Shown: positions 1-64,000 of the stretch, in pieces
Layout: every line of letters begins with the position of its first letter
Position numbering within the stretch: the first letter of the stretch is position 1
Assembly (NCBI RefSeq): GCF_024298765.1
Contig: NZ_CP101210.1
Reading direction: 5' to 3' (one strand)
Source: Escherichia coli
Lineage (GTDB): Bacteria > Pseudomonadota > Gammaproteobacteria > Enterobacterales > Enterobacteriaceae
Length of the DNA: 64,000 nucleotides
Notes under the pieces: model-generated
The model's input: only the letters and a program-made list of their open reading frames with translations
Databases searched by the model: none
Told to the model about the DNA's origin: nothing
Translations under genes and position numbers: made by a program

Positions 1-661
1 GGTAAAAGTACAGTTTTGCATTCAGCCGCCATGTCACGATTCTGGCACTCTGTACGGTCAGGCGGTCGGCCACCGGGCGGGTATCCTCTGCATTCAGAAC
101 GGCGCGAACGGTATTAAGCAACGCCTCCGTTGCTGTGCCGTCGCCTTCAGTGGACAGGATGGAAACCGTCACATTTGCCGGAGACGGACTGATAGCCCGC
201 GCATCACGCACCAGACCGCTGGCGCTGCGGGCAAAATACTCGTATGCACCTGACGGGCCAGCAACACTCAGGCCGTCGTACGCCCGTTGCGCCCGCAGTC
301 TCAGCGAGGTGTCGCTTTCCATCACCGCGTCGGTGGTATCCGTTGCCGGAGTGATAACCAGGCGCTTTGTGTTCATATTGCCCGCGAGGTTGTCCAGGTC
401 TGTCCCGGCGCTGTGGCTTAACATGCAGGCGCGTGCACCCTCATTGACCCGCTGGCGTAACAGCATTTCACGAAACGCTGTTGTCTGGGCGATAACGTTC
501 AGGGGTTCCGATTCCAGCTCCAGCGCGGCGGAGACGGCTTCACGCTGTTCGGCGGGATAAGCCGCAATCATCATGGCCTTTGTGTCAGCCAGAATTGCCT
601 CAAAGTCAGGCTCCGCGATGATGGCGGGGTCCGGTAACTGTGAAAGGTCAACGGCGGGCAT
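1..661 (-). CDS. baseplate assembly protein J (P2 gpJ-like), 5' part only; 3' end lies beyond window start
   Basis: Minus-strand ATG at 661 three nt after W stop; translation begins MPAVDLSQLPDPAIIAEPDF, matching the remembered P2 gpJ N-terminus; position after W as in P2. Confidence 0.75.
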   Translation of the reverse strand, partial: MPAVDLSQLPDPAIIAEPDFEAILADTKAMMIAAYPAEQREAVSAALELESEPLNVIAQTTAFREMLLRQRVNEGARACMLSHSAGTDLDNLAGNMNTKRLVITPATDTTDAVMESDTSLRLRAQRAYDGLSVAGPSGAYEYFARSASGLVRDARAISPSPANVTVSILSTEGDGTATEALLNTVRAVLNAEDTRPVADRLTVQSARIVTWRLNAKLYFY

Positions 662-664
662 GAT

Positions 665-1015
665 TTACTCCCTTAGCGTGATGGTTAATTCAACATTCTG
701 CATGGTCTGCATGACAGTGCCCGACAGCGTCACCCCGGCGCGGCCTCCTGCCTTCCAGACAACGTCGATGGCATCCAGGGCAATGCGGGGTTCCCATCGT
801 GTCAGCGCAATCACGGCAGCACTCATGCATTGCAGACGCGTGGTGTTATTCATGGGTTCGTCAATCAAATCAGGCACAAGGCTGCCATATTCCCGTCGCA
901 TAACCCGGCTTGCCAGCGGGGTGGTCAGGATGTCCCTGACTGACTGTTTCAGGTGCTCCATATCGTTCAGGTTTCCCGTCCCGTCCGGATTCATTCCTGT
1001 GTAGCGGGTTGTCAC
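665..1015 (-). CDS. baseplate assembly protein W (gpW/gp25-like)
   Basis: 116-aa ORF, size and position between V and J as in P2. Confidence 0.8.
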   Translation of the reverse strand: MTTRYTGMNPDGTGNLNDMEHLKQSVRDILTTPLASRVMRREYGSLVPDLIDEPMNNTTRLQCMSAAVIALTRWEPRIALDAIDVVWKAGGRAGVTLSGTVMQTMQNVELTITLRE

Positions 1016-1593
1016 TGCGGGCCTCCTGTCGAATCGCTGCCGCCTTTCACGCCACCGTGTTTATGCGTATGCACTGTGATGCCGTTTGAGGTGAAATCGC
1101 CGCCGCTGTGCGTGATATTGCCGCTCATCTTTCCCCCTTTTGTGACGTCAAGCGTCGCTGTTCTCAGAAGGTCTGTGCATTCCACGACGGGCGCGTCCAG
1201 TGTCACGCTGACGGATGCCTGCAGGGTGGCTGTTTTCATGCCGCTGGCGCTCAGCGCGCCTGCGTCCGCGTCGTAGCGGAACACCGCGCCGTCCGGCGCG
1301 CTGACCACGATTTCTTTCAGGCTTTTGCCGGGGGGCGGACTGGCATCACTCCACAGGCTGCCAATTATCATGGCGGTTTCCGGGTTGCCGCCAATGCAGG
1401 CAATTACCACCTGTTCGCCGGGTGATGGCGGCAGCCACACATTGAAGGCTCCCGCGCGCGTGGTGTTCCAGCGCAGCCAGCCTGTTTCCAGTCCGCCGCT
1501 GCGAACGCGCACGCGCCAGGACTTCTCATCAACTTCAGAGATGATCCCGGTACGGATGATATTGCTCAGCAGTCGCATGAGTTCTGCGCTCAC
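1012..1593 (-). CDS. baseplate spike/assembly protein V (gpV-like)
   Basis: 193-aa ORF overlapping W start by 4 nt, P2 order S-V-W. Confidence 0.8.
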   Translation of the reverse strand: MSAELMRLLSNIIRTGIISEVDEKSWRVRVRSGGLETGWLRWNTTRAGAFNVWLPPSPGEQVVIACIGGNPETAMIIGSLWSDASPPPGKSLKEIVVSAPDGAVFRYDADAGALSASGMKTATLQASVSVTLDAPVVECTDLLRTATLDVTKGGKMSGNITHSGGDFTSNGITVHTHKHGGVKGGSDSTGGPQ

Positions 1594-2234
1594 CGTACAG
1601 CCTCCGCAATCCGACCCAGCACCGTGTTATAAATCAGGCGCTCATCTGCCTGGCTGATACCCAGCAGCTCACGTACCGGGTAATCGGTGAAAATGCCCGG
1701 CGCAACCTGATCGCGCTCACCGAACTGATGAACGCGTGCAATACGTGCGGCCACGCCGCTGTAACCCACCGTCACACCGGAAGCATCTGCACGGGCTTTC
1801 AGGTAGCGGGCGGTGCGCAGTTTTACGAACATGGGGACGCGCTTTGTGCTGTCCTGGTTGATGCGCCGGGTGCGTATTTCCAGAAAACGGTCGATGTCAT
1901 CCCGGTAAAACGTGCGGATATTGTTTTTATCCTCATCCCACCCGGTAATGGTTCGCCCGTATTTCCCCGTGTCGTGATGCCAGTTTTTCAGCGTGCGTGC
2001 TTCGTTATTCCAGATAAAGCGAATGCGCTCCTGTATCCGGGTTACGCGGCGTCTGCGAGGTGTCCACGCGGTCCCGTCCGGCGCTTTCTGTGACCGGATA
2101 CGTGCCTGCTGGGCGCGGCGTAAATCCTGTGCCAGCTTTCTGGCGATGTTATTGATGACCTGCTGATTCAGGCTGTCGCGGATGGCCTCAAAGGTTTCAT
2201 CCACACGGGTGAATGCCTTATCCATCGCTTTCAC
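1590..2234 (-). CDS. tail completion / virion morphogenesis protein (gpS-like); true start may be internal
   Basis: ORF between R and V in P2 order; 214 aa is longer than P2 gpS so the start is uncertain. Confidence 0.7.
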   Translation of the reverse strand: MKAMDKAFTRVDETFEAIRDSLNQQVINNIARKLAQDLRRAQQARIRSQKAPDGTAWTPRRRRVTRIQERIRFIWNNEARTLKNWHHDTGKYGRTITGWDEDKNNIRTFYRDDIDRFLEIRTRRINQDSTKRVPMFVKLRTARYLKARADASGVTVGYSGVAARIARVHQFGERDQVAPGIFTDYPVRELLGISQADERLIYNTVLGRIAEAVR

Positions 2235-2685
2235 CCCACGTCACATCCTGGAATACATGCGACCAGTCGCCTTCGGAAGAGGGCAGACGGGGTTTTGGCT
2301 CTGGCAGGTGTTCTGCCTGCGGTGTACCCTGACTGCTGCGCGTAATGCGAACGCGTTCCCGCAGGGGGAGCGTAAACAGGAGATCGGCGCTGTCATCGTC
2401 ATTGATAACGGCGGAAAATTTGATGTCCTGATTACGCTCCGGATTGAGCAACAACTGTGGCTGATTTTCGGATAACCACGCCAGTAGCGGCAGCGTGAGG
2501 TCGTCCAGCTCCCCGGCGTAATCCATGACAAACATCACCATCTGATAGCGGTAAACAAACGAGGGCGTTTCTCCGGTCGTTTCAATGTTGCCGCTCTCCA
2601 CGAAAATGGTGAATTTTTCCGGGTTGGCCTGACACCATCGGCATGAACGGGTCATGGCTTCACGCAGGGAATCAGTTTTCAGCAT
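2218..2685 (-). CDS. tail completion protein R (gpR-like)
   Basis: 155-aa ORF, same size as P2 gpR, located after the lysis cassette. Confidence 0.75.
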   Translation of the reverse strand: MLKTDSLREAMTRSCRWCQANPEKFTIFVESGNIETTGETPSFVYRYQMVMFVMDYAGELDDLTLPLLAWLSENQPQLLLNPERNQDIKFSAVINDDDSADLLFTLPLRERVRITRSSQGTPQAEHLPEPKPRLPSSEGDWSHVFQDVTWGESDG

Positions 2686-2962
2686 GGTTGTTGTCCTCGT
2701 TGTTCAGTCGTTGCAGCCTGCGCTGTTCCAGTAATTCAATGGCCCGTTTATCCGCGTTACAGGTTTCCAGTGCATCCAGAAGGCGGTCGCCCCATATACC
2801 GAGATTTCCCCATGTGGGAGTGTCAGGGAAGGGGGGAGGCGTTACCGGTATGGTCAGCGTCTGCGGTATAAGCCGGACTGACGGCGCTGGCCGTGGCGCG
2901 TTCTGCGTGCCTGCGCAGCCTGTCAGTAAAACGAGCGTCAGGCAAAGCGTGGGCGCATTCAT
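2672..2962 (-). CDS. o-spanin (LysC/Rz1-like outer-membrane lipoprotein), start at internal Met
   Basis: Signal peptide with lipobox LLTGC; proline-rich; nested out of frame in the 3' part of the i-spanin gene. Confidence 0.6.
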   Translation of the reverse strand: MNAPTLCLTLVLLTGCAGTQNAPRPAPSVRLIPQTLTIPVTPPPFPDTPTWGNLGIWGDRLLDALETCNADKRAIELLEQRRLQRLNNEDNNHAEN

Positions 2963-3230
2963 CTTTTGCAATATCGTTGCGTAGCTGTTCACGTCTTGCC
3001 TCTCCGTCCTGATTGCGTTGCTGATTTTCCACGCGGAGTTGCGCCAGCACCTGCTGCATATCCTGTACCCCGGCGCTAATGATATTCAGGGTGTCGGCGG
3101 TACGTTTCAGGGTGCTGGCCTGCGCTTCGTTTCTGGCGTTCTCCCGGCCCAGCGACCATGACAGACGCATGGATGTTCCCCATGCGGCAATCAGAAGGAA
3201 AGCGACACCCAGCGTGGGCCAGAGCTTCAT
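2823..3230 (-). CDS. i-spanin (LysB/Rz-like), start at internal Met49 of the track ORF
   Basis: ATG at 3230 overlaps the endolysin stop (ATGA); N-terminal TM (LWPTLGVAFLLIAAW) followed by a charged coiled-coil-like region. Confidence 0.6.
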   Translation of the reverse strand: MKLWPTLGVAFLLIAAWGTSMRLSWSLGRENARNEAQASTLKRTADTLNIISAGVQDMQQVLAQLRVENQQRNQDGEARREQLRNDIAKDECAHALPDARFTDRLRRHAERATASAVSPAYTADADHTGNASPLP

Positions 3231-3619
3231 GCCGGATAGACTCCGTGTGGTAACTGAAAATGCGGTCCGTCTTTCAGGGTCTTCCAGTCGCCGCCCCATT
3301 CCACCGGAATATTCAGCTCCCGGCTGGCCTGTCTGAATGCTGCTGCGATTTTTTCGTACAGCGGCCATTCCCATGACACCTGGCTGCCGATATAAGCCAC
3401 AACATCCACGGCATGTCCCGTAAGGTGGCGGCTGTTCATGGTCTGGCTCTTACCTGTGGCCACAAGTTGCTTCTGGCGGTAACGGCTGCGCAACCCTTCG
3501 GTGATACCAAAATCCACTTCCGAAATTTCCAGTGCCCGTCGGGTCACTTTCACCAGATCAGGATTTACGCCCTGCAAATTCTTTTCGCTCCGGCTGCTGA
3601 ATTTAAATGTGTTGCTCAT
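3227..3619 (-). CDS. endolysin, peptidase M15-like (L-Ala-D-Glu / D-Ala-D-Ala peptidase type)
   Basis: 130 aa with SRHLTGHAVDV zinc-peptidase-like motif; sits between holin and spanins. Confidence 0.7.
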   Translation of the reverse strand: MSNTFKFSSRSEKNLQGVNPDLVKVTRRALEISEVDFGITEGLRSRYRQKQLVATGKSQTMNSRHLTGHAVDVVAYIGSQVSWEWPLYEKIAAAFRQASRELNIPVEWGGDWKTLKDGPHFQLPHGVYPA

Positions 3620-3939
3620 TCGTCCTTCTCCTTCCCCCTGCGATTAAAGGCCGCAATAACCTTGTCGCGTGCTTTCTCTGCGCCCATAAAACCGATTGAT
3701 GCGCCGATAAACGTCACGGCATCTTCAGGAAACCCGAAGAAGCGCAACGACCCGGCCACGGCCATGGCAAGAACGCCGCACGCCAGCGATCCCGTTACGG
3801 TCTGAACCAGTGTTCGTCCGTCATAAAGACTCATCAGCGCGGAAATGCTGACTGCCGCGCCTACTGCATACACCGTTGGCAGGTGGTCAAAGAGCCACGC
3901 AATAACCTGCTCTGTGATCCCTGTTTGAATGGTGCTCAC
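3616..3939 (-). CDS. holin (GTG start inferred)
   Basis: GTG at 3939 preceded by GGGAG, 2 nt after X stop; about 108 aa with hydrophobic TM segments and a charged C-terminus; overlaps endolysin start. Confidence 0.55.
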   Translation of the reverse strand: MSTIQTGITEQVIAWLFDHLPTVYAVGAAVSISALMSLYDGRTLVQTVTGSLACGVLAMAVAGSLRFFGFPEDAVTFIGASIGFMGAEKARDKVIAAFNRRGKEKDE

Positions 3940-3941
3940 TG

Positions 3942-4148
3942 CTACTCCCCCCACAACTGAATCATTTCTCGTTTCTTCTTCTCCGGCTCCGGCATCTCCA
4001 CGTCCTGCCCGGCGTCCAGAAATACCTGCTGACAGAGTCCGGGGTTGGCATCCAGCACCTTTTCGGTGACGCCCTGCGTCGTGCCGTAGTACCGGAAACA
4101 GAGCGAATCCACGGTGTCGCCTTCCAGTGCCTTCACTTTCATCAGCAC
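3942..4148 (-). CDS. tail protein X (gpX-like)
   Basis: 68-aa ORF between L and the holin, P2 order L-X-Y. Confidence 0.75.
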   Translation of the reverse strand: MLMKVKALEGDTVDSLCFRYYGTTQGVTEKVLDANPGLCQQVFLDAGQDVEMPEPEKKKREMIQLWGE

Positions 4149-4645
4149 AACTCCGCAAAAATTCGCGGGCGGCGCAGAATGTCAGAGATGGCCCAGCTCA
4201 CATCGCGCCACAAATCCGATGTCTGTATATCCAGTGCGTCCGCCCGGCGGTCGCCCTTATCCGTTGTGTCCGCATCGCGGTAACGCTCCAGAATCAGGGC
4301 GCGTGTGGCGGTATAAACGGCATTGCGCCAGTGCCAGAGATTGACGCTTTCTCCGTTAATTACGGGTGCCGGAACATCGGCCAGCGTCTGATGGCCAGCC
4401 GCCTGCTGTTCCTGCTGCCATGCTTCCAGCTCGCGGGTAACGTGAGCCACCGCCCCGGTGGCGGTATGCAGCAGGCGGGAGGTGGTCACGCGCCCCGGCA
4501 GTCGTACCGCCAGACGCAGCTCACGCAGCACAATATCCGGCCAGAATGCACCCGCTGAAATACGGGTATCACCATCATCGGTATCGGTGATGTCGTCCTC
4601 TGCGGGTCCGGGGTTGGTTCTGGCAACCATACTCATGGGGTTCAC
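4142..4645 (-). CDS. head completion/stabilisation protein (gpL-like)
   Basis: 167-aa ORF following terminase small subunit M as in P2. Confidence 0.8.
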   Translation of the reverse strand: MNPMSMVARTNPGPAEDDITDTDDGDTRISAGAFWPDIVLRELRLAVRLPGRVTTSRLLHTATGAVAHVTRELEAWQQEQQAAGHQTLADVPAPVINGESVNLWHWRNAVYTATRALILERYRDADTTDKGDRRADALDIQTSDLWRDVSWAISDILRRPRIFAELC

Positions 4646-4737
4646 TCCTGAAAAAATCGGGCGGTGGGTGCGCGGTGTAAACGGTCACGGAGTCAAACCG
4701 GAACACCGCGCACGCCGCCCGCTGACGGGGTCAGTCG

Positions 4738-5538
4738 TTAACCGCGCTTCGCCTTCTGCGTCGCGGTGGTTTTTCGTGTTGCAGGCTTCCGCGTTGTCTT
4801 TTTACTTTTGCTGCTTTCGTTCTGCGCCTGTGGTGTGCTGGCATCTTCTGGTGCGGCTGCGGAATCGGCTTTTTTCAGAGCGCGGGAAAGGGTTGCAATC
4901 TCGCGTTTCACACCTGCGTTCGGGTTCAGGTGCATCGCTTCGCGCAGCAGCTTCAGTGATGAGGCCATGCTGTCCGCATCGCTCAGGCTACGGCGGGCAA
5001 AGGCGCACGCCTTGCATAATTTGGCTCGCACTTCGTCCGGCATATCCTGGTTGGCGACAATTTCCCAAAGTGTGTCCAGTGGTTCGATAAAGGCGGACAA
5101 ATCCGCGTCGGCATCCGTCCCGGCCTGCGTCAGTACCGGGTTGCAGATTTCTTCGGTCAGTACCGTGGCAGCAGTACGGCCAAAGTTATCCGGCATGATG
5201 AGGTTGTGACGGACCACATACGCACCAATACGCAGCGCAAGCGGAAGATCGCCGCAGTCAATTGCCCACACCATCAGCGTGGCAATCACTTCATCCTGCT
5301 GCCCGCCGTCAGCCTCCAGCGTTCCCTCAATCCAGCCGGAAAAGTCCGGCAACAACTCTTTTTTGATGGCGGCTTTCGCGCTTCTGGCCTGTACCCCCTT
5401 AAGTCGGGCCTGTGCCAGACGCAGACGATACAGCACCTCTTCATGCGCGGTACGCGCGGCGTGGTCCACGCCTTCATTCGCCCGGCCTGCGCGCTGTGCC
5501 ATCACGTTCTGCCAGTGTTGCTGTGCAGGAGTAATCAT
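4738..5538 (-). CDS. terminase small/endonuclease subunit (gpM-like)
   Basis: 266 aa; N-terminus and MPDEVRAKL segment match the remembered P2 gpM; lysine-rich C-terminal tail. Confidence 0.85.
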   Translation of the reverse strand: MITPAQQHWQNVMAQRAGRANEGVDHAARTAHEEVLYRLRLAQARLKGVQARSAKAAIKKELLPDFSGWIEGTLEADGGQQDEVIATLMVWAIDCGDLPLALRIGAYVVRHNLIMPDNFGRTAATVLTEEICNPVLTQAGTDADADLSAFIEPLDTLWEIVANQDMPDEVRAKLCKACAFARRSLSDADSMASSLKLLREAMHLNPNAGVKREIATLSRALKKADSAAAPEDASTPQAQNESSKSKKTTRKPATRKTTATQKAKRG

Positions 5539-5583
5539 TTTTTCTCTCCGTTACAGGCGGGCATGATGCCCGCCGTGAGTTGA

Positions 5584-6636
5584 TTAGCTGTCGGCGAACT
5601 TCAGGCCAGTGACCATCGCGCACTTGCCATAGTCTTCAACGACATAAGCGTCATTGATGGACTGGTAGGTGGCGATGCGGTTGTATTCCGGCTCGTCTTT
5701 CATCAGGCGACGCATTGTTCCTTTCTGCCAGTAAATCGACAGGTTATTGAACGAGGTGATCAGCATCGTTGAATCCGGGAAGAACGGCGCAAGGAATACA
5801 TCCAGCCCGCCAATGGCGCGCGATGACAGGATGAGCTGTCCGGCAAGTAATTCCGCATTGGGATTCTGGCCGCTGATGCTGTTCAGCACGGGCAGACGCA
5901 GCGAGTTAAACAGGTTGCGCCCCATAATCACCACGAGGTCGTCAGCTTCCTTGTGCCATTCATCCAGCAGGGATGAGCGCGCGTCCTGTACCAGTGCATC
6001 AGCGTTCGCATACTTACCCGCGTGCGCCACGGTGTTGTCCATGTTGCGGGAGGTCAGCGTCACGTCATTCATTACGCGCTCGCTGGCGTCGGTTCTGATG
6101 TGCTCCAGCCATCCCACGTTAACGTCCTGAAGCAGCTTGTTGGTGCTGAAGTTGGACTCATCTGCGTGAGACGTGCCGTTGAAACCGATCATGATGCGGT
6201 CAAGCGCCACCTGCCGGGCAATCTGTGTGCTGACGCGTGACTGAAAATCAGGGTGTGCCGCCCAGGCATCAAGCTGCGGATACGAAATAAACGTGTCGTA
6301 GTTCACCTGTTCGCACTGATATTTGCGGTTTTTCAGATCAACCACGTTATTCGGGTTACGGCGTTTTGTGCCGTCATAACTGGTATTCGTGCGCGCAATC
6401 GGCCCGGTGGTGTCCAGGAGGATTTTTTCGCCTTTCTGGTCGGTCACACCGAACACGTTAATTTTTTTTGTAAATTCAGTGCTCTCCTTTACTGCGTTTT
6501 CAAAACGCTGCTGCACCGAGGGTTCCACGGTAAATCGCGATACCAGTGCAGATACCGGGATGTTGTTAAGCGACGCCTGCTGCGCCATATAGCAACCCAG
6601 CTTGTTGCGGGTAATATCTGACATCACCAGATTCAT
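5584..6636 (-). CDS. major capsid protein (gpN-like); start may be an internal Met
   Basis: 350 aa; FTVEPSV and YVVEDY segments match the remembered P2 gpN. Confidence 0.85.
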   Translation of the reverse strand: MNLVMSDITRNKLGCYMAQQASLNNIPVSALVSRFTVEPSVQQRFENAVKESTEFTKKINVFGVTDQKGEKILLDTTGPIARTNTSYDGTKRRNPNNVVDLKNRKYQCEQVNYDTFISYPQLDAWAAHPDFQSRVSTQIARQVALDRIMIGFNGTSHADESNFSTNKLLQDVNVGWLEHIRTDASERVMNDVTLTSRNMDNTVAHAGKYANADALVQDARSSLLDEWHKEADDLVVIMGRNLFNSLRLPVLNSISGQNPNAELLAGQLILSSRAIGGLDVFLAPFFPDSTMLITSFNNLSIYWQKGTMRRLMKDEPEYNRIATYQSINDAYVVEDYGKCAMVTGLKFADS

Positions 6637-6659
6637 AAAAAATTTGCTCCTTTGTCTTA

Positions 6660-7496
6660 TCAGAAGTCAGCCAGTTGATCGGAGGCTGCGCCCGTTGCGG
6701 TGAACCGGTTCTGCGGATCGCCGTCCTGCGTGCGCAGTTTTTCCTTCAGTGCTGTCAGCTCTGTGGTCAGTAAAGTGATTTTCTGGCTGTCCTGCTGATG
6801 GCGGGTTTCCAGCGCATTAAAACGGTCGATAATGTCGGCCTGTGACGTTGCGACACCTTCCACCGCTTCCTGAATACGGGAGAAACTGGCGTCATCCGCT
6901 TTGCGGCCACGGCCAATAATCCCCATAACGCGGTTAAACCACTGGGTGCCTTCTTCCTGACGTTGTTCGGTGAGTTCGATAAGTTCTGACTCCATAGCGG
7001 CGGTAAACATCGCCACGTCTCCCTGCTGACAGTTGAATGTCATCAGTTGCATACGTTGTTGTGCCGCAAAGGCCAGACGTTCCGTGCCCAGGCTGGCGGG
7101 GGTGTCGGTCATTGCCAGCCCGCGCAGGTAAGGGCCTCCCGTGATGGTTGACTGTGGTTCCAGCTCAATACTGGAGTAAATTTTTTTACCATCGTTAAGC
7201 AGGGACATCATGCGAGCGGTCGGCTCAATTTCGGCATACAGTGCCGTGCGACCTGCCAGCGGGCCATCGGTTATGTCTTCGGTGCTCAACCCCACAACAT
7301 CGCCCATAGCGGAAAACTCGCTACCGGGGAGTGGTGACAAGATGTGCTCAATATTCACACGTGCACCATAAACGGACGGGTTATAACTGGTGGCGGCAGC
7401 TTTCAGCATGTCGCCGTTGATTTCGCGCCCGTCTGCCGTTACACCGGAGACAGCCACGCGAAACTTTTTGCGGGATGTCTTTTTTTCATTAGCCAT
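6660..7496 (-). CDS. capsid scaffolding protein (gpO-like)
   Basis: ATG at 7496 preceded by GAGGGG; begins MANEKKTSRKKFRVAVSG, similar to the remembered P2 gpO N-terminus. Confidence 0.8.
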   Translation of the reverse strand: MANEKKTSRKKFRVAVSGVTADGREINGDMLKAAATSYNPSVYGARVNIEHILSPLPGSEFSAMGDVVGLSTEDITDGPLAGRTALYAEIEPTARMMSLLNDGKKIYSSIELEPQSTITGGPYLRGLAMTDTPASLGTERLAFAAQQRMQLMTFNCQQGDVAMFTAAMESELIELTEQRQEEGTQWFNRVMGIIGRGRKADDASFSRIQEAVEGVATSQADIIDRFNALETRHQQDSQKITLLTTELTALKEKLRTQDGDPQNRFTATGAASDQLADF

Positions 7497-7650
7497 AGTT
7501 TTTGCCCCTCTGACTGGTTCTTCAGTCATGATGGCAAAGCGTAACAGGCTGATACAAAGGGCTTTTGTTGTAAGAAAACAGTCAGAACAGGGGGTTAAGG
7601 AGAACGGTTTCGCGCGCGGGTAATCTTCCTGTAATTACTCAGGGGGAGCA

Positions 7651-9402
7651 ATGATTCAGGACGCTTTTGTGCGCCAGCGTGCGCGACAACTTTACTGGCA
7701 GGGTTATCCGCCCGCAGAAATATCACGTCTGATGGGAATAAACCCGAACACGATTTATGCGTGGAAAAAACGCGACCAGTGGGATGAAACGCCACCCGTG
7801 CAGCGTGTCACGCAATCCATTGATGCGCGCCTCATCCAGCTTACTGAAAAACAGAATAAAACAGGCGGTGACTTCAAGGAAATAGACCTGCTGACACGGC
7901 AGCTTAAAAAGCTGCATGATGGCCAGCCGGATGTGATTGCCGCAGGAAAGAAAGGCCGGGCGAAAAAACTCAAAAATCATTTCACGCCGGAACAGATTGC
8001 CGCACTGCGGGAAAAAATCATCAGCAGGCTGGAGTGGCATCAGCGGGGCTGGTTTGACTCCCTGACCCTTTGCAGGGAAGCCGGGATACGTAACAGGATG
8101 ATCCTGAAATCCCGACAGATTGGGGCGACCTGGTATTTTGCACAGGAAGCACTGCTGATGGCGCTGCGTGACGATGTGGTGCAACCTTATCAGCGTAACC
8201 AGATTTTTTTGTCTGCGTCGCGTCGTCAGGCGTTCCAGTTTAAAAGCATTATTCAGAAGGCCGCGGCTGAAGTTGATGTGGAGCTGAAAGGGGGCGATAA
8301 AATCATCCTCTCCAACGGCGCAGAGCTGCATTTTCTCGGCACTTCTGCTGCGTCGGCACAGTCCTATACGGGCAATTTTTATTTTGATGAATTCTTCTGG
8401 GTCAGTCGCTTTGCTGAACTGCGCAAGGTGGCTGGCGCTATGGCAACCCTCAGCGGACTGCGGCGCACCTACTTCTCCACGCCATCCACCGAAACGCACG
8501 AGGCATACGCCTACTGGAACGGCGACCGCTGGAACGAGAAAAAGGCCACGCATAAACGCCAGCGTTTTTCTGTGGACTGGAAAACGCTGCATAACGGGCT
8601 TATCTGCCCTGACCGGACGTGGCGGCAAATTGTCACGCTGGAAGATGTGGTTAATCACGGCTGGAAACACACCGATATTGATGAAATTCGTGATGAAAAC
8701 ACCGAAGACGAGTTCCTCAATCTCTATATGTGTGAGTTTGTCCGCGAAGGGGAATCGGCATTTAACCTGAATATCCTGATTGGCTGTGGTGTTGACGGAT
8801 ACGACGACTGGAAAGACTGGAAACCTTTTGCTCCCCGCCCGATGGGGAATCGCCCGGTATGGATTGGGTATGACGCAAATGGCAGCAGTGGCAACGGCGA
8901 CAGCGGCGCTGTGTCCGTGGTGGTTCCTCCGGCTGTTCCTGGTGGCCGTTTTCGAACGGTGGAGACGCGACGCGTTCAGGGGCTGGAGTTTGAAGAACAG
9001 GCCAGAGTCATTGAAGAGTTCACGTGTCGCTACAACGTGGAACACATCGGCATTGATGTGACGGGCGGGAACGGGGAGGCTGTTTATCAGATAGTGAAAC
9101 GGTTTTTCCCTGCCGCTATTCCGTACACCTTCACGCTGTCATCAAAACGGTCGCTGGTACTGAAAATGCTGCAAATAATGCGTGCAGGGCGGTGGGAATA
9201 CGATCGCGCCGAACGCGAGCTGGTCGCGGCCTTTAACGCCGTGCGTAAGGTGAAAACACCGGGCGGCTTTATCACTTACGAAACGGACCGCGCGAGGGGG
9301 ATCAGCCACGGCGACCTTGCGTGGGCAACCATGCTTGCTGTCATTAACGAACCAATTGGCGGCGAAGGAGAAAACGAGCGTTTCACGGTTATGGAGTTCT
9401 GA
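7651..9402 (+). CDS. terminase large (ATPase) subunit (gpP-like)
   Basis: 583 aa, divergent from O, followed by portal with 1-nt overlap, as in P2 P-Q. Confidence 0.85.
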   Translation: MIQDAFVRQRARQLYWQGYPPAEISRLMGINPNTIYAWKKRDQWDETPPVQRVTQSIDARLIQLTEKQNKTGGDFKEIDLLTRQLKKLHDGQPDVIAAGKKGRAKKLKNHFTPEQIAALREKIISRLEWHQRGWFDSLTLCREAGIRNRMILKSRQIGATWYFAQEALLMALRDDVVQPYQRNQIFLSASRRQAFQFKSIIQKAAAEVDVELKGGDKIILSNGAELHFLGTSAASAQSYTGNFYFDEFFWVSRFAELRKVAGAMATLSGLRRTYFSTPSTETHEAYAYWNGDRWNEKKATHKRQRFSVDWKTLHNGLICPDRTWRQIVTLEDVVNHGWKHTDIDEIRDENTEDEFLNLYMCEFVREGESAFNLNILIGCGVDGYDDWKDWKPFAPRPMGNRPVWIGYDANGSSGNGDSGAVSVVVPPAVPGGRFRTVETRRVQGLEFEEQARVIEEFTCRYNVEHIGIDVTGGNGEAVYQIVKRFFPAAIPYTFTLSSKRSLVLKMLQIMRAGRWEYDRAERELVAAFNAVRKVKTPGGFITYETDRARGISHGDLAWATMLAVINEPIGGEGENERFTVMEF

Positions 9403-10448
9403 TGAGCAGAAAAAATAAAAAAGTGCGCATGAGTTCACGCATTGATCTCGCTGATGCGCTCAGGAAAGAATCATCGCTCAGTGCATTCACATTTGATGGT
9501 CCTTATCGCCTGACCGGGCATGACCTGCTGGACAATATGTACTGTGCTGATAACGGGCGGTGGTATGAAACCCCGGTGGACTGGTACGGTCTGGCAAGAG
9601 CCGCCCGGCAAACGTCCTGGCATCAGTCTGCGCTTTACTTTAAGCGCAATGTATTACTCGGTTGCTACATCCCGCACCCGCTGCTTTCCCGGCAGGATTT
9701 CTCGGCGCTGGCGCTGGACTGGTTTGTGTTCGGTAACGCATTCCTTGAGCTTCGGAGCAATATGCTCGGCGAACCGCTTAAATTACGGCACGCCCTGGCG
9801 AAATACATGCGACGCGGAAGCGATCTTGAATCATGGTGGTATGTGCAGGATGGCAAGGACGCGTTCCAGTTTCGCCCTGGCAAAGTGTGCCACCTGATGA
9901 ATCCGGATATTAACCAGGAAATCTACGGCATGCCGGAATATCTTGGCGCATTACTCTCGGCCAGCCTTTCTCATTCGGCGGACATGTTCAGAAAACTGTA
10001 CTACGACAACGGATCCCACGCCGGGTGCATCATCTACATCGGTGCAGCGCAGGTAAACCGCGAAAGCATGGACTCCCTGAAAGAAACGTTACAGGGTGCG
10101 CGTGGTGGTGGTGCATTTAAAAACGTGCTCATTCATGCGCCCAACGGGGGCAAAGAAGGGGTGCAAATTTTGCCGTTCCAGCAGATCACCGCAAAAGATG
10201 AGTTCATGAATGTTAAGGCGGCATCCCGTGATGATGTGCTGGCTGCGCACCGCGTTCCGCCGCAACTGATGGGGGCGATGCCGGGCGAAAAAAGTGCGTT
10301 TGGTGATGTGGAGAAGGCCGCGCGGGTTTACGCAATTAACGAGCTGATGCCCGTCATGGAGGCCATGAAGCACATCAATGACTGGCTTGGCGAAGAGGTG
10401 ATCCGCTTTAACCCTTACGCACTGTTAGACACCCAGCCCACATCCTGA
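9402..10448 (+). CDS. portal protein (gpQ-like)
   Basis: 348 aa, size and position match P2 gpQ; last morphogenesis gene before the cos/cargo region. Confidence 0.85.
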   Translation: MSRKNKKVRMSSRIDLADALRKESSLSAFTFDGPYRLTGHDLLDNMYCADNGRWYETPVDWYGLARAARQTSWHQSALYFKRNVLLGCYIPHPLLSRQDFSALALDWFVFGNAFLELRSNMLGEPLKLRHALAKYMRRGSDLESWWYVQDGKDAFQFRPGKVCHLMNPDINQEIYGMPEYLGALLSASLSHSADMFRKLYYDNGSHAGCIIYIGAAQVNRESMDSLKETLQGARGGGAFKNVLIHAPNGGKEGVQILPFQQITAKDEFMNVKAASRDDVLAAHRVPPQLMGAMPGEKSAFGDVEKAARVYAINELMPVMEAMKHINDWLGEEVIRFNPYALLDTQPTS

Positions 10449-10872
10449 CGCGCTTCGCTTGTCTGCTGCTTCGCCGGGGCATAAAAAATTTATGCCCCGA
10501 CTCTCCAGCTCCTGTATCAGTCAGATAATTTCACGACGCTTTCCTGCTGATTGCCATCATCGACAGTCAGACTCTTACGCAATCCCACCGCGTTGACTGC
10601 ATGTTCTCGCCGTCTCAGTGCGATTTTGACGGCCTTACCTTTCACCCCATCAAATCAAAAGCCCTCACGTCTTTTTCACGCTCAGCGTGAGAAATACAGC
10701 CATTCTGTTGTGTCGCTGCGACATCGTTCAGGGGATGCTATTTACCCCCTGAAACGCGGGCTGTTCCCCCGTCACCTGCGCGCAGAAAAAATGCGTTTTT
10801 TTGTGCACGCACGGATCCTTGACGGATCCAGCCACCATGCGGGCCGGAAGGGCAAAAAGTCGTTCAAAAAAA

Positions 10873-10899
10873 TTGTGCAAATTTGTGCACTATTGTGCA
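10873..10899 (+). promoter_or_regulatory. three direct TTGTGCA repeats at 10-bp spacing with a nearby TATAGT; candidate operator/promoter of the cargo operon
   Basis: TTGTGCA at about 10873, 10883 and 10893 (a fourth copy near 10801); TATAGT at about 10904; about 80 nt upstream of the cargo ATG. Confidence 0.35.
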
Positions 10900-10978
10900 T
10901 TTGTATAGTGAAAAAAATATAGCAGAAAGTATACTTAGCGCCTTGTGGGCTACGTTAACTTTGCAGGAACATTTGGAA

Positions 10979-12358
10979 ATGAAAAAAATCAATAAAGAAG
11001 ATTCTAAAAGAACCTTTTTACGTGGATGGTTGCGATTTCTTCGTAGCGTTGAGAGAGCTAAGAAAAAAAAGCCTGCGCAAGAGAAAAATGGTAGTCTTCG
11101 TTTTTCCGATGAAACAACTCCTGTCCAAAACCAAGTCGCTACGTTCATTGAAAATATATCGATTATAAAAGAGTATGACTCATCAATTCTTCGTCGTGAC
11201 GCAGAGAAGATATTAATACCTAAATATTTTGACTTATATGACAATCCAGAGAAATCTCTGCTATTTATTAGTGCAGCCACAAAATTAATTGCAAGAGGTA
11301 AATGGAAATCATATATTTTTGATTACAAGAAAAACAAAAAACACTGTCTTGGTCTTGAGTGTCTATTAGGTGTTGCTCTTACAGCAGCAAGGCAAAGTAA
11401 TATAAATTTCAAAGATACGATGATTCAGATTAATGGTATCTACCCTAAAGATGAACAGTATCTTGAAATTATCAGGGATGTCGGGCTTGTAAAAGAGATT
11501 AGTAATGCTGCACCAGGTAAAGTTCTGGACTCTACTGAAGCATCGAAAAAAGCGAATCCGAAGAAACGAATCTTCTCTGCTGATAGTATCGGAAAGGAGA
11601 ATGCTTCTGCCTTTGCCCATGACAGAAAAAATGTCACTGCTGAAAAATTTACCGCATACATAAACGAATGCTTAAATGATCATAATTTAAAACTTGTACA
11701 TGAGGCAGAAAAGCATTTAACTTCCTGCATGGGGGAACTCCTTGATAATGCGGAGCGGCATTGTGGGTTAGAGCAACGCCCACGCTGGTATTTGAGAGGT
11801 TTTGTTAATAATAACGTACGAAACCCCATATGTGAGTTGGCTGTTTTCAATTTTGGGAAAACTATCAGCGAAACTTTTGATAATTTACCTGAGGATCATT
11901 TTTCATTAAGTCAACAAGTTAATCCATACATAAATAAGCATATTAAGAAAAAGGGTATGTTTAAGGAAGGATTAACAACAGTAGCGGCCTTGCAAGGGCG
12001 GGTGAGTTGTAAAAACGAGAAAGAAACTGACAGTTCTGGCACCGGAACAATTGAATTATTGAAGTTATTTCAAGATATGCATGATAATCTTAAAAAAATG
12101 GGAAGAGATATTAAAGGTGGGATAAAAATGACTTTAATATCTGGTAGTACTCATATTAACTTTGATGGATCATATAAATTAAAGCAAAGGTTGGTTAATG
12201 ACGAGGAAAGTGACATTTTTACTTACCCTTTTAATGATGTAGGGCTTGAATCTGAACCGGATCGCAACTATCTTAAGCGTATGAAGGATGCTCGATTTCC
12301 TGGAGTTATGATCAATATTCGTTTTCCTCTACCAGAAAACGCCACCCAGCGAACTTGA
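10979..12358 (+). CDS. cargo gene 1: GHKL-type ATPase / anti-sigma-factor-kinase-like protein, 459 aa from ATG 10979
   Basis: N-box-like ELLDNAERHCG, possible degenerate G1 (FNFGKT) and G2 (SSGTGT) boxes; AT-rich; AGGAA 8 nt before ATG; the track start at 10883 is a TTG. Confidence 0.6.
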   Translation: MKKINKEDSKRTFLRGWLRFLRSVERAKKKKPAQEKNGSLRFSDETTPVQNQVATFIENISIIKEYDSSILRRDAEKILIPKYFDLYDNPEKSLLFISAATKLIARGKWKSYIFDYKKNKKHCLGLECLLGVALTAARQSNINFKDTMIQINGIYPKDEQYLEIIRDVGLVKEISNAAPGKVLDSTEASKKANPKKRIFSADSIGKENASAFAHDRKNVTAEKFTAYINECLNDHNLKLVHEAEKHLTSCMGELLDNAERHCGLEQRPRWYLRGFVNNNVRNPICELAVFNFGKTISETFDNLPEDHFSLSQQVNPYINKHIKKKGMFKEGLTTVAALQGRVSCKNEKETDSSGTGTIELLKLFQDMHDNLKKMGRDIKGGIKMTLISGSTHINFDGSYKLKQRLVNDEESDIFTYPFNDVGLESEPDRNYLKRMKDARFPGVMINIRFPLPENATQRT

Positions 12359-12368
12359 GGACAGGTAC

Positions 12369-12713
12369 ATGAAAATGGCTGACATCACCATAGATTTCAA
12401 TAAGTTAGTAAAAGATAGTAACAAGAAACTTTTTGCTGGACGTTCTAATGGGCGCCAGGCCTATGATTACTTTAATATAGGGAAATTTTGCACAACCAGT
12501 AATGATAGATTATATCTATTGATCCCCAAGGGAATTGTTGTATCAAGCTCATACTTTCTAGGTATGCTTGAAACGGTTTTGCCGAAATTTTCTTCGCCTA
12601 GCGAATTTTATAGTCGCACTGTACTTGATGGTCGTGAATATAAAGAAGGTATGCTTTCTGAATTAGATAGAGCTGTAAGGAGAGGCTTACATAAAAATGT
12701 TCCCTTCTTTTAA
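12369..12713 (+). CDS. cargo gene 2: small STAS-like (anti-sigma-factor-antagonist-like) protein, 114 aa
   Basis: GAGGA 8 nt before ATG, overlapping the stop of gene 1; segment LLIPKGIVVSSSYFLGMLETV recalls the SSSF-type STAS-like signature. Confidence 0.55.
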   Translation: MKMADITIDFNKLVKDSNKKLFAGRSNGRQAYDYFNIGKFCTTSNDRLYLLIPKGIVVSSSYFLGMLETVLPKFSSPSEFYSRTVLDGREYKEGMLSELDRAVRRGLHKNVPFF

Positions 12714-13506
12714 AAATATTTTTCAAATCAAAATGACAGCGCTGTCTGTCATTTTTTTTATATTCCCCGCAGCTTGCTCTGTGACAGATTTTTCCAATAA
12801 AGAAAACATTGAATGTAATGAGTCACTTTATCCAAACACGCCTTTTTATATTTCCGATTCAGGACTTAGTGGTATATCATCACCGTTTTTGTTATCCGGA
12901 AACCCGAATGATGGCTTGATGTTTTGTGAAAAGGCAAACGACACCTTTCATAAGTTATCTCTGGCAAGGGATAACAAAAAAGATTTATTTACTAATTATT
13001 TCAAAGATGTTCCAAATTCCTATGATATATATAATATTGTAAAGGTTCCGGAAAATGGTCCAGAGTGGATTTCTATTGGCATCTCTTTATTTGCTTTAGT
13101 TTCATCCTTTGTTATTCCTTGTGTTCAACATAGAAAAGAACGTAAAGAAGCTATTAATGAAGGGTATTGGGTAAGAGAAGTAATTATGCCTAAAATTAAT
13201 GGGTTGGCATTCGATGTTGTGCAAAGTTTTAAAAACTCCATGGCATTATCAGAAGAGGAGTTTCTTAGTGTATTCAGTAATACTCTTTTACCAAAACTAG
13301 GAGAGTTACGGGATTCATTATATTTGTTTAATAGTTTTCCAGAATTAAATGCAGATATTGAAAATCTAGAAAGTATTTGTGACTCCTTGGAGGAAGAAGT
13401 TTCCAATCATATAGACTCGCCTAATGAAATAAGAATTTCTGATATATCAATGTTTCATTCCAAATTAATACAGAAATTAATTTTACTTCATAAGAAGATA
13501 GGTTGA
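12697..13506 (+). CDS. cargo gene 3: membrane protein, candidate effector (N-terminal signal/anchor, one internal TM, acidic C-terminal domain)
   Basis: Overlaps gene 2 by 17 nt; hydrophobic N-terminus TALSVIFFIFPAAC and TM WISIGISLFALVSSFVIPCV; AT-rich. Confidence 0.6.
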   Translation: MFPSFKNIFQIKMTALSVIFFIFPAACSVTDFSNKENIECNESLYPNTPFYISDSGLSGISSPFLLSGNPNDGLMFCEKANDTFHKLSLARDNKKDLFTNYFKDVPNSYDIYNIVKVPENGPEWISIGISLFALVSSFVIPCVQHRKERKEAINEGYWVREVIMPKINGLAFDVVQSFKNSMALSEEEFLSVFSNTLLPKLGELRDSLYLFNSFPELNADIENLESICDSLEEEVSNHIDSPNEIRISDISMFHSKLIQKLILLHKKIG

Positions 13507-13551
13507 TTTTCAAGGCCTCCTTATTCCTAGGGCGGCCTTAGCTCTATATTT

Positions 13552-16344
13552 CTATCGTGTTCGATGCAATAAACTGATTTTTTTGCGAGCATGTTTAGTG
13601 GTTTCACTGATTCTCTGTGCGTGCTCTGCGTCGCGGATGGCGCGCAGCATGTCAGAAAGTACGGTAACGGGTGTTTTCATGGTGTTCTGGTCTTGCTGAA
13701 GTGTGGATGCCAGGCGTGCGGCGGCTTCAGGGTCTGATGCCTCTAGTTGTTCCAGATAGCTGGCGACCGGGTTATGGCGGATCTCCGTGCTGCTTACGCC
13801 GTGATTACGACTCAGGCGTTGCCAGAGCTGCGTGATTCGGCTGTCCGGGCGGGTATCCTGTTTGCGTACAATTTCAAATCCCTGCGGTGCAATGATGCTG
13901 CCGCCAACGTACAGACTGCCGCCTCGTAACAGGTGCTGCATCTGCTGTTCACCGATATGCAGGCCGAGAGATTCAGCAGACTCCCGCCATTCTTTAGCGA
14001 GTAACTCGTGGTTATCAGGCAAAGGCTGTGGCTGTTTGCGGCTCTGTGTCCAGTTCTGCATTTCATCACTGCTGTTTTTTGCCTGTTTGTCACGCAGCGA
14101 ACGCATCAGTGCCCGGCGTTCGTGCCGTTTCAGTGAGCGCATCCATTCATTCACGTCAACGCCTTCAGGAAGCCGCGGCCACGGTGCTGGCCGTTCTTCC
14201 GGCTGTTCTGTCCCGTTGTTGTCCGTTTCCTGTACACGGGGACAGTTATTGCCACGAGTCCAAGGGGCGGCAGGGCCGCCCTGAAGGTCAAAACCATTTT
14301 CGCGGGCGCTGTCTTCCGTTTCCGGTTTACGTCTTACCAGTTTCCAGTTATCCGGATGCGTGCACACACGGGAGGATTCCCCGATGAGTGGTGACCAGAT
14401 CCCGTAAATCTGTACGCTCTGTTCGCCGTAATCATTCAGCTCATCTGCGAGGTCGTAGGCGGTGCGAATCAGGTAGTCTTTGCGTGGAACAAGTACGCCG
14501 CCCTGTTTTTCAATGTAGGTGGCAAAACACCCGGCATCGGCGGCAGCGAGTACCGCATCCATTGCGTCATCTTTCAGTCGTTGCGGGCCTTCCGGGTTGC
14601 GTGCCATCTGGCTGGCAAGGCGGCGCAGTTCACGCCACACCTGACGGGAGGGGATGCCAAAGAACTGGAACTGGCGGACCCGATGAAGGCGCGCCCAGCC
14701 GATGGCGCGCTCCACACTCTCGGCCATTGATTTTCCGGTTTCGTGGTCAACGCGTGGCTTGCCCGTTTTCGGGTCGATGCCATCCACGGCGCGGCTGTCC
14801 AGGTTCTTTCCGATGTAGGTCGCGATATAGCTGGTTGGTGTGCCTTTTGAGCCGTCGACATACTCCGCCTTAAAGCGCGGAGTAATATCATTGCCCAGCT
14901 CGTGGCGGTCTTCCTGAATGGCAATATCGCGGGTGATGGCCACGATGCTGTCGATTTCTTCCGGATGAGCAAAGACCATCATATGCCAGTGCACGGTGCC
15001 GTCATGGTGAGGCTCCACCGTGCGGATGCCATACCAGCGAAGACCGTCGCGGTTCAGTTTTTTGCGGACCGCCGCAAAAAACGTGTTAACCAGGTAATCG
15101 CTGGAGTCGCGCATGGTGGCCCCGTTCCATTTGGGATTCGGATGACCGTTCTCTGTTGTGGCGTGGTATTTTGACGGGCAGGTGACAGTCAGAAACACCG
15201 CTTTGTCGCCACGGGCTTCGGCCAGAAGTTCCAGCCCCTTCATGGTGGCCATCATTTCTGCCTTACGGTGAACCGGGTTACTTACTCCCGCGTAATACAC
15301 CGTCTCGAGATCAATCGTGAACCCGTCTTCGTTTTCCAGCATGAAACTTTTCAGGAAATCGCGTGTTTTCTCGCGCTGTGCGCGAAACTCGCTTAACGCG
15401 TCCTGGCTCAAATAGGGCGATGTTTTTCTGGAAACCAGACAGGCGGCGCGGAGTTGTTCTTCTCTCCACTCGCAACGTAACAGCCACAGTTTGCGTTTCC
15501 ACCATTCCGCACAGGTCAGGCGAAGGATTGCGCCCGGCAGCAGTTCTGTGTCCGGTTCGTTCCTCCGGTCTTTGTCTGTTGTCAGTGCGTCATAATGCGG
15601 AGGCATGGCGTGCAAGTGTAACGCCATGCGGGCCAGCATCTGATACGCCTTCAGCGTTACATCCATGGTCAGCTCGCCATCGGTCGCGCCAAAACCATCG
15701 CAGAGTTTTTCGAAGGTGCTGCTGAACATCGCCGCCGTCATGGTGGCCAGCGTCTGTATCTGGTGTTTGTTGAGTTGCGGCAGGTAAAGCAAATCGTCCA
15801 GGCGTTCACGTCCGGCAAGGGACCGATAACCCGGTGTCAGCCAACGGCTGTCGGTGCGGTCCAGACGTACGAATATTTTGCGCAGGGTTCCGCGCGCGTA
15901 GCGTTCAGCCTGCCAGCTCTTTTTGCCTTTCTGACGATCGGATTCCTGTTTTTTGCGCAGGAAAGAGAGGTGGCGGCTCAGAGGTTCACGCAGATAAACG
16001 GGAAGCACCTTCAGTGTGGCAAAAGCACGGGCCACCGGGTCTTGTTCTGTTGCCTGACGCTTGCTGATGATGCTTTGTGCCAGCTTTTCACGCTGTCCGG
16101 CTTCCTCAAGGGATGCCATGAGTTTTTTACCCACGGTGGATTGTGCGAAAAAGGCTTCCTCCTTCGCTTCCTGTTCTTTCCGGGCCTTTTTGTCCGCCTC
16201 AAGGTAGTAACGGATGGCGCGTTGCAGCTCGGTTTCAGTTTCCTGCCTGCGCTCCGTAAATCTGTCCGGATCAATGGCTGGCCGTGGTTCATTCCAGCTC
16301 CATGCAAACTCACTCATGGCTGGTATCCCGTCACGCGCTGCCAC
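13552..16344 (-). CDS. replication initiation endonuclease (P2 gpA-like, rolling-circle HUH type)
   Basis: 930 aa with HWHMMVFAH HUH-type motif; position between early genes and cargo as P2 A. Confidence 0.8.
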   Translation of the reverse strand: MAARDGIPAMSEFAWSWNEPRPAIDPDRFTERRQETETELQRAIRYYLEADKKARKEQEAKEEAFFAQSTVGKKLMASLEEAGQREKLAQSIISKRQATEQDPVARAFATLKVLPVYLREPLSRHLSFLRKKQESDRQKGKKSWQAERYARGTLRKIFVRLDRTDSRWLTPGYRSLAGRERLDDLLYLPQLNKHQIQTLATMTAAMFSSTFEKLCDGFGATDGELTMDVTLKAYQMLARMALHLHAMPPHYDALTTDKDRRNEPDTELLPGAILRLTCAEWWKRKLWLLRCEWREEQLRAACLVSRKTSPYLSQDALSEFRAQREKTRDFLKSFMLENEDGFTIDLETVYYAGVSNPVHRKAEMMATMKGLELLAEARGDKAVFLTVTCPSKYHATTENGHPNPKWNGATMRDSSDYLVNTFFAAVRKKLNRDGLRWYGIRTVEPHHDGTVHWHMMVFAHPEEIDSIVAITRDIAIQEDRHELGNDITPRFKAEYVDGSKGTPTSYIATYIGKNLDSRAVDGIDPKTGKPRVDHETGKSMAESVERAIGWARLHRVRQFQFFGIPSRQVWRELRRLASQMARNPEGPQRLKDDAMDAVLAAADAGCFATYIEKQGGVLVPRKDYLIRTAYDLADELNDYGEQSVQIYGIWSPLIGESSRVCTHPDNWKLVRRKPETEDSARENGFDLQGGPAAPWTRGNNCPRVQETDNNGTEQPEERPAPWPRLPEGVDVNEWMRSLKRHERRALMRSLRDKQAKNSSDEMQNWTQSRKQPQPLPDNHELLAKEWRESAESLGLHIGEQQMQHLLRGGSLYVGGSIIAPQGFEIVRKQDTRPDSRITQLWQRLSRNHGVSSTEIRHNPVASYLEQLEASDPEAAARLASTLQQDQNTMKTPVTVLSDMLRAIRDAEHAQRISETTKHARKKISLLHRTR

Positions 16345-16703
16345 TCCTGCGAGAAGAGGGTGGAAAGGCGGTTAAATTCAGCGGTGTATTCACTCAGCGA
16401 GGCACACCCGCCAGCAGTGTGATGCGCCAGCATTGCCGCAAATACGGAGGTCGGGGAGTCGTAATACGCCAGCAGTGATTCGCCATGCGGTGTCAGGCAG
16501 CGCAACGCCAGCCCGTGTGGTGTTAAGTCCACGCGGTAGCAGTCGTCTACTGTGAAATAAAGGGTGTCTGCATTCTCCGGTTTTGTAGTGCGTGCTCTGT
16601 TGTCACGACTACGGATGTAGAGATCAAATAATCCCTGAAGAACGGGAGCCAGACGGGTGTCCTGTGTGCGCACCCATCTTGTGAAGTCATGAGCGTCAAT
16701 CAT
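16314..16703 (-). CDS. hypothetical phage early protein
   Basis: 129-aa ORF immediately upstream of A on the same strand, overlapping its start. Confidence 0.5.
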   Translation of the reverse strand: MIDAHDFTRWVRTQDTRLAPVLQGLFDLYIRSRDNRARTTKPENADTLYFTVDDCYRVDLTPHGLALRCLTPHGESLLAYYDSPTSVFAAMLAHHTAGGCASLSEYTAEFNRLSTLFSQEWQRVTGYQP

Positions 16704-16811
16704 GCTGCAATTCTCTCTACTAAGGATGTGCGAAGGCTTCCTGCCAAAAAACTCAGAAGCGGTCGGTTACAGGAATTGGCGTTCTACGAGTAGTTATTGC
16801 TGGCTTGAGGT

Positions 16812-17030
16812 TCATTTCTGTTTAATTCCGTGCATGCTGTAGAAGAAATCAAAAGTGCTATCTATGCGTATCATGAGCTCACGCTGTATCGCTTCTGGTG
16901 TTTCTGGTTCACCTGGCGAGCCAACTCCCGCGAAGAAATCACCGATCTCGCTTTTAATAAGTGCCTTTAGCGTTGCTGAGGAATTCAGGTGTGTGCGGTG
17001 ATGTTTGCGAGTGATTCTTCTCCTGCTCAT
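16812..17030 (-). CDS. hypothetical phage early protein
   Basis: 72-aa ORF in the early operon; overlaps the upstream ORF stop by 4 nt. Confidence 0.45.
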   Translation of the reverse strand: MSRRRITRKHHRTHLNSSATLKALIKSEIGDFFAGVGSPGEPETPEAIQRELMIRIDSTFDFFYSMHGIKQK

Positions 17031-17230
17031 TTGCGTGGATCCTGTACCTGTCGGATAAGATTCACCCGCGCCACATTAGTGGCGCAGAAGTAAGTACCGT
17101 CAGTGAGATAGATGTGGTGTGCATCCTTTTCTGAGCGGTGTTTGTCGATTGTGGTAATCAGGCGTTCGTCGACTTCGTATTCACGTCCTCTGGAAGTGAA
17201 ACGAACGACAGGAAAATGCTTAATTGCCAT
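17027..17230 (-). CDS. hypothetical phage early protein
   Basis: 67-aa ORF in the early operon. Confidence 0.5.
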   Translation of the reverse strand: MAIKHFPVVRFTSRGREYEVDERLITTIDKHRSEKDAHHIYLTDGTYFCATNVARVNLIRQVQDPRK

Positions 17231-17317
17231 TACACCTCCTGGGCGTGTGCGAATACCTCCGCGAATGCGGATTGTTTTTACATTTTCTTATTTAACCTAG
17301 GGTTTTTATTTGCGCTG

Positions 17318-17431
17318 TTATTCGCCAGTGAAAAAGCGGTCAATCTTTTTTACTGAACGAATAATTCGCATAATCCCAATGGCGCAGACCACCGAAATAA
17401 TCAGAACAAGCCATGAGATAAATATACTCAT
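17318..17431 (-). CDS. small hydrophobic membrane peptide (37 aa)
   Basis: ATG at 17431 overlaps the stop of the upstream ORF (ATGA); MSIFISWLVLIISVVCAIGIMRIIRSVKKIDRFFTGE is a single TM helix with a basic tail. Confidence 0.35.
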   Translation of the reverse strand: MSIFISWLVLIISVVCAIGIMRIIRSVKKIDRFFTGE

Positions 17432-17670
17432 GCAATATTCCCCAGCTTATACGGTTCAATATGCTCCCCGCATTCTGCGGCACAGATCAGCTCGGAAAGT
17501 TCGTTAAGTGCATCCAGATCATCAGCGTAAAAAGCCACGTCATACAGACTCCGGATTGCCCTGGTTAATGAGTCACGGGCTGCACGTTCAGCATGAGTAC
17601 CTGATGCACTTAAGCGAAAATAAAAACGCTCAAGTGCTTTGTTTATGAGAGTCTTATATTCTTTGCCCAT
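17428..17670 (-). CDS. hypothetical phage early protein
   Basis: 80-aa ORF in the early operon. Confidence 0.5.
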   Translation of the reverse strand: MGKEYKTLINKALERFYFRLSASGTHAERAARDSLTRAIRSLYDVAFYADDLDALNELSELICAAECGEHIEPYKLGNIA

Positions 17671-17682
17671 CGCAACGCCCTT

Positions 17683-17959
17683 TAATCTGCTTTCTGAATT
17701 TCAGCTTCTGAATCCATGCAGATAATTTCGATATAGGGTTCATCGCCATTAACCTGACGAGCTTTTTCAGCTTCGTTAATTATTTCGCGAACGGTCTGGT
17801 ACGGAAGTTCTACTGTCAGGCGCGTACCGTTCAGATAAACGTAGGTAGCTGCATTTTTTCAGATGGAACTACTCCGTCAATAGCTGATGCGCGTAATAAC
17901 AGTTCACCGCGAAAATCAATAAAGCGGATAAATACACCTTGTGCATGGTCTTTAGTCAT
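17683..17959 (-). pseudogene. small early gene (about 92 aa if repaired) interrupted by a 1-nt frameshift in an A6/T6 run
   Basis: ATG at about 17959 gives 41 codons then stop; an out-of-frame continuation with no start codon runs to TAA at about 17683; adding one A in the homopolymer near 17854-17859 joins them. Confidence 0.4.
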
Positions 17960-17969
17960 AAAGCACCTG

Positions 17970-18320
17970 TTATAAATCAGCCTGTTTAATAAAACTTTGC
18001 CCGCGAAGCAAACGATCGACTGTGCGCAGTGCTTCGTACAATGTAAAATCCTGCCCGAACTGATTATCGCCGTTGCTTAATGCAAAAATGCGGTTTCCGG
18101 TAAACGGATTGCGTGAGCATCTGTGAACCACTATTCCAGCTTTCTCAATCAGCCAGGTGTGTTCGCCGATTTGTTTTACAGCGTGCCCATCTGGTGTTGC
18201 GTGCGTCTCGTTCAGGTTATAGCGATTGTTACTACGTGATGCACTGGTAGCGACGTGGTGTATATGGCGTTCTACGCCATTACGAAATTTGGAGTATGGA
18301 TTATTAGCGTGTTTTTTCAT
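17970..18320 (-). CDS. hypothetical phage early protein
   Basis: 116-aa ORF in the early operon downstream of the cox-like gene. Confidence 0.5.
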   Translation of the reverse strand: MKKHANNPYSKFRNGVERHIHHVATSASRSNNRYNLNETHATPDGHAVKQIGEHTWLIEKAGIVVHRCSRNPFTGNRIFALSNGDNQFGQDFTLYEALRTVDRLLRGQSFIKQADL

Positions 18321-18341
18321 GATGATGCTCTGTTCATTGTT

Positions 18342-18545
18342 TTAGCTGTTAGCCAAAGCGTCTTTTAACATCGCCACAAGGTTTACTTCAGGCTTTTCCA
18401 TTTTGGCACGTTTGGGGCGGATAATAATTCGACCGTCAGCCAACATCTTTTTGCATGTATTAAGAGGGATACCTGTTATCTCTGCATATTTCTGCAGGGA
18501 TACATAGGGGGCATTCACATTGATATTGATGGTTATACCTGACAT
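18342..18545 (-). CDS. Cox-like small DNA-binding protein (excisionase/early regulator)
   Basis: 67 aa; YVSLQKYAEITGIPLNTCKKMLADGRI resembles the Cox-type helix-turn-helix pattern; position in the early operon. Confidence 0.55.
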   Translation of the reverse strand: MSGITININVNAPYVSLQKYAEITGIPLNTCKKMLADGRIIIRPKRAKMEKPEVNLVAMLKDALANS

Positions 18546-18561
18546 CCCACTAGCCTCCTGA

Positions 18562-18768
18562 TCAGGAAGATTTGTTTTGTTCTTTCTGGGTTAGCTCTAG
18601 GCCGCGAAGGAAGATCATGCGCGCCATGTTAGAGGATGAGCGTTGTTCTTTAGTTGCCATTTCATCAATGACGGCTCGCTCTTCGAGGGACAGCCGAAGT
18701 GCCAGTCTTGGACCTGTGGCGGTGTTACGCGGAATGCGTGATCTGGTATCGTGAAGAACTTGTTTCAT
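18562..18768 (-). CDS. small ribbon-helix-helix-like regulator, first gene of the early operon
   Basis: 68 aa with RLALRLSLEERAVIDEMA; divergent from the repressor gene. Confidence 0.45.
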   Translation of the reverse strand: MKQVLHDTRSRIPRNTATGPRLALRLSLEERAVIDEMATKEQRSSSNMARMIFLRGLELTQKEQNKSS

Positions 18769-18843
18769 AGTGGTATATTGTGATCATCTAATAGCTCGTG
18801 AAATCATTTTGGTATCAAAAAAGATACCTGTCAAGGTTTTTGT
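18769..18843. promoter_or_regulatory. lysis-lysogeny switch region with divergent early and repressor promoters
   Basis: 75-bp AT-rich gap between divergently transcribed early operon and repressor gene, as in P2/186. Confidence 0.5.
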
Positions 18844-19248
18844 ATGAAAAATGATATTGGTCAGCGGTTGCGTGAGGAAAGGGAAAGATTGGGGCTTAGT
18901 CAAGTTGCTATGAGCGAAATTGGTGGAGTCAAAAAGCTAACTCAGCTTAGATATGAGAAAGGAGATAGCTTTCCTGATGCTGCGTATTTGGCAGCGCTGT
19001 CTCGTTTTGGCCTTGATGTTCAGTATGTTGTGTTGGGAATTCACTCACCTGAAACTTATAACGATGATGAGCAGGAGTTGATTACTCGCTTTCGAGCAGC
19101 TTCGTTAGATGTAAAAAACGCGGTGATCGGGGCTTTAAAAAGTGCGGGCAGTGAAAAGGAAACTCAGCCATCAGGGCGTGAGTTAAATATTTCTGGTGGT
19201 AATAACCGTATCGCTGGTCGTGACTATAACGAAACTAAGGGTAGGTGA
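18844..19248 (+). CDS. immunity repressor (CI/C-like, HTH XRE family)
   Basis: 134 aa; N-terminal LREERERLGLSQVAMSEIGGVKKLTQLRYEKG helix-turn-helix; divergent from the early operon. Confidence 0.75.
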   Translation: MKNDIGQRLREERERLGLSQVAMSEIGGVKKLTQLRYEKGDSFPDAAYLAALSRFGLDVQYVVLGIHSPETYNDDEQELITRFRAASLDVKNAVIGALKSAGSEKETQPSGRELNISGGNNRIAGRDYNETKGR

Positions 19249-19263
19249 TAGTAGGGAGGTGAC

Positions 19264-19914
19264 ATGGCCGTCAACTCAAACGGTTCAAACAATCGCGTTG
19301 CTGGGCGTGATTTTCACGAAAAGAATATTCAGATAGAGCGATATGATGGTTCTCATACCGTCAATATCGCAATCCCTTCGAATAATGATGATGACGCTCG
19401 CCCTTTGCTTAAGGCACAGCGTAAGGAGCTAAATAGCTTGGTTGCTGCTATTGCAGAAGCTAGCAATACTGAAGCGTTTATTATTTGGCAAAAAGTACAT
19501 GCGGAGATTGGTGTAGCTGGTATTGATGATATGACAATAAATCAATATAAAACAGCGGAGAGTTTTCTGCATGCAATGCTTGAGCGATGTAAAGATCATG
19601 ATGCCTGTAAGACTCTTGTAAGTTTATTACTACGTAACAGTGAAGACTGTGGACTTCGACAAAAACTTCTGCGGTATTGCCATATCAATTTCGGTACAGG
19701 ACGTTTAAACGATCTTACTCGTTCTCAGTTACAGTCTGCATTGTCGTGGTTAGAGCAACAATCGGTATCAAGCCACACAGAGAATTCGACCTTACCAGAA
19801 GTCCGCCTTCGTGCTTCAGAATTAATCCGATTTTATCCAAAAGAAATAATATTCTTTATCTGCGTAGGGGTTTTGGTAGGCGGAGCCATTTCTAGGATGT
19901 TTTTTAATTTGTAA
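19264..19914 (+). CDS. moron protein with C-terminal membrane anchor, unknown function
   Basis: 216 aa; GGGAGG 6 nt before ATG; AT-rich; C-terminal TM IIFFICVGVLVGGAI; lies between repressor and integrase. Confidence 0.55.
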   Translation: MAVNSNGSNNRVAGRDFHEKNIQIERYDGSHTVNIAIPSNNDDDARPLLKAQRKELNSLVAAIAEASNTEAFIIWQKVHAEIGVAGIDDMTINQYKTAESFLHAMLERCKDHDACKTLVSLLLRNSEDCGLRQKLLRYCHINFGTGRLNDLTRSQLQSALSWLEQQSVSSHTENSTLPEVRLRASELIRFYPKEIIFFICVGVLVGGAISRMFFNL

Positions 19915-19943
19915 TCTTACTTGAGCTAAATTGAGGCAATGAC

Positions 19944-20291
19944 ATGAAAGTAAAAAAGGTTCAACTATTAGTTGCTTTTTTATCTATGTTTTCTTTTTCC
20001 GCCGTCGCAATGCCTTTTAAAACTATTGAACGTGAGAGTTTCAATGGAGTATGGCCATTTAATACAGATGAGGTTCAATTGCAGTGTCTTGATGGTAATC
20101 CTTATGTGATGAATTTTGACGATAATAAGTTATATGCGCTTACAGGTTTGGCTCGAATAAAAGGTAAAACATTTGGTGCGTTACCGTTAGATAACAATAA
20201 TCCATTTTGGCTAGATAATGATGCCGCCCCTGGGTTAAAAAAGAATCTGGGGGACGTCACTAAGGCTGCATTTGATTTATGTGATAAGTAA
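19944..20291 (+). CDS. secreted/periplasmic moron protein, unknown function
   Basis: 115 aa with signal peptide MKVKKVQLLVAFLSMFSFSAVA and two cysteines; AT-rich. Confidence 0.55.
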   Translation: MKVKKVQLLVAFLSMFSFSAVAMPFKTIERESFNGVWPFNTDEVQLQCLDGNPYVMNFDDNKLYALTGLARIKGKTFGALPLDNNNPFWLDNDAAPGLKKNLGDVTKAAFDLCDK

Positions 20292-20296
20292 CAAAG

Positions 20297-21298
20297 ATGT
20301 CGGTTCGTAAGATTCCATCAGGTAAATGGCTTTGCGAATGTTATCCCTACGGAGCATCGGGAAAACGCATTCGTAAACAGTTTGCGACAAAAAGTGAGGC
20401 GCTCTCTTATGAGCGCCGTTTAATGAATAGTAGAGTTGGAGACGAGTTTCAAGATGGTTCTGGTCCTCGTCTTTCTGAGTTGATTGCTCGTTGGTTTGAG
20501 ATGTACGGCAAAACCTTGTCCTCTGGTGCAGAGCGCAAAGTCAAACTTGAGGCGATTTGTTCTAGGCTGGGAGATCCATTTGCTTCTCAGTTTGACAAAA
20601 ATATGTTTGCTACTTATCGGGAAAGAAGGCTATCAGGAGAATGGAATCCCAAGGGGAAGAAAAAACTTAGTGAAGCAACCGTTAATCGCGAGCAGTCATA
20701 TCTACATGCTGTTTTTGCCGAACTGAAGCGCCTTGGGGAGTGGTCTGGTGAAAACCCCCTGACTGGAATTCGCAAGTTTCGTGAGGAAGAAAAGGAGCTG
20801 GCGTTTCTGTATGTAGATGAGATTGAACGCCTTTTGATTGCGTGTGATGAGTCACGGAATAAAGATTTGGGGGTTGTTGTCCGTATTGGGCTTGCGACTG
20901 GTGCTCGGTGGAGTGAAGCAGAAGGATTAAAGCAATCTCAAGTACTGCCCGGTCGAATCACATTTGTTAAAACTAAAGGAAAGAAGAACCGCACTGTACC
21001 GATTTCACCTCAATTGCAGGCTATGCTTCCTAAAAAACGAGGAGCGCTATTTTCACCATGTTATGAGGCTTTTGACGCTGCAATTAAGAGAGCGAAGATA
21101 GAGCTCCCTGATGGGCAATTAACTCATGTGCTACGTCACACGTTTGCTAGTCATTTTATGATGCGGGGCGGAAATATTCTTGTGTTGCAAAAAATACTGG
21201 GGCATAGCGATATAAAAATGACTATGCGTTATGCGCATTTTGCTCCGGGTCATTTAGAGGCTGCTGTTGAATTAAACCCTTTTGACAATAGAGGGTAA
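20297..21298 (+). CDS. int: tyrosine-type site-specific integrase
   Basis: 333 aa; C-terminal HVLRHTFASH...ILGHSDIKMTMRYAH catalytic R-H-R-Y pattern; next to the att/tRNA fragment. Confidence 0.9.
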   Translation: MSVRKIPSGKWLCECYPYGASGKRIRKQFATKSEALSYERRLMNSRVGDEFQDGSGPRLSELIARWFEMYGKTLSSGAERKVKLEAICSRLGDPFASQFDKNMFATYRERRLSGEWNPKGKKKLSEATVNREQSYLHAVFAELKRLGEWSGENPLTGIRKFREEEKELAFLYVDEIERLLIACDESRNKDLGVVVRIGLATGARWSEAEGLKQSQVLPGRITFVKTKGKKNRTVPISPQLQAMLPKKRGALFSPCYEAFDAAIKRAKIELPDGQLTHVLRHTFASHFMMRGGNILVLQKILGHSDIKMTMRYAHFAPGHLEAAVELNPFDNRG

Positions 21299-21404
21299 AA
21301 AGTGGCGATAAAAAGTGACAATAGATTCAAATGGCGTCGTATAGAGCTATTTGCAAAGTTAATAAAATCATAAGGTTATGATTTATAAATGGTGGTTGAT
21401 AGTT

Positions 21405-21459
21405 TTTAAAATCCCTCGGCGTTCGCGCTGTGCGGGTTCAAGTCCCGCTCCGGGTACCA
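21405..21459 (+). other. prophage attachment-site core: 55-nt duplicate of the tRNA-Leu (leuZ-type, anticodon TAA) 3' end, not an intact tRNA
   Basis: TTTAAAATCCCTCGGCGTTCGCGCTGTGCGGGTTCAAGTCCCGCTCCGGGTACCA matches the remembered 3' portion of E. coli leuZ; the upstream 5' half does not fold as an acceptor stem. Confidence 0.7.
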
Positions 21460-21502
21460 TGGGAAAGATAAGAATAAAATCAAAGCAATAAGCAGTGTCG
21501 TG

Positions 21503-21527
21503 AAACCACCTTCGGGTGGTTTTTTTG
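21503..21527 (+). terminator. rho-independent terminator (native tRNA operon terminator)
   Basis: ACCACC-TTCG-GGTGGT hairpin followed by a T7 run. Confidence 0.65.
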
Positions 21528-21654
21528 TGCCTGCAACTTGTCGTTACACCCTCCTTAATTTTTAATCACCGGCAAAGCCACTCAAAAAGTATCTCTGATA
21601 CGGACCGGCATGTAAGATAGGTGCTGGCGAGTTGAGATCCACAAGGAAAAGCGT

Positions 21655-22320
21655 ATGAAAACGGGACCGTTAAACGAAAGTGAGTTGGAATGGCTGGACG
21701 ATATTCTGACCAAATACAACACTGACCACGCCATTCTTGATGTGGCGGAGCTGGACGGTTTATTGACGGCGGTGTTGAGTTCTCCGCAAGAGATTGAACC
21801 GGCACAGTGGCTGGTTGCCGTGTGGGGTGGGGCTGACTATGTGCCGCGCTGGGCGTCAGAGAAAGAGATGACGCGCTTTATGAACCTGGCTTTTCAACAT
21901 ATGGCCGATACCGCAGAGCGTCTGAACGAATTCCCGGAGCAGTTTGAGCCGTTATTCGGCTTGCGAGAAGTCGATGGCAGCGAGCTGACGATTGTTGAGG
22001 AGTGGTGCTTTGGCTATATGCGGGGCGTGGCACTTTCTGACTGGTCAACGTTGCCCGATTCGTTAAAACCAGCGCTGGGGGCGATTGCGCTGCACGGTAC
22101 TGAGGAAAACTTCGAGCGGGTTGAGAAGATGTCGCCAGAAGCGTTTGAAGAGAGCGTAGATGCCATTCGACTGGCGGCGCTTGATTTACATGCATACTGG
22201 ATGGCGCATCCGCAGGAAAAAGCTGTTCAGCAACCGATCAAAGCAGAAGAGAAACCGGGTCGTAACGATCCTTGCCCGTGCGGCAGTGGTAAGAAATTTA
22301 AGCAGTGCTGCCTGCATTAA
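21655..22320 (+). CDS. yecA: YecA (UPF0149 family protein with C-terminal SEC-C zinc motif)
   Basis: 221 aa ending [13 protein letters not shown]; conserved gene order. Confidence 0.85.
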
Positions 22321-22329
22321 GAGGTCAAA

Positions 22330-22360
22330 TTGGGTGTCAGCGTTAATTCTGGCACCCAAT
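22330..22360. terminator. hairpin between convergent yecA and tyrP (possible bidirectional terminator)
   Basis: TTGGGTGTCAG ... CTGGCACCCAA inverted repeat; no clear T-run. Confidence 0.35.
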
Positions 22361-22369
22361 AAGATCTAA

Positions 22370-23581
22370 TCACCCCACTTCTGGTAACAACCCTGCCGCA
22401 ATCAAAAATTGCACGCCAATCACAGCAATACCACAGAGAAACACCACCACCAGCGCCGGACGACCACCTTTGACCCGGTAACCCGCCTGAGGATTGTGCT
22501 TTCTGCTTTGCCAGGTCAACAGCGAAGGGATAATCAATGCCAGTACCGCCAGCGCCACACCGGCGTAACCCAGCGCCATCACAAATCCTCGTGGATAAAA
22601 CAGTGCAAACGCCAACGGCGGCAGAAAGGTAATTGCACCAGTTTGCAATCTTCCACCAACGGTATTTGAACGCTGAAACAAATCTGCCAGATAATCAAAT
22701 AAGCCTAACGCTACGCCGAGGAAGGACGTGGCGAGGGCTAAATCAGCAAATAAATGCACTGCCAGCTCAACATGCGGAGAGGCCACCATTTCGCGTAACG
22801 CCTGTAACAGCCCGTTTAATCCGGCATGATTAGCCAGCAATCCCATAAAGGTTGTTGAATCAATGCTGCCAAGGGTCGCCAGCTGCCAGAAAATATATGC
22901 CACCAGGGGGATCGCACTACCGATTATAAACACCCAGCGTAGCTTACGAATGTTGCCATCCATATAGCTGACAATACTCGGCACGCTACCGTGAAAACCA
23001 AACGACGTAAAAATCACCGGGATTGCAGACAGTGCCAGTCCCTGTTGCAACGGCAGGGTTAAAAGATTCACTTTGTGAATATGCGGTAGCAGCAATACCA
23101 GCATCACCACCAGAAAAATAATTTTGGCGCTGAACAGAAAACGGTTAAATAAATCGACCAGCGATGTCCCGACACAAACCACGCCACCGGCAACAAAAGT
23201 GAACAACAGCACGCCAGCGGTTGCCGACATTGAAATACCTGTCCAGTCGCTGATGCTGGAGGCCAACAATTCACCGGCACCGCTGATGTATGCCGCAGTC
23301 AGAGCATACATTAAGAACATCATACTGAAGCCCGTCAGCCACTGACCGTAGCGTCCCAGATAGCGTTTTGCCAGCGTGCCCAGACCGGTATCTGCCGGGA
23401 CATGCTGGTACACCTCCAGTAGTAATAGCGCCGTGTAGCACATCAACGCCCAAAGCCCAATCAACAAGATTAACGTGACGCTAAAACCAACACCTGCCGC
23501 AGCCAGCGGCATTGCCAGCATGCCTGCGCCAATTGTGGTTCCCGCCACGATAAAAACACTTCCCAGAGTTCTGTTTTTCAC
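22370..23581 (-). CDS. tyrP: tyrosine-specific transport protein
   Basis: 403-aa polytopic membrane protein; sequence and context as E. coli tyrP. Confidence 0.9.
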
Positions 23582-23771
23582 GCTTTCTTCTGTCCTGACG
23601 ATCTTTATGAGTGATATCTGCGGCGCAGGTTAAGGCATAACGGCTGATTCGTCAAACCGGCGTTACATATGGTGTAAATATAAATGTACAATAAAAAGCG
23701 TTCAGTTCTGCGCTGGCGCAAAGTCTTCATAAGCGGCAATCGCTACGCTAGGCTTTTTTTGAGGAGGAACG

Positions 23772-24011
23772 ATGGACTCTATTCACGGTCATGAAGTGTT
23801 AAATATGATGATTGAATCAGGCGAGCAATATACGCATGCCAGTCTGGAAGCAGCAATTAAAGCGCGTTTTGGTGAACAGGCACGTTTTCACACCTGCTCG
23901 GCAGAAGGGATGACAGCGGGAGAGCTGGTAGCGTTTCTGGCAGCAAAAGGCAAATTTATACCTTCGGAAGAAGGTTTTTCGACCGATCAGAGTAAGATTT
24001 GCCGTCACTGA
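23772..24011 (+). CDS. yecH: YecH (small uncharacterised protein)
   Basis: 79-aa ORF; position between tyrP and ftnA. Confidence 0.75.
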   Translation: MDSIHGHEVLNMMIESGEQYTHASLEAAIKARFGEQARFHTCSAEGMTAGELVAFLAAKGKFIPSEEGFSTDQSKICRH

Positions 24012-24018
24012 TTTGAAA

Positions 24019-24042
24019 CGGCGGCAGTAAACCTGCCGCCGG
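24019..24042. terminator. hairpin between convergent yecH and ftnA
   Basis: CGGCGGCAG-loop-CTGCCGCCG inverted repeat. Confidence 0.4.
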
Positions 24043-24048
24043 AGAACA

Positions 24049-24546
24049 TTAGTTTTGTGTGTCGAGGGTAGAGAGTTCTTTGTCGATAAAATACAAACCT
24101 TCGCCGCTTTTGCCTGCCAGACTTAATTTATCAATAATCGATTTGAACAGTTTCTCTTCTTCATGCTGCTCAGAAACATACCATTGCAGGAAATTAAATG
24201 TTGGGTAGTCCTGATTGGTCATTGCAGCATGAGCCAGTTCGTTAATTTTTTGCGTGATTAATTGTTCGTGTTTATAGGTTTCCTGGAATAATTCATCAAG
24301 TGAGGAATATTCAGCAAACGGAGATTCAACGGTATTAATACGCGGTAAGTTGCCGGTATCAGTCAGATAATCAAACAGACGCTGCATATGCGTCATCTCT
24401 TCCTGGGCGTGACGGCGCAGGAACGCGGCAGCACCTTCGAAGGTATGATAGCTGCACCAGGCGCTCATTTGCTGATAAAGCAGTGAAGAGTACAGTTCCA
24501 GGTTCATCTGCTCATTAAGTTTTTCAATCATTTCTGGTTTCAGCAT
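24049..24546 (-). CDS. ftnA: ferritin (non-haem iron storage)
   Basis: Starts [21 protein letters not shown] (165 aa) at internal Met of the track ORF. Confidence 0.9.
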
Positions 24547-24717
24547 GATAGTGCTCCACAAAGGTTATATTTGTTGCTGTGGCGTCACTATAATTTGTTA
24601 TTTTATTATTTGCAAAAGGTAAAATATAAACTTCATTTATTAAAAATACGAATGGGAATAAAACGCATTACCGCTATTTATTTAATCAGCGAAGATCCCC
24701 CTCGCTGATTAAAACAT

Positions 24718-25041
24718 TTAGAGAAAGACAGGGAAGGCGGAATGATGGCACTGATATGACAAAGTGAATTCCGTATTCAAACATAAGGAACCCGCAAAGA
24801 GGCTACAGTTGCCTACTGGCTGACCAAAGGGGATAGCGTGGGTATAGCCTTCCTGCTGGCATGCGCGATCGGCGATCCCGCGACTGACATAACGATCGGT
24901 ATAGGCATGCTGCAAAAAAGCCTGGTCATAAACCAACCGTACAATACCTGTTGCCGCGTCAACTTCGCTCACATGGGCCTGGCGAGTAACCGTACACCCC
25001 GCCAGCGTTATTAATGAAAGAGTCAGAATCAGAAGTCTCAT
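24718..25041 (-). CDS. yecR: YecR lipoprotein
   Basis: 107 aa with lipoprotein signal LITLAGC. Confidence 0.8.
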   Translation of the reverse strand: MRLLILTLSLITLAGCTVTRQAHVSEVDAATGIVRLVYDQAFLQHAYTDRYVSRGIADRACQQEGYTHAIPFGQPVGNCSLFAGSLCLNTEFTLSYQCHHSAFPVFL

Positions 25042-25303
25042 GGTCCAGCCAGAAGAGTAAAAGAAAGCACTATTTTACGCGTTACAGCGCTGCGACAATG
25101 GCCGGAAAAGACGCCTGGCAGGCGCTATTTCTCGCCATCTGTAGGTGTCAGAAATGGGGTAGCTGCTTTTTGATTATCATTTTTATAACATTAAAGGGGT
25201 ATTTATGTGATTTACATCACATAAAGATTGATTTTTGTGATGGTTGTCATATTATAAGCGCAAAGACAATAACACATGTATAACAAATGGTCGGAGTGCC
25301 GCG

Positions 25304-25390
25304 ATGAAACTGCGCAAAATCCTGAAAAGTATGTTCAATAACTATTGCAAGACGTTCAAAGACGTACCGCCAGGCAATATGTTCCGATAA
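25304..25390 (+). CDS. azuC: small protein AzuC (28 aa)
   Basis: ATG...TAA encodes MKLRKILKSMFNNYCKTFKDVPPGNMFR; followed by a strong terminator. Confidence 0.75.
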   Translation: MKLRKILKSMFNNYCKTFKDVPPGNMFR

Positions 25391-25391
25391 C

Positions 25392-25419
25392 AAAAAACCT
25401 GCTCCGGCAGGTTTTTTTG
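25392..25419 (+). terminator. rho-independent terminator after azuC
   Basis: AAAAAACCTGC-TCCG-GCAGGTTTTTTT hairpin with T-run. Confidence 0.7.
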
Positions 25420-25504
25420 TGTCCTGATGACGGTGGATGTGACTATCGCTGAAGATGTGAAGCCGCTACTATAACGGCTTTCAAAATGCTATCAGGAGTT
25501 TACG

Positions 25505-25756
25505 ATGTCCCAGCCGCTGAATGCCGATCAGGAACTGGTTTCTGATGTGGTTGCTTGCCAGTTGGTTATCAAACAAATTCTGGATGTTCTCGATGTGATC
25601 GCACCCGTTGAAGTTCGCGAAAAAATGTCCAGCCAGCTAAAGAATATCGACTTTACTAACCATCCCGCCGCCGCAGACCCGGTCACCATGCGGGCAATCC
25701 AAAAAGCCATCGCGTTGATTGAACTCAAGTTTACCCCACAGGGCGAATCCCATTAA
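25505..25756 (+). CDS. yecJ: YecJ (small uncharacterised protein)
   Basis: 83-aa ORF; conserved position. Confidence 0.75.
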
Positions 25757-25833
25757 AAAACCGCTGCTTCAAAAAAATGAGGCAGCGGTTTCTCAAAAAC
25801 TTCATCGGCGCAATGCATTAGCGCCGATGATGA

Positions 25834-26337
25834 TCAATGTAGCTGATGCGACACGACATTCAGAACATGTTGGTCGGTCTGCACAGGGCACATACCCGCA
25901 AGTTTCGCACTGCGCACTTCATCAAGAATGGTTTGCAGCAACAGGCCATCATGCTGCTGTTCTTTTTCCAGATCGCGCAGGAAATTGACGGTTGAATCAT
26001 CATTCAGTTCTTTCGCTTCATCGGCTAACTGTGCCAACGTACTAGAACGTTGCTCGTATTCTTCCATCGTTTTTTGGAACAGTTCTTCCAGAGAGTTCAG
26101 TTTTTCACCGGGAACATCAATGGCTTTAACGATGGGGGTAGCGCCGACACTCTTCATAAAGTTAAACATGCGCATCATTTGGGTCACATTACTCTGTGCC
26201 TGGGCGCGAAGGAAAGTGGCGGTGCCGTTCAGACTCTGTTCAGAACACCAGTTACTCAGGTGAAGGTAGAGATTGGATGCGTAAAACTCGCGGTTCATTT
26301 GAGAGTTGAGTTTGAGAAGCATTCCAGCGGTTGCCAT
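25834..26337 (-). CDS. ftnB: ferritin-like protein FtnB
   Basis: 167 aa starting [21 protein letters not shown]. Confidence 0.85.
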
Positions 26338-27133
26338 ACCTAATATCCTTATATCCAGAAGTGGAGAGGTGCAAGATAAATCAAAACACCATAATTACTG
26401 TTTGCAGAATAATTCCTTTCTGCCGGTCCGAAATGTGATCGTGGAGTCAATTCTGACGATGATCTGAAATAAGAATAACGTCTGAACGGGTATAAGAAAA
26501 TGCTTAAATCATCAAGTTTATATATTTTTACATTTCATTGATGAAATCAATGTAACTGCAATGAATTTTAATGATAGTGCTTTTTGTATCTTGTTGATAT
26601 TAATCGATTAATTTGAATTCATGATGAAGTGATGGTTTTATAAAACGTTTTTTCATTTTTGCGAGATGGCTCTCATTATACGTGTTCTGTTAATTAATGA
26701 GCACAGTGATAATTAATGGCGAAATGAATGACGCACATTTTCCACATCTTTGAGTTGTGGTTATTACACCATTGCAAAAACTCAACGCCAGGTAATGCGG
26801 CCTATTGACTGGTTAAAAAGAAGACATCCCGCATGGGTACCAAAGACAACAAGGACTTCCAGGCTAATCTTATGGATTATTCTGCTGTGCACTCGATAAT
26901 TTGTCTGACAAATTCGCTTTTCCTTATGTCTTTTCCCGCTAAATTTATGCACGTTCTCACTGTAATTCTGCGATGTGATATTGCTCTCCTATGGAGAATT
27001 AATTTCTCGCTAAAACTATGTCAACACAGTCACTTATCTTTTAGTTAAAAGGTAATGCTTTGTTTTCCGATTAATTTAACGAATGTCATTCGTTTTTGCC
27101 CTACACAAAACGACACTAAAGCTGGAGAGAACC

Positions 27134-28123
27134 ATGCACAAATTTACTAAAGGCCTGGCAGCCATTGGTCTGGCAGCCGTTATGTCACAATCCGCTATGG
27201 CGGAGAACCTGAAGCTCGGTTTCCTGGTGAAGCAACCGGAAGAGCCGTGGTTCCAGACCGAATGGAAGTTTGCCGATAAAGCCGGGAAAGATTTAGGGTT
27301 TGAAGTTATTAAGATTGCCGTGCCGGATGGCGAAAAAACATTGAACGCTATCGACAGCCTGGCTGCCAGTGGCGCGAAAGGTTTCGTTATTTGTACTCCG
27401 GACCCGAAACTCGGCTCTGCCATCGTGGCGAAAGCGCGTGGCTACGATATGAAAGTCATTGCCGTGGATGACCAGTTTGTTAACGCCAAAGGTAAGCCAA
27501 TGGATACCGTTCCGCTGGTGATGATGGCTGCGACCAAAATTGGCGAACGTCAGGGCCAGGAACTGTATAAAGAGATGCAGAAACGTGGCTGGGATGTCAA
27601 AGAAAGCGCGGTGATGGCGATTACCGCCAACGAACTGGATACCGCCCGCCGCCGTACAACGGGTTCTATGGACGCACTGAAAGCTGCAGGATTCCCGGAA
27701 AAACAAATTTATCAGGTACCTACCAAATCTAACGACATCCCGGGGGCATTTGACGCTGCCAACTCAATGCTGGTTCAACATCCGGAAGTTAAACATTGGC
27801 TGATCGTCGGTATGAACGACAGCACCGTGCTGGGCGGCGTACGCGCGACGGAAGGTCAGGGCTTTAAAGCGGCCGATATCATCGGTATCGGTATTAACGG
27901 TGTGGATGCGGTGAGCGAACTGTCTAAGGCACAGGCAACCGGCTTCTACGGTTCCCTGCTGCCAAGCCCGGACGTACATGGTTATAAGTCCAGCGAAATG
28001 CTTTACAACTGGGTAGCAAAAGACGTTGAACCGCCAAAATTTACCGAAGTTACCGACGTGGTGCTGATCACGCGTGACAACTTTAAAGAAGAACTGGAGA
28101 AAAAAGGTTTAGGCGGTAAGTAA
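27134..28123 (+). CDS. araF: L-arabinose ABC transporter periplasmic binding protein
   Basis: Starts MHKFTKGLAAIGLAAVMSQSAMA (signal peptide) at internal Met of the track ORF. Confidence 0.9.
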   Translation: MHKFTKGLAAIGLAAVMSQSAMAENLKLGFLVKQPEEPWFQTEWKFADKAGKDLGFEVIKIAVPDGEKTLNAIDSLAASGAKGFVICTPDPKLGSAIVAKARGYDMKVIAVDDQFVNAKGKPMDTVPLVMMAATKIGERQGQELYKEMQKRGWDVKESAVMAITANELDTARRRTTGSMDALKAAGFPEKQIYQVPTKSNDIPGAFDAANSMLVQHPEVKHWLIVGMNDSTVLGGVRATEGQGFKAADIIGIGINGVDAVSELSKAQATGFYGSLLPSPDVHGYKSSEMLYNWVAKDVEPPKFTEVTDVVLITRDNFKEELEKKGLGGK

Positions 28124-28192
28124 TTTGCCGGAAAGATTCCCCTCTGCATGATGCAGAGGGGGTGTGAACGACCAGTGATTCACGGAGACGTT

Positions 28193-29707
28193 ATGCAACA
28201 GTCTACCCCGTATCTCTCATTTCGCGGCATCGGTAAAACGTTTCCCGGCGTTAAGGCGCTGACGGATATTAGTTTTGACTGCTATGCCGGTCAGGTTCAT
28301 GCGTTGATGGGTGAAAATGGCGCAGGAAAATCAACTCTCTTAAAAATCCTCAGCGGAAACTATGCGCCAACCACGGGTTCTGTAGTGATTAATGGGCAGG
28401 AAATGTCCTTTTCCGACACGACCGCAGCACTTAACGCGGGGGTGGCGATTATTTACCAGGAGCTGCATCTCGTGCCGGAAATGACCGTCGCGGAAAACAT
28501 CTATCTCGGCCAGCTGCCGCATAAAGGCGGCATTGTCAATCGCTCATTGCTGAATTATGAGGCGGGTTTACAACTTAAACATCTTGGTATGGATATTGAC
28601 CCGGACACGCCGCTGAAATATCTCTCCATTGGTCAGTGGCAGATGGTTGAAATTGCCAAAGCCCTGGCGCGTAATGCCAAAATTATCGCCTTTGATGAGC
28701 CAACCAGCTCCCTCTCTGCCCGTGAAATCGACAATCTTTTCCGCGTTATTCGTGAACTGCGAAAAGAGGGGCGGGTGATCTTATACGTTTCTCACCGTAT
28801 GGAAGAAATATTTGCCCTCAGCGATGCCATCACTGTCTTTAAAGATGGACGTTATGTCAAAACCTTTACCGATATGCAGCAGGTTGACCACGACGCCCTG
28901 GTGCAGGCGATGGTCGGGCGCGACATCGGCGATATCTACGGCTGGCAACCGCGTAGTTATGGCGAGGAGCGGCTGCGTCTTGATGCTGTGAAAGCACCAG
29001 GCGTACGTACGCCAATAAGTCTGGCGGTTCGCAGTGGTGAAATTGTCGGTCTGTTTGGTCTGGTCGGGGCAGGGCGTAGCGAATTAATGAAAGGCATGTT
29101 TGGCGGGACGCAAATCACCGCCGGTCAGGTTTATATCGACCAACAGCCGATCGATATTCGTAAACCGAGCCACGCCATTGCCGCAGGCATGATGCTCTGC
29201 CCGGAAGATCGCAAAGCGGAAGGCATTATTCCCGTGCACTCCGTTCGCGACAATATCAACATCAGTGCCAGACGTACACATGTGCTCGGCGGTTGTGTAA
29301 TCAACAACGGTTGGGAAGAAAACAATGCCGATCACCACATTCGTTCGCTCAACATCAAAACGCCGGGCGCTGATCAACTGATCATGAATCTCTCAGGCGG
29401 AAATCAGCAAAAAGCCATTCTGGGCCGCTGGTTATCGGAAGAGATGAAGGTCATTTTGCTGGATGAACCTACGCGCGGCATTGATGTTGGTGCTAAGCAC
29501 GAAATATATAACGTAATTTATGCGCTGGCGGCGCAGGGTGTGGCGGTGCTGTTTGCCTCCAGCGACTTACCTGAAGTCCTCGGCGTTGCCGACCGGATTG
29601 TGGTGATGCGGGAAGGCGAAATCGCCGGTGAATTGTTACACGAGCAGGCAGATGAGCGTCAGGCACTGAGCCTTGCGATGCCTAAAGTCAGCCAGGCAGT
29701 TGCCTGA
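28193..29707 (+). CDS. araG: L-arabinose ABC transporter ATP-binding protein
   Basis: Two ABC cassettes (GENGAGKST Walker A, LSGGNQQK signature); start [10 protein letters not shown]. Confidence 0.9.
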
Positions 29708-29721
29708 GTAAGGAGAGTATG

Positions 29722-33074
<3,353 letters not shown>

Positions 33075-33080
33075 GAGCGG

Positions 33081-33509
33081 TTAATCTCCCGTAAGTGGAA
33101 CTAACAGCACATCGACCTCACTTGAGGCAATCACTCTTTTCGCCGAGCAGGATGCTCGCGAAAAGAAACTGTGATTGTGATTACCGCAAATCACCAAATC
33201 GAAATGATATTTGCGACAAACTTCCAGAATATGTTCGCTTAACTCACCGTAGGCAATAAACGTCTTGTCAACGGGATACCCCGCATCCTGAATTAACTTA
33301 TCAAGAAAGCTTTGCGTTTCTTCCTGCATCACGCTGCGTAAATCTTCAAGCATCGGCGCAGCTAATTGATTGTACATTTCCGGGTCGGAAGCGAGAGTAA
33401 TTAAACTGATGTGTCCCTTTACTGGCCTGGCGATAGATACCGCTTTTGCCAGCAGTTGCTGACTTTCCGGTGTAACCGCAACAGCGACAAGAATATTGCT
33501 ATAGCTCAT
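33081..33509 (-). CDS. uspC: universal stress protein C
   Basis: 142-aa Usp-family ORF convergent with otsA. Confidence 0.85.
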   Translation of the reverse strand: MSYSNILVAVAVTPESQQLLAKAVSIARPVKGHISLITLASDPEMYNQLAAPMLEDLRSVMQEETQSFLDKLIQDAGYPVDKTFIAYGELSEHILEVCRKYHFDLVICGNHNHSFFSRASCSAKRVIASSEVDVLLVPLTGD

Positions 33510-34289
33510 AACCTGTTCCTTATTCTGTGAACTTCAGGTGACATTAAAGCTTTACTCCTAATGGAGAAACGACGCAATCCCAACTCAGTCAAACAGGTAA
33601 ATATTAGCGTGATTATTAGTAAATACAATTAATCAATCACTCTCGGTGATCATATGATTTCAACTGTAATTATAAGAAAATAATGTACTGATTCTCCATA
33701 TTAAACAAGTGGTTAATATATGTAAAACATTTTATTAACATTAAGTTGATTGTTGCCTTTCTTTGTATTTAATTAGTTTGTTGTGCGGTAAGTGTCTGTT
33801 TAAAAATAGCTTATCTGGTATTGCATTAAAGCAATTATTTATAGCAGATGATTATTTACGGTGAGTTATTTTAACTGTGCGCAACATCCCATTTCTATTA
33901 TTCCTGTTTCATTTTTGCTTGCTAGCGTCGCGAAAAACTTTTTAACAGATTGAAATACACCCAAAACAAAAGTATGACTTATACATTTATGTTAAGTAAT
34001 TGAGCGTTTTGTGTGATCTGCATCACACATTATTGAAAATCGCAGCCCCCCTCCGTTGTATGTGCGTGTAGTGACGAGTAAAGTTGCGTCGATTTAGGAA
34101 AAATCTTAGATAAGTGTAAAGAACCCCTTCTATTTGTAAGGACTTATTAAATCCCACAAAGGGGCTCTGCCTATTGCAGCTTATCGCAACTATTCTAATG
34201 CTAATTATTTTTTACCGGGGCTTCCCGGCGACATCACGGGGTGCGGTGAGACCGCATAAAAATAAAGTTGGTTATTCTGGGTGGGAATA
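33510..34289 (+). promoter_or_regulatory. flhDC promoter and long 5' leader region
   Basis: About 780-bp AT-rich non-coding interval upstream of flhD; no insertion sequence present. Confidence 0.6.
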
Positions 34290-34640
34290 ATGCATACCTC
34301 CGAGTTGCTGAAACACATTTATGACATCAACTTGTCATATTTACTACTTGCACAGCGTCTGATTGTTCAGGACAAAGCGTCCGCTATGTTTCGTCTCGGC
34401 ATAAATGAAGAAATGGCGACAACGTTAGCGGCACTGACTCTTCCGCAAATGGTTAAGCTGGCAGAAACCAATCAACTGGTTTGTCACTTCCGTTTTGACA
34501 GTCACCAGACGATTACTCAGTTGACGCAAGATTCCCGCGTTGACGATCTCCAGCAAATTCATACCGGCATCATGCTCTCAACACGCTTGCTGAATGATGT
34601 TAATCAGCCTGAAGAAGCGCTGCGCAAGAAAAGGGCCTGA
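34290..34640 (+). CDS. flhD: flagellar master regulator FlhD
   Basis: Starts [24 protein letters not shown], 116 aa. Confidence 0.9.
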
Positions 34641-34642
34641 TC

Positions 34643-35221
34643 ATGAGTGAAAAAAGCATTGTTCAGGAAGCGCGGGATATTCAGCTGGCAATGGAATTGA
34701 TCACCCTGGGCGCTCGTTTGCAGATGCTGGAAAGCGAAACACAGTTAAGTCGCGGACGCCTGATAAAACTCTATAAAGAACTGCGCGGAAGCCCACCGCC
34801 GAAAGGCATGCTGCCATTCTCAACCGACTGGTTTATGACCTGGGAACAAAACGTTCATGCTTCGATGTTCTGTAACGCATGGCAGTTTTTACTGAAAACC
34901 GGTTTGTGTAATGGCGTCGATGCGGTGATCAAAGCCTACCGTTTATACCTTGAACAGTGCCCGCAAGCAGAAGAGGGACCGCTGCTGGCATTAACCCGTG
35001 CCTGGACATTGGTGCGGTTTGTTGAAAGTGGATTACTGCAACTTTCCAGCTGCAACTGCTGCGGCGGCAATTTTATTACCCACGCTCACCAGCCTGTTGG
35101 CAGCTTTGCCTGCAGCTTATGTCAGCCGCCATCCCGGGCAGTAAAAAGACGTAAACTTTCCCAGAATCCTGCCGATATTATCCCACAACTGCTGGATGAA
35201 CAGAGAGTACAGGCTGTTTAA
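34643..35221 (+). CDS. flhC: flagellar master regulator FlhC
   Basis: 192 aa with CNCCGG...CSLC zinc-binding cysteines. Confidence 0.9.
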
Positions 35222-35245
35222 CTGATACGGTGTGGCGAAACATTC

Positions 35246-35279
35246 CAGCAGCGGTAACGACGTACCGCTGCTTTTTTTT
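35246..35279 (+). terminator. rho-independent terminator after flhC
   Basis: CAGCAGCGG...CCGCTGC hairpin followed by a T8 run. Confidence 0.7.
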
Positions 35280-35347
35280 GCCCCTATCGCGTGTTAACGC
35301 CTGACGACTGAACATCCTGTCATGGTCAACAGTGGAAGGATGATGTC

Positions 35348-36231
35348 GTGCTTATCTTATTAGGTTACCTGGTTGTTCTCGGTACAGTTTTCGGCGGTTA
35401 TTTGATGACCGGTGGAAGCCTTGGAGCACTCTATCAACCCGCTGAACTGGTGATTATTGCCGGTGCAGGGATTGGGTCGTTTATCGTCGGCAATAATGGC
35501 AAAGCGATTAAAGGCACGCTGAAGGCGCTGCCGTTGCTGTTTCGTCGCTCCAAATACACCAAAGCAATGTATATGGATCTGCTGGCTCTGCTTTATCGGT
35601 TGATGGCGAAATCGCGGCAGATGGGGATGTTTTCGCTGGAACGTGATATTGAAAATCCCCGTGAGAGCGAGATCTTCGCCAGCTACCCACGCATCCTTGC
35701 GGATAGCGTCATGCTTGAATTTATCGTCGATTATCTGCGCCTGATTATCAGCGGTCACATGAACACCTTCGAAATCGAAGCTCTGATGGATGAAGAGATT
35801 GAGACGCACGAAAGCGAGGCAGAAGTCCCGGCGAACAGTCTGGCGCTGGTCGGTGACTCACTTCCGGCGTTTGGTATTGTTGCGGCTGTAATGGGGGTCG
35901 TTCACGCGTTAGGTTCAGCCGATCGTCCTGCCGCCGAGCTGGGGGCGCTTATCGCACATGCGATGGTGGGGACTTTCCTCGGTATTTTATTGGCTTACGG
36001 ATTTATTTCCCCATTAGCGAGTGTTTTACGTCAGAAAAGCGCCGAAACCAGCAAAATGATGCAGTGCGTCAAAGTCACACTGCTATCTAATCTGAACGGT
36101 TACGCACCGCCTATCGCCGTTGAGTTTGGTCGCAAAACGCTCTATTCCAGCGAACGTCCGTCGTTTATTGAACTGGAAGAGCATGTGCGTGCGGTGAAAA
36201 ATCCGCAACAACAGACGACAACCGAGGAAGC

Positions 36232-36235
<4 letters not shown>
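35348..36235 (+). CDS. motA: flagellar motor stator protein MotA
   Basis: 295-aa four-TM protein; conserved operon. Confidence 0.95.
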
Positions 36236-39127
<2,892 letters not shown>

Positions 39128-39147
39128 ATGAGTAAAAAGGTAACAAT

Positions 39148-39651
39148 ATGACCGGTATGACGAATGTAACAAAGCTGGCCAGCGAGCCGTCAGGCCAGGA
39201 ATTTCTGGTATTTACCCTTGGTGATGAAGAGTACGGTATTGATATTCTGAAAGTGCAGGAGATCCGTGGCTACGATCAGGTAACACGGATTGCGAACACG
39301 CCAGCGTTTATCAAAGGCGTCACGAATCTGCGCGGTGTTATTGTGCCGATTGTGGACTTACGAATTAAGTTCAGCCAGGTGGATGTGGACTATAACGACA
39401 ACACGGTAGTTATCGTCCTGAATCTCGGACAGCGGGTGGTCGGCATCGTGGTTGACGGCGTCTCAGACGTGCTTTCATTGACGGCGGAGCAAATTCGTCC
39501 GGCACCGGAATTTGCCGTGACGCTTTCAACAGAATATCTCACTGGACTGGGTGCACTGGGCGACCGTATGTTGATTCTGGTGAACATCGAAAAACTGCTG
39601 AACAGCGAAGAGATGGCGCTATTAGATAGCGCGGCGTCAGAAGTGGCGTAA
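39148..39651 (+). CDS. cheW: chemotaxis coupling protein CheW
   Basis: 167-aa ORF after cheA. Confidence 0.95.
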
Positions 39652-39737
39652 TTCTCCCGATTTCCTCAATTGCAATGAACCCGATGATCTGCGCATCGGG
39701 TTTTTTATTTCAGTTTCGCGGCGGGTGGCATCAGCAA

Positions 39738-39764
39738 TAAAGTTTCCCCCTTCCTTGCCGATAA
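39738..39764 (+). promoter_or_regulatory. sigma-28 (FliA) class 3 promoter upstream of tar
   Basis: TAAAGTTT - 15 nt - GCCGATAA matches the sigma-28 consensus TAAA-N15-GCCGATAA. Confidence 0.6.
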
Positions 39765-39795
39765 CGAGATCAACTTGTTTTCAGGAAGGTGCCTT

Positions 39796-41457
39796 ATGAT
39801 TAACCGTATCCGCGTAGTCACGCTGTTGGTAATGGTGCTGGGGGTATTCGCACTGTTACAGCTTATTTCCGGCAGTCTGTTTTTTTCTTCCCTTCACCAT
39901 AGCCAGAAGAGCTTTGTGGTTTCCAATCAATTACGGGAACAGCAGGGCGAGCTGACGTCAACATGGGATTTAATGCTGCAAACGCGCATTAACCTGAGTC
40001 GTTCAGCGGTGCGGATGATGATGGATTCATCCAATCAGCAAAGTAATGCCAAAGTTGAATTGCTCGATAGCGCCAGGAAAACATTGGCCCAGGCAGCGAC
40101 TCATTATAAAAAATTCAAAAGCATGGCACCGTTACCTGAAATGGTCGCTACCAGTCGTAATATTGATGAAAAATATAAAAACTATCACACAGCGTTAACT
40201 GAACTGATTGATTATCTTGATTATGGCAATACTGGAGCTTATTTCGCTCAGCCAACCCAGGGAATGCAAAATGCAATGGGCGAAGCGTTTGCTCAGTACG
40301 CCCTCAGCAGTGAAAAACTGTATCGCGATATCGTCACTGACAACGCAGATGATTACCGATTTGCCCAGTGGCAACTGGCGGTTATCGCGCTGGTGGTGGT
40401 ATTGATTCTGCTGGTGGCGTGGTACGGCATTCGCCGTATGTTGCTTACACCGCTGGCAAAAATTATTGCTCACATTCGCGAAATCGCCGGTGGTAACCTG
40501 GCGAATACCCTGACCATTGACGGGCGCAGTGAAATGGGCGACCTGGCGCAGAGCGTTTCACATATGCAACGCTCTTTGACTGACACCGTCACTCATGTGC
40601 GTGAAGGTTCAGATGCCATCTATGCCGGTACCCGTGAAATTGCGGCGGGCAACACCGATCTTTCCTCCCGTACGGAACAGCAGGCATCCGCGCTGGAAGA
40701 AACTGCCGCCAGCATGGAGCAGCTCACCGCGACAGTGAAGCAAAACGCCGATAACGCCCGCCAGGCCTCGCAACTGGCGCAAAGTGCCTCCGACACCGCC
40801 CAGCACGGCGGCAAAGTGGTGGATGGCGTAGTGAAAACGATGCATGAGATCGCCGATAGTTCGAAGAAAATTGCCGACATTATCAGCGTTATCGATGGTA
40901 TTGCCTTCCAGACTAATATACTCGCGCTGAATGCCGCTGTTGAAGCCGCGCGAGCGGGTGAACAGGGCCGTGGTTTTGCCGTGGTGGCGGGCGAAGTGCG
41001 TAATCTTGCCAGTCGCAGCGCCCAGGCGGCAAAAGAGATCAAAGCCCTCATTGAAGACTCCGTCTCGCGCGTTGATACCGGTTCGGTGCTGGTCGAAAGC
41101 GCCGGGGAAACAATGAACAATATCGTCAATGCTGTCACCCGCGTGACTGACATTATGGGCGAGATTGCATCGGCATCGGATGAACAGAGCCGTGGCATCG
41201 ATCAAGTCGCATTGGCGGTTTCGGAAATGGATCGCGTCACGCAACAGAACGCATCGCTGGTGCAGGAATCAGCTGCCGCCGCAGCTGCGCTGGAAGAACA
41301 GGCGAGTCGTTTAACGCAAGCGGTTTCCGCGTTCCGTCTGGCAGCCAGCCCACTCACCAATAAACCGCAAACACCATCCCGTCCTGCCAGTGAGCAACCA
41401 CCGGCACAGCCACGACTGCGAATTACTGAACAAGATCCAAACTGGGAAACATTTTGA
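39796..41457 (+). CDS. tar: methyl-accepting chemotaxis protein II (aspartate/maltose receptor)
   Basis: Starts [21 protein letters not shown], 553 aa, conserved MCP signalling domain. Confidence 0.95.
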
Positions 41458-41502
41458 CGAGTTTTTACTAACGCGGTCATTGCCGCCTGATGGGGAGCGT
41501 TG

Positions 41503-43104
41503 ATGTTTAATCGTATTCGAATTTCGACCACGCTGTTTTTAATTTTGATTCTCTGCGGGATCTTGCAGATTGGCAGTAACGGCATGTCTTTTTGGGCATT
41601 TCGCGACGATTTGCAACGACTGAATCAGGTCGAGCAGAGCAATCAGCAACGTGCGGCATTAGCGCAAACTCGGGCGGTAATGTTACAGGCCAGTACCGCG
41701 CTGAACAAAGCGGGCACTCTGACGGCGCTTAGCTATCCGGCGGATGACATTAAAACGTTGATGACGACGGCGCGCGCCAGTCTGACGCAATCCACCACGC
41801 TGTTTAAAAGTTTTATGGCGATGACTGCGGGCAACGAGCACGTCAGGGCGTTGCAAAAAGAGACGGAGAAAAGTTTTGCCCGCTGGCACAACGATCTCGA
41901 ACATCAGGCGACCTGGCTTGAAAGTAATCAACTTTCGGATTTCCTCACTGCGCCGGTGCAGGAATCACAGAATGCGTTTGACGTTAACTTTGAGGCCTGG
42001 CAGCTGGAGATCAACCATGTGCTGGAAGCTGCCAGTGCGCAAAGCCAGCGTAACTATCACATTTCGGCGCTGGTGTTTATCAGCATGATTATTGTTGCAG
42101 CGCTCTACATCAGCAGTGCGCTGTGGTGGACGCGCAAGATGATTGTTCAACCACTGGCCATCATCGGTAGCCATTTTGACAGCATTGCTGCGGGTAATCT
42201 GGCGCGTCCGATTGCAGTGTATGGTCGCAATGAGATCACCGCCATTTTTGCCAGTCTGAAGACCATGCAGCAGGCTTTGCGTGGGACGGTAAGTGATGTG
42301 CGTAAGGGAAGCCAGGAGATGCACATTGGTATCGCGGAGATTGTCGCAGGCAATAACGATCTCTCAAGTCGTACCGAACAGCAGGCGGCATCGCTGGCAC
42401 AAACGGCCGCCAGTATGGAGCAATTAACCGCCACGGTAGGGCAAAACGCCGATAACGCACGACAGGCGTCGGAACTGGCAAAAAATGCCGCGACAACGGC
42501 GCAGGCGGGCGGTGTTCAGGTCAGTACCATGACTCACACCATGCAGGAGATCGCCACCAGCTCGCAAAAAATTGGCGACATTATCAGCGTTATCGACGGC
42601 ATTGCTTTCCAGACCAATATTCTGGCCCTGAATGCGGCAGTGGAAGCGGCTCGCGCCGGAGAGCAGGGGCGTGGTTTTGCGGTAGTGGCAGGTGAAGTGC
42701 GCAATCTTGCCAGCCGTAGCGCCCAGGCAGCAAAAGAGATCAAAGGGCTGATCGAAGAGTCAGTCAATCGTGTCCAGCAGGGTTCGAAACTGGTGAATAA
42801 CGCCGCCGCGACCATGACCGATATTGTCAGTTCGGTGACCCGCGTGAACGACATTATGGGAGAAATTGCTTCGGCGTCGGAAGAACAATGGCGGGGGATT
42901 GAGCAGGTTGCACAGGCTGTCAGCCAGATGGATCAGGTGACTCAGCAGAACGCCTCGCTGGTAGAAGAAGCGGCGGCGGCAACGGAACAACTGGCGAACC
43001 AGGCTGACCATCTTTCGTCGCGTGTGGCGGTATTTACCCTTGAAGAACATGAAGTAGCACGACATGAGTCGGCGCAGTTACATATTGCGCCAGTGGTATC
43101 CTGA
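41503..43104 (+). CDS. tap: methyl-accepting chemotaxis protein IV (dipeptide/pyrimidine receptor)
   Basis: Starts MFNRIRISTTLFLILILCG, 533 aa, directly downstream of tar. Confidence 0.9.
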   Translation: MFNRIRISTTLFLILILCGILQIGSNGMSFWAFRDDLQRLNQVEQSNQQRAALAQTRAVMLQASTALNKAGTLTALSYPADDIKTLMTTARASLTQSTTLFKSFMAMTAGNEHVRALQKETEKSFARWHNDLEHQATWLESNQLSDFLTAPVQESQNAFDVNFEAWQLEINHVLEAASAQSQRNYHISALVFISMIIVAALYISSALWWTRKMIVQPLAIIGSHFDSIAAGNLARPIAVYGRNEITAIFASLKTMQQALRGTVSDVRKGSQEMHIGIAEIVAGNNDLSSRTEQQAASLAQTAASMEQLTATVGQNADNARQASELAKNAATTAQAGGVQVSTMTHTMQEIATSSQKIGDIISVIDGIAFQTNILALNAAVEAARAGEQGRGFAVVAGEVRNLASRSAQAAKEIKGLIEESVNRVQQGSKLVNNAAATMTDIVSSVTRVNDIMGEIASASEEQWRGIEQVAQAVSQMDQVTQQNASLVEEAAAATEQLANQADHLSSRVAVFTLEEHEVARHESAQLHIAPVVS

Positions 43105-43122
43105 AGTGATTGAGAAGGCGCT

Positions 43123-43983
43123 ATGACTTCATCTCTGCCCTGTGGGCAAACGTCTTTATTGTTACAGATGACCGAGCGCCTGGCGCTTTCCGACGCGCAT
43201 TTTCGGCGGATAAGTCAATTGATCTATCAACGAGCCGGGATCGTTCTGGCTGACCATAAACGCGACATGGTTTACAACCGACTGGTTCGTCGTTTGCGTT
43301 CGCTGGGACTGACGGATTTCGGCCATTACCTGAACTTGCTGGAATCTAATCAGCACAGCGGTGAGTGGCAGGCGTTTATCAATTCGCTGACCACGAATCT
43401 GACGGCTTTTTTCCGTGAGGCGCATCATTTTCCTCTGCTCGCGGATCACGCCCGGCGTCGTTCTGGCGAGTATCGCGTATGGAGCGCGGCGGCTTCGACC
43501 GGCGAAGAGCCGTACAGCATTGCGATGACGCTGGCTGACACATTGGGCACCGTGCCCGGACGCTGGAAAGTGTTTGCCAGTGATATCGACACCGAAGTGC
43601 TGGAAAAAGCCAGAAGCGGTATTTATCGCCATGAAGAGTTGAAAAACCTGACGCCGCAGCAACTGCAGCGGTACTTCATGCGAGGGACGGGACCGCATGA
43701 AGGGCTGGTACGCGTGCGTCAGGAGCTGGCGAACTATGTTGATTTTGCCCCGCTGAATTTACTGGCGAAACAGTACACCGTGCCGGGGCCGTTTGATGCG
43801 ATCTTCTGTCGTAACGTCATGATCTACTTCGATCAAACTACCCAGCAGGAGATTTTGCGCCGCTTTGTTCCGCTCCTTAAACCCGACGGATTGCTGTTTG
43901 CGGGTCACTCTGAAAACTTTAGCCACCTTGAGCGCCGCTTCACGCTGCGTGGTCAGACGGTGTATGCGCTAAGTAAGGATTAA
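43123..43983 (+). CDS. cheR: chemotaxis protein methyltransferase CheR
   Basis: 286-aa ORF in conserved position. Confidence 0.95.
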
Positions 43984-43985
43984 CG

Positions 43986-45439
<1,454 letters not shown>

Positions 45440-45449
45440 GGATGCGACT

Positions 45450-46094
45450 ATGATGCAACCATCAATCAAACCTGCTGACGAGCATTCAGCTGGCGATATC
45501 ATTGCGCGTATCGGCAGCCTGACGCGTATGCTGCGCGACAGTTTGCGGGAGCTGGGGCTGGATCAGGCCATTGCCGAAGCGGCGGAAGCCATCCCCGATG
45601 CGCGCGATCGTTTGTACTATGTTGTGCAGATGACCGCCCAGGCTGCGGAGCGGGCGCTGAACAGTGTTGAGGCGTCACAACCGCATCAGGATCAAATGGA
45701 GAAATCAGCAAAAGCGTTAACCCAACGTTGGGATGACTGGTTTGCCGATCCGATTGACCTTGCCGACGCCCGAGAACTGGTAACAGATACGCGGCAATTT
45801 CTGGCAGATGTCCCCGCGCATACCAGCTTTACTAACGCGCAGCTGCTGGAAATCATGATGGCGCAGGATTTTCAGGATCTCACCGGACAGGTCATTAAGC
45901 GGATGATGGATGTCATTCAGGAGATCGAACGTCAGTTGCTGATGGTGCTGTTGGAAAACATCCCCGAACAGGAGTCGCGTCCAAAACGTGAAAACCAGAG
46001 TTTGCTTAATGGACCTCAGGTCGATACCAGCAAAGCCGGTGTGGTAGCCAGTCAGGATCAGGTGGACGATTTGTTGGATAGTCTTGGATTTTGA
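45450..46094 (+). CDS. cheZ: CheY-phosphate phosphatase CheZ
   Basis: Starts [22 protein letters not shown] at internal Met of the track ORF, 214 aa. Confidence 0.9.
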
Positions 46095-46102
46095 TTTGTA
46101 TT

Positions 46103-46170
46103 GCCTGATGTGGCGTGACTACGTCATATCAGGCGGTCGTATAACGCGATGACGCCGCATCCGACAAACG
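46103..46170. repeat. REP-like palindromic element(s) between cheZ and flhB
   Basis: GCCTGATGTGGCGTGACTACGTCATATCAGGC inverted repeat and GCGATGACGCCGCATCCG unit. Confidence 0.4.
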
Positions 46171-46295
46171 CATACTATGCTTGATGTGTGGCAGTAAAAG
46201 CCCTAAATCCCGCCTGTTTTGCCCCTTACTCAAACCATTGAACGCTTTGCGCTCTGGCATCATTTACGCTTAATACTCTTTCCAGGATTGGCGAT

Positions 46296-47444
46296 GTGTC
46301 TGACGAGAGCGACGACAAAACAGAAGCCCCCACACCTCACCGACTAGAAAAAGCGCGGGAAGAGGGGCAAATCCCGCGTTCCCGTGAACTGACTTCACTG
46401 CTGATTTTGCTGGTAGGCGTTAGTGTTATCTGGTTTGGCGGTGTGTCGCTGACCCGTCGATTGTCGGGCATGCTCTCCGCTGGGCTGCATTTTGATCACA
46501 GTATTATCAATGACCCGAATCTGATCCTCGGGCAAATTATTCTGCTGATCAGAGAAGCCATGCTGGCGCTGCTGCCGCTGATTAGCGGCGTGGTGCTGGT
46601 GGCGCTCATTTCTCCGGTCATGCTGGGAGGGCTGGTATTTAGCGGCAAATCCTTGCAGCCGAAGTTTTCCAAACTCAACCCGCTACCGGGCATTAAACGG
46701 ATGTTTTCGGCACAAACCGGTGCGGAGTTGCTTAAAGCGATTTTGAAATCCATCCTGGTCGGCAGTGTGACGGGGTTTTATCTCTGGCACCACTGGCCGC
46801 AAATGATGCGCTTAATGGCGGAGTCCCCCATTACCGCCATGGGTAATGCGATGGATCTGGTAGGGCTGTGCGCATTGCTGGTGGTGCTTGGTGTCATTCC
46901 GATGGTGGGATTTGACGTCTTTTTCCAAATCTTCAGCCACCTGAAAAAGCTGCGTATGTCACGGCAGGATATTCGTGATGAGTTCAAACAAAGCGAAGGC
47001 GACCCTCATGTCAAAGGGCGAATCCGTCAGATGCAGCGAGCTGCGGCGCGGCGGCGGATGATGGCCGATGTGCCGAAAGCGGACGTTATCGTCAATAACC
47101 CAACTCACTACTCAGTGGCTTTGCAGTATGACGAAAACAAAATGAGCGCACCGAAAGTGGTCGCTAAAGGTGCAGGGCTGGTCGCGCTGCGCATTCGTGA
47201 AATTGGCGCTGAAAATAACGTCCCGACGCTTGAAGCGCCGCCGCTGGCGCGTGCGCTGTATCGACATGCGGAGATCGGTCAACAAATCCCGGGTCAACTG
47301 TACGCCGCGGTGGCGGAAGTGCTGGCCTGGGTCTGGCAACTGAAACGCTGGCGTCTGGCTGGTGGACAGCGCCCTGTACAACCTACTCATCTTCCGGTGC
47401 CGGAAGCCCTGGATTTTATTAACGAGAAACCGACCCATGAGTAA
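46296..47444 (+). CDS. flhB: flagellar export apparatus protein FlhB
   Basis: 382-aa membrane protein preceding flhA. Confidence 0.95.
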   Translation: MSDESDDKTEAPTPHRLEKAREEGQIPRSRELTSLLILLVGVSVIWFGGVSLTRRLSGMLSAGLHFDHSIINDPNLILGQIILLIREAMLALLPLISGVVLVALISPVMLGGLVFSGKSLQPKFSKLNPLPGIKRMFSAQTGAELLKAILKSILVGSVTGFYLWHHWPQMMRLMAESPITAMGNAMDLVGLCALLVVLGVIPMVGFDVFFQIFSHLKKLRMSRQDIRDEFKQSEGDPHVKGRIRQMQRAAARRRMMADVPKADVIVNNPTHYSVALQYDENKMSAPKVVAKGAGLVALRIREIGAENNVPTLEAPPLARALYRHAEIGQQIPGQLYAAVAEVLAWVWQLKRWRLAGGQRPVQPTHLPVPEALDFINEKPTHE

Positions 47445-49515
47445 TCTGGCCGCGATGCTGCGCCTGCCCGCAAACCTGAAATCGACACACTGGCAGATCC
47501 TTGCCGGACCGATTTTGATCCTGTTGATCTTGTCGATGATGGTACTGCCACTGCCCGCATTCATACTCGACCTGCTGTTTACCTTCAATATTGCCTTGTC
47601 GATCATGGTGTTGCTGGTGGCGATGTTTACCCAACGCACGCTTGAGTTTGCTGCGTTTCCGACGATTCTGTTGTTTACCACGTTGTTGCGTCTGGCACTT
47701 AATGTGGCTTCAACCCGTATCATTTTGATGGAAGGGCATACCGGCGCGGCGGCGGCTGGAAAGGTGGTCGAAGCGTTCGGTCACTTCCTCGTTGGTGGCA
47801 ATTTCGCTATCGGTATCGTGGTGTTCGTCATTCTCGTGATCATCAACTTTATGGTCATTACCAAAGGTGCCGGGCGTATTGCGGAAGTAGGCGCGCGCTT
47901 TGTTCTCGATGGTATGCCGGGGAAGCAGATGGCGATTGACGCCGACCTTAACGCCGGATTGATTGGTGAAGATGAAGCGAAAAAACGCCGCTCCGAAGTG
48001 ACTCAGGAAGCCGATTTTTACGGCTCGATGGACGGGGCAAGTAAGTTTGTTCGCGGCGATGCCATCGCCGGGATCCTCATCATGGTCATAAACGTTGTCG
48101 GTGGGTTGCTGGTCGGCGTGCTGCAACATGGTATGAGCATGGGACACGCGGCGGAAAGTTATACGCTATTGACTATTGGCGACGGTCTGGTGGCACAAAT
48201 TCCGGCGTTGGTGATTTCTACCGCCGCGGGGGTCATCGTTACGCGTGTCAGCACCGATCAGGATGTTGGCGAGCAGATGGTGAATCAGCTTTTCAGTAAC
48301 CCAAGCGTTATGTTGTTAAGCGCCGCCGTGCTCGGTTTACTCGGCCTGGTGCCTGGAATGCCGAACCTGGTATTTTTGCTGTTCACTGCCGGATTGCTGG
48401 GACTGGCCTGGTGGATCCGCGGACGTGAACAAAAAGCGCCTGCCGAACCAAAACCGGTAAAAATGGCAGAGAATAATACCGTTGTCGAAGCGACGTGGAA
48501 CGATGTGCAACTGGAAGATTCTCTGGGAATGGAAGTGGGTTATCGCCTGATCCCGATGGTCGATTTCCAGCAGGATGGTGAGTTGCTGGGCCGTATACGC
48601 AGTATTCGCAAGAAATTTGCCCAGGAGATGGGGTTTCTGCCGCCGGTGGTGCACATTCGCGACAATATGGATCTGCAACCTGCCCGCTATCGCATTTTGA
48701 TGAAAGGCGTGGAGATAGGCAGTGGTGATGCTTATCCGGGGCGTTGGTTGGCGATTAACCCTGGTACCGCTGCCGGGACGTTACCTGGTGAGGCGACCGT
48801 CGATCCGGCATTTGGCCTGAATGCTATCTGGATTGAAAGTGCGCTTAAAGAACAGGCGCAGATTCAGGGGTACACCGTGGTTGAGGCCAGCACGGTGGTG
48901 GCAACCCATCTTAACCACCTCATTAGCCAGCATGCCGCAGAGCTGTTTGGTCGTCAGGAGGCACAACAGCTGCTGGATCGCGTCGCCCAGGAGATGCCAA
49001 AGCTGACGGAAGATCTCGTTCCTGGCGTCGTCACGCTTACCACACTGCATAAAGTGCTGCAAAATCTGCTCGATGAAAAAGTGCCGATTCGCGATATGCG
49101 CACCATTCTCGAAACGCTGGCGGAACATGCGCCCATCCAAAGCGATCCGCATGAATTAACCGCCGTCGTGCGCGTAGCGTTGGGACGGGCGATTACTCAG
49201 CAGTGGTTTCCTGGCAAAGATGAAGTCCATGTTATTGGCCTCGATACACCGCTGGAACGTTTGTTGCTACAGGCGTTGCAGGGCGGGGGGGGACTGGAGC
49301 CAGGGCTGGCGGATCGTTTACTGGCGCAAACTCAGGAAGCGCTATCCCGTCAGGAGATGTTGGGTGCGCCGCCGGTATTGTTGGTGAACCACGCGCTGCG
49401 ACCATTATTGTCTCGCTTCCTGCGCCGCAGCCTGCCGCAGTTAGTGGTGCTGTCGAATCTGGAACTATCTGATAACCGACATATCCGCATGACGGCGACA
49501 ATTGGTGGTAAATGA
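47437..49515 (+). CDS. flhA: flagellar export apparatus protein FlhA
   Basis: Starts MSNLAAMLRLPANLKSTHWQILAGPILILL; 692 aa. Confidence 0.95.
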   Translation: MSNLAAMLRLPANLKSTHWQILAGPILILLILSMMVLPLPAFILDLLFTFNIALSIMVLLVAMFTQRTLEFAAFPTILLFTTLLRLALNVASTRIILMEGHTGAAAAGKVVEAFGHFLVGGNFAIGIVVFVILVIINFMVITKGAGRIAEVGARFVLDGMPGKQMAIDADLNAGLIGEDEAKKRRSEVTQEADFYGSMDGASKFVRGDAIAGILIMVINVVGGLLVGVLQHGMSMGHAAESYTLLTIGDGLVAQIPALVISTAAGVIVTRVSTDQDVGEQMVNQLFSNPSVMLLSAAVLGLLGLVPGMPNLVFLLFTAGLLGLAWWIRGREQKAPAEPKPVKMAENNTVVEATWNDVQLEDSLGMEVGYRLIPMVDFQQDGELLGRIRSIRKKFAQEMGFLPPVVHIRDNMDLQPARYRILMKGVEIGSGDAYPGRWLAINPGTAAGTLPGEATVDPAFGLNAIWIESALKEQAQIQGYTVVEASTVVATHLNHLISQHAAELFGRQEAQQLLDRVAQEMPKLTEDLVPGVVTLTTLHKVLQNLLDEKVPIRDMRTILETLAEHAPIQSDPHELTAVVRVALGRAITQQWFPGKDEVHVIGLDTPLERLLLQALQGGGGLEPGLADRLLAQTQEALSRQEMLGAPPVLLVNHALRPLLSRFLRRSLPQLVVLSNLELSDNRHIRMTATIGGK

Positions 49516-49907
49516 TGAGAACTTTATTAGCAATATTATTGTTTCCGCTGCTGGTGCAAGCCGCCGGGGAGGGGATGTGGCAGGCGAGCAGTGTGGGCGT
49601 TACGCTGAATCACCGTGGTGAGTCGATGTCGTCAGCGCCTCTTTCTACTCGACAACCTGCTGCAGGATTGATGACGCTGGTGGCGTGGCGTTATCAGCTT
49701 ATCGGCCCGACACCTGCAGGACTGCGGGTTCGCTTGTGTTCACAATCTCGTTGTGTCGAATTAGAAGGGCAGAGTGGAACCACCGTGGCCTTTTCCGGTA
49801 TAGCGGCAGCAGAACCGTTGCGATTTATCTGGGAAGTGCCTGGCGGTGGGCGGTTAATTCCGCCGCTGAAAGTACAACGTAATGAAGTGATTGTGAATTA
49901 TCGTTAA
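49515..49907 (+). CDS. flhE: flagellar protein FlhE
   Basis: 130 aa with signal peptide MRTLLAILLFPLLVQA; start overlaps flhA stop. Confidence 0.85.
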   Translation: MRTLLAILLFPLLVQAAGEGMWQASSVGVTLNHRGESMSSAPLSTRQPAAGLMTLVAWRYQLIGPTPAGLRVRLCSQSRCVELEGQSGTTVAFSGIAAAEPLRFIWEVPGGGRLIPPLKVQRNEVIVNYR

Positions 49908-49911
49908 TGAT

Positions 49912-49945
49912 AAAAAAGCCGATGTCTGCCATGACATCGGCTTTT
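49912..49945. terminator. bidirectional rho-independent terminator between convergent flhE and argS
   Basis: AAAAAA-GCCGATGTC-loop-GACATCGGC-TTTT. Confidence 0.7.
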
Positions 49946-49959
49946 GCCGTATAACGCGA

Positions 49960-51693
49960 TTACATACGCTCTACTGTCTCAATACCCAGCGTATCCAGAC
50001 CCAGTTTCAGCGTCTTCGCCGTCAGTTGTGCCAGTTTCAGACGGCTGTTACGCACTTCTTCGTTTTCTGCGCTGAGGATCGGGCAGTGCTCGTAGAAACC
50101 AGAGAACAGACCGGCCAGATCGTACAGGTAAGCACACATCACATGCGGCGTGCCTTCACGGGCAACCACGGTGAGGGTTTCTTCAAACTGCAGCAGGCGA
50201 GCAGCCAGTTGCGCTTCACGATCTTCACGGATGATAACCGGAGCTGCAGCCAGTTGCTCTTCGTCAATTTCTGCTTTACGGAACACGGACAATACACGCG
50301 TGTAAGCATACTGCATGTATGGCGCGGTATTACCCTCAAACGCCAGCATGTTGTCCCAGTCGAAGATGTAGTCGGTAGTGCGGTTTTTGGAGAGATCCGC
50401 ATATTTCACCGCACCAATACCAACCGCGTTAGCCAGTTTTTCCAGCTCGTCAGCTGGCATGTCCGGGTTTTTCTCTGCCACCAGACGGCGTGCGCGTTCC
50501 AGTGCTTCATCCAGCAGATCGGCCAGTTTCACCGTACCGCCAGCACGGGTTTTGAACGGTTTGCCGTCTTTACCCAGCATCATGCCGAACATGTGGTGTT
50601 CCAGCGGTACGGATTCCGGTACATAGCCTGCTTTGCGGACGATAGCCCACGCCTGCATCAGGTGTTGATGCTGACGGGAGTCGATGTAATACAGCACGCG
50701 ATCGGCATGCAGTGTTTCATAACGATATTTCGCACAGGCGATATCAGTGGTGGTGTAGAGATAGCCACCATCTTTCTTCTGAATGATCACGCCCATCGGT
50801 TCGCCTTCCTTGTTTTTGAACTCATCAAGGAATACGACGGTCGCGCCTTCGCTTTCTACTGCCAGACCTTTGGCTTTCAGGTCCGCCACGATACCCGGCA
50901 GCATTGGGTTGTAGAGGCTTTCACCCATCACGTCATCACGGGTCAGCGTCACGTTGAGACGATCGTAGGTGATCTGGTTCTGCGTCATGGTGATGTCGAC
51001 CAGTTTGCGCCACATCTCGCGGAAATATTCGTCACCGCTTTGCAGTTTTACCACGTAGTTACGTGCACGCTCGGCAAACTCTTCATCTTCGTCGTAATGC
51101 TTTTTCGCATCGCGGTAGAAACCTTCAAGGTCAGCCAGCTCCATTTCACCAGCGTTTTCCTGCTGCTGCTTTTCCAGCCATGCAATCAGCATACCGAACT
51201 GAGTGCCCCAGTCGCCGACGTGGTTTGCGCGAATCACTTTGTGACCGAGGAACTCCAGAGTACGAACTGCTGCGTCACCAATAATGGTAGAGCGCAGGTG
51301 ACCAACGTGCATCTCTTTCGCCACGTTTGGCGCAGAGTAGTCAACCACAATGGTCTGTTTTTCTGGCGTAGCAACACCGAGACGATCGGACGCCAGCGCC
51401 TGCTGAACATGTTCAGCCAGGAATGCCGGATCAAGGAAAATGTTGATAAAGCCAGGACCCGCGATCTCAACTTTGCTGGCGATACCGTTAAGATCCAGAT
51501 GAGTCAGCACCTGCTCTGCTAATTGTCGCGGTGCCATACCCAGTTTTTTAGCAACTGCCATCATGCCGTTAGCCTGATAGTCGCCGAACTGAACTTTTGC
51601 TGACTGACGAACCTGCGGTTCGCAATCCGCAGGCGCGCCTGCCGCAATCATGGCCTGACGGACTTTTTCTGAGAGAAGAGCCTGAATATTCAC
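49960..51693 (-). CDS. argS: arginine--tRNA ligase
   Basis: 577 aa with class I HIGH-type motif (EMHVGHLRS) and KMSK-like region. Confidence 0.95.
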
Positions 51694-51908
51694 CGGAATA
51701 CCTTACATTGATGAAGCGAGCAAAATTTGCCCGCACCAGTTAAAGAAATTAGGGCGGGAGTATACTGCAAATGGCTGTTTTCGTCAGCAACGTGCGCGTG
51801 GCGTATTGCCGTTTTCACTATTGCATCAGAAGCGGCGTGCAATCAGCGGTTGGTTGGCGCAGGGCAACAGGGTAAATTAACGCTTTTATTGAACGACGAA
51901 GAGTGATT

Positions 51909-52475
51909 ATGGCGAACTGGCAATCTATCAACGAGTTGCAGGATATTGCATCGGATTTACCGCGATTTACCCACGCATTAGATGAACTTTCCCGCCGTCT
52001 GGGGTTGGATATCACTCCGCTGACTGCCGATCACATTTCTTTGCGTTGCCATCAAAACGCCACTGCTGAGCGCTGGCGTCGCGGGTTTGAACAGTGCGGC
52101 GAGCTTTTGTCAGAAAATATGATCAATGGCAGGCCGATTTGTCTGTTTAAATTGCATGAACCGGTACAGGTTGCTCACTGGCAGTTTTCCATTGTGGAGC
52201 TACCGTGGCCCGGGGAAAAACGTTACCCGCACGAAGGTTGGGAACATATTGAAATCGTTCTGCCGGGCGATCCAGAAACGCTGAATGCCCGTGCGCTGGC
52301 ATTGCTTTCTGATGAAGGACTCAGCCTGCCGGGGATCTCAGTTAAAACCAGTTCGCCAAAAGGTGAGCATGAGCGATTACCGAATCCGACGCTGGCGGTC
52401 ACCGATGGCAAAACGACCATTAAATTTCATCCGTGGTCCATTGAAGAGATCGTTGCCAGCGAGCAGTCGGCGTAA
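51909..52475 (+). CDS. yecM: YecM (VOC-like metal-binding protein)
   Basis: Starts MANWQSINELQDIASDLPRFTHALDE, 188 aa. Confidence 0.8.
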   Translation: MANWQSINELQDIASDLPRFTHALDELSRRLGLDITPLTADHISLRCHQNATAERWRRGFEQCGELLSENMINGRPICLFKLHEPVQVAHWQFSIVELPWPGEKRYPHEGWEHIEIVLPGDPETLNARALALLSDEGLSLPGISVKTSSPKGEHERLPNPTLAVTDGKTTIKFHPWSIEEIVASEQSA

Positions 52476-52479
52476 TTAA

Positions 52480-53235
<756 letters not shown>

Positions 53236-53281
53236 TTTTTACCGTTGCATCATGTCGCCCAATATGATGCTTGCTCGTACC

Positions 53282-53315
53282 AGGCCCCTGCAATTTCAAC
53301 AGGGGCCTTTTTTTA
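53282..53315 (+). terminator. rho-independent terminator after cutC
   Basis: AGGCCCCTG-loop-AGGGGCCT hairpin followed by a T7 run. Confidence 0.75.
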
Positions 53316-53622
53316 TCCCTGAGCAGTATAAAAAACGAACGATTGCCGTGATCTGTTGAGCGGGTGACAGTGCGCATAGCGTTGTGCTAAAAATATTTTA
53401 TATATTCACATTCATTATGTGATTTAAATTGCCAAAACTGACAAATATATATTCTAAATAACAACTGGGTTATTCCTTAGCAATTAATGATTACATTGTA
53501 ATAAATCATATTCTTTATCGATTGTTTCAGGCAGTGTTGTGCCGAATTAAGCAAGCAGTCAATTCGTTGTGTATTTATTTATACAATGGTATCGGTGTCC
53601 TGGAATTTAATTAGAGGAATCT

Positions 53623-54723
53623 ATGCGAGGGAAAAAACGCATTGGGTTATTGTTTTTGCTGATAGCGGTTGTGGTTGGTGGCGGCGGGTTATTACTGGCG
53701 CAAAAAGCCTTACATAAAACGTCGGATACCGCATTTTGCCTTTCCTGCCACTCGATGAGTAAACCTTTTGAGGAATATCAGGGAACTGTCCACTTTTCAA
53801 ACCAGAAAGGGATACGTGCGGAATGTGCCGATTGCCATATTCCAAAGTCAGGGATGGATTATTTATTTGCTAAATTAAAAGCATCTAAAGATATTTATCA
53901 TGAATTTGTTAGCGGCAAAATAGACAGTGATGATAAGTTCGAAGCTCATCGCCAGGAAATGGCCGAAACAGTATGGAAAGAATTAAAAGCAACTGACTCT
54001 GCAACCTGCCGTAGTTGCCATTCTTTTGATGCCATGGATATTGCCTCGCAAAGTGAATCTGCGCAGAAAATGCATAATAAAGCGCAAAAGGACGGCGAAA
54101 CCTGTATCGATTGCCATAAAGGCATTGCCCATTTTCCGCCAGAAATAAAAATGGATGACAACGCGGCGCATGAGCTGGAAAGTCAGGCCGCTACTTCAGT
54201 TACTAATGGCGCACATATTTATCCTTTCAAAACTTCTCGCATAGGCGAACTGGCTACCGTGAATCCTGGTACCGATCTCACCGTCGTTGATGCCAGTGGC
54301 AAACAGCCGATCGTTCTGTTGCAGGGTTATCAAATGCAGGGCAGTGAAAACACGCTCTACCTGGCGGCAGGTCAACGGCTGGCGCTAGCCACATTAAGTG
54401 AAGAAGGTATCAAGGCGCTGACGGTAAACGGGGAATGGCAGGCTGACGAATACGGCAATCAATGGCGTCAGGCGTCTTTACAGGGTGTGCTTACCGATCC
54501 CGCATTAGCGGACCGTAAACCTCTATGGCAATACGCTGAAAAACTTGACGATACCTATTGCGCTGGTTGCCATGCCCCTATTGCCTCCGACCATTACACC
54601 GTCAATGCATGGCCGTCCATTGCCAAAGGAATGGGTGCGCGAACCAGCATGAGCGAAAACGAACTGGACATTTTGACGCGGTACTTCCAGTACAACGCCA
54701 AAGATATTACCGAGAAACAGTGA
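53623..54723 (+). CDS. torY: pentahaem c-type cytochrome TorY (NapC/NirT family)
   Basis: 366 aa with multiple CxxCH haem motifs (CLSCH, CADCH, CRSCH, CIDCH, CAGCH) and N-terminal TM. Confidence 0.9.
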
Positions 54724-54747
54724 TCCTCGTTGATCAGGGAGGAAGTT

Positions 54748-57177
54748 ATGACATTAACAAGACGTGAATTTATTAAACATAGCGGTATTGCGGCAGGGGC
54801 GCTGGTGGTGACATCGGCTGCACCGTTACCTGCATGGGCAGAAGAGAAGGGCGGCAAAATTCTCACCGCGGGCCGTTGGGGAGCGATGAACGTAGAAGTG
54901 AAGGACGGCAAGATTGTTTCTTCGACAGGCGCGCTGGCGAAAACCATACCGAACTCCTTACAGTCTACGGCGGCGGATCAGGTACACACCACGGCGCGTA
55001 TTCAGCATCCGATGGTGAGAAAAAGCTATCTCGATAATCCACTGCAACCGGCGAAAGGTCGTGGCGAAGATACCTATGTACAGGTGAGCTGGGAACAAGC
55101 ATTAAAACTGATTCATGAGCAACACGATCGTATTCGTAAAGCTAACGGACCATCGGCCATTTTTGCCGGATCTTACGGCTGGCGTTCTTCTGGCGTGTTG
55201 CATAAAGCGCAAACCTTACTGCAACGTTATATGAACCTGGCGGGCGGTTATTCCGGGCATAGCGGCGATTATTCAACCGGAGCGGCACAGGTGATCATGC
55301 CGCATGTGGTCGGTTCTGTAGAGGTGTATGAACAGCAGACCTCCTGGCCGCTGATTCTGGAAAACAGCCAGGTTGTGGTGCTGTGGGGGATGAACCCGCT
55401 GAACACGCTCAAAATTGCCTGGAGCAGTACCGATGAGCAAGGGCTGGAATACTTCCATCAGCTGAAAAAATCTGGCAAACCAGTGATTGCCATTGATCCT
55501 ATCTGCTCCGAAACCATCGAATTCTTTGGCGATAATGCCACCTGGATCGCACCGAATATGGGCACCGACGTGGCACTGATGTTAGGGATTGCGCATACCC
55601 TGATGACACAAGGCAAACACGATAAAGTGTTCCTTGAAAAATACACTACCGGGTATCCGCAGTTTGAAGAGTATCTGACAGGTAAGAGCGATAATACGCC
55701 GAAGAGCGCGGCCTGGGCGGCGGAAATTACTGGCGTACCGGAAGCGCAGATTGTCAAACTTGCAGAACTGATGGCGGCGAATCGCACGATGCTGATGGCA
55801 GGCTGGGGGATCCAACGCCAGCAATACGGTGAACAGAAACACTGGATGCTGGTGACGCTGGCGGCGATGTTAGGGCAAATTGGTACACCGGGCGGCGGTT
55901 TTGGATTCTCTTATCATTACTCCAACGGTGGCAACCCGACGCGTGTTGGCGGCGTGCTGCCGGAAATGTCTGCGGCGATTGCCGGACAGGCCAGCGAGGC
56001 CGCTGATGATGGCGGAATGACGGCGATTCCTGTTGCCCGTATCGTCGATGCGCTGGAAAATCCTGGCGGCAAATATCAGCATAACGGTAAAGAACAAACG
56101 TATCCGAATATCAAAATGATCTGGTGGGCGGGTGGCGGTAACTTTACCCATCACCAGGATACTAATCGTCTGATTAAAGCATGGCAGAAACCGGAGATGA
56201 TCGTCGTTTCTGAATGCTACTGGACCGCAGCTGCTAAACATGCAGATATCGTATTACCGATCACCACATCGTTTGAGCGCAATGACCTGACGATGACCGG
56301 TGATTACAGCAACCAGCATATTGTGCCGATGAAGCAGGCTGTCGCTCCGCAATTTGAAGCGCGCAACGATTTTGACGTGTTTGCCGATCTTGCTGAATTA
56401 CTCAAACCTGGCGGAAAAGAGATCTATACCGAAGGTAAAGATGAAATGGCGTGGCTGAAATTTTTCTATGATGCCGCTCAGAAAGGTGCCCGTGCGCAAC
56501 GCGTGACTATGCCGATGTTTAATGCTTTCTGGCAGCAAAATAAACTGATCGAAATGCGCCGCAGTGAGAAGAACGAACAATACGTTCGTTATGGTGATTT
56601 CCGCGCCGATCCGGTGAAAAATGCGCTGGGTACGCCAAGCGGCAAAATTGAGATTTACTCCAAAACGCTGGAAAAATTTGGCTATAAGGATTGCCCGGCA
56701 CACCCAACCTGGCTTGCGCCTGATGAGTGGAAAGGTTCCGCCGACGAGAAGCAGTTGCAGCTTCTGACCGCACATCCGGCACACCGTTTACACAGTCAGC
56801 TTAACTATGCGGAACTGCGTAAAAAATATGCGGTTGCCGATCGTGAACCGATCACTATTCACACCGAAGATGCTGCTCGCTTTGGTATTGCGAATGGCGA
56901 TCTGGTGCGTGTCTGGAACAAACGTGGTCAGATTCTGACAGGCGCGGTGGTGACTGACGGGATCAAAAAAGGCGTGGTATGCGTGCATGAAGGTGCATGG
57001 CCAGATCTGGAAAATGGCTTGTGTAAAAACGGCAGTGCGAACGTGTTAACGGCGGATATCCCCAGCTCTCAGCTGGCAAATGCCTGTGCCGGTAACTCTG
57101 CGCTGGTGTATATCGAAAAATATACGGGCAATGCACCGAAGTTAACGGCGTTTGATCAGCCAGCTGTTCAGGCATAA
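54748..57177 (+). CDS. torZ: TMAO/N-oxide reductase catalytic subunit TorZ (molybdoenzyme)
   Basis: Starts [21 protein letters not shown] (twin-arginine signal), 809 aa; GGGAGG before ATG. Confidence 0.9.
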
Positions 57178-57228
57178 GACGTGAAAAGCGCCCGGAAACG
57201 GGCGCTGAGGTTATGCAAACGTAAAACT

Positions 57229-57327
57229 GCCTGATGCGCTATGCTTATAAGGCCTACATAGTCCCTGCAATATATTGAATTAGCAAGGTTTTGTAGGCCG
57301 GATAAGGCGTTCACGCCGCATCCGGCA
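57229..57327. repeat. REP/BIME palindromic elements downstream of torZ
   Basis: GCCTGATGCGCTATGCTTATAAGGCCTAC and GTAGGCCGGATAAGGCGTTCACGCCGCATCCGGCA match the canonical REP palindromic unit. Confidence 0.7.
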
Positions 57328-57341
57328 GTAATACCAGACCT

Positions 57342-59489
<2,148 letters not shown>

Positions 59490-59541
59490 ACAAACTCCCT
59501 TTAAAATGGCCGATGGCACCTGTCTATGATAGGTGGCAAAT

Positions 59542-60360
59542 TCAGAAAAGAGAAGATTGCTGTGGAATAGCCGGAACTGCTCCGATCTCTGGAAGCGTTT
59601 TACGTAAGTCTTCCCACAGGGTATGTACCAGTTCCGGGGCCTGGGCAATATCTGGCGTATGTAAAAAAAGATAAGGCGTAGTGGTCTGATGCCACTGTGC
59701 TAATTTTTGTAACCAGACCTGAAATAACTCCCGGTTTTGCGTCATATCATCACTACCGATAAAACGGATCAGTGGATTTTTCGCCGTCAGTACAGCATGT
59801 ACCGGAACTTTAGGTTTTTTTCGTTGAGCGTCGCGAATAGCTTCACTGTGTGGACGTGCTGCATGAACCGGGCGGCTGTCTAAAATCACCCGATTAACGC
59901 CGCGCTGATGTAAACCGCGATTAAGCGTTTGTTCCTCTTCCCCTTTGGCGAAAAACTGTGGATGGCGGACTTCCACCCCATAATTAAATTCACCGGGAAG
60001 AGAATCGAGAAAATGCCAAAGCGCAGGCAGCTCTCGTGGGCCGAATGTGGCAGGCAGTTGCAGCCAGTATTGTCCAATGCGCGGAGCCAACGGTGACATG
60101 CGGGTCAAAAATTCAGTCACTAAATCATCGCAATGCCGTAATGCTGCCTGATGCGAAATGGTCGCCGGAAACTTAAAACAGAAGCGGAAGTCATCTGTGG
60201 TCTGCTCACGCCAGCGCAGGACAACCTCGGGTTTCGGCAGGGCATAAAGCGTGGTGTTACCCTCCACGCAGTTAAAGTGGCGGGCATACTCTTCAAGGTT
60301 GGTGATCCCCAACCGCACCCATTTAGGATGCGACCATTGCGGCAGACCGATGTAAATCAT
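59542..60360 (-). CDS. yecE: YecE (DUF72 family protein)
   Basis: 272-aa ORF; overlaps yecD stop. Confidence 0.8.
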
Positions 60361-60923
60361 AACGCGTGGAGGATCTCTTCCACACTGCGCACACGGGCGA
60401 TGCGCGGGTAGATATGATTAATGCTGTTATTGTGCTGCTCGGCGCTGGCGGCGCTACAGGCATCTTCGGCAATCACCAGATTAAAACCGAGTTCCCAGGC
60501 ATTGCGGGCGGTGGATTCAACACCGATATTGGTCGAGATCCCACATAACACTATTGTATCGATACCCCGGCGGCGTAATTGCAACTCCAGATCCGTACCG
60601 TAAAACGCACCCCATTGACGTTTGATGATTTCGATATCGCTGTCGGTTGCACCTAATGCAGCAGGATGTTGCCACCAGTTTTCGGGCAACACTTTTGCGG
60701 GGGAGGGGGCATCAACCGGCTGTTTTAATGCTTCGGCGTAATCGGCAGACCAGCCAACGCGCACCAGAAACACGGGCTGACCGCTGGCGCGAAATTTCGC
60801 CGCCAGCTTCCCGGCGCGATTAACCACCTCATCGGCAGTATGTGGACCTCCGGCAAAAGGTAAGATGCCTTCTTGTAAATCAATCACCACCAGCGCGGTG
60901 GTTTTAGCATTAAGTTCAAGCAT
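60357..60923 (-). CDS. yecD: isochorismatase-family hydrolase YecD
   Basis: Starts [19 protein letters not shown], 188 aa. Confidence 0.85.
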
Positions 60924-61232
60924 GATGACTCCTGACAAAACAAAATCGTGCCTCTCACCTTAATGCGATTAGCCGATGGCGGAACGACAAATTTTGTTAA
61001 TTTTTATGAGTTCGGGCAACACCTTTATAGCAAACTGGCGTAGAGTCTGATTTCAGGCCCGATATAAAGTGGTAACGAGGCGTTCCAGCGCGGGCCAGGC
61101 TCTTACGGTGCGGCAGAATTTCCAGTATAATAGCCGCCTTTTTTCATTCAGTTGTGACATACAGCTAACGCTGCGACTTGGTCACCTGCGCAGCAGGGGG
61201 CATCCGCCGGCAGCTAAGTTAAGGGATATCTC

Positions 61233-63005
61233 ATGCGTACAGAATATTGTGGACAGCTCCGTTTGTCCCACGTGGGGCAGCAGGTGACTCTGTGTGGTTG
61301 GGTCAACCGTCGTCGTGATCTTGGTAGCCTGATCTTCATCGATATGCGCGACCGCGAAGGTATCGTGCAGGTATTTTTCGATCCGGATCGTGCGGACGCG
61401 TTAAAGCTGGCCTCTGAACTGCGTAATGAGTTCTGCATTCAGGTCACGGGCACCGTACGTGCGCGTGACGAAAAAAATATTAACCGCGATATGGCGACTG
61501 GCGAAATCGAAGTACTGGCGTCCTCGCTGACTATCATCAATCGTGCAGATGTTCTGCCGCTTGACTCTAACCACGTCAACACCGAAGAAGCGCGTCTGAA
61601 ATACCGCTACCTCGACCTGCGTCGCCCGGAAATGGCTCAGCGCCTGAAAACCCGCGCTAAAATCACCAGCCTGGTGCGCCGTTTTATGGATGACCACGGC
61701 TTCCTCGACATCGAAACTCCGATGCTGACCAAAGCCACGCCGGAAGGCGCGCGTGACTACCTGGTGCCTTCTCGTGTGCACAAAGGTAAATTCTACGCGC
61801 TGCCGCAATCCCCGCAGTTGTTCAAACAGCTACTGATGATGTCCGGCTTTGACCGCTACTATCAGATCGTTAAATGCTTCCGTGACGAAGACCTGCGTGC
61901 TGACCGTCAGCCTGAATTTACTCAGATCGATGTGGAAACTTCTTTCATGACCGCGCCGCAAGTGCGTGAAGTGATGGAAGCGCTGGTGCGTCATCTGTGG
62001 CTGGAAGTGAAGGGCGTGGATCTGGGCGATTTCCCGGTAATGACCTTTGCAGAAGCAGAACGCCGTTATGGTTCTGATAAACCGGATCTGCGTAACCCGA
62101 TGGAACTGACCGACGTTGCCGATCTGCTGAAATCTGTTGAGTTTGCAGTATTTGCAGGTCCGGCGAACGATCCGAAAGGCCGTGTTGCCGCTCTGCGTGT
62201 TCCGGGCGGCGCATCGTTGACCCGTAAGCAGATCGACGAATACGGTAACTTCGTTAAAATCTACGGCGCGAAAGGTCTGGCTTACATCAAAGTTAACGAA
62301 CGCGCGAAAGGTCTGGAAGGTATCAACAGCCCGGTAGCGAAGTTCCTTAATGCAGAAATCATCGAAGCCATCCTGGATCGTACTGCCGCGCAAGATGGCG
62401 ATATGATTTTCTTCGGTGCCGACAACAAGAAAATTGTTGCCGACGCGATGGGCGCACTGCGCCTGAAAGTGGGTAAAGACCTTGGTCTGACCGACGAAAG
62501 CAAATGGGCACCGCTGTGGGTTATCGACTTCCCGATGTTTGAAGACGACGGTGAAGGCGGCCTGACGGCAATGCACCATCCGTTCACCTCACCGAAAGAC
62601 ATGACTGCTGCAGAACTGAAAGCTGCACCAGAAAATGCGGTGGCGAACGCTTACGATATGGTCATCAATGGTTACGAAGTGGGCGGTGGTTCTGTGCGTA
62701 TCCATAATGGTGATATGCAGCAGACGGTGTTTGGTATTCTGGGTATCAACGAAGAGGAACAGCGCGAGAAATTCGGCTTCCTGCTCGACGCCCTGAAATA
62801 CGGTACTCCGCCGCACGCAGGTCTGGCATTCGGTCTTGACCGTCTGACCATGCTGCTGACCGGCACCGACAATATCCGTGACGTTATCGCCTTCCCGAAA
62901 ACCACGGCGGCAGCATGTCTGATGACTGAAGCACCGAGCTTTGCTAACCCGACTGCACTGGCTGAGCTGAGCATTCAGGTTGTGAAGAAGGCAGAGAATA
63001 ACTGA
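61233..63005 (+). CDS. aspS: aspartate--tRNA ligase
   Basis: 590 aa, class II aaRS; [24 protein letters not shown]. Confidence 0.95.
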
Positions 63006-63122
63006 TATGACTCAAATACACGAAATCATTCGCGTTGCATCGAGGCGGCAACTGAGTGAACTCCCATGAGCATAGATAACTATGTGAATGGGATGAGCGA
63101 AGGCAGTCAACGAAGAGGCAGC

Positions 63123-63575
63123 GTGAAGGATAAAGTGTATAAGCGTCCCGTTTCGATCTTAGTGGTCATCTATGCACAAGATACGAAACGGGTGCTGATG
63201 TTGCAGCGGCGTGACGATCCCGATTTCTGGCAGTCGGTAACCGGCAGCGTGGAAGAGGGTGAAACCGCGCCGCAAGCTGCCATGCGCGAAGTAAAGGAAG
63301 AGGTCACCATCGATGTTGTCGCTGAACAACTGACCTTAATTGACTGTCAGCGCACGGTAGAATTTGAAATTTTTTCACATTTACGTCATCGCTATGCGCC
63401 GGGCGTGACGCGTAATACGGAATCATGGTTCTGTCTTGCGCTCCCGCACGAACGCCAGGTCGTCTTCACTGAACATCTGGCCTACAAGTGGCTTGATGCG
63501 CCTGCTGCGGCGGCGCTCACTAAGTCCTGGAGCAACCGGCAGGCGATTGAACAGTTTGTAATTAACGCTGCCTGA
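63123..63575 (+). CDS. nudB: dihydroneopterin triphosphate diphosphatase (Nudix), GTG start
   Basis: Begins (V)[17 protein letters not shown]; Nudix box [21 protein letters not shown]; 150 aa. Confidence 0.85.
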
Positions 63576-63603
63576 ACAGGCAGGGCTATCTGGAGATATT
63601 TTT

Positions 63604-64000
63604 ATGGCAGGTCATAGTAAATGGGCCAACACCAGACATCGTAAAGCTGCGCAGGATGCTAAGCGCGGTAAAATCTTCACTAAAATCATTCGTGAGCTGG
63701 TAACCGCGGCTAAGCTGGGCGGTGGTGATCCGGACGCTAACCCGCGTTTGCGTGCAGCAATTGATAAAGCACTGTCTAACAACATGACCCGTGACACTCT
63801 GAACCGCGCAATTGCACGAGGTGTGGGCGGTGATGATGATGCAAACATGGAAACCATCATCTACGAAGGTTACGGTCCTGGCGGCACTGCAATCATGATT
63901 GAATGTCTGTCTGACAACCGCAACCGTACCGTTGCTGAAGTGCGTCATGCATTCAGTAAATGTGGCGGTAACCTCGGTACTGATGGTTCAGTAGCCTATC
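63604..64000 (+). CDS. yebC: YebC/PmpR-family transcriptional regulator, 5' part only (runs off window end)
   Basis: Starts [33 protein letters not shown]; no stop before the window end. Confidence 0.85.

Follow-up and report, generated by a model that had tools for sequence, protein, structure and literature searches.

Gene organization of the locus

The window analysed in our study is a stretch of 64,000 nucleotides of the Escherichia coli contig NZ_CP101210.1, and its positions 1 to about 21,300 belong to a P2-like prophage that reads on the minus strand. Four minus-strand genes, coding for a holin, an endolysin, an inner-membrane spanin (i-spanin) and a spanin of the outer membrane (o-spanin), are found between the tail gene X and the tail completion gene R (Table 1). 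The gene order L-X-holin-endolysin-spanins-R-S is that of the P2 late operon, and the TAG stop of gene X ends 2 nt ahead of the holin start. The borders of the cassette given in an initial annotation of this DNA are exact, position 2672 being the o-spanin stop and position 3939 the GTG start of the holin gene. The ATGA overlaps reported there were also seen, as plus-strand 'tcat' at 3616-3619 (holin stop and endolysin start) and at 3227-3230 (endolysin stop and i-spanin start). The prophage also encodes terminase, portal, gpA and integrase in the window. The in-window ORFs for lysis, head, terminase, portal, replication and integrase are all full length, and this view of completeness covers the in-window genes, as the left part of the prophage with the tail genes lies beyond the window edge.

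Table 1. Positions of the lysis genes, of their neighbours and of the low-GC module in the window.
Feature	Position	Strand	Description
Gene S	1590-2234	-	Late gene after R; V and W come next
Tail completion R	2218-2685	-	PF06891 P2_Phage_GpR, E=5e-40; 38% identity to P2 R; downstream neighbour of the cassette
o-spanin	2672-2992	-	106-aa precursor from GTG 2992, or 96 aa from ATG 2962
i-spanin	2823-3230	-	135 aa; N-terminal TMD at about residues 1-23 (hydropathy); one Cys, C92
Endolysin	3227-3619	-	130 aa; single-domain M15 (M15C/LAS) zinc peptidase; predicted L-alanyl-D-glutamate endopeptidase
Exchangeable segment	3235-3638	-	Endolysin gene with the final 23 nt of the holin gene (BLASTN against Shae_phiSM)
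Holin	3616-3939	-	107 aa; starts with a GTG that follows GGGGGGAG; member of the lambda-S family
Tail protein X	3942-4148	-	PF05489 Phage_tail_X, E=2e-20; 48% identity to P2 X; lies upstream of the cassette, as it does in P2
Head completion L	4142-4645	-	Late gene
Small terminase M	4738-5538	-	Late gene
Capsid N	5584-6636	-	Late gene
Scaffold O	6660-7529	-	Late gene
Portal	9402-10448
Module gene	10979-12358		459 aa
Module gene	12369-12713		114 aa
Module gene	12697-13506		269 aa
Replication gene A	13552-16344

No further minus-strand ORF of 40 aa or more was found in 2672-3939, and P2 LysA gave no match at E<=1 in a tblastn search against all 64 kb, which bears out the earlier statement that no lysA-like gene is evident. 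In window 1500-8000, the count of promoter- and terminator-like sites was not above the shuffled expectation; one terminator-like site was placed at 3852-3833, within the holin gene, and the terminator scan of the same region showed no P2-like attenuator in the o-spanin gene. The Rfam search gave no RNA family in the prophage, its sole matches being three host sRNAs, and a tRNA gene search found none.

Holin

The 107-aa protein matches PF05106 Phage_holin_3_1, the Pfam family of lambda S and of class I holins (E=1e-19, 71.1 bits against a cutoff of 23.8), and PHROG 126 holin/anti-holin (E=1e-34), and it scores 54.0 bits against the NCBIfam equivalog TIGR01594 holin_lambda, about 1 bit under the cutoff of 55.05. 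Its identity with lambda S is 23% over 60 aa. Three hydrophobic peaks (residues 26-38, 50-65 and 74-87), obtained from a crude hydropathy calculation and not from a topology predictor, run parallel to the three-TMD profile of lambda S, and the C-terminal tail is charged, with 12 charged residues among the last 20. The start is the one annotated in the RefSeq record of P88.

The dual-start motif is absent from this holin: there is a single GTG and no Met-Lys-Met, and the first basic residue is R42. With its single start and no N-terminal basic residue, the holin has no lambda-style antiholin. A dual-start/antiholin reading was considered and rejected, since the upstream in-frame GTG at 3954 falls within gene X and a start there would bring in no charged residue. 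ChiW of Serratia also has no dual-start motif, so the motif is not universal in the lambda S holin family. The Y holin of P2 belongs to PF04550, whereas the window holin belongs to PF05106; by family assignment the holin too differs from that of P2, a point overlooked by the initial annotation.

Endolysin

The 130-aa protein carries the zinc-peptidase motif SRHLTGHAVDV at residues 63-73, as had been claimed, and a profile search confirmed its M15 type (PF13539 Peptidase_M15_4, E=8e-12, 46 bits against a cutoff of 25). It also matches PHROG 465 'endolysin' (E=8e-77). Among known structures the matches are ChiX (5opz, E=3e-48), 8q2g (E=4e-46), which is annotated as peptidoglycan L-alanyl-D-glutamate endopeptidase, as well as the T5 enzyme (2mxz, E=9e-23). 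A lysozyme or glycosidase family match, which the initial annotation itself had named as speaking against a peptidase, was looked for in the 130-aa protein and no such match was obtained; its own refutation test, therefore, does not refute it. The endolysin is thereby different from the K type of P2, as the initial annotation had stated. P2 K is a lambda-R-type lysozyme; searches of Pfam and NCBIfam with it returned no family, and its identity was taken from the match to the PDB entries 1am7/3d3d (E=4e-44).

An alignment of the endolysin with Serratia ChiX shows 61.9% identity over 126 residues, and in it R44, H65, D72, D117 and H120 correspond to R47, H68, D75, D120 and H123 of ChiX. ChiX is a crystallised LAS-family zinc enzyme in which His68, Asp75 and His123 are the zinc ligands and Asp120 is essential for activity, and it converts E. 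coli muropeptides into GlcNAc-MurNAc-L-Ala, which makes it an L-Ala-D-Glu endopeptidase (PMC5778951). The zinc ligands of the His-x6-Asp type with a distal His, the catalytic Asp, the substrate Arg and the conserved Trp are all present in the window endolysin. This Trp, W112, corresponds to W109 of EndoRB49; in EndoT5 and EndoRB49 the residue is conserved and matters for function (PMC10487532). The RB49 endolysin locus, with 63% identity to the window endolysin, codes for another characterised L-Ala-D-Glu peptidase (PMC10487532). The L-Ala-D-Glu bond is accordingly only the predicted target, taken over from ChiX, which is 62% identical and in which the activity was demonstrated. No hydrophobic or signal segment was detected in the endolysin (maximum 17-residue hydropathy of 0.83), suggesting that it is soluble and dependent on the holin. 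It is 99.2% identical to the P88 endolysin, and homologues were found in 1,326 phage records, which cover many morphotypes. NCBIfam gave no match for the window endolysin, nor for the i-spanin or the o-spanin.

Spanins

The putative i-spanin matches PHROG 214 Rz-like spanin (E=1e-40). Its match to DUF2570 of Pfam (E=2e-4) is under the gathering score, and its similarity to lambda Rz is weak (E=0.004). No similarity to P2 LysB was detected, and TIGR03495 was not matched. The assignment as i-spanin is thus made via PHROGs only, with no curated Pfam or NCBIfam cutoff being reached.

The o-spanin gene has a Shine-Dalgarno sequence, GGAGAGG, 6 nt upstream of GTG 2992. The protein has a proline content of 12% and shows the lipobox LTGC, with Cys26 as the mature N-terminus and Ala27, not Asp, at the +2 position. 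It matches PF23793 LysC (E=9e-14, 51.5 bits against a cutoff of 27) as well as PHROG 3001/456; in comparison with P2 LysC, the Pfam LysC family is reached and the NCBIfam family P2_Rz1 is not matched. The 106-codon ORF is kept whole in P88 and Shae_phiSM. In the RefSeq record of P88 the o-spanin is not annotated, and PGAP gives a 65-aa LysC starting from an ATA codon, without signal peptide or lipobox. The o-spanin is, hence, absent or N-terminally truncated in public annotations.

The spanin pair had been described as nested. The o-spanin gene does have its start within that of the i-spanin, relative to which it is in the +1 frame, and 140-170 nt are common to both genes, but it runs 151 nt beyond the i-spanin stop (2823) and then overlaps gene R by 14 nt; on these coordinates the embedded reading was rejected and the pair is overlapped. 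The term overlapped was defined by Kongari et al., with lysB/lysC of P2 as the textbook example (PMC6139136). In P2, lysB occupies 7922-8347 and lysC 8202-8492, the latter overlapping R at 8455. As the window spanins are overlapped like lysB/lysC, their arrangement is a likeness to P2 and not a difference from it.

Relatives and frequency of the cassette

The DNA of window 2600-4200 is 98.2-99.6% identical to that of the phages 500465-2, Chuche, PhiR44_2, P884B11, P88, 520873 and 503458, so that the 1.6-kb cassette is near-identical in at least seven phages; these relatives are classified in the genus Xuanwuvirus of Peduoviridae. Compared with P88, the cassette has 98.3% DNA identity and 97-99% protein identity, and over 8 kb the two DNAs are 96% identical. 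The plaques of P88 are clear, and the phage can be induced with mitomycin (PMC5285337). With a cassette coverage of 80% or more as the criterion, 1,007 of the 5,426 complete E. coli genomes, about a fifth, carry the cassette, and its four genes are labelled there by RefSeq as phage holin family protein, M15 family metallopeptidase, DUF2570 protein and LysC. Judged by these comparisons, the cassette is the normal one of Xuanwuvirus, already known and routinely annotated. Its discovery value is small, as the named phages are already sequenced, RefSeq labels exist and a homologue at 62% identity has been solved and assayed.

Exchange of the endolysin gene

Citrobacter phage Shae_phiSM aligns with the window at 95-97% up to position 3639 and again from 3234 (BLASTN). 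Between these two positions, it carries a 615-nt segment with a GH108+PG_binding_3 gene in place of the M15 gene. The swapped segment reaches into the holin gene and takes in its final 23 nt, which explains why the C-termini of the two holins differ. The same GH108 gene is annotated in 32 E. coli genomes; the breakpoints, which are sharp and fall where the holin gene ends and where the i-spanin gene starts, were mapped in Shae_phiSM alone. The comparison of related lysis modules, proposed in the initial annotation, has thus revealed that modular exchange is real and concerns a single endolysin gene within Xuanwuvirus. The M15 form is the majority state. With its mapped breakpoints, this M15/GH108 swap illustrates cleanly how a single endolysin gene is exchanged in nature.

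It is conceivable, but in our opinion rather unlikely, that the endolysin dimorphism is maintained and reflects selection instead of neutral mosaicism, with lysis being timed without the lambda dual-start or the P2 LysA antiholin. If so, the selective drivers may lie in peptidoglycan that differs among hosts, or in inhibitors from the host or from competitors that act against one class of enzyme.

A low-GC module in the same prophage

Apart from the lysis genes, a three-gene module of 35-37% GC was observed at 10979-13506, between the portal gene and replication gene A (Table 1). This position is an antiviral hotspot of P2-like phages (PMC9122126). The module gave no match in Pfam and PADLOC, and it is present as a whole in only 22 of the 5,426 E. 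coli genomes. A Klebsiella prophage holds a comparable three-gene array in the same slot (464-465 aa, 113-114 aa and 213-257 aa), and another is found in Vibrio parahaemolyticus beside a type I restriction gene, the homology in both cases being that of the large protein. The genes at 10979-13506 have the look of a candidate defence module of the partner-switching type, one that is uncharacterised, and they merit a separate study.

Discussion

In our study, the four genes between X and R most probably make up a three-step lysis cassette of the canonical kind, which belongs to a P88-like (Peduoviridae, Xuanwuvirus) E. coli prophage and is placed inside the late morphogenesis operon. This interpretation draws on the gene identities and families, the catalytic residues, the architecture, the near-identity to plaque-forming phages and the population frequency, and none of the observations speaks against it. 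The lambda-S-type three-TMD holin would gather in the inner membrane and form large holes at a programmed time, and these holes would let out the zinc metallopeptidase of 130 aa, which is soluble, has no signal segment and is expected to be already folded in the cytoplasm. The peptidase may then act on the stem peptides of the peptidoglycan, cleaving their L-Ala/D-Glu bond. The inner-membrane i-spanin and the outer-membrane lipoprotein o-spanin would form a complex across the periplasm, which, once out of the murein mesh, probably brings about fusion or disruption of the outer membrane. Translation of holin, endolysin and i-spanin may be coupled through the ATGA junctions. For the bond specificity, the size of the holes, the timing of lysis and the action of the spanins, we rely on the characterised homologues.

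Other readings of these genes were weighed against lysis. The title of PF13539, 'D-alanyl-D-alanine carboxypeptidase', and the same wording in the annotations of some phage homologues would fit a VanY-like D-Ala-D-Ala carboxypeptidase, which trims stem peptides and is not a lytic endopeptidase. Such an activity is highly improbable for the 130-aa protein, as the close characterised relatives (ChiX at 62%, 8q2g, EndoT5, RB49 and Ply500) are all L-Ala-D-Glu endopeptidases, the gene sits in the place of an endolysin, with the holin on one side and the spanins on the other, and a carboxypeptidase would leave the cells unlysed. It is also quite unlikely that the prophage is a decaying remnant with a cassette that is no longer expressed or functional. 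The window does cut the prophage, leaving the left tail genes out of view, and many P2-like prophages are not inducible; against this stand the full-length ORFs in the window, the protein identity to P88 and the conservation of the start codons, the Shine-Dalgarno sequences and the lipobox.

The composition of the cassette raises the question of a non-lytic holin/peptidoglycan-hydrolase secretion system like chiWXYZ of Serratia (type 10 secretion). The component set is matched, with a single-start holin-3 holin, a ChiX-like M15 peptidase (62%) and two spanins, but chiWXYZ belongs to a chitin-utilisation locus with no phage genes nearby (PMC4259817), whereas the window cassette is embedded in a phage late operon among the head and tail genes L, X, R and S and is 98% identical to the cassette of the plaque-forming P88. 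A chromosomal locus without phage structural genes and a linked cargo gene, the marks of ChiWXYZ-like systems, were not found for the cassette, and no cargo gene adjoins it. The likeness in composition is close, but the phage context argues for lysis and not for secretion, and we regard the secretion reading as extremely improbable.

The initial annotation had presented the cassette as different from the P2 prototype and as a product of mosaic exchange. The difference holds for the holin, the endolysin and the absence of lysA, while the spanin genes are arranged as they are in P2. Mosaic exchange is upheld in so far as the holin and endolysin families are unrelated to Y and K of P2 and the endolysin slot is exchangeable; no support was obtained for a P2 backbone having undergone a swap that is recent or notable. 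In window 1-8000, P2 shares only two DNA stretches of 60-90 nt at about 76% identity (BLASTN), and the flanking L, X, R and S proteins are homologous to their P2 counterparts at 26-48% identity. This low likeness indicates a difference between genera instead of a recent swap. As the flanking genes are homologous and the holin and endolysin families unrelated, a non-orthologous replacement took place at some point in the history of the two lineages, in a comparison that spans genera and so cannot date or localise an exchange. A review of P2-like virus diversity (PMC13100340) holds nothing on lysis genes. Our study reflects a lack of uniformity among the 'P2-like' prophages of E. coli: in Xuanwuvirus, a lambda-S-type holin and an M15 peptidase are present and LysA is absent.

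Comparison with known lysis systems

The Y-K-lysA-lysB-lysC cassette of P2 is like the window cassette in its late-operon position between X and R, in the overlapped spanins with an o-spanin gene running into R, and in the LysC o-spanin family PF23793, which is common to both. It is unlike it in the PF04550 holin Y, the lambda-R-type lysozyme K and the presence of LysA; a Y holin, a K lysozyme and LysA, taken together as the P2-prototype set, were not found in the window cassette.

With S-R-Rz/Rz1 of lambda, the window cassette has in common a 107-aa holin of the same family with a parallel three-TMD profile and the order holin-endolysin-spanins. In lambda, the antiholin comes from a dual start, the endolysin is a transglycosylase and Rz1 is fully embedded, whereas the window cassette has a single GTG, a peptidase and overlapped spanins.

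In case of ChiWXYZ, the SRHLTGHAVDVVA and LKDGPHFQL motifs of ChiX are identical in the window endolysin, and a lambda S-family holin with a spanin pair is a further likeness, which is at family level, ChiW, ChiY and ChiZ being compared by description. ChiWXYZ of Serratia marcescens is chromosomal, reported as non-lytic and serves chitinase secretion, whereas the window genes are part of a prophage late operon.

EndoT5, EndoRB49 and 8q2g are, like the window enzyme, single-domain M15C endolysins of about 130 aa with the H-x6-D...H zinc site and the conserved Trp. Their carriers are virulent T5-like and T4-like phages with other holins and spanins, and EndoT5 is regulated by Ca2+. The cassette of P88 and the other Xuanwuvirus phages has the same genes, order, overlaps and starts as the window cassette, and only point substitutions set them apart.

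Annotation of the o-spanin gene

The o-spanin, the outer-membrane lipoprotein of the spanin pair, is poorly served by public annotation. Its gene is missing from the P88 RefSeq record, and in the PGAP version it is given as a 65-aa 'LysC' whose start codon, ATA, lies 3' of the sequence that encodes signal peptide and lipobox. The 106-codon ORF is conserved and is found to have a GTG start as well as the Shine-Dalgarno sequence GGAGAGG, and this ORF is likely to be the true o-spanin gene.

Coordinates of the features discussed in this part
Feature	Window	Strand	Further coordinates	Basis
o-spanin gene	2672-2992	-	L004 21332-21529; L002 7209-7529	
gpS-like virion morphogenesis protein	1590-2234	-		Pfam match and alignment to P2 S
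Lysogeny end of prophage	18844-19914 and 20297-21298	+ (both)		
C0465, host-chromosome sRNA gene	39671-39748	-		Above Rfam gathering score
MicL, host-chromosome sRNA gene	53007-53314	+		Above Rfam gathering score
ES036/CssrF, host-chromosome sRNA gene	57250-57292	-		Above Rfam gathering score

Lysogeny end and integration site

The prophage's lysogeny end carries a gene for a 134-aa HTH repressor-like protein, followed by a 216-aa ORF and then by a tyrosine integrase. The 216-aa ORF, which sits in a region of ~41% GC and gave no match in the Pfam and PADLOC searches, may be further accessory cargo. Host genes are present from ~21655, beginning with a UPF0149/SEC-C protein and continuing with a Trp/Tyr permease. 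No tRNA genes were found across the entire window and hence, within the part seen, no tRNA gene serves as the integration site of this prophage. The stretch 10450-13550, spanning the low-GC three-gene module of the prophage, is 100% identical to positions 21022-24122 of the E. coli WS1933D chromosome (NZ_CP035836.1), which makes this strain, or one very closely related to it, the probable source of the window.

Comparison of the gpS-like protein with P2 S

The gpS-like protein has shown a Pfam match which is split into two stretches, and ~60 residues are inserted in the middle of its alignment to P2 S. The protein has 214 aa in the window prophage whereas, in P2, it has 150 aa.

Follow-up and report, generated by a model that had tools for sequence, protein, structure and literature searches.

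Within the 64,000-nucleotide window analysed here (Escherichia coli, contig NZ_CP101210.1), a P2-like backbone carries a cassette whose gene content is three open reading frames on the + strand, termed A, B, and C (Table 1). The cassette lies between the portal gene Q and the replication gene gpA, as had been read from the sequence originally. This Q-A (tin/old) site of P2 is an experimentally established defence hotspot (Rousset et al. 2022, PMC9122126), in agreement with the placement first proposed. Cargo unrelated to defence, for example partition systems and a cytolethal toxin, has also been described there (Rousset et al. 2022, PMC9122126). A GC content of ~0.32-0.40 over ~10800-13550, against ~0.52-0.57 in the flanks, bears out the predicted AT-richness relative to the neighbouring genes. 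The expected tight coupling on one strand is likewise present: the stop codon of A (12356-12358) and the start of B (12369) are separated by a 10-nt spacing, a GAGGA motif overlaps the stop codon of A, and the reading frames of B and C overlap by 17 nt.

The original prediction placed the cassette at 10449-13551. Megablast comparison of the Q-A interval across 5,426 complete E. coli genomes confirmed that an insert is present, but its coordinates had to be corrected. On the left, 10449-10899 is backbone, as it shares 93-98% identity with ~1,120 cassette-less genomes, and this homology stops at query position 451. On the right, backbone homology restarts at ~13593, 41 nt within the 3′ end of gpA, so that the last 41 nt of this gene (13552-13592) fall within the variable region. 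Because the homology breakpoints lie at 10899 and ~13593, the insert is taken to span ~10900-13592. The complete cassette was found in 22-23 of the 5,426 genomes. As judged from sequence comparison, the ~2.7-kb insert is swapped as one unit in the Q-A hotspot. At loci L020/L021, the backbone is near-identical and the cassette allele has diverged (identity: A 71%, B 75%, C 45%); near-identical P2 backbones hold a natural allelic series of the cassette.

Three TTGTGCA repeats upstream of A were considered as operators of the cassette and rejected, as they belong to backbone sequence common to cassette-less genomes. A promoter scan of the cassette region returned sites no more numerous than expected by chance, and no Rfam families were found in the cassette.

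Table 1. Features of the cassette and its flanks, in window coordinates unless given as amino acids (aa)
Feature	Position	Strand	Basis or remark
Terminase	7651-9402	+	ORF list, PGAP
Portal (gene Q)	9402-10448	+	ORF list, PGAP
P2-like backbone, not cargo	10449-10899	+	Downstream of portal gene Q; homology to cassette-less genomes
Portal terminator-like hairpin	10475-10499	+	Within conserved backbone
Three TTGTGCA repeats	10873-10899	+	Upstream of A, within conserved backbone
AT-rich cargo insert, ~2.7 kb	10900-13592	+	GC profile, homology breakpoints
Gene A, 459 aa	10979-12358	+	Basic N-terminal helix, STAS-like domain, SpoIIAB/RsbW-like GHKL (Bergerat-fold) kinase domain
A, STAS-like domain (approximate)	11186-11593	+	~aa 70-205
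A, GHKL domain (approximate)	11624-12328	+	~aa 216-450
Gene B, 114 aa, single-domain DUF4325 (STAS-like)	12369-12713	+	Fold, Rousset Table S5B label
B, codons of S59-S60-S61, candidate phospho-acceptor site	12543-12551	+	Conservation, alignment to VapS/TM1081
Gene C, 269 aa	12697-13506	+	Signal/lipoprotein-like peptide, TM helix, cytoplasmic domain; family alignments, hydropathy
Terminator-like hairpin in the start of C	12730-12759	+	10-bp stem AAAATGACAG/CTGTCATTTT, 6-nt loop, 8-T run
C, signal/lipoprotein-like peptide, Cys27	12775-12777	+	Invariant lipobox-like Cys in family alignments
C, periplasmic part, hypervariable	~aa 28-110	+	Family alignments
C, TM helix	aa 125-143, nt 13069-13125	+	Hydropathy, family alignments
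C, cytoplasmic domain, conserved, helical	aa 144-269	+	Family alignments
Weak terminator-like hairpin after C	13527-13546	+	Terminator scan; 45-nt gap before convergent gpA stop
gpA-type replication endonuclease, right flank	13552-16344	-	ORF; PGAP "replication endonuclease"

The ATG of gene A at 10979 is the PGAP start and agrees with the N-termini of all homologs; a longer, TTG-initiated reading frame from 10883 is also present. In the structure model, a single long basic helix and, after it, a low-confidence linker form the N-terminal part of protein A, and the remainder is modelled as a STAS-like domain and a SpoIIAB-like GHKL kinase fold. The GHKL/anti-sigma-kinase-like ATPase first proposed is supported by this fold and by the invariant N-box and G2 box. 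The motifs are an N-box (E253/N257/H261), a G1-like N291-F-G293, and a G2 box (G354-T-G356-T), with the register relative to VapK (discussed below) taken from hhalign. Within the family alignment, E253, N257, G293, G354, and G356 are each found in 166/166 members and H261 in 165/166. At the position of N291, 148 of the 166 members have Asn, 15 have Ser, and 2 have Asp. The G1-box Asp contacts adenine in GHKL enzymes, and with Asn or Ser at this position, ATP binding and kinase activity of the A family are not assured. The substitution of Asn for Asp could reveal an unusual GHKL nucleotide preference.

For B, an AF2 model was obtained with a pLDDT of 89.8. A Foldseek search of AFDB50 with it returned 55 matches at E<=1e-3, nearly all of them named "DUF4325 domain-containing protein", with TM-scores of up to 0.95, and DUF4325 is also the label given to B in Rousset Table S5B. 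The guess of a small STAS-like protein therefore holds. A Detocs-like two-component reading was dropped, because the fold of B is that of DUF4325 and not of a receiver domain. Residues S59, S60, and S61 are invariant across an alignment of 28 homologs, and remote loci retain S60 and S61. In the alignment, S60 shares a column with VapS S48, a mapped phospho-site, and S61 is aligned to the phospho-Ser motif of the STAS protein TM1081, a weak match (E 0.29). DefensePredictor (2026) lists B as a "predicted novel defense gene", with a log-odds of 7.46 compared with a stringent cutoff of 4.

A kinase and a STAS protein could also act as a transcriptional switch of the CapK/CapS type, with A and B controlling C or the adjacent phage genes. 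CapK-CapS shows the same pairing and controls a downstream operon (PMC13373217). However, B consists of one STAS-like domain of 114 aa, and neither the AF2 model nor Foldseek reveals a winged-helix DNA-binding domain in it; no N-terminal HTH is present in the structure model of A. Furthermore, there is no space for a regulated promoter before C, because B and C overlap by 17 nt within one transcription unit. This alternative is therefore regarded as highly improbable.

Protein C is a membrane protein, as had been guessed, with a signal peptide and one TM helix; Phobius, as used by Rousset et al., likewise assigned a signal peptide and 1 TM to the corresponding protein 3. No recognisable toxic domain was found in C by Pfam or PDB sequence searches. 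In family alignments, the TM helix and the cytoplasmic domain are kept and the periplasmic part is variable, and C diverges far faster than A or B. The periplasmic part is short or absent in remote family members, and the counterpart at locus L006 has two N-terminal hydrophobic segments instead; for these reasons, the periplasmic part is not a conserved requirement. These features bear on the possibility that C is an envelope sensor or surface actor, for example in superinfection exclusion, and that this lipoprotein or membrane protein has A and B as cytoplasmic signalling or regulatory partners. The signal peptide with its invariant lipobox-like Cys would fit such a role, as would the fast divergence of C and the combination of a hypervariable periplasmic segment with a conserved cytoplasmic domain, which suits contact with fast-evolving phage or surface components. 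For the hypervariable part taken by itself, a sensor or surface-exclusion role is as good a fit as an effector role. The loss or replacement of the periplasmic part in remote members and at L006 argues against it. The effector also occupies the third position in the validated analogue VapKSC, and a terminator-like hairpin that limits C is better suited to a harmful product. A sensor or surface function of C is thus considered unlikely.

This hairpin, at 12730-12759, was found by a terminator scan and is located 17 nt past the stop codon of B and 33 nt into gene C. Its folding energy is -9.9 kcal/mol (z -4.0), which was matched by 0/200 shuffles, and it is kept in diverged loci. Across these, 97.8% of the cells are paired, and both sides have changed in 4/10 pairs, i.e., the stem covaries. 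The hairpin probably limits the expression of C. Transcripts of C that are scarcer than those of A and B would fit the expectation if C is the harmful component.

The A family comprises 1,147 clusters at 50% identity. The order A-B-membrane protein and the tight coupling are retained down to ~30% identity of A, and the most remote of the listed representatives that were sampled shows the same arrangement. The trio is hosted by several prophage types, including diverged prophages, and at some loci directly adjoins genes for type I R-M, AAA_15, SRA-HNH, NERD, or KAP NTPase proteins. It also stands beside R-M and other defence genes outside prophages. A search of 50,697 isolated phage records returned no homologs of A or B. 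From these contexts, a further alternative can be judged, namely a kinase-regulated TA or stress module that serves mainly in prophage stabilisation or in a response to general stress (DNA damage, for example) and plays no anti-phage part to speak of. In its favour are the TA-like architecture, the partition systems and cytolethal toxin found in the hotspot, and the lack of protection from 5/8 additional P2-hotspot systems cloned by Rousset et al. (2022, PMC9122126). The authors of VapKSC, moreover, describe the boundary between stress and immune pathways as blurred. On the other hand, the proximity of the trio to defence genes outside prophages, the high DefensePredictor score of B, and the phage protection conferred by the validated analogue VapKSC all speak for immunity, and we consider a module without such a role improbable.

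The original prediction put the system forward as a candidate undescribed one, which does not stand. Its proteins are those of P2-hotspot system #19, labelled HATPase_c and DUF4325, in the 2022 catalogue of Rousset et al. (Cell Host Microbe, Table S5B, PMC9122126), B is listed in DefensePredictor, and analogous logic is known from VapKSC. The proteins of system #19 match A, B, and C, protein 3 differing by a few substitutions; the assignment is based on N-terminal strings and accessions in Tables S5A/S5B and on the portal-gpA locus. The PGAP accessions WP_000723541, WP_000763711, and WP_001548207 have at least 37 occurrences in Rousset Table S5A, and 155 occurrences of system #19 in the P2 hotspot are given in Table S5B. 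In that study, system #19 is a catalogue row with HHpred labels, without a name or mechanism, and is not among the systems that were cloned and tested (PMC9122126). Searches of the literature for the accessions, and for defence systems with DUF4325, STAS, or GHKL proteins, turned up no validation of the cassette. What is new here is the hairpin at 12730-12759.

PADLOC, NCBIfam, and Pfam searches with A, B, C, and members of the family alignments gave nothing significant, apart from a weak HATPase_c_2 match (E 0.013) in 1/34 A-family members. PHROGs returned matches to unknown-function families only, and PDB sequence profile searches with A, B, and C gave no significant match. The PADLOC/Pfam check proposed at the outset therefore divides: the domain guesses hold by fold, but no library model detects A, B, or C.

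We tentatively read the cassette as a horizontally exchanged, kinase-controlled TA or abortive-infection module against phages that follows the logic of VapKSC with a membrane effector, and put the chance of this being correct a little below even. According to this scheme, in an uninfected lysogen B would bind the conserved cytoplasmic domain of C and hold C inactive at the inner membrane. The post-B hairpin, 17 nt past the stop codon, would make transcripts of C rarer than those of A and B. A putative infection-associated cue would switch on A, in which a STAS-like sensor is joined to a SpoIIAB-like GHKL Ser kinase, and A would then phosphorylate B at the invariant Ser60/Ser61 at the start of the second helix. 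Phosphorylated B would release C, and the presumed toxicity of C, by membrane damage or depolarisation, would halt phage production. A broader reading is that the cassette is the founding member of an unnamed immune family, defined by an infection-sensing kinase with an Asn in G1 and hence a non-canonical nucleotide pocket, a DUF4325 phospho-target, a bitopic effector, and a conserved intragenic attenuator that sets effector dosage. Such a family would be widespread, with >1,000 clusters at 50% identity in Gammaproteobacteria and beyond, and some large phages may counter it with solo B-like decoys; a solo B-like gene is present on a 341-kb viral contig (L032:5007-5327). We regard this reading as possible but rather doubtful.

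If the scheme were validated, kinase-STAS "phospho-release", so far known from one PIN toxin and one repressor, would reach membrane effectors and would amount to a modular layer of control that is general in bacterial immunity. Part of the large DUF4325 family and >1,000 uncharacterised kinase clusters would thereby gain a function. The compact ~2.7-kb cassette offers clear sites for point mutants (N257 in A, S60/S61 in B) and a testable dosage-control element.

Among known systems, SpoIIAB-SpoIIAA-sigmaF and RsbW-RsbV-sigmaB resemble the cassette at the fold level only, in that a GHKL Ser kinase is paired with a STAS antagonist. They differ in that a STAS-like domain is built into A itself and a membrane protein serves as the output. 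No match to a sigma-factor or PP2C family was found among the three genes of the insert. The partner-switching resemblance noted originally thus applies to the kinase/STAS pairing, but the cassette is not a canonical partner-switching module, because it encodes neither a sigma factor nor a PP2C phosphatase. CapK-CapS (PMC13373217) is similar in that it couples a STAS protein to a GHKL kinase in which a STAS domain is embedded, and its genes often lie directly downstream of R-M systems, beside which the trio is also found. However, CapS is a transcriptional repressor with a wHTH, and an N-terminal HTH is present in CapK, whereas B and A have neither.

Other mobile elements carry similar arrangements. 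Rst_3HP ("hp + hp + hp", pFR109; Rousset et al. 2022) also consists of three hypothetical-protein genes in the P2 hotspot; identity with this validated system was rejected, as the pFR109 proteins have 346, 349, and 228 aa and unrelated sequences, and there is no PADLOC match. System #69 of the P4-satellite hotspot, labelled HATPase_c and DUF4325 (Rousset Table S1B), has the same pairing of a kinase-like and a DUF4325 protein on a mobile element, but its kinase differs from A in having a canonical D-x-G-x-G G1 box. In Francisella phage KIRK, the genes Fhv_0046-0048 encode, in this order, proteins of 293 aa (hypothetical), 112 aa (DUF4325), and 125 aa (TM protein). Both the #69 and the KIRK systems are uncharacterised.

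VapKSC (Chambers et al. 2026, EMBO J, PMC13373217) comprises a STAS-GHKL kinase, a 116-aa STAS antitoxin, and a PIN toxin, and the partners of PIN proteins of this group had been recorded as DUF4325 genes (Matelska et al. 2017). Its protective effect against phage Bas42 disappears in the mutants VapS S48A, VapC D28A, and VapK F54A (PMC13373217). Phosphorylation of the STAS protein frees and activates the toxin, and ssDNA activates the kinase (PMC13373217). A direct sequence link to VapK or VapS was sought and not obtained. HMMER showed no kinship between A and VapK in either direction, the A-family HMM (166 sequences) scoring VapK no higher than shuffled sequences, and hhalign alignments were collinear but insignificant for A with VapK (E 0.1, probability 0.55%) and for B with VapS. 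The sole bridge between A and VapK is weak and two-step, via the P4 #69 kinase, which scores 15.4 bits with the A-family profile, in the STAS region only, and weakly, at 11.5 bits, with VapK. The aromatic residue of CapK/VapK that contacts ssDNA (VapK Phe54) has no conserved counterpart in A by hhalign and the 166-member alignment; hhalign sets K121 opposite F54, and the loop that holds K121 is not conserved among family members. The cassette further differs from VapKSC in that A is ~150 aa longer, with the basic N-terminal helix and insertions, that the G1 Asp is an Asn in A, and that the third gene encodes a membrane protein without a PIN or other Pfam match. The overall design is shared: a three-gene operon in which a kinase whose STAS domain precedes its GHKL domain comes first, a STAS/DUF4325 protein of ~115 aa with a short tail second, and an effector third. 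In the small protein, helix 2 begins with an invariant Ser (S60 of B corresponding to S48 of VapS), and both systems occur near defence genes. VapKSC is the closest validated relative of the cassette, which looks like its membrane-effector cousin.

The insert between the portal gene Q and the replication gene A (gpA) was confirmed as an AT-rich, three-gene cassette, with corrected boundaries. As predicted, its composition differs from that of the flanks: the GC content is 0.32–0.40 over ~10800–13550, compared with ~0.52–0.57 on either side. This block is occupied by three plus-strand ORFs that are tightly coupled. A gap of 10 nt separates the stop of A from the start of B, with a GAGGA motif overlapping the A stop codon, and the 3' end of B overlaps C by 17 nt. 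The flanking genes and the survey of Rousset et al. 2022 (PMC9122126) agree with the proposed location in the P2 tin/old hotspot. The interval first assigned, 10449–13551, includes all three genes; however, 10449–10899 is backbone, with 93–98% identity in ~1,120 genomes without the cassette (megablast, 5,426 complete E. coli genomes). In the same search, homology to the right backbone restarts at ~13593, 41 nt within gpA. These breakpoints therefore bound the cargo at ~10900–13592. The last 41 nt of gpA (~13 codons and the stop) travel with the cargo and not with the backbone. Three TTGTGCA repeats with 10-nt spacing end exactly at the left junction; they are part of the conserved backbone, not of the cassette, and may mark a recombination joint or serve as a cos-proximal element. 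Of the 5,426 complete genomes, 22–23 carry the cassette in full, always annotated as three hypothetical proteins. ORF coordinates past gpA (~16300–18000) are misaligned with NZ_CP035836.1, although the cassette there is 100% identical, and the window is probably from a strain or prophage variant other than WS1933D. Three sRNA matches at the Rfam gathering threshold presumably lie in the host-chromosome part of the window and are unrelated to the cassette.

Coordinates of the cassette, its flanks and other features in the window
Feature	Position	Strand	Remarks
Terminase	7651–9402		upstream of cassette
Portal	9402–10448		upstream of cassette
TTGTGCA repeats	10873–10899		three copies
Gene A	10979–12358	+	459 aa; ATG is the PGAP start in an identical record and agrees with the N-termini of all homologs
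STAS-like domain of A	~aa 70–205		limits inferred from order of secondary-structure elements
GHKL domain of A	~aa 216–450		limits inferred from order of secondary-structure elements
Gene B	12369–12713	+	114 aa
Gene C	12697–13506	+	269 aa
Hairpin in C	12730–12759	+
gpA-type replication endonuclease			downstream of cassette, convergent
gpA end carried by cargo	13552–13592	-	last 41 nt of gpA
C0465	39671–39748	-	Rfam match
MicL	53007–53314	+	Rfam match
ES036 (CssrF)	57250–57292	-	Rfam match

The cassette had been regarded as undescribed, a view that does not hold. The P2 hotspot (Q–A interval) has been analysed systematically in 18,150 loci, yielding 169 curated systems (Rousset et al. 2022, PMC9122126). 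The PGAP accessions of the cassette appear at least 37 times in Table S5A of that study, and its proteins are system #19 of Table S5B, listed with the Pfams "HATPase_c | DUF4325", 155 occurrences and a third protein with a signal peptide and one TM segment. System #19 is not in the tables of cloned systems in that paper. The validated "hp + hp + hp" system of the same authors was considered and ruled out, as its proteins are unrelated. In DefensePredictor (Science 2026), B (WP_000763711.1) is a "predicted novel defense gene" at a log-odds of 7.46 (stringent cutoff 4), and there was no sign of the cassette among the cloned units of that study. The cassette is thus already known as a catalogue entry and an in-silico prediction, with neither a name nor a proposed mechanism in prior work. 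The hotspot site and the score of B uphold its status as a defence candidate; a rival reading would make it a stress or addiction module with no anti-phage role.

No PADLOC, NCBIfam or Pfam model matched A, B or C, whether each protein was searched alone or every member of its family alignment was scanned in turn. Structure prediction gave folds for two of the three proteins. The model of A, built from 34 homologs (mean pLDDT 83.5, pTM 0.83), matches two distinct PDB fold classes, and A is therefore described as a basic N-terminal helix followed by a STAS-like and a GHKL domain. Together with the DUF4325 assignment of B and the signal peptide and TM segment of C, this agrees with the domain reading of the original prediction. 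Among 166 diverse members, the N-box (E253, N257, H261) and G2 box (G354, G356) of A are invariant or nearly so. In GHKL enzymes, the canonical Asp of the G1 box contacts the adenine base. The corresponding position in A (N291, codon 11849–11851), which hhalign places opposite the G1 Asp of VapK, is Asn in 148, Ser in 15 and Asp in 2 of the 166 members, and may reflect non-canonical nucleotide binding. Because this Asp is mostly replaced, kinase activity of A is plausible but not assured.

In an alignment of 20 C homologs, the signal peptide ends in an invariant Cys with a lipobox-like context, residues ~28–110 are hypervariable, and a strongly conserved block runs from "PE.GPEW" through the TM helix (aa 125–143) and the juxtamembrane motif [FY]W[VLM]R[EQ]V to the end of the C-terminal domain. 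Since basic residues follow the TM helix, the N-terminus is likely outside and the C-terminus inside. C has diverged far more rapidly than A and B, and no relatives of C with known function were detected. The hypervariable periplasmic part would suit a rival reading of C as an envelope sensor or exclusion protein.

A conserved, terminator-like hairpin lies within the first 21 codons of C, 33 nt into that gene and 17 nt past the stop of B. AAAATGACAG and CTGTCATTTT form a perfect 10-bp stem with a 6-nt loop, followed by eight T (−9.9 kcal/mol, z −4.0; 0 of 200 shuffles fold as well). Despite divergence on both sides, 17 of 20 C homologs share the encoded peptide, MTALSVIFF, unchanged. In the DNA of diverged loci, the stem and T-run are kept but the loop and flanks are variable; stem changes are compensatory at several loci, including one (L027) where the stem is largely different. 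Across nine distinct variants, selected for having the hairpin in the same register, 97.8% of cells are paired, and sliding the partners lowers this to 39–67%; in 4 of 10 stem pairs both partners have changed, and only 1–3 of 500 shuffles do as well. The hairpin is absent from L028, L031 and L032, all more distant viral-contig loci, and from the remote systems L003–L006, and a different one occurs farther downstream in L029 and L030. Read most simply, the hairpin is probably an attenuator: most A–B transcripts would end before C, which would set the amount of C relative to A and B.

At 50% identity, the A family forms 1,147 clusters with E≤1e-3; the number is 553 at E≤1e-30. Among the matches listed, nearly all lengths are 430–460 aa. 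Every sampled neighbourhood keeps the order A, B (105–114 aa) and a third ORF with short gaps or overlaps. Where complete, the third ORF always encodes a small membrane protein, homologous to C across the TM and cytoplasmic part only. P2-like hotspots carry the trio in Klebsiella (L002, L003), an E. coli variant and Raoultella (L011, L012), and Rahnella (L014, adjoining a KAP NTPase gene). It also occurs in a lambdoid prophage of Aeromonas veronii (L004), next to methyltransferase, SRA-HNH and NERD genes, and in a prophage of another type in Morganella (L013), where it adjoins tail-fibre genes. Outside E. coli, it directly adjoins type I R-M genes twice: in Vibrio parahaemolyticus (L005, HsdR and AAA_15 genes) and in the most remote representative among the matches listed (L006/L007, immediately 3' of the R-M locus).

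Among 18 loci that B retrieved from viral contigs, 16 have the trio between portal and gpA, on P2-like backbones whose portal identity to that of the window ranges from 49% to 100%. L020 and L021 have a backbone near-identical to 7651–16344 (terminase and portal 99–100%, gpA 94–97%) but carry a cassette allele that has diverged (A 71%, B 75%, C 45%), and the whole cassette was therefore exchanged as a unit by allelic replacement. Neither A nor B was found in isolated phage genomes (INPHARED). A solo B-like gene (L032:5007–5327, 106 aa, 42% identity) on a 341,648-bp viral contig (IMGVR_UViG_3300011202_000010) keeps the LFAGRENG and VVSSSYYFG motifs, with no A or C homolog nearby; speculatively, this gene may serve a phage as a decoy or antitoxin mimic.

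From these features we infer a most likely mechanism. B would keep the cytoplasmic domain of C inactive, and the hairpin would hold C substoichiometric. An infection cue would activate A, which would phosphorylate B at S60 or S61; phospho-B would let C go, and freed C would compromise the membrane, leading to abortive infection. Single-stranded DNA offers a precedent for the trigger, yet no conserved residue in A corresponds to the aromatic contact residue of CapK and VapK. The interpretation in the original prediction is partly supported, and the cassette, so far a candidate defence system only, is a good candidate for experimental testing.

Two related systems have been described by Chambers et al. 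(EMBO J 2026, PMC13373217). CapK (HTH–STAS–GHKL) phosphorylates a conserved Ser of CapS (STAS–wHTH repressor) upon ssDNA binding. The adjacency of the trio to R-M genes outside E. coli matches that reported for capK-capS. B has no DNA-binding domain, and a CapKS-like transcriptional switch formed by A and B is therefore unlikely. VapKSC consists of VapK (STAS–GHKL, 302 aa), VapS (a 116-aa STAS antitoxin with a short tail, phosphorylated at S48) and a PIN toxin, VapC; against phage Bas42 the operon protects by ~2 logs, an effect that the S48A, D28A and F54A mutations abolish (PMC13373217). Using VapK and VapS sequences from the supplement of that paper, hhalign of the A family gave a collinear but not significant alignment of A 72–291 with VapK 11–198 (E 0.1), with N-box and G1 box in register; for the B family it placed S60 of B opposite VapS S48, again without significance (E 0.11). 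S60 fell in the same column in a multiple alignment that included remote loci. With a broader HMMER profile of A, VapK scored no higher than shuffled decoys.

Table S1B of Rousset et al. lists, as #69, a P4-satellite pair ("HATPase_c | DUF4325") of a kinase-like protein with a canonical DxGxG box and a DUF4325 protein. This P4-hotspot kinase matched the A profile over the STAS region (15.4 bits; best shuffle 6.8) and VapK over the GHKL domain (11.5 bits; best shuffle 3.2), a weak, two-step bridge between A and VapK. A similar arrangement is seen in Francisella phage KIRK, where Fhv_0046–0048, adjacent to the cI repressor of this temperate phage, encode proteins of 293 aa (hypothetical), 112 aa (DUF4325) and 125 aa (TM) (PMC7924643). 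The cassette is not a sequence-level member of VapKSC and its effector is a different kind of protein, but the two share architecture and probable logic. On this comparison, it is best classed with the VapKSC-type kinase–STAS–effector systems, as a variant.

Follow-up and report, generated by a model that had tools for sequence, protein, structure and literature searches.

In phage lambda, cosB holds the gpNu1 sites R3, R2 and R1 together with the IHF site I1, and its repeats, spread over about 120 bp, probably serve to bring the nuclease together by way of an oligomeric small terminase and bent DNA. We know of no mapped DNA-binding sites for the P2-type terminase. The 55-bp core of the cos site of phage P2 and its satellite P4 is reportedly owed to Ziermann and Calendar (1990). 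As given in the available parts of two later papers, this conserved core contains the 19-nt cohesive end (PMC9594776, PMC5694545), and longer P2/P4 cos flanks raise cosmid transduction more than 1000-fold (PMC9594776). The small terminase of HK97 binds from +15 to +29 relative to the cos cut, over an A-tract (PMC11331095). In the P2 family itself, repeats around cos are already annotated in phiCTX, where R4-R6 lie across cos (GenBank NC_003278, 'region 3'); there, CTGCA or CTGCG words occur at +25, +34, +80, +96 and +106 from cosR, a less regular spacing than that of the array described below. P2-like phages also carry a cos-adjacent defence hotspot, which the part of Rousset et al. (2022, PMC9122126) available to us places between gpQ and gpA; the same source gives P4 as dependent on the P2 terminase for packaging.

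The window, i.e. the whole stretch of 64,000 nt of Escherichia coli DNA that we analysed, contains a P2-like prophage (Peduoviridae, P88/Xuanwuvirus-like) in which terminase, portal, cos, cargo and gpA follow one another in this order. The large terminase gpP starts with a helix-turn-helix at residues 6-63 (Pfam Terminase_5 6-63; HTH_23 8-41). Between the portal and the cargo lies an intergenic region of 530 bp (10449-10978), and the putative cos lies where the P2 family has it, between the portal gene Q and the non-essential region and gpA. The three-gene cargo occupies exactly the slot of the defence hotspot as described in the available part of PMC9122126, gpA being the far boundary of this hotspot. 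The features of the locus and the corresponding arrays of its relatives are collected in the table.

Table. Features of the prophage locus in the window, and TGCA sites beside cos in related phages and satellites. Offsets are the start of TGCA read outward from the cohesive end.
Feature or lineage	Coordinates	Strand	Evidence or offsets
gpM-type small terminase subunit	4738..5538	-	PHROG phrog_74, E 6.6e-82; Pfam Phage_term_smal PF05944, E 1.8e-36
gpP-type large terminase	7651..9402	+	PHROG terminase large subunit; Pfam Terminase_6N, Terminase_6C
gpQ portal protein	9402..10448	+	PHROG phrog_68, portal, E 4e-153
Putative 19-nt cohesive end (cos), GGTGACGGGGGAACAGCCC	10758..10776	-	Similarity to P2 cosL GGCGAGGCGGGGAAAGCAC
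Imperfect 15-nt inverted repeat and T-run adjoining cos	10777..10811	.	Fold -14.7 kcal/mol, z -2.4
Two ACGGATCC direct repeats, 11 bp apart, with two GATC sites	10811..10829	+	Kept in the P88 lineage; absent from P2
Distal array: A7 tract, then three TTGTGCA (10873, 10883, 10893)	10866..10899	+	TGCA at +100, +110, +120 from cos
Cassette-borne leader with two -10-like hexamers	10900..10978	+	TATAGT 10904-10909; TATACT 10930-10935
Three-gene cargo cassette (459, 114 and 269 aa)	10979..13506	+	ORFs; low GC, 31-40%
gpA-type replication endonuclease	13552..16344	-	PHROG phrog_91, nicking at origin of replication, E 1e-269
P2			Proximal +26; distal +98, +108, +120
186			Proximal +26, +32; distal +98, +108, +117/121
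SEN5			Proximal +26, +34; distal +98, +108 (TGCG +118)
Erwinia ENT90			Proximal +26, +32; distal +95/99 (TGCG +109), +118/122
Klebsiella Kp4877-2 and L275			Proximal +26 or +35; distal +98, +108, +118
Satellite P4 and a second P4-like clade (psu only 62% identical)			Proximal +26, +32; distal +98, +108, +121
Window, S1-CAM-02-A and Enterobacter L268			Proximal +28; distal +100, +110, +120

TTGTGCA occurs on the plus strand at 10801-10807, 10873-10879, 10883-10889 and 10893-10899. The original prediction had read from the bare sequence that the last three copies are spaced by exactly 10 bp and that a TATAGT hexamer stands just downstream, and both statements are correct, the hexamer starting 5 nt past the third repeat. 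The order of elements is TTCAAAAAAA TTGTGCA AAT TTGTGCA CTA TTGTGCA TTTG TATAGT G. Across the window the word is not enriched: 11 copies were counted where 16.4 are expected. Of these 11, however, 4 lie clustered within 99 bp. The window contains a single triple of an identical 7-mer at 9-12 bp spacing, and 200 dinucleotide-preserving shuffles contain none. The array is real and not the product of chance.

To what does this array belong? With a 601-bp query (10400-11000), 16 phage records align over query bases 1-500, the last of which corresponds to 10899 in the window. Of 5,426 complete E. coli genomes, 1,105 match a 321-bp query (10640-10960), and nearly all matches listed end at query positions 260-262, i.e. 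at 10899-10901. Alignments with the phages 500465-2, P88 and Chuche are near-perfect through the final A of the third TTGTGCA and find no identity beyond it. Judged by these homology spans, the conserved backbone runs from the gpQ portal gene through 10899 and the distal array is its final element. Among 80 viral contigs whose portal is at least 99% identical, 79 keep the three phased repeats, and the sequences that follow them fall into about 20 unrelated junction classes. Variants among the 79 are rare single substitutions (TTATGCA, TCGTGCA, TTGTGCG), situated outside the TGCA core or at its last base, and the conserved core of the repeat is (G)TGCA. In the more distant prophage of strain S1-CAM-02-A the spacer between Q and cos has diverged and the block 10770-10899 is nearly identical. 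The alignments thus assign the TTGTGCA repeats to the phage backbone, not to the cargo. Within the P88 lineage alone, conservation of the array could reflect recent common ancestry. The cos-side edge of the hotspot is left undefined in the available parts of the hotspot papers, whereas in the P88 lineage of the window it lies one base past the third repeat.

The cohesive-end sequence of the prophage is probably 10758-10776. It is identical to P2 cosL at 13 of 19 positions, and it has the same position and the same following TGCGCGC as Klebsiella intermediates (CCCCCGCCTCGCC followed by TGCGCGC). A graded series of such sequences can be traced through Klebsiella and Enterobacter relatives, all with the flanking TGCGCGC, and two phage records have indels precisely at these 19 nt. 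The outer arm of the adjoining inverted repeat holds the proximal TTGTGCAC (10801-10808; TGCA at +28), and the whole element is the positional equivalent of the P2/P4 hairpin with its TTTTAATGCA at +26. Read outward from cos, the layout is a putative cohesive end, a T-run hairpin with the proximal TGCA, a spacer of 72 bp and the three distal TGCA sites. We defined the general plan of this right flank in the present analysis, with no source in the literature, as a hairpin with a T-run and a TGCA at about +26, followed by TGCA at about +98, +108 and +118, and the window follows it.

The same architecture is found in lineages whose flanks cannot be aligned with one another (see the table). In every tabulated lineage the first distal site starts 72 bp past the proximal one. 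Since this is about seven helical turns, and the distal sites are one turn apart, all sites face the same side of the helix. Burkholderia phage Milagro and Pseudomonas phage phiCTX have the same plan with TGC(A/G/T) or CTGC(A/G) words. The array is degenerate in Klebsiella ST437phi4.1, with TGCG at +90 and +108, and in Aeromonas LPM4 the word that occurs three times is GATCCTT instead. The P2 lineage is particularly informative. There, 80 contigs whose portal shares at least 99% identity with that of P2 gave 67 distinct right flanks, which are mutually unalignable past the proximal TTTTAATGCAGTTGCATGA and nearly all of which carry (C/A)ATGCAAAAnnATGCA at +96..+112. Among 44 non-redundant flanks, with unrelated spacers at +40..+94 (pairwise score 0.42), 95% have a TGCA starting at +26, 61% one at +98, 16% at +97, 50% at +108 and 16% at +107, against a background of 0.4% per position. 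A TGCA falls within +94..+99 in 37 of the 44 (the other 7 have none there) and within +104..+110 in 32; control windows average 2.7% and reach 11% at most. A word held at a fixed place relative to cos amid unrelated DNA points to selection tied to cos, and not to inheritance or to cargo.

Comparison of P2 with its satellite leads to a similar picture. Without gaps, P2 and P4 are 90-100% identical from -30 to +27 and 34% identical farther out. This shared block of about 55 bp agrees with the 55-bp core, and the proximal TGCA is its outer edge. Beyond the core, identity reappears only in GGTGCATG and TTGCAT, and these islands are the distal array. In P4 the array lies on the psu-end side, which is not the side of the P4 hotspot, and no gene reads outward from there. 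Two of its three distal TGCAT words form the hairpin arms of the psu terminator, which could account for the conservation of distal words in P4. The window locus resembles the P2/P4 cos in its position between Q and the hotspot and gpA, in its putative cohesive-end-like sequence, in its T-run hairpin and in its proximal TGCA at +28 (+26 in P2/P4). It differs in its cos sequence, which agrees with P2 at only 13 of 19 positions, and by three phased repeats that lie 65-95 bp outside the described core. Because the core ends just past the proximal site, the distal array may enhance packaging without being indispensable to it. The more than 1000-fold effect of longer flanks (PMC9594776) fits an accessory element outside the core.

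We consider it rather likely that the repeats form an accessory, helically phased element of the packaging signal at cos, with the terminase as its probable reader, and that they set the inner edge of the hotspot. For a cis element locked to cos and common to helper and satellite, a place in the packaging signal is the simplest reading. An oligomeric packaging protein would bind the phased TGCA sites, or wrap DNA around them, and would thereby position the nuclease at cos, to start or to finish packaging. Candidate readers are the small terminase gpM and the N-terminal helix-turn-helix of gpP, alone or together. The role might be either in the initiation of packaging, as for cosB, or in its termination, as for cosQ. 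Packaging would require the array in cis and at a constant distance from cos, so that exchangeable cargo could begin only past it, which would explain a hotspot starting at 10900.

Known packaging sites offer partial parallels to this arrangement. Like lambda cosB, the window has repeated sites on one side of the cut, one close and the others distal, and all four lie within about 150 bp (+28 to +126). Unlike cosB, to which it has no sequence similarity, it shows no IHF consensus between its sites, and its distal sites are three direct repeats exactly one turn apart, 72 bp from the proximal one. The proximal T-run and TGCA of the window (about +20..+31) lie at the same distance from the cut as the HK97 site and likewise include an A/T tract (PMC11331095). 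Yet HK97 requires a single site of 15 bp, whereas the P2 family has the phased distal array in addition, and the HK97 terminase belongs to a family unlike the P2-type Phage_term_smal (gpM).

One might go further and propose that the distal phased array is a previously undescribed second cos recognition element of the P2 family, present in Peduoviridae from E. coli to Burkholderia, copied by P4-like elements to hijack the terminase of their helper, and forming the inner border of the hotspot. We put this broader proposal forward tentatively. The hotspot, the 55-bp cos core and terminase-binding repeats beside cos (lambda cosB, HK97) are already known. No description of the distal array was found in the available parts of the P2/P4 cos literature. 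Within those parts the distal TGCA array, its 72-bp offset, its presence in P4-like elements and its role as a hotspot border go unmentioned; the key papers of the 1990s may contain an earlier description.

Several features of the array would also suit a structural element. TG/CA steps are the most deformable of the dinucleotide steps, and phased TG/CA steps and A-tracts might bend or wrap DNA, or bind a host nucleoid protein, and thereby aid cos cleavage, circularisation or the handling of DNA ends. Only the 4-bp palindrome TGCA is conserved and its flanking bases differ among lineages, an A-tract lies before or after the first distal site in most lineages, and the sites are in helical phase with the 72-bp distance from proximal to distal. 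But bendability alone would tolerate TA or CA steps, and TGCA is strongly preferred. Moreover, the IHF consensus WATCAANNNNTTR has no match with at most one mismatch in 10740-10930 (0.19 expected). We thus hold a structural role to be unlikely as the explanation of the array. It also overlaps with the packaging signal that we favour, without excluding it: with TGCA alone invariant, and TG/CA steps and A-tracts in phase, directional bendability or wrapping may contribute to such a signal.

The abrupt loss of homology just past the third repeat, found in nearly all E. coli matches listed, raises another question. The array might be the crossover point or boundary at which cassettes are exchanged and have no part in packaging. 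In the available part of their paper, Rousset et al. speculate that recombination close to cos drives the turnover of the hotspot (PMC9122126), which would suit such a boundary. This is at odds with the P2 lineage, where homology breaks nearer to cos, at about +40, and the array lies inside variable DNA, yet is kept at +98 and +108. An array preserved inside variable DNA indicates selection on its position and not the scar of a crossover. It is also at odds with P4, where the array is on the side opposite to the hotspot. We find a mere exchange boundary very unlikely.

The original prediction took the repeats for operators of a dimeric or oligomeric transcription regulator acting on the promoter of the cargo operon, and concluded that the cassette probably has a regulated promoter of its own. 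The part on the promoter stands in so far as the cassette does carry its own promoter-like region, as judged from its relatives. Homologues of the first cassette protein are spread across Enterobacterales. A search of viral contigs with the cassette (with a single protein or an alignment of two sequences) returned only P88-lineage loci, and its contexts outside this lineage were found through the protein database. Prophages of Enterobacter, Klebsiella and other E. coli also have this cassette between portal and gpA, where it is preceded by the array of each phage lineage, e.g. TTGTGCAAATTTATGCAGAATCTTGCA or TTGTGCAAACTTGTGCATTCCCTTGCA. In Morganella the same three genes (first protein 83% identical) are found elsewhere, with no cos or portal nearby. 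No TGCA repeats lie upstream of the Morganella cassette, which is preceded by TTTT-TATAGT-AGAAAAAAATATAATTAAAAG-TATAAT, the counterpart of 10900-10935 in the window. Because the Morganella cassette keeps its promoter-like region without the repeats, the promoter appears to be cassette-borne and the repeats backbone. The repeats thus fail to accompany the cassette in Morganella, and elsewhere they come in the version of the phage lineage. The core of the leader, TATAGT..GAAAAAAATATA..AAAG-TATACT, spans 10904-10935, and the leader region is also kept in the 72%-identical cassette of strain S1-CAM-02-A. A scan with the promoter consensus gave a sole match, GTGAAA-16-TATACT, in cargo DNA. TATACT at 10930-10935, about 43 nt before the ATG and a perfect TATAAT in Morganella, is the best -10 candidate for the cassette, better supported than TATAGT.

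As operators of this promoter, the repeats fare worse. One-turn phasing is typical of operator arrays, and TATAGT stands 5 nt past the third repeat. Several other plus-strand cargo classes likewise have a TATAAA- or TATAGT-like hexamer 3-6 nt past it. From the annotated old-tin transcript starts of P2 (33424/33426) one would deduce a promoter, TTGAAT-N17-TAAAAA, with a -35 that overlaps the third repeat, so that a cargo promoter can recruit the array as its upstream half. Yet the repeats are there whatever the cargo, next to about 20 unrelated ones. For 12 of the 19 junction classes, comprising 47 of 64 loci, the nearest sizeable ORF converges on them, and many classes open directly with a rho-independent terminator, often abutting the third repeat. 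The distance from this repeat to the -10-like hexamer varies between lineages, from about 5 nt in the window to about 24 in S1-CAM-02-A, about 25 in Klebsiella L275 and about 45 in L272. In P4 and 186 the array has no gene reading outward, and the consensus scan yields no sigma-70 promoter using the repeats. Nor was a regulator found in the cassette: its three proteins have no match in PADLOC, NCBIfam and Pfam, and no helix-turn-helix or regulator family in these and PHROGs (Pfam for all but the 114-aa protein). We regard operators of a cargo promoter as highly improbable. Cargo promoters abut the array and may sometimes borrow it, which would be opportunistic and not the reason for the array. 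The argument from phasing to an oligomeric DNA-binding protein was reasonable, the protein being more likely a packaging enzyme than a transcription factor.

We give next to no credence to the idea that the repeats act as a weak terminator or insulator and so keep cargo transcripts out of cos: a scan flags the minus-strand GTGCACAAATTTGCAC with its T7 as terminator-like, and the arms of the P4 psu terminator are two distal copies, but the minus-strand fold of the window is weak (-6.1 kcal/mol, z -0.9, with 33 of 200 shuffles folding as well), the distal repeats have no stable GC-rich hairpin with a T-run of the intrinsic-terminator kind, the P2 and 186 arrays have no T-run on that strand, and converging cargo genes carry strong terminators of their own. 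Other candidates were rejected. The repeats cannot serve as a sigma-70 -35 element, TTGTGC being only 15 nt from TATAGT, which is too short. A centromere of the ParR/parC type was discarded: ParM-like genes occur in P88 relatives and not in the window, P2 or P4, and the repeats are not upstream of parM. Partial matches to a DnaA box or a CRP site, noted by eye, are not common to the ATGCA version of the P2 lineage. The start of the P88_4B11 record (about 10854 in the window) is most likely an arbitrary linearisation and not a physical end, since the repeats are taken up again where the same record finishes. A search against Rfam 15 gave no family at or above the gathering score, the only hit being a sub-threshold match to gyrA at 10454-10507 (22 against 45 bits).

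These results change the reading of the locus: the repeats would be phage packaging architecture and not cargo regulation. The array is a candidate for the DNA recognition of the P2-type terminase. It could explain the boost that longer cos flanks give to P2/P4 cosmid transduction, which matters for the engineering of transducing particles, and may explain how P4 satellites mimic the packaging signal of their helper. Cargo promoters are built directly against the last repeat and, in P2, probably in part from it. Finally, the cos-side boundary of the hotspot, at 10900 here, is precise to the base and usable for the automatic delimitation of cargo in these phages.

The two lineages differ in where variable DNA begins relative to the distal array, the three TTGTGCA words that precede the cargo cassette. 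We found that in the P88 lineage everything is conserved as far as +126, counted outward from the putative cohesive end (cos, placed by likeness to P2), and the break follows the third repeat. In the P2-lineage contigs (L181-L260), in contrast, variable DNA begins at about +40 from cos, and the spacer and the distal array, up to +126, are swapped together with the cargo. Hence, the recombination boundary differs between the two lineages relative to the same array. The direct-repeat pair at 10811-10829 (see table) is kept across the P88 lineage, with one GATC (Dam) site inside each copy. Aeromonas phage LPM4 has GATCCTT three times at +89 to +121 in place of the TGCA words, and one further copy across cos, on the other side.

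Features of the cos-adjacent region and the hotspot, in positions of the window
Feature	Position	Strand	Details
Imperfect inverted repeat, TGCGCGCAGAAAAAA / TTTTTTGTGCACGCA	10777-10811		15-nt; directly adjoins the putative cohesive end
Two exact ACGGATCC direct repeats	10811-10829		11 bp apart; flanked by the proximal TGCA site and the distal array
Three-gene cargo cassette	10979-13506	+	459, 114 and 269 aa; GC 31-40%
gpA-type replication endonuclease	13552-16344	-	930 aa

The deposited genomes of phages Chuche and P88_4B11 carry deletions of 7 nt and 5 nt, respectively, exactly within the putative cohesive end, in the region matching window 10755-10769. These deletions may be cos-join assembly artefacts or real variation; in either case, their position points to the putative cohesive end as the physical end. 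The inverted repeat next to it has a folding energy of -14.7 kcal/mol (z -2.4) and a positional counterpart in P2, 186 and P4, namely the GC-rich hairpin followed by TTTT beside cos. Its outer arm is the TTGTGCA that the original prediction had counted as a fourth copy of the phased repeat. On the other side of cos, a perfect 11-bp hairpin (CGGGGCATAAA/TTTATGCCCCG) stands immediately 3' of the portal stop codon, and it is overlapped by a sub-threshold Rfam match to the gyrA RNA motif at 10454-10507 (-), whose 22 bits fall short of the gathering score, 45. The hairpin is most likely the terminator of the portal operon and the gyrA-motif match a product of chance. The chromosome of E. coli WS1933D (NZ_CP035836.1, 21212-21532) is 100% identical to window 10640-10960.

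The large terminase, gpP, has an N-terminal helix-turn-helix domain (Terminase_5, HTH_23) at residues 6-63 (window 7651-7840), and also matches PHROG families whose annotation is small terminase or DNA-binding protein. DNA recognition in this terminase family may therefore not depend on the small terminase, gpM, alone. The gpA-type endonuclease is longer than that of P2, whose coordinates give a length of about 760 aa. In P88, Chuche and P88_4B11, ParM-like and partition genes lie between the hotspot and gpA (5272-6547 in comparison locus L002), and these genes are absent from the window prophage.

Neither PADLOC, NCBIfam nor Pfam gave a match for the cassette itself, and nothing in the PDB matched by sequence. 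Its first protein has the invariant motifs E253..D256-N257..H261 and G354-x-G356. The AlphaFold model of this protein (pLDDT 78, pTM 0.80) has as top Foldseek match the GHKL anti-sigma kinase SpoIIAB (probability 0.95-0.97, E about 0.06, TM to target 0.6-0.66). A STAS-type protein is a further match of the model. One homologue weakly matches HATPase_c_2. The cassette recurs in Enterobacter, Klebsiella and E. coli, where it occupies the P2 hotspot, and we regard it as a candidate for an uncharacterised defence system. In Morganella morganii (L270 and L271) the same cassette, at 3001-5523, is not in a P2 hotspot, and its neighbours are a gene resembling those for phage tail fibres and a fragment of an integrase. 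Since this copy still has an A/T-rich leader of its own, TATAGT and TATAAT included, we infer that the cassette travels between different mobile elements and takes its promoter with it.

Follow-up and report, generated by a model that had tools for sequence, protein, structure and literature searches.

We propose that the non-coding interval behind the portal gene of this prophage comprises three separate things: a hairpin at the end of the operon (10475-10499), the stub of an accessory gene (10517-10645) and the packaging site, cos, at about 10740-10899. We give this reading a probability of about 80%. All positions refer to the window, i.e., the whole stretch of 64,000 nt that was analyzed. 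The cos site is assigned from sequence comparison as a diverged, P88-type version of the site of phage P2, and its location relies on three independent lines of evidence: an island of conservation, the sharing of this island with satellites and the architecture of the region. It is apparently an undescribed, diverged member of a well-known kind, and its position, parts and partners are as expected. Our literature search found no paper containing the core sequence, and the term cos does not occur in the P88 genome paper.

Judging from its sequence, the prophage is P88-like and belongs to the genus Xuanwuvirus of the family Peduoviridae (the P2 family). The interval after its portal gene presents 92-97% identity to P88, phiSM, 500465-2, Chuche and P88_4B11, which are all members of Xuanwuvirus. 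The scaffold, capsid and small-terminase genes are located on the strand opposite to the large terminase and portal genes. The prophage integrase (22437-23429 and beyond) adjoins dmsA, with the right prophage end at about 23.5 kb and the left end beyond the start of the window. We used the RefSeq annotation of a reference strain whose cos segment (10760-10900) is 100% identical to that of the window and whose gene coordinates match the window's ORFs. This annotation contains zero genes between the portal stop at 10448 and the start of the next CDS at 10979. The interval had previously been described as non-coding from 10449 to 10880; it is non-coding, but the true gap extends from 10449 to 10978. 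Since the next CDS is annotated from 10979, the mechanical list's ORF start at 10883 differs from the annotated one. The ORFs inside the gap are only 21-123 codons long, and we rejected them as real genes with the exception of a 42-codon stub, which is the remnant of a longer gene. Portal gene, island, cargo and replication endonuclease follow one another in the layout expected for a P2-family cos, which in P2-type prophages is found between the portal gene Q and the accessory hotspot or replication gene A (PMC9122126). The coordinates of all the features are given in Table 1.

Table 1. Features of the portal-side gap, their partners and related satellites (positions in the window, unless an accession is given).
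Feature	Position	Strand	Remarks
Whole cos island (predicted packaging signal)	10740..10899	+	Satellite sharing, conservation island, intermediate-profile match
Predicted cohesive-end (cosN) segment	10758..10778	-	C-rich GGGCTGTTCCCCCGTCACC (10758-10776, + strand); nicks predicted to about +/-3 nt
Spacer, 19 nt	10777..10795	+	Palindrome TGCGCGCA and short dyad; equivalent to P2 spacer CGCCCGCTTCACGGGGCGG
First box, TTTTTTTGTGCAC (T-run and GTGCAC)	10796..10808	+	Equivalent to P2/186/P4 TTTTAATGCA, which closes their 55-bp core
Central imperfect dyad CCAGCC...GGCCGG, then AAGGGCAAAAA	10828..10858	+	Positional match to the CCGCGCC...GGCGCGG dyad of P4/186 cos
Three TTGTGCA boxes, exactly 10 bp apart	10873..10899	+	Putative sites for small-terminase binding; counterparts of the three ATGCA boxes in P2/186/P4
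Perfect hairpin	10475..10499		11-bp inverted repeat CGGGGCATAAA / TTTATGCCCCG at 10475-10485 and 10489-10499; 3-nt loop
Minus-strand ORF stub, 42 codons	10517..10645	-	N-terminus of a 237-aa accessory gene (phrog_5091, unknown function)
Portal gene (gpQ homologue)	9402..10448	+	RefSeq "phage portal protein"; 47% identical to P2 gpQ; the interval follows its stop codon
Large terminase subunit (gpP homologue)	7651..9402	+	44% identical to P2 gpP, full length; trans-acting partner
Small terminase subunit (gpM homologue)	4738..5538	-	RefSeq gpM; 37% identical to P2 gpM, full length; trans-acting partner
Replication endonuclease	13552..16299	-	Right of the three cargo genes (10979-13506)
Satellite-like loci	NZ_AP042483.1 144478-156617	reverse complement	L008 (E. 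coli OkiPb01677); also L017, L037, L085, L111

We observed that distant P2-like prophages present about 70% identity to the window over 10760-10900, relative to random identity in the flanks (10449-10736 and beyond 10900). Among 66 distinct P88-type sequences, homology stops within 1-2 bases past 10899, at the third TTGTGCA box, and the minor-allele frequency rises from 0 to 0.25-0.55 past this position. The expectation of the earlier note that cos lies in 10449-10880 was thus correct as to the gap, but the element extends past 10880 to 10899. In these sequences the position 10899/10900 marks a sharp recombination boundary of the hotspot, and the abrupt end of homology agrees with the situation in P2, where the hotspot immediately adjoins cos (PMC9122126). 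A 21-mer of the boxes served as the seed to gather the relatives, and the conservation of 10870-10890 is biased for this reason. The least variable unbiased stretch among the 66 sequences is the core (10749-10788), which is nearly invariant.

The second line of evidence comes from satellite-like elements. When five of them were compared to the entire 64-kb window with BLAST, they presented one match only, at 10740-10899 (81-82% identity over about 162 bp). Cos is likewise the only homologous region between P2 and its satellite P4 (PMC9122126), and the sharing of nothing but 10740-10899 therefore parallels P2 and P4 and supports the assignment of this segment as cos. The satellites are about 10 kb long and encode an integrase, an 889-aa toprim primase, an Ogr/Delta zinc finger, an Icd-like protein, a 236-aa protein of unknown function and a capsid homologue of the P2 family. 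This capsid homologue (423 aa) is 35% identical to the capsid of the window and carries an N-terminal extension of about 120 aa. We found no Sid/Psu, terminase, portal or tail genes in these elements. Of 5426 complete E. coli genomes, 57 contain the satellite segment; in about 400 additional genomes the match is limited to its cos part. The literature search returned no description of a family of satellites encoding a capsid, and this family is a more unusual by-product of the analysis than the cos site itself. We tentatively suggest, at somewhat less than even odds, that the P88-type cos defines a second packaging-specificity group among the P2-like phages of E. coli, with dedicated capsid-encoding satellites. 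If this is true, the cos type would determine which helpers and satellites form pairs, and satellites that carry their own P2-family capsid instead of Sid/Psu would resize or replace the capsid of the helper by another route than P4.

The architecture of the island was compared to the cos sites of P2, 186 and P4. As cited in PMC3931495 and PMC9122126, Ziermann and Calendar (1990) described for these phages 19-nt 5' cohesive ends (GGCGAGGCGGGGAAAGCAC) and a conserved core of 55 bp. The canonical P2 end had escaped a search by eye, and it is indeed absent: no match with up to three mismatches was found on either strand of the whole 64-kb window, neither in the gap nor elsewhere. The canonical 19-mer could not be found because this cos has diverged from that of P2, as the earlier note had considered possible. 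The reverse complement of 10758-10776 (GGTGACGGGGGAACAGCCC) matches the P2 end at 13 of 19 positions, which is the best ungapped match to P2, and this segment is unique in the window. The cohesive-end sequence of 186 is GGCGTGGCGGGGAAAGCAT. We used the annotated ends of P2, 186 and P4 to reconstruct their cos regions in joined form, and observed the following order from the portal gene outward: GCGCGC, the 19-mer, a 19-nt spacer with a dyad, TTTTAATGCA, about 60 nt with a dyad and three ATGCA boxes. The window presents GGGCTGTTCCCCCGTCACC, a 19-nt spacer, TTTTTTTGTGCAC, the dyad CCAGCC...GGCCGG with AAGGGCAAAAA and three TTGTGCA boxes. P2, a Klebsiella-type intermediate and the window all present the same distance of 42 nt from CCCCG to the first box (GTGCAC or ATGCAC), and MAFFT aligned eleven sequences through a cos block of 120 columns with a single gap column. 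The alignment with P2 and 186 cos that had been proposed as a check thus revealed a collinear site with the same spacings, but the direct sequence similarity is weak.

Indeed, an ungapped scan of 150-nt identity between P2/186/P4 and the window did not give cos the top score or otherwise distinguish it, and no match at the cos of the window was obtained with a profile of the three sequences P2, 186 and P4. With a profile of the P88 family, the cos sites of P4 and 186 were the top matches and in register, at marginal E-values (respectively, 0.02 and 0.06). The link is solid through the Klebsiella-type intermediate, as judged from sequence profiles, and only marginal when drawn directly. This intermediate consists of the IMG/VR loci L031, L061 and L120, which are related to Klebsiella phage 3LV2017. 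Its core contains GCGCGCTTGCTCCCCCGCCTCGCC, whose last 12 bases are those of P2, and its boxes are of the P88 type. The intermediate profile matched the cos sites of P4 (E = 1.5e-10, whole site), 186 (E = 7e-6) and P2 (E = 3e-5), each in register. Against the window it gave a single significant match at 10743-10914, with an E-value (5.6e-20) that is partly inflated because the relatives were gathered with the 21-mer seed of the boxes. Through the intermediate, the P2/P4 19-mer maps to 10761-10776 of the window.

Several further properties of the island bear on its internal organization. Relative to the window, the plaque-forming phage P88_4B11 is without 10756-10760 (GCGGG), just left of the core, and carries a T-to-C change at 10765. 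Because this phage forms plaques without 10756-10760, the essential part required by the terminase would begin at or after 10761. TTGTGCA occurs in 11 copies in the 64 kb, and four of these, each on the + strand, are found at 10801-10899. In the segment that joins the first box to the central dyad, ACGGATCC occurs twice in direct orientation, 11 bp apart (10811-10829), and forms two BamHI sites; this repeat is conserved in the P88 type, and other lineages present one CGATCC only. We looked by eye for an IHF consensus near 10860-10876, but its spacing does not fit. We also noted that the linear record LR595891.1 / NC_049391.1 (Xuanwuvirus P884B11) has its ends within the cos island, in the stretch that separates the first box from the three-box cluster. 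In the collections that we searched, no phage record was found to start or end at the P88-type cos or to have mapped ends. Some IMG/VR loci start near cos, but the distance of these starts upstream of the box pattern varies from 47 to 266 nt; as they do not cluster, they are uninformative as ends and we rejected them as physical ends.

A G-rich stretch had been pointed out near 10838-10860, and it is present as GGGCCGGAAGGGCAAAAA at 10841-10858. It does lie in cos, where it corresponds to the central dyad between the boxes and not to the cohesive-end sequence. We consider it unlikely that the cohesive ends arise from a cut within or beside this block (about 10836-10873) instead of the C-rich core (10758-10778). 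In favor of such a cut, the linear GenBank record of P88_4B11 has its two ends at the equivalent of 10854/10855, the block loosely resembles the P2 19-mer on the opposite strand (8-9 of 19 positions) and it is conserved between lineages as GGGCnGnAAGGGyAwAAA. However, the authors of P88_4B11 chose nucleotide 1 relative to reference genomes after trimming the repeats at the contig ends (PMC6969025); the ends of the record are therefore neither physical nor mapped ends, and we rejected them as termini. Within P88-type phages, few parts of the island vary as much as the region of the block, with 15 variable sites in 10829-10848 relative to 2-3 per 20-nt bin across 10749-10788. Finally, the chain of homology places the P2/P4 19-mer on the core and the G-rich block on the central dyad of P4 and 186.

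The lack of the canonical 19-mer could also indicate that cos is degenerate and that the prophage cannot package its DNA, as the earlier note had envisaged. This seems quite improbable to us. The island of the window is identical to that of three other loci, and it differs from those of P88 and phiSM at few positions, all of them outside the core and the boxes. P88 and phiSM have been described as active phages (PMC6456863), and because these viable phages share the core and the boxes with the window, a packaging defect is unlikely. Moreover, the ORFs of the gpM, gpP and gpQ homologues are intact and full-length, and the same island is present in about a fifth of the complete E. coli genomes (1138 of 5426). 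By these comparisons, the prophage is probably competent for packaging.

The perfect stem-loop near the portal gene had been pointed out in the expected cos region, with a 10-bp stem at about 10476-10498. The stem is perfect indeed, but it is 11 bp long and the hairpin spans 10475-10499. It begins 27 nt past the portal stop and separates the portal gene from the convergent minus-strand stub; its upper stem is A/T-rich. Folded as RNA of the + strand, it reaches -18 kcal/mol (z = -4.5), and none of 200 shuffled sequences folded as well. It was found in 77 fetched loci in three near-identical sequence forms. This strong conservation in P88-type prophages, the perfect stem and the location on the portal side of cos could speak for the hairpin being part of the packaging signal, e.g., a termination element like cosQ of lambda. 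We regard this as very improbable. The hairpin is located about 260 nt upstream of cos, and its distance to the box cluster varies among relatives: 343 nt, 393-396 nt (about 395 nt in 70 loci), 416 nt or 856-969 nt (4 loci). Furthermore, the satellites with the cos island, which need all cis-acting packaging signals on their own DNA, lack the window-type hairpin, as do other lineages with the same cos boxes. The records of P2 and 186 present terminators at this position, annotated 6-9 nt past the portal genes (P2 tQ and 186 tW). On these comparisons, the hairpin does not belong to cos.

The hairpin resembles an intrinsic terminator in that its stem-loop is stable, contains G+C pairs and comes right behind the last operon gene. 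The sequence next to the stem is ACTCTCC on the + strand and GCGAAGC on the - strand, and the U-rich tract that canonical intrinsic terminators carry was not found in either direction. The terminator scan made no call at the hairpin because there is no T tail. Since there is neither a T-run on either strand nor a call of the scan, we infer the term terminator from position: the hairpin would be an end-of-operon element in the place of P2 tQ and 186 tW. Strong hairpins are found 10-55 nt past the portal stop in every lineage examined, although their sequences are not homologous. P2 tQ and 186 tW are annotated as rho-independent terminators of the P-Q (W) operon; the hairpin of the window differs by its missing T-run and its A/T-rich upper stem. 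It is equally possible that it stabilizes the 3' end of the mRNA or acts as a weak bidirectional stop. An Rfam match to gyrA RNA was below threshold (22 bits relative to a gathering score of 45) and was taken as chance.

We give hardly any credence to the idea that the island is a transcriptional control region with operators, promoters or terminators for the cargo or the minus-strand ORF: the boxes do repeat at one helical turn, as operators often do, terminator-like hairpins with T-runs were called on both strands (10780-10796 plus T7, to 10802, on the + strand; 10890-10875, with a T-run to 10866, on the - strand) and a promoter-like site follows at 10908-10935, but the island is kept beside many unrelated cargos and in satellites without both neighboring genes, it is collinear with experimentally defined cos sites and the promoter-like site falls in the variable, cargo-specific part. 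One may speculate that the hairpin and T-run motifs inside the island insulate cos from transcription.

Both sides of the island carry accessory genes or their remains. The phrog_5091 gene is intact in a minority of relatives (e.g., L021, 3061-3774, - strand). The stub of the window and its upstream region account for the extra 150 nt or so between Q and cos relative to P2. This gene and its stub mark a second, small slot for cargo at the portal-side flank of cos. Directly to the right of cos, in the known P2 defense hotspot, a three-gene cassette was observed (10979-12358, 12375-12713 and 12697-13506, all on the + strand). The cassette presented no match in Pfam or PADLOC and only weak matches to PHROGs of unknown function. 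It represents a candidate uncharacterized defense system.

We infer the pairing of proteins with elements, the positions of the cuts and the length of the overhang from a mechanism modeled on P2 and on cos phages in general (PMC7617512). By homology, the gpM homologue would bind the phased TTGTGCA boxes at 10801-10807 and 10873-10899 and would recruit the gpP homologue. The latter would nick the two strands of the C/G-rich core at staggered positions (about 10758-10778) and yield G/C-rich cohesive ends of roughly 19 nt whose sequence is close to GGTGACGGGGGAACAGCCC. The same enzyme would package the satellites that carry the same island. The hairpin would end the terminase-portal operon and would be unrelated to packaging. 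The cargo hotspot starts directly past the last box.

Knowing the cos site of P88-like phages would allow their genomes to be oriented correctly. It would also fix the left border of the cos-proximal defense hotspot at 10899/10900 and allow the prediction of satellites or cosmids that P88-like phages can mobilize. In addition, it corrects a tempting misreading, in which the perfect hairpin beside the portal gene is taken as the packaging site. The biology is otherwise as expected of a phage of the P2 family, of which cos is an ordinary feature.

The proposed cos resembles those of P2, 186 and P4 by its position between the portal gene and the accessory hotspot or replication gene. It also shares with them a G/C-rich core, a 19-nt spacer, a T-run with a TGCA box, a central dyad and three boxes about 10 bp apart. 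As in P2 and P4, cos is the only DNA in common with a satellite and the terminase subunits are homologous. In contrast, the core of the window agrees with the P2 19-mer in only 13 of 19 positions, beyond the limit of three mismatches, and the GCGCGC motif is found on the other side of the core relative to P2, 186 and P4. The P2-type boxes are (A/T)ATGCA with a spacing of 10 and 12-13 bp, whereas those of the window are TTGTGCA with a spacing of 10 and 10 bp. The terminase subunits are only 37% (gpM) and 44% (gpP) identical to those of P2, and the distance from the portal stop to the core is about 310 nt in the window relative to 167 nt in P2. The ends of P2 have been mapped, whereas the cos of the window is predicted from sequence comparison. 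The cos site of phage lambda is organized as cosQ-cosN-cosB with R boxes. It presents no sequence homology to the site described here, it is cut by another terminase family, and both the overhang length and the arrangement of the boxes are different; in both sites, however, the nicking site is flanked by repeated boxes that bind, or are predicted to bind, the small terminase subunit.

Follow-up and report, generated by a model that had tools for sequence, protein, structure and literature searches.

Overview of the locus

The window analysed here, a stretch of 64,000 nucleotides of Escherichia coli DNA, includes a P2-like prophage with an island (positions 10979-13506) across which the GC content drops from about 0.52 to 0.36. 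The island is a three-gene cassette, denoted K-S-T hereinafter, that lies between the P2 genes Q and A (Table 1), within the Q-A defence hotspot as defined by Rousset 2022. According to the RefSeq annotation, in which P2 Q and A are the flanks, the island contains K, S and T only, with no sigma factor, PP2C phosphatase or response regulator. The start of K is identical to that of RefSeq WP_000723541. For S, RefSeq gives 12375, and a GAGGA Shine-Dalgarno sequence 7 nt upstream favours 12369. The first 17 nt of the T gene lie within the end of gene 2.

Table 1. Features of the K-S-T cassette and its flanks, in window coordinates
Feature	Position	Strand	Remarks
P2 portal gene Q	9402..10448	+	Left edge of the cargo hotspot; RefSeq annotation
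Gene 1 (K), 459 aa	10979..12358	+	Basic N-terminal tail, STAS-like domain, SpoIIAB/RsbW-like GHKL domain
K N-terminal extension, ~residues 1-64	10979..11170	+	Strongly basic, poorly conserved
K STAS-like domain, ~residues 70-205	11186..11593	+	
K GHKL (Bergerat-fold) domain, ~residues 215-459	11621..12355	+	Ends with FPGVMINIRFPL (nt 12296-12331)
N-box GELLDNAERHCG, residues 252-263	11732..11767	+	E253, N257, H261
G1-box equivalent FNFGKT, residues 290-295	11846..11863	+	Asn291 replaces the canonical Asp
ATP-lid motif ALQGRVSCK	11987..12013	+	Conserved; Q339, S343, K345
G2-box equivalent SSGTGT, residues 352-357	12032..12049	+	N-terminus of helix 356-373 (AF2 model)
Gene 2 (S), 112-114 aa	12369..12713	+	DUF4325-type STAS-like protein
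S motif SSSYFLG, S57-G63 (112-aa numbering)	12543..12563	+	Candidate phospho-acceptor S58/S59, where helix alpha-2 begins
Gene 3 (T), 269 aa	12697..13506	+	N-terminus resembling a signal peptide, variable periplasmic segment, single TM helix, conserved cytoplasmic helical domain
Terminator-like hairpin (stem 10 bp, loop 6 nt) followed by a U-run	12730..12755	+	Codons 12-21 of gene 3; terminator scan
TM helix of T, residues 125-143	13069..13125	+	Kyte-Doolittle 19-residue mean 2.26
Juxtamembrane motif YWVREVIMP of T	13165..13191	+	Conserved (alignments of 19 T proteins)
P2 replication endonuclease gene A	13552..16344	-	Right edge of the cargo hotspot; RefSeq annotation

The three genes are strictly linked: each of the 36 loci examined, which range from Enterobacteria to Bacteroidota, has K, S and T side by side and colinear, and the cassette is found in several unrelated mobile elements of two phyla. 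Most of its IMG/VR occurrences lie in the Q-A defence hotspot of P2, with homologues of Q and A both flanking the cassette in 17 of 20 loci. Outside P2, the surroundings are of the defence type as well and include restriction-modification (R-M) systems and AAA_15, HNH, NERD and HipA genes. A profile search places 1,189 clusters at 50% identity in the K family, 563 of them with E<=1e-30. Among complete E. coli genomes, 23 of 5,426 carry the cassette, and no K homologue was detected in the isolated phages of INPHARED.

Gene 1 encodes a predicted STAS-GHKL kinase

The K protein contains two domains and no others, a STAS domain and, directly after it in the same chain, a GHKL domain. The extension that precedes them has a median net charge of +12, with 27% Lys+Arg, compared with a charge of -1 for the remainder of the protein (189 members); its column conservation is 0.10-0.26, and the AF2 model places a helix at residues 6-28. 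At the phospho-acceptor position of the STAS-like domain (HCLGLECLLG, nt 11342-11371), there is no conserved Ser. The AF2 model of K shows, in this order, the N-box helix, a beta-hairpin, FNFG, two lid helices, GTGT with its helix, and a C-terminal sheet. This is the order of elements in the Bergerat fold, so the model has the alpha/beta sandwich whose absence the sequence-only reading had named as its own disproof. The best three structural matches to the kinase domain are SpoIIAB, RsbW and UsfX. A Pfam search gave no HisKA match and the AF2 model shows no helical hairpin before the GHKL domain, that is, K has no DHp domain or H-box; it also has no transducer domain, because the polypeptide stops at the last Bergerat strand.

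The motifs that had been picked out from the letters of gene 1, namely an N-box of the form E-x3-N-A-x2-H-x-G, FNFGKT as a possible degenerate G1 box and SSGTGT as a G2-like element, all lie where they had been placed and are conserved across 190 family members with 23-92% identity to the window protein; the other disproof named in advance, motif residues that vary among homologues, thus does not apply either. All 190 members have E253 and N257 of the N-box, and 189 have H261. The strict pattern occurs only once, at this site, in the six-frame translation of the 64-kb window (~128,000 aa); the expectation from composition is about 1.6e-4 per 459-aa protein. The K N-box aligns with SEAVTNAIIHGY of SpoIIAB, SELIGNVRDH of CapK and WEIYxNAFEH of VapK. 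In the G2 equivalent, G354 and G356 are invariant (190/190 each) and T357 is found in 179/190; profile alignment sets SGTGT against RGLGL of VapK. The lid residues Q339 (189/190), S343 (188/190) and K345 (153/190) align with WAFxxGNTT of VapK.

The G1 region departs from the canonical D-x-G-x-G with its adenine-contacting Asp. Position 291 is Asn in 173 of the 190 members, Ser in 15 and Asp in one, with G293 invariant (190/190) and T295 occupied by Thr or Ser in 188. Nevertheless, FNFGKT aligns (profile alignment, hhalign) with the VapK G1 box VVDFGxGIP, in which D185 is invariant, and with IYDLGVGIP of a cassette from P4 satellites. Replacement of the Asp by Asn or Ser possibly alters the nucleotide preference of K and offers a natural test of nucleotide selection by GHKL pockets.

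Taken together, the fold and the motifs support the interpretation of the sequence-only reading that gene 1 is of the anti-sigma-kinase type and not a classical sensor histidine kinase. We infer that K is a divergent GHKL kinase of the anti-sigma-factor type, joined to a STAS domain. The search against HATPase_c families that had been suggested as a check turned out negative: Pfam HATPase_c-type profiles do not recognize K, its best Pfam match being an unrelated family at E 0.37, and NCBIfam yields no match.

Gene 2 encodes a DUF4325-type STAS-like protein with an invariant serine

The AF2 model of S (pLDDT 90) yields 49 Foldseek matches in afdb50 (E<=1e-3; TM-scores of about 0.5-0.96), nearly all of which bear the name 'DUF4325 domain-containing protein'. 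The Pfam DUF4325 HMM (PF14213) matches neither the window S nor any of 24 homologues; VapS matches it at E 2.7e-17. Neither Pfam as a whole nor NCBIfam detects S. In the S model, a strand (54-56) is followed by a helix (58-65), and SSSYFLG is placed on S48 of VapS in weak alignments. S58, S59, Y60 and G63 are invariant among 24 sequences, and the motif [ST]-S-[YF]-F-L-G is retained in 21 diverse loci, with P-S-F-L in Spirosoma. An hhalign comparison of S with the STAS domain of K itself aligns the starts of alpha-2 and is not significant (E 0.072). The C-terminus of S is a conserved E-x2-RA-x2-R helix, and S contains no DNA-binding domain.

The combination of an active-site-like pocket in K with this serine bears on whether K is a kinase at all. 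The G1 Asp, which contacts adenine N6 and is kept in VapK, CapK, SpoIIAB and the P4 cassette, is replaced in nearly the entire K family (Asn in 173/190, Ser in 15/190), and no HATPase_c HMM recognizes the domain; both observations would fit a pseudokinase, a non-ATP enzyme or a binding switch, nucleotide-dependent or -independent, that sequesters S or T, much as a sigma factor is sequestered by its anti-sigma factor, with partner switching that needs no phosphorylation of S. Stoichiometric binding is also used by SpoIIAB-type proteins, as in the SpoIIAB-sigma F system. However, down to 23% identity there is essentially no variation in the general base (N-box Glu), the Mg2+ ligand (N-box Asn), the G2 glycines, Q339 or S343, as would be expected if the active site works, and the invariant Ser of S lies exactly at the STAS phospho-acceptor position. 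We regard a non-kinase K as unlikely and prefer to view K as a putative active kinase, with S as its candidate substrate.

Gene 3 encodes a membrane protein

Hydropathy of T peaks at residues 11-29 and 125-143. A segment equivalent to the second peak, the TM helix, is present in most of the 19 T homologues compared. In the adjacent motif YWVREVIMP, W158 is invariant and R160, V162 and P165 are found in >=90% of the 19 proteins; Spirosoma has the related WYKDLVITP. HMM searches detect T homologues in every locus. The window T has no match in Pfam, PADLOC, NCBIfam or PDB sequences, and neither PIN nor any other Pfam family matches its 19 homologues. Several T homologues have a lipobox-like sequence, and others have a signal peptidase I-type cleavage motif or none; FPAAC of the window T presumably does not fit the PROSITE lipobox rule.

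Given the signal-peptide- or lipobox-like N-terminus and the hypervariable periplasmic segment, T might be a sensor or membrane anchor rather than an effector. Its periplasmic segment would detect adsorption, DNA injection or envelope stress and signal via S to K, which would phosphorylate phage or host targets; a variant of the same idea is that T itself prevents entry, as a superinfection-exclusion protein. Multi-target kinase defences, such as Stk2, do exist, and the lack of domains other than STAS and GHKL in K is compatible with such a division of labour. Against it, the periplasmic segment is missing entirely from the T proteins of L009 (176 aa), L031 (174 aa) and Spirosoma (202 aa), whereas the TM helix and the cytoplasmic domain are always retained, even in these members; furthermore, SpoIIAB-type kinases are specific to their own STAS partners, and the third gene of VapKSC, the closest characterized system, encodes a toxin. 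A sensor function of T thus appears improbable, and we favour T as a membrane effector.

Relationship to known systems

Sequence similarity to characterized proteins is at best marginal. The K family HMM gives negative bit scores with VapK and CapK, whereas hhalign of K against VapK gives E 0.046 and, with larger alignments, P 9.7e-4 and a probability of 22%, a marginal similarity. Alignment of K with a single SpoIIAB sequence by hhalign matches the N-box correctly, then drifts, and is not significant. The K protein of the P4 cassette scores ~17 bits against both HMMs. In PHROGs, K matches phrog_3364 (function unassigned) at E 2.4e-7, and nothing else among K, S and T matches. Searches of PADLOC-DB v2.0.0 found no family at E<=1 for the window K, S and T and, for 10 diverse homologues, just two weak unrelated matches (E 0.004 and 0.013). 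Searching PDB sequences with profiles from the K, S and T alignments yielded nothing beyond noise or designed helical bundles.

The cassette is probably a relative of VapKSC, a kinase-controlled toxin-antitoxin and anti-phage system in which the third gene encodes the toxin (Chambers et al., EMBO J 2026, PMC13373217). The two share the gene order of kinase, small STAS protein and third protein; the STAS-then-GHKL architecture of the kinase, without DHp; an S protein of ~110 aa that has a DUF4325-type STAS fold and conserves a Ser where alpha-2 begins; and location in defence neighbourhoods. The principal difference is the third gene, a PIN nuclease (VapC) there and a membrane protein here. In addition, VapK is ~297 aa long, compared with 459 aa for K, which carries the basic 64-aa tail as well as insertions in both the lid and the C-terminal sheet; VapK has Asp in G1, where K has Asn or Ser; VapK homologues match Pfam HATPase_c (PF02518), whereas the K family does not; and VapS has a C-terminal tail in place of the conserved terminal helix of S.

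CapK-CapS, a transcriptional controller of immune operons, likewise combines a STAS-GHKL kinase with a downstream STAS protein. CapK is activated by ssDNA bound between its STAS and GHKL domains, and phosphorylation of CapS takes place on a Ser where alpha-2 begins (Chambers et al., PMC13373217). CapK carries an N-terminal HTH domain, unlike the basic non-HTH tail of K, which is the only hint of ssDNA activation of K. CapS acts as a repressor through a C-terminal wHTH domain, for which S has no counterpart, and the immune operon under CapK-CapS control is missing here, T being the sole other gene of the island. The SpoIIAB-SpoIIAA and RsbW-RsbV modules resemble the cassette in pairing a kinase with a co-encoded STAS-fold partner that has a Ser at the N-terminus of alpha-2, but the cassette lacks a sigma factor and PP2C phosphatase, K carries a fused STAS domain, and S is DUF4325-type instead of canonical STAS; those modules serve a developmental or stress regulon, whereas the cassette occupies a mobile-element hotspot.

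Proteins identical to those of the cassette are listed by Rousset 2022 (Table S5B) as system 19, 'HATPase_c | DUF4325' (P2), with 155 occurrences in E. coli P2-like hotspots. Under the same name, system 69 (Table S1B) is the P4-satellite cassette with a K-S-TM layout, whose K protein, at 368 aa, retains Asp at the canonical G1 position, in contrast to the 459 aa and Asn of K. In that work, K was labelled HATPase_c, the methods name HHpred/HH-suite for domain calls, and both systems stand as uninterpreted catalogue labels, with their sequences and domain names absent from the cloned-system tables (Table S2).

A small membrane protein encoded last in a sensor-transducer operon of a phage hotspot is also seen in abortive-infection systems with TM effectors (CBASS, Pycsar, Thoeris, retron TM effectors and P2 AC1 '2TM+1TM+TIR'). 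Their activation involves nucleotide second messengers or reverse-transcriptase/msDNA complexes, whereas we propose a protein phospho-switch, and they show no sequence similarity to T. Another P2 hotspot system, labelled 'hp+hp+hp', is the one that we take to be Rst_3HP of DefenseFinder. This validated system (Rousset 2022) is distinct, its three proteins being unrelated to those of the cassette, which do not appear in the cloned-system tables. VcSduA, the GHKL-Shedu protein of the WASA Vibrio paper, was rejected as a relative because its architecture, GHKL plus a DUF4263 nuclease, differs. STAS, GHKL and DUF4325 all go unmentioned in three recent preprints on hotspots.

A candidate kinase-gated membrane effector

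Because of the analogy with VapKSC, we propose that K, S and T form a kinase-to-S-to-effector defence relay. In the uninfected cell, S would be bound to the conserved cytoplasmic domain of T, holding T inactive. An infection cue would activate K, possibly a nucleic acid bound at the STAS-GHKL groove and the basic tail, by comparison with ssDNA for CapK. Active K would then phosphorylate S at Ser58/59, at the start of alpha-2, and phospho-S would leave T, which would damage the inner membrane such that the infection is aborted. Considered as a whole, this model of a VapKSC-like system with a membrane effector seems to us evenly balanced between right and wrong.

If the model is correct, membrane effectors join the transcription of immune operons (CapKS) and a PIN toxin (VapKSC) among the outputs controlled by the partner switch of an anti-sigma-type kinase and a STAS protein. 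The shared principle of these systems would extend from the control of transcription and RNase activity to direct control of a membrane effector, in the service of inter-viral competition of P2-like phages. According to a 2026 preprint, 19% of the P2 elements carry nothing but unknown genes at the main defence loci. The cassette would account for part of this unannotated hotspot cargo, because the K family is large yet missed by Pfam, NCBIfam, PADLOC and RefSeq names, and the cassette is present in 23 of the 5,426 genomes and was counted 155 times in P2-like hotspots by Rousset 2022.

The model presumes an anti-phage function. The cargo of the Q-A hotspot also includes partition systems and cytolethal distending toxin (Rousset 2022), related modules respond to general DNA damage (Chambers et al., PMC13373217), and the cassette has no known phenotype, so that it could be a prophage moron with a regulatory role in the host or the phage, for instance in envelope or stress responses or in lysogeny maintenance, or else an addiction module by which the element is stabilized. 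The recurrence beside R-M systems and AAA_15, HNH, NERD and HipA genes outside P2, the spread over unrelated mobile elements in two phyla and the anti-phage activity of VapKSC, the closest relative, make a role outside defence quite improbable. Finally, two further readings of gene 1, as a sensor histidine kinase of the classical two-component type or as a GHL-type DNA ATPase (MutL, MORC, topoisomerase class), are rejected on architecture and hardly deserve credence, given the missing DHp/H-box and HisKA match, a cassette without a response regulator, the lack of a transducer domain after the Bergerat fold, and anti-sigma kinases as clearly the best structural matches.

An intragenic hairpin in gene 3

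The terminator-like hairpin within the 5' part of gene 3 has a folding energy of -9.9 kcal/mol (z -2.8) and, judged from its sequence and conservation, is a candidate attenuator of T expression. A fuller version of the relay proposed above would include it: K-S-T would be a widespread abortive-infection system whose membrane-disrupting effector is gated by a phospho-relay with partner switching. K, with its atypical nucleotide pocket, would sense infection, phosphorylation of Ser58/59 of S would free T, and the hairpin would limit T synthesis. We advance this version tentatively and with some doubt. L016, L017, L019, L020 and L021 share this hairpin and its U-tract, and L023 has a hairpin that differs in sequence. 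In the alignment, a small sample, 98% of the cells are paired and two pairs are changed on both sides.

Fold and conservation of the first gene

The first gene of the cargo island (K) had been taken, in a sequence-only reading, to encode a GHKL/anti-sigma-kinase-type ATP-binding core with an N-box and equivalents of the G1 and G2 boxes. All three motifs lie where they had been placed. Translated in all six frames, the window contains the strict N-box pattern at this site only, against a chance expectation of ~1.6e-4 per protein of K's size and composition. A word-indexed search retrieved 59 homologues, and an exhaustive profile search 1,189 family clusters at 50% identity (563 with E<=1e-30), of which nearly all of the 150 best-scoring are 400-480 aa long. 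In an alignment of 190 members (23-92% identity to the window protein), E253, N257, G293, G354, G356, F364, G389 and N419 are each present in 190/190, H261 and Q339 each in 189/190, and S343 in 188/190. The motifs are thus under strong selection, and the concern that they might not be conserved among homologues does not apply.

Coordinates of the prophage and cassette features (window positions unless stated otherwise)
Feature	Position	Strand	Size or residues	Remarks
Portal gene Q	9402-10448	+		one flank of the island
Gene 1 (K)	10979-12358	+	459 aa	
K, N-box helix			residues 241-262	model
K, N-box GELLDNAERHCG			residues 252-263	
K, FNFGKT (G1-box equivalent)	11846-11863		residues 290-295	
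K, Bergerat part after N-box helix				beta-hairpin ending FNFG, then two lid helices (model)
K, SSGTGT (G2-box equivalent)			residues 352-357	
K, helix opened by GTGT			residues 356-373	then C-terminal sheet ending FPGVMINIRFPL (model)
Gene 2 (S)	12369 or 12375 to 12713	+	112-114 aa	
Gene 3 (T)	12697-13506	+	269 aa	
T, single TM helix			residues 125-143	
Hairpin in gene 3	12730-12755	+	codons 12-21	terminator-like, AAAATGACAG/CTGTCATTTT, 6-nt loop, then U-run
Replication endonuclease gene A	13552-16344	-		other flank of the island
SPFH-domain gene and small hypothetical gene	about 17346-18376	-		early-gene region of the same prophage
Prophage integrase	22437-23429	+		immediately upstream of dmsA
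Spirosoma linguale pSLIN01 cassette (L036)	4803-7184 (locus coordinates)			Slin_6671-6673

Profile databases are nearly silent on K: the best Pfam E-value is only 0.37, NCBIfam and PADLOC give no match, the sole PHROGs match is a family of unknown function, and a PDB sequence-profile search was empty. The predicted structure yields matches to the STAS domains of RsbV (8.7), TM1442 (8.2), SpoIIAA and RsbS, as well as MlaB and SLC26, which cover another part of the model than its best kinase-domain matches, SpoIIAB, RsbW and UsfX. In the secondary-structure map of the model, residues ~70-205 follow the STAS order beta-beta-alpha-beta-alpha-beta-alpha-beta, and residues ~215-459 follow the Bergerat order; the concern that a Bergerat fold might be lacking does not apply either. 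K has no DHp/H-box segment or transducer domain and is accompanied by no response regulator; the preference for an anti-sigma-kinase type over a sensor histidine kinase was correct. Taken as a whole, the GHKL assignment is confirmed as an observation and supported as an interpretation.

At the STAS position equivalent to the phospho-serine, the 190-member alignment of K shows H-C-L-G/A-x-E and no conserved serine. The first ~64 residues are variable in sequence and consistently very basic, with a median net charge of +12 versus -1 for the remainder. Because ssDNA activates CapK, the kinase of a published STAS-GHKL system, it is a reasonable guess that this tail binds nucleic acid.

An atypical nucleotide pocket

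In characterised GHKL proteins, the G1 aspartate contacts N6 of adenine. Across the K family this position is Asn or Ser (of the 190 members, 173 have Asn at position 291, 15 have Ser and one has Asp) and the other pocket residues are invariant, whereas the aspartate is kept in VapK (D185, invariant), CapK, SpoIIAB and the K protein of a P4-satellite cassette. The pocket is clearly under selection, and the nucleotide specificity or catalytic status of K may differ from that of known GHKL kinases. We consider it unlikely that K is not a kinase, and retain this alternative mainly because a pocket with such a G1 box may use ATP or another nucleotide, or may only bind a nucleotide.

The second and third genes

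The invariant residues of S include G22, N25, G26, S58, S59, Y60, G63, E96, R99, A100 and R103. Its motif [ST]-S-[YF]-F-L-G stands at the N-terminus of helix alpha-2, directly after strand beta-3, which is the phospho-serine position of SpoIIAA, RsbV, CapS (S54) and VapS (S48); in the Spirosoma protein, the most divergent member, the second serine alone is kept (P-S-F-L). Within 12355-12380 the stop codon of gene 1 is overlapped by a Shine-Dalgarno sequence, GAGGA, at a distance of 7 nt from the ATG at 12369 and of 13 nt from the RefSeq start (12375). Because of this spacing, translation probably starts at 12369 (MKMADIT...), where the corresponding entry in the table of Rousset et al. (2022) also begins.

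T has no match in Pfam, PADLOC, NCBIfam or PDB. Its N-terminus is signal-peptide-like, and lipobox-like in some homologues; a periplasmic stretch, the TM helix and a conserved helical domain in the cytoplasm, beginning with Y-W-x-R-E-V-x-x-P (W158 invariant), follow. The hypervariability of the periplasmic stretch would suit an envelope sensor, which T could be, but this stretch is absent altogether in some members, which argues that the core function resides in the TM helix and cytoplasmic domain.

The hairpin within gene 3 (-9.9 kcal/mol, z -2.8) has a counterpart at the corresponding position in each of five homologous cassettes (L016, L017, L019, L020 and L021). In their alignment 98% of cells are paired, though in coding sequence, and two pairs are changed on both sides, from A-U to G-C; another homologous locus, L023, has a hairpin and T-run of different sequence. 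As a lead from a small sample, the hairpin is a candidate attenuator of T expression.

Linkage and distribution

In all 36 loci examined (~25 non-redundant), K, S and T are colinear neighbours and their order does not change. Two apparent exceptions are gene-calling artefacts: the S gene of L008 (7335-7629) had not been called, and the T gene of L004 (9729-10337) had been truncated. Surveys of called genes would under-count complete cassettes. In the window, 10-16 nt separate the stop of gene 1 from the start of gene 2, gene 2 overlaps gene 3 by 17 nt, and RefSeq names all three products 'hypothetical protein'.

The cassette is present in 23/5,426 complete E. coli genomes, on 20 IMG/VR viral contigs and on plasmids of Pantoea, Salinivibrio and Vibrio; none was found among the isolated phages of INPHARED. 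Over the cassette query, the window sequence and E. coli strain WS1933D are 100% identical. It adjoins a type I R-M system and AAA_15 genes in Vibrio parahaemolyticus, lies near methylase, HNH, NERD and HipA genes in an Aeromonas veronii prophage, shares metagenomic integrase islands with a type III R-M system, and sits beside the CI-like repressor of a lambdoid prophage. The plasmid cassette of Spirosoma linguale (Bacteroidota) extends the family to two phyla or more: its K and S are recognised by the family HMMs, and the N-box, the G1 Asn (FNFGDT) and the G2 motif (GNGT) are kept. The third protein does not match the T HMM, and its membership rests on architecture, namely the same size, a TM segment and a WYKDLVITP motif.

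Homologues of Q and A both flank the cassette in 17/20 viral loci, as in the window, where the 2.6-kb island has ~36% GC versus ~52-57% in its flanks. The cos-proximal Q-A locus is the P2 hotspot for anti-phage cargo defined by Rousset et al. (2022), occupied in P2 itself by old and tin.

Relationship to known systems and proposed mechanism

In the CapK-CapS system, ssDNA activates CapK (HTH-STAS-GHKL); phosphorylation of Ser54 in CapS (STAS-wHTH) by this kinase then lifts the repression of immune operons downstream (Chambers et al., EMBO J 2026, PMC13373217). The same study describes VapKSC, a three-gene operon of VapK (STAS-GHKL), VapS (STAS and a short tail) and the PIN toxin VapC that protects against phage Bas42; Ser48 of VapS is the proposed phospho-site, and direct VapK-dependent phosphorylation could not be demonstrated. 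Using the sequences of its Appendix Table S2, we found that VapS belongs to Pfam DUF4325 (E 2.7e-17), the fold class of gene 2, and that VapK homologues match PF02518, unlike the window K family. K-family HMM searches against VapK and CapK were negative, the N-box alone being aligned. Profile-profile comparison with VapK was colinear but weak, with E 0.046 for small alignments and P 9.7e-4 for 190 versus 120 sequences (probability 22%, 231 columns); the larger alignment pairs STAS beta-1, STAS alpha-2 (CLGLECLLG with FLRPNAVAFLGG), the N-box, G1 (VFNFGKT/VVDFGxGIP) and G2 (SGTGT/RGLGL). The STAS-GHKL layout and DUF4325 partner are shared, the sequence similarity is marginal and the PIN toxin is absent; we therefore class the cassette as one that would work in the manner of VapKSC, without counting it among VapKSC systems.

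The exact window cassette is P2 system 19 in the supplementary tables of Rousset et al. (2022), labelled 'HATPase_c | DUF4325' with 155 occurrences, so the domain call is already on record as a label. The P4-satellite cassette, system 69 of their Table S1B, bears the same label in the P4 hotspot; neither is among the systems cloned there, and the validated 'hp+hp+hp' P2 system of that survey is unrelated to the window cassette. In system 69, K has 368 aa and keeps the canonical G1 Asp, S has 112 aa, and the third protein, of 166 aa, has a single TM helix. The P4 K scores ~17 bits against both the window-family and the VapK HMMs, and hhalign gives it a probability of 53% with the window family. 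These scores suggest one loose superfamily of STAS-GHKL kinases, and the P4 cassette may link the two families.

The folds, invariant residues, topology, linkage and genomic context observed here are best read as those of a toxin-antitoxin or abortive-infection module that works as a phospho-switch. Kinase activity, substrate, S-T binding, T toxicity, trigger and phenotype we infer from the analogous CapKS and VapKSC systems: S would keep the cytoplasmic domain of T inactive until an infection cue activates K; K would then phosphorylate S at Ser58/59, and phospho-S would release T to damage the membrane. The antitoxin-before-toxin order with overlapping genes fits a toxin that needs to be scarce, as does, tentatively given the small sample, the gene 3 hairpin with its U-tract. 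A mechanism of this general class has been in print since 2026, so the cassette does not stand for a wholly new category. It is a putative variant, widespread and unannotated, that is set apart by its membrane protein as third component and by the atypical nucleotide pocket of K, and it occupies a validated defence hotspot.

Prophage neighbourhood

The P2-like prophage is integrated upstream of dmsA; from 23729 on, the window consists of ordinary E. coli core genes, dmsABC through mukFEB. The SPFH-domain gene and its small neighbour, in a stretch of lower GC (0.44-0.45), may be further accessory cargo of the prophage.

What the first reader, a model, noticed from the sequence alone, without database searches (positions are those of the whole stretch)
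12369..12713. Cargo gene 2: small STAS-like partner, translationally coupled to the ATPase gene
The 114-aa protein contains LLIPKGIVVSSSYFLGMLETV, which recalls the SSSF-type signature of STAS-like (anti-sigma-antagonist-like, DUF4325-type) domains; this is from memory of the family, not a search. Its GAGGA ribosome-binding site overlaps the stop of gene 1, implying coupled expression of a kinase/antagonist-like pair.
Basis: inference. Interest (0 to 1): 0.7.

Follow-up and report, generated by a model that had tools for sequence, protein, structure and literature searches.

The report
STAS-like partner of prophage kinase
The 114-residue gene is real and encodes a divergent STAS-like (DUF4325-type) protein next to an anti-sigma-type kinase in a P2 prophage defence hotspot, a cassette already catalogued and resembling the characterised VapKSC system.

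Summary
In detail: the ORF at 12369-12713 encodes 114 aa, carries the SSSYFLG motif, and has a GAGGA overlapping the gene 1 stop codon.

- No Pfam, NCBIfam or PADLOC model hits gene 2 directly.
- Its confident AlphaFold model (pLDDT 89) matches almost only "DUF4325 domain-containing" proteins in AFDB.
- Of its profile-detected relatives, 7-14 hit Pfam DUF4325.
- Ser61 lies at the N-terminus of helix 2, where SpoIIAA is phosphorylated.

Rousset et al. 2022 already list this exact cassette as P2-hotspot system 19, "HATPase_c | DUF4325", apparently untested. Chambers et al. 2026 showed that VapK phosphorylates VapS, which I confirmed is DUF4325, releasing the toxin VapC.

So this is most likely a kinase/STAS switch controlling a membrane effector: a new variant of a known kind. 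Phosphorylation, binding and defence are inferred, not shown.

Two oddities: an invariant Asn replaces the G1-box Asp of the kinase, and a conserved hairpin plus U8 follows gene 2.

The parts
10908..10935 (+). Promoter-like site (GTGAAA-16-TATACT) upstream of gene 1. It is a candidate cassette promoter.
   Evidence: Consensus scan only. The number of sites found was not above chance.
10979..12358 (+). Gene 1, 459 aa. It has a basic N-terminal helix (aa 6-28), an internal STAS domain (about aa 70-205) and a SpoIIAB-like GHKL (Bergerat-fold) kinase domain (about aa 216-452).
11735..11761 (+). N-box of the GHKL domain, E253-LLD-N257-AER-H261 (ExxxNAxxH).
   Evidence: E253, N257 and H261 are invariant in 53 homologues. 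hhalign places them in register with VapK E156/N160/H164.
11849..11863 (+). G1-box equivalent, N291-F-G293-K-T. An invariant Asn stands where GHKL proteins have Asp.
   Evidence: N291 and G293 are invariant. The stretch aligns with VapK D190-F-G-V-G.
12357..12361 (+). GAGGA Shine-Dalgarno sequence overlapping the gene 1 stop codon (TGA, 12356-12358).
   Evidence: Read directly from the sequence. TGAGG is conserved in four closely related cassettes.
12369..12713 (+). Gene 2, 114 aa (or 112 aa from ATG 12375). It is a single-domain, divergent DUF4325/STAS-like protein with a conserved C-terminal helix and tail.
12543..12551 (+). Codons for Ser59-Ser60-Ser61, the candidate phospho-acceptor at the start of helix 2.
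   Evidence: The three serines are invariant in close homologues. S61 and G65 are conserved in at least 90% of 123 distant relatives. Helix 60-67 starts here in the model. S61 aligns to the D-S position of the STAS protein TM1081, and S60 aligns to VapS S48.
12697..13506 (+). Gene 3, 269 aa, the candidate effector. It has a lipoprotein-like signal peptide, a variable periplasmic segment, a TM helix (aa 122-145) and a conserved cytoplasmic C-terminal domain.
   Evidence: Hydropathy analysis and alignments. There are 21 clusters, none with a Pfam domain, and they sit on the same contigs as homologues of genes 1 and 2.
12730..12763 (+). Perfect 10-bp hairpin (AAAATGACAG/CTGTCATTTT) running into a T8 tract, 17 nt after the gene 2 stop codon and inside the 5' end of gene 3. 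It looks like a terminator or attenuator.
   Evidence: It is conserved in three other cassettes, with one compensatory A-U to G-C change in Rahnella. A different 10-bp hairpin sits at the same place in L002.

Best explanation
Gene 2 encodes a small cytoplasmic STAS-like protein of the DUF4325 lineage. It is the dedicated partner of the gene 1 product, which is a STAS plus SpoIIAB-type GHKL serine-kinase-like protein. Together with gene 3, a membrane protein, they form a mobile three-gene cassette in the cos-proximal defence hotspot of P2-like prophages.

The most likely mechanism follows VapK-VapS-VapC and SpoIIAB-SpoIIAA.
1. In the resting lysogen, gene 2 protein holds the effector inactive. 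The effector is probably the conserved cytoplasmic domain of the gene 3 protein, and gene 2 may bind it through its conserved C-terminal helix and tail.
2. An infection-linked signal activates the gene 1 kinase.
3. The kinase phosphorylates Ser60/61 at the N-terminus of helix 2 of gene 2 protein.
4. That releases the membrane effector, which stops growth or kills the infected cell.

Shown here: gene reality, the folds, remote homology to DUF4325, conserved synteny, and the hotspot location. Inferred: binding, phosphorylation, the trigger, the effector role of gene 3, and anti-phage function.
For: Gene reality and family:
- 41 conserved clusters of gene 2.
- The fold is DUF4325-like (Foldseek AFDB50; top 50 hits nearly all DUF4325, TM 0.6-0.95).
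- 7 of 123 relatives hit PF14213 at E<=1e-3 and 14 at E<=0.1, and no other family recurs.
- VapS is PF14213 (E 2.7e-17). It hits relatives P0189 and P0155 at E 4.5e-6 and 5.9e-4.

Phospho-acceptor:
- The Ser lies at the strand-to-helix-2 transition.
- The S-x-x-L-G spacing matches STAS proteins.

Kinase partner:
- Gene 1 is STAS plus a SpoIIAB-like GHKL domain, with an invariant ExxxNAxxH N-box and a GxG lid.

Cassette and context:
- The 460 + 113 + 260 aa cassette recurs in P2 hotspots of E. coli, Citrobacter and Rahnella, and outside phage in Aeromonas.
- In L010 the gene 1 and gene 2 homologues are kept with an unrelated third gene, which suggests a modular effector.
- The cassette lies between portal and gpA, the hotspot defined by Rousset 2022. 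That paper lists it as system 19, 'HATPase_c | DUF4325'.
- Cargo GC is 34.8% against 54-56% in the flanks.

Precedent: the VapKSC mechanism was shown experimentally (PMC13373217).
Against: - There is no direct Pfam, NCBIfam or PADLOC hit for any of the three proteins.
- Family profiles do not detect VapS or VapK above shuffled controls.
- The kinase G1-box Asp, which contacts adenine in GHKL proteins (established knowledge), is an invariant Asn. ATP-dependent kinase activity is therefore not assured.
- Gene 3 has no recognisable toxin domain, and no toxicity, binding or defence data exist.
- No complex prediction was possible with these tools.
Confidence: 0.6

Rival explanations
1. This would be a partner-switching regulator rather than an antitoxin-like switch. 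Gene 3 would be a membrane sensor, using its variable periplasmic domain, that signals to the gene 1-gene 2 pair. The output would be sequestration or release of some other host or phage factor by gene 1, as SpoIIAB/RsbW do with sigma factors.
For: The best structural match of gene 1 is an anti-sigma factor. The periplasmic part of gene 3 is hypervariable while its cytoplasmic domain is conserved, as expected for a sensor. Gene 3 has no toxin domain.
Against: No sigma factor or other target gene is present in the cassette. The cassette moves as a self-contained three-gene unit between unrelated contexts. In L010 the third gene is replaced by an unrelated protein, which is typical of effector swapping.
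Confidence: 0.17
2. Gene 1 would be a pseudokinase, or would use a nucleotide other than ATP. Gene 2 would be bound but not phosphorylated, and the switch would be purely conformational or nucleotide-binding driven.
For: An invariant Asn291 replaces the G1-box Asp in all 53 homologues, and the second G1 glycine is Thr.
Against: The N-box Glu, Asn and His and the GxG lid are invariant, which argues for a catalytically competent Mg-nucleotide site. The Ser triplet of gene 2 is invariant.
Confidence: 0.15
3. This would be a CapK/CapS-type transcriptional controller, with gene 2 repressing transcription of gene 3 or prophage genes until it is phosphorylated.
For: The kinase architecture is the same, and CapKS precedes immune operons.
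Against: CapS needs a C-terminal wHTH domain. Gene 2 is a single 114-aa domain with no HTH. Gene 3 overlaps gene 2, leaving no intervening promoter or operator.
Confidence: 0.05
4. The ORF would be a chance or non-functional reading frame.
For: No curated protein family matches it.
Against: It is conserved across genera with invariant motifs and constant length. The fold prediction is confident, and synteny is conserved.
Confidence: 0.01

Closest known systems
P2-hotspot system 19, 'HATPase_c | DUF4325' (Rousset et al. 2022, Cell Host Microbe, Table S5B; PMC9122126)
   Same: It is the same cassette. The three listed protein sequences begin MKKINKEDSK..., MKMADITIDF... and MFPSFKNIF..., and differ from the window only by a few residues in protein 3. 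The table records 155 occurrences among 18,150 P2 loci, marks 'Protein 3' as the variable gene, and notes '1 TM in protein 3'. The RefSeq proteins WP_000723541, WP_000763711 and WP_001548207 appear in Table S5A.
   Different: The paper gives only a domain label. The cassette is not found in the tables of cloned and tested systems or in the main text. The internal STAS domain of gene 1, the Ser motif, the Asn in G1 and the hairpin are not described there.
VapKSC (Chambers et al. 2026, EMBO J; PMC13373217)
   Same: It is a three-gene operon in the same order: a STAS-GHKL kinase, then a single-domain DUF4325 STAS protein of about 116 aa, then an effector. The STAS protein has a conserved Ser on helix 2 and a functional C-terminal helix. 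VapS is Pfam DUF4325. The system is associated with defence.
   Different: The third gene here is a membrane or lipoprotein-like protein, not a VapC PIN nuclease. Gene 1 is 459 aa with an extra basic N-terminal helix, against 302 aa for VapK. No profile-level sequence similarity to VapK or VapS is detectable. The G1 box has Asn where VapK has Asp. Whether ssDNA is sensed is unknown.
CapK/CapS (same paper)
   Same: The kinase combines STAS and GHKL domains, the substrate is a STAS-domain protein encoded immediately downstream, and both are found in immune loci.
   Different: CapS carries a wHTH domain and is a transcriptional repressor, and gene 2 has none. CapK has an N-terminal HTH. CapKS regulates a separate downstream operon.
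SpoIIAB-SpoIIAA and RsbW-RsbV partner switching
   Different: There is no sigma factor, and the kinase carries its own STAS domain. Gene 2 is only weakly similar to solved STAS folds (Z no higher than 3.2), and no Pfam STAS model matches it.

Membership tests
Pfam DUF4325 (PF14213, STAS-like) | Significant match of the protein to the PF14213 HMM | tested here: not met
   Gene 2 has no hit. None of its 38 close homologues has a hit.
Pfam DUF4325 (PF14213, STAS-like) | Homology by transitive or profile search to bona fide members | tested here: met
   The A1 profile finds 122 relatives at E<=1e-3 in 1.84 billion proteins. Of the 123 sequences scanned, 7 hit PF14213 at E<=1e-3 and 14 at E<=0.1, and it is the only recurrent family. 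VapS, which is PF14213 at E 2.7e-17, hits P0189 at E 4.5e-6.
Pfam DUF4325 (PF14213, STAS-like) | Same fold as DUF4325 proteins | tested here: met
   Foldseek against AFDB50 gives 60 hits at E<=1e-3. The listed top 50 are almost all annotated DUF4325, with probability 1.00 and TM 0.5-0.95.
Canonical STAS / SpoIIAA (anti-sigma antagonist) | Match to STAS sequence models or to solved STAS proteins | tested here: inconclusive
   There is no Pfam STAS hit. The best PDB profile hit is the STAS protein TM1081, but only at E 0.36.
Canonical STAS / SpoIIAA (anti-sigma antagonist) | Structural superposition on solved STAS domains | tested here: inconclusive
Canonical STAS / SpoIIAA (anti-sigma antagonist) | Conserved phosphorylatable Ser/Thr at the N-terminus of helix alpha-2 | tested here: met
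   S59-61 are invariant. S61 is conserved in at least 90% of 123 relatives. Helix 60-67 begins there. The actual phosphorylation was not tested.
Canonical STAS / SpoIIAA (anti-sigma antagonist) | Adjacent cognate GHKL serine kinase | tested here: met
VapKSC toxin-antitoxin-like defence system | STAS-GHKL kinase followed by a small STAS protein | tested here: met
   The architecture is met by fold. Sequence profiles do not detect VapK or VapS.
VapKSC toxin-antitoxin-like defence system | Third gene encodes a VapC-like PIN nuclease | tested here: not met
   Gene 3 has two hydrophobic segments and no Pfam-annotated relative. It has no PIN hit in NCBIfam, PHROGs or PADLOC.
VapKSC toxin-antitoxin-like defence system | Kinase phosphorylates the STAS Ser and releases the effector, with ssDNA as activator | not testable with these tools
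   This needs biochemistry or complex prediction.
CapK/CapS regulators | The STAS protein carries a C-terminal wHTH DNA-binding domain | tested here: not met
   Gene 2 is a single 114-aa domain with no HTH in Pfam or in the model.
P2 cos-proximal defence-hotspot cargo | Variable, low-GC insert between portal gpQ and replication gpA of a P2-like prophage | tested here: met
   The position is shown. The flanks occur in 1141 E. coli genomes and the cargo in 22. GC is 34.8% against 54-56%. The hotspot definition is given.
P2 cos-proximal defence-hotspot cargo | Demonstrated anti-phage activity | not testable with these tools
   The cassette was not found among the tested systems of Rousset 2022. 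It has no PADLOC model.

The most novel reading that the evidence does not exclude
The cassette would be a distinct kinase/STAS switch with three unusual properties. Its GHKL domain, with an invariant G1 Asn for Asp, would use a non-ATP nucleotide or respond to a signal other than ssDNA. It would gate a lipoprotein-like membrane effector with a hypervariable periplasmic face. And the dose of that effector would be set by a conserved intragenic terminator-like hairpin directly after the STAS gene. This would link periplasmic or envelope sensing of infection to a cytoplasmic phospho-switch.
Probability: 0.15. Interest if true: 0.6.

Novelty: new variant of a known kind. Interest (0 to 1): 0.4.

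Why it matters
This is the 19th most common cargo of the P2 defence hotspot in E. coli and has no tested function.

If it works as proposed, the GHKL-kinase/STAS phospho-switch, so far shown for transcription (CapKS) and a PIN toxin (VapKSC), would also control a membrane effector. That would add a prophage-borne abortive-infection module.

The Asn-for-Asp change in the kinase could bear on nucleotide specificity in GHKL proteins. The hairpin after gene 2 could bear on how the ratio of STAS protein to effector is set.

The domain identification itself is not new.

Tried and rejected
Searches that gave nothing useful:
- Direct Pfam, NCBIfam and PADLOC scans of all three proteins gave nothing. 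PHROGs gave only weak unknown-function families.
- Pfam scans of every close homologue of gene 2 and gene 1 gave no STAS or DUF4325 hit. There was only one faint HATPase_c_2 hit, at E 0.013.
- A PDB sequence-profile search gave only TM1081 at E 0.36 for gene 2, and nothing for gene 1.
- Rfam found nothing relevant in 10300-13700.

Comparisons that were not significant:
- HMMs of the gene 1 and gene 2 families did not score VapK or VapS above 2000 shuffled decoys.
- hhalign against single VapS and VapK sequences was not significant, but the alignments were in register.
- The upstream 333-aa neighbour of the distant relative P0104 (L008) is not BLAST-similar to gene 1.
- The third gene of L010 is not similar to gene 3.

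Rejected ideas:
- The TTG start at 10883 for gene 1 is rejected, because homologues and RefSeq start at 10979.
- A CapS-like repressor role is rejected for lack of a wHTH domain.
- The chance-ORF reading is rejected on conservation.

Full report
**Observation.** The window matches E. coli WS1933D at 100% identity across 10400-13600. This region is a P2-like prophage.
- The portal gene runs 9402-10448 (+).
- The replication endonuclease gpA runs 13552-16344 (-).
- Between them lies a 2.6-kb insert with 34.8% GC, against 54-56% in the flanks.
- The insert carries three same-strand genes:
  - Gene 1, 10979-12358, 459 aa.
  - Gene 2, 12369-12713, 114 aa.
  - Gene 3, 12697-13506, 269 aa.

- The peptide LLIPKGIVVSSSYFLGMLETV is present.
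- GAGGA (12357-12361) overlaps the TGA of gene 1 and lies 7 nt before the ATG.
- RefSeq starts gene 2 two codons later, at 12375. That Met is the invariant one.
- The short gene 1-gene 2 junction is conserved, and the called genes overlap in two divergent cassettes.
- Coupling is therefore plausible but not demonstrated.

**Gene 2 is real.** A search of 5.8 billion proteins gives 41 clusters at 42-99% identity and 106-120 aa, in Enterobacterales and Aeromonas. All are annotated "hypothetical" with no Pfam domain. Their alignment shows invariant K19, LFAGR.NG (21-28), SSSY (59-62) and G65, plus a conserved C-terminal E..RA..RGL..N..FF.

**What gene 2 is.** Direct Pfam, NCBIfam and PADLOC scans are negative, for gene 2 and for every close homologue. 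Three independent lines nevertheless place it in the DUF4325 ("STAS-like") lineage.
1. **Fold.**
   - The AlphaFold2 model is confident (pLDDT 89.4, pTM 0.82).
   - Foldseek against AFDB50 returns 60 hits at E<=1e-3.
   - The listed top 50 are almost all "DUF4325 domain-containing protein", at 15-62% identity and TM 0.5-0.95.
2. **Profile search.**
   - A profile search of 1.84 billion representatives finds 122 relatives.
   - Scanning each against Pfam, DUF4325 is the only family that recurs: 7 hits at E<=1e-3 and 14 at E<=0.1.
3. **Link to VapS.**
   - VapS is the experimentally characterised STAS protein of VapKSC. I took its sequence from the paper's supplement.
   - It is a clear PF14213 member (E 2.7e-17).
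   - It hits several of those relatives directly (P0189 at E 4.5e-6).

Against canonical STAS the evidence is only suggestive.
- The best PDB profile hit is the anti-sigma antagonist TM1081, at E 0.36.

The functionally telling feature is the Ser triplet.
- In the model it sits at the transition into helix 60-67.
- S61 and G65 are conserved in at least 90% of the 123 distant relatives.
- S61 aligns with the D-S position of TM1081, with the STAS-typical S-x-x-L-G spacing.
- hhalign puts S60 on VapS S48.
- These alignments are weak individually but consistent in register.

**The partner.** Gene 1 also has no family hit. Its model (pLDDT 83.6) resolves into a basic N-terminal helix, a STAS domain and a Bergerat-fold domain.
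- Separately, for the internal domain, it gives RsbV 9.6, TM1442 9.1 and SpoIIAA 7.7.
- The N-box E253xxxN257AxxH261 and the lid G354xG356 are invariant in 53 homologues.

This is the STAS+GHKL architecture of CapK and VapK. One anomaly stands out: the G1 box reads N291-F-G-K-T, and the Asn is invariant where VapK and other GHKL proteins have Asp.

**Gene 3.**
- It has a lipoprotein-like signal peptide, with Cys27 conserved in at least 90% of homologues.
- A poorly conserved periplasmic stretch follows.
- Next comes a TM helix (aa 122-145), followed by basic residues.
- Last is a well conserved cytoplasmic domain of about 120 aa.

**Context and mobility.**
- The same roughly 460 + 113 + 260 aa cassette sits between portal and gpA in other E. 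coli, Citrobacter and Rahnella P2-like prophages.
- It also sits in a non-phage chromosomal site in Aeromonas dhakensis.
- In a metagenomic relative, the gene 1 homologue (33% identity, E 6e-65) and the gene 2 homologue are kept, but the third gene is unrelated. That fits a sensor/switch pair with exchangeable effectors.
- In complete E. coli genomes the flanks occur in 1141 genomes and this cargo in 22.

**Comparison with the literature.** The gpQ-gpA interval is the P2 defence hotspot of Rousset et al. 2022.
- Their Table S5B lists exactly these three proteins as system 19, "HATPase_c | DUF4325". It records 155 occurrences, a variable protein 3, and one TM in protein 3.
- The RefSeq accessions appear in Table S5A as "hypothetical + hypothetical + hypothetical".
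- I found no sign that the cassette was cloned or tested.
- A P4-hotspot system with the same label has an N-terminus that aligns with the STAS region of gene 1 (E 0.004).

Chambers et al. 2026 supply the mechanistic precedent.
- CapK phosphorylates a conserved Ser of the STAS-wHTH repressor CapS on sensing ssDNA.
- In VapKSC, VapK phosphorylates the antitoxin-like VapS and releases the VapC toxin, giving phage protection.
- An earlier PIN-domain survey had noted VapC genes coupled to DUF4325 genes.

**Mechanism proposed.** By analogy, gene 2 protein would keep the effector off. The effector is probably the cytoplasmic domain of gene 3. Gene 1, once activated, would phosphorylate Ser60/61 and release the effector, causing membrane-level growth arrest. 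Every step of this is inference.

The main alternatives are:
- Gene 3 is a sensor feeding a partner-switch with another target.
- Gene 1 is a non-canonical or pseudo-kinase, because of the Asn.
- The pair has a CapS-like repressor role. This is unlikely, because gene 2 has no wHTH.

**Side observation.** Seventeen nucleotides after the gene 2 stop codon, within gene 3, lies a perfect 10-bp hairpin running into a T8 tract (12730-12763).
- It is retained in three cassettes whose gene 3 proteins are only 42-55% identical.
- One of them has a compensatory A-U to G-C change.
- A different 10-bp hairpin occupies the same position in a fourth cassette.
- It is absent in Aeromonas and in L010.
- It may attenuate gene 3 expression relative to genes 1 and 2, but with so few sequences the support is modest.

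**Verdict.** The domain identity is already on record, and the class of mechanism was published in 2026. What remains new is the variant: a membrane third component, a longer kinase with Asn in G1, and the hairpin. All of these are untested.

Noticed in passing
window 12730-12763; L012, L013 and L014 at about 3533-3563; L002 6379-6403: A perfect 10-bp hairpin followed by a T8 tract sits just after the gene 2 stop codon, inside the signal-peptide coding region of gene 3. It is conserved in four cassettes, with one compensatory pair change in Rahnella, and a different hairpin occupies the same position in L002. It could be an attenuator or terminator setting the gene 2 to gene 3 ratio, it could occlude the internal ATG at 12733, or the T8 run could be a slippage site.
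   Followed up: partly
window 11849-11863 (gene 1 aa 291-295): The G1 box of the GHKL domain reads N-F-G-K-T. The Asn is invariant in all 53 homologues, where GHKL ATPases and kinases, VapK included, have the adenine-contacting Asp. This may mean altered nucleotide use or a pseudokinase.
   Followed up: partly
window 10873-10899: There are three exact TTGTGCA repeats at 10-bp phasing (10873, 10883, 10893), with a fourth at 10801. They lie at the boundary between the conserved cos-proximal phage backbone and the cargo, just upstream of the promoter-like site for gene 1. They could be a regulator binding array.
   Followed up: no
window 12697-13506 (gene 3): The periplasmic segment (aa 28-120) is highly variable between homologues, apart from Cys27, Cys77 and the VPESGPEW motif. 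The cytoplasmic C-terminal domain is strongly conserved. This pattern resembles a diversifying outward-facing surface.
   Followed up: partly
L013 1-1284 (Rahnella P2-like hotspot): In this prophage the cassette shares the hotspot with a KAP-family NTPase gene immediately upstream, so two candidate defence modules are stacked.
   Followed up: no
L006 (metagenomic contig, 9070 bp): The most distant close homologue of gene 2 (P0040, 42% identity) lies in a phage-like contig of many small genes, including a Pyr_excise gene and an R2K gene. It is preceded by genes of 306 and 175 aa rather than one 460-aa kinase gene. The partner may be split there, or may be a different protein.
   Followed up: no
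window 12369 vs 12375: There are two in-frame start codons, each with its own plausible ribosome-binding site: GAGGA for 12369 and AGGT for 12375. RefSeq uses the second, and Rousset's table uses the first.
   Followed up: partly
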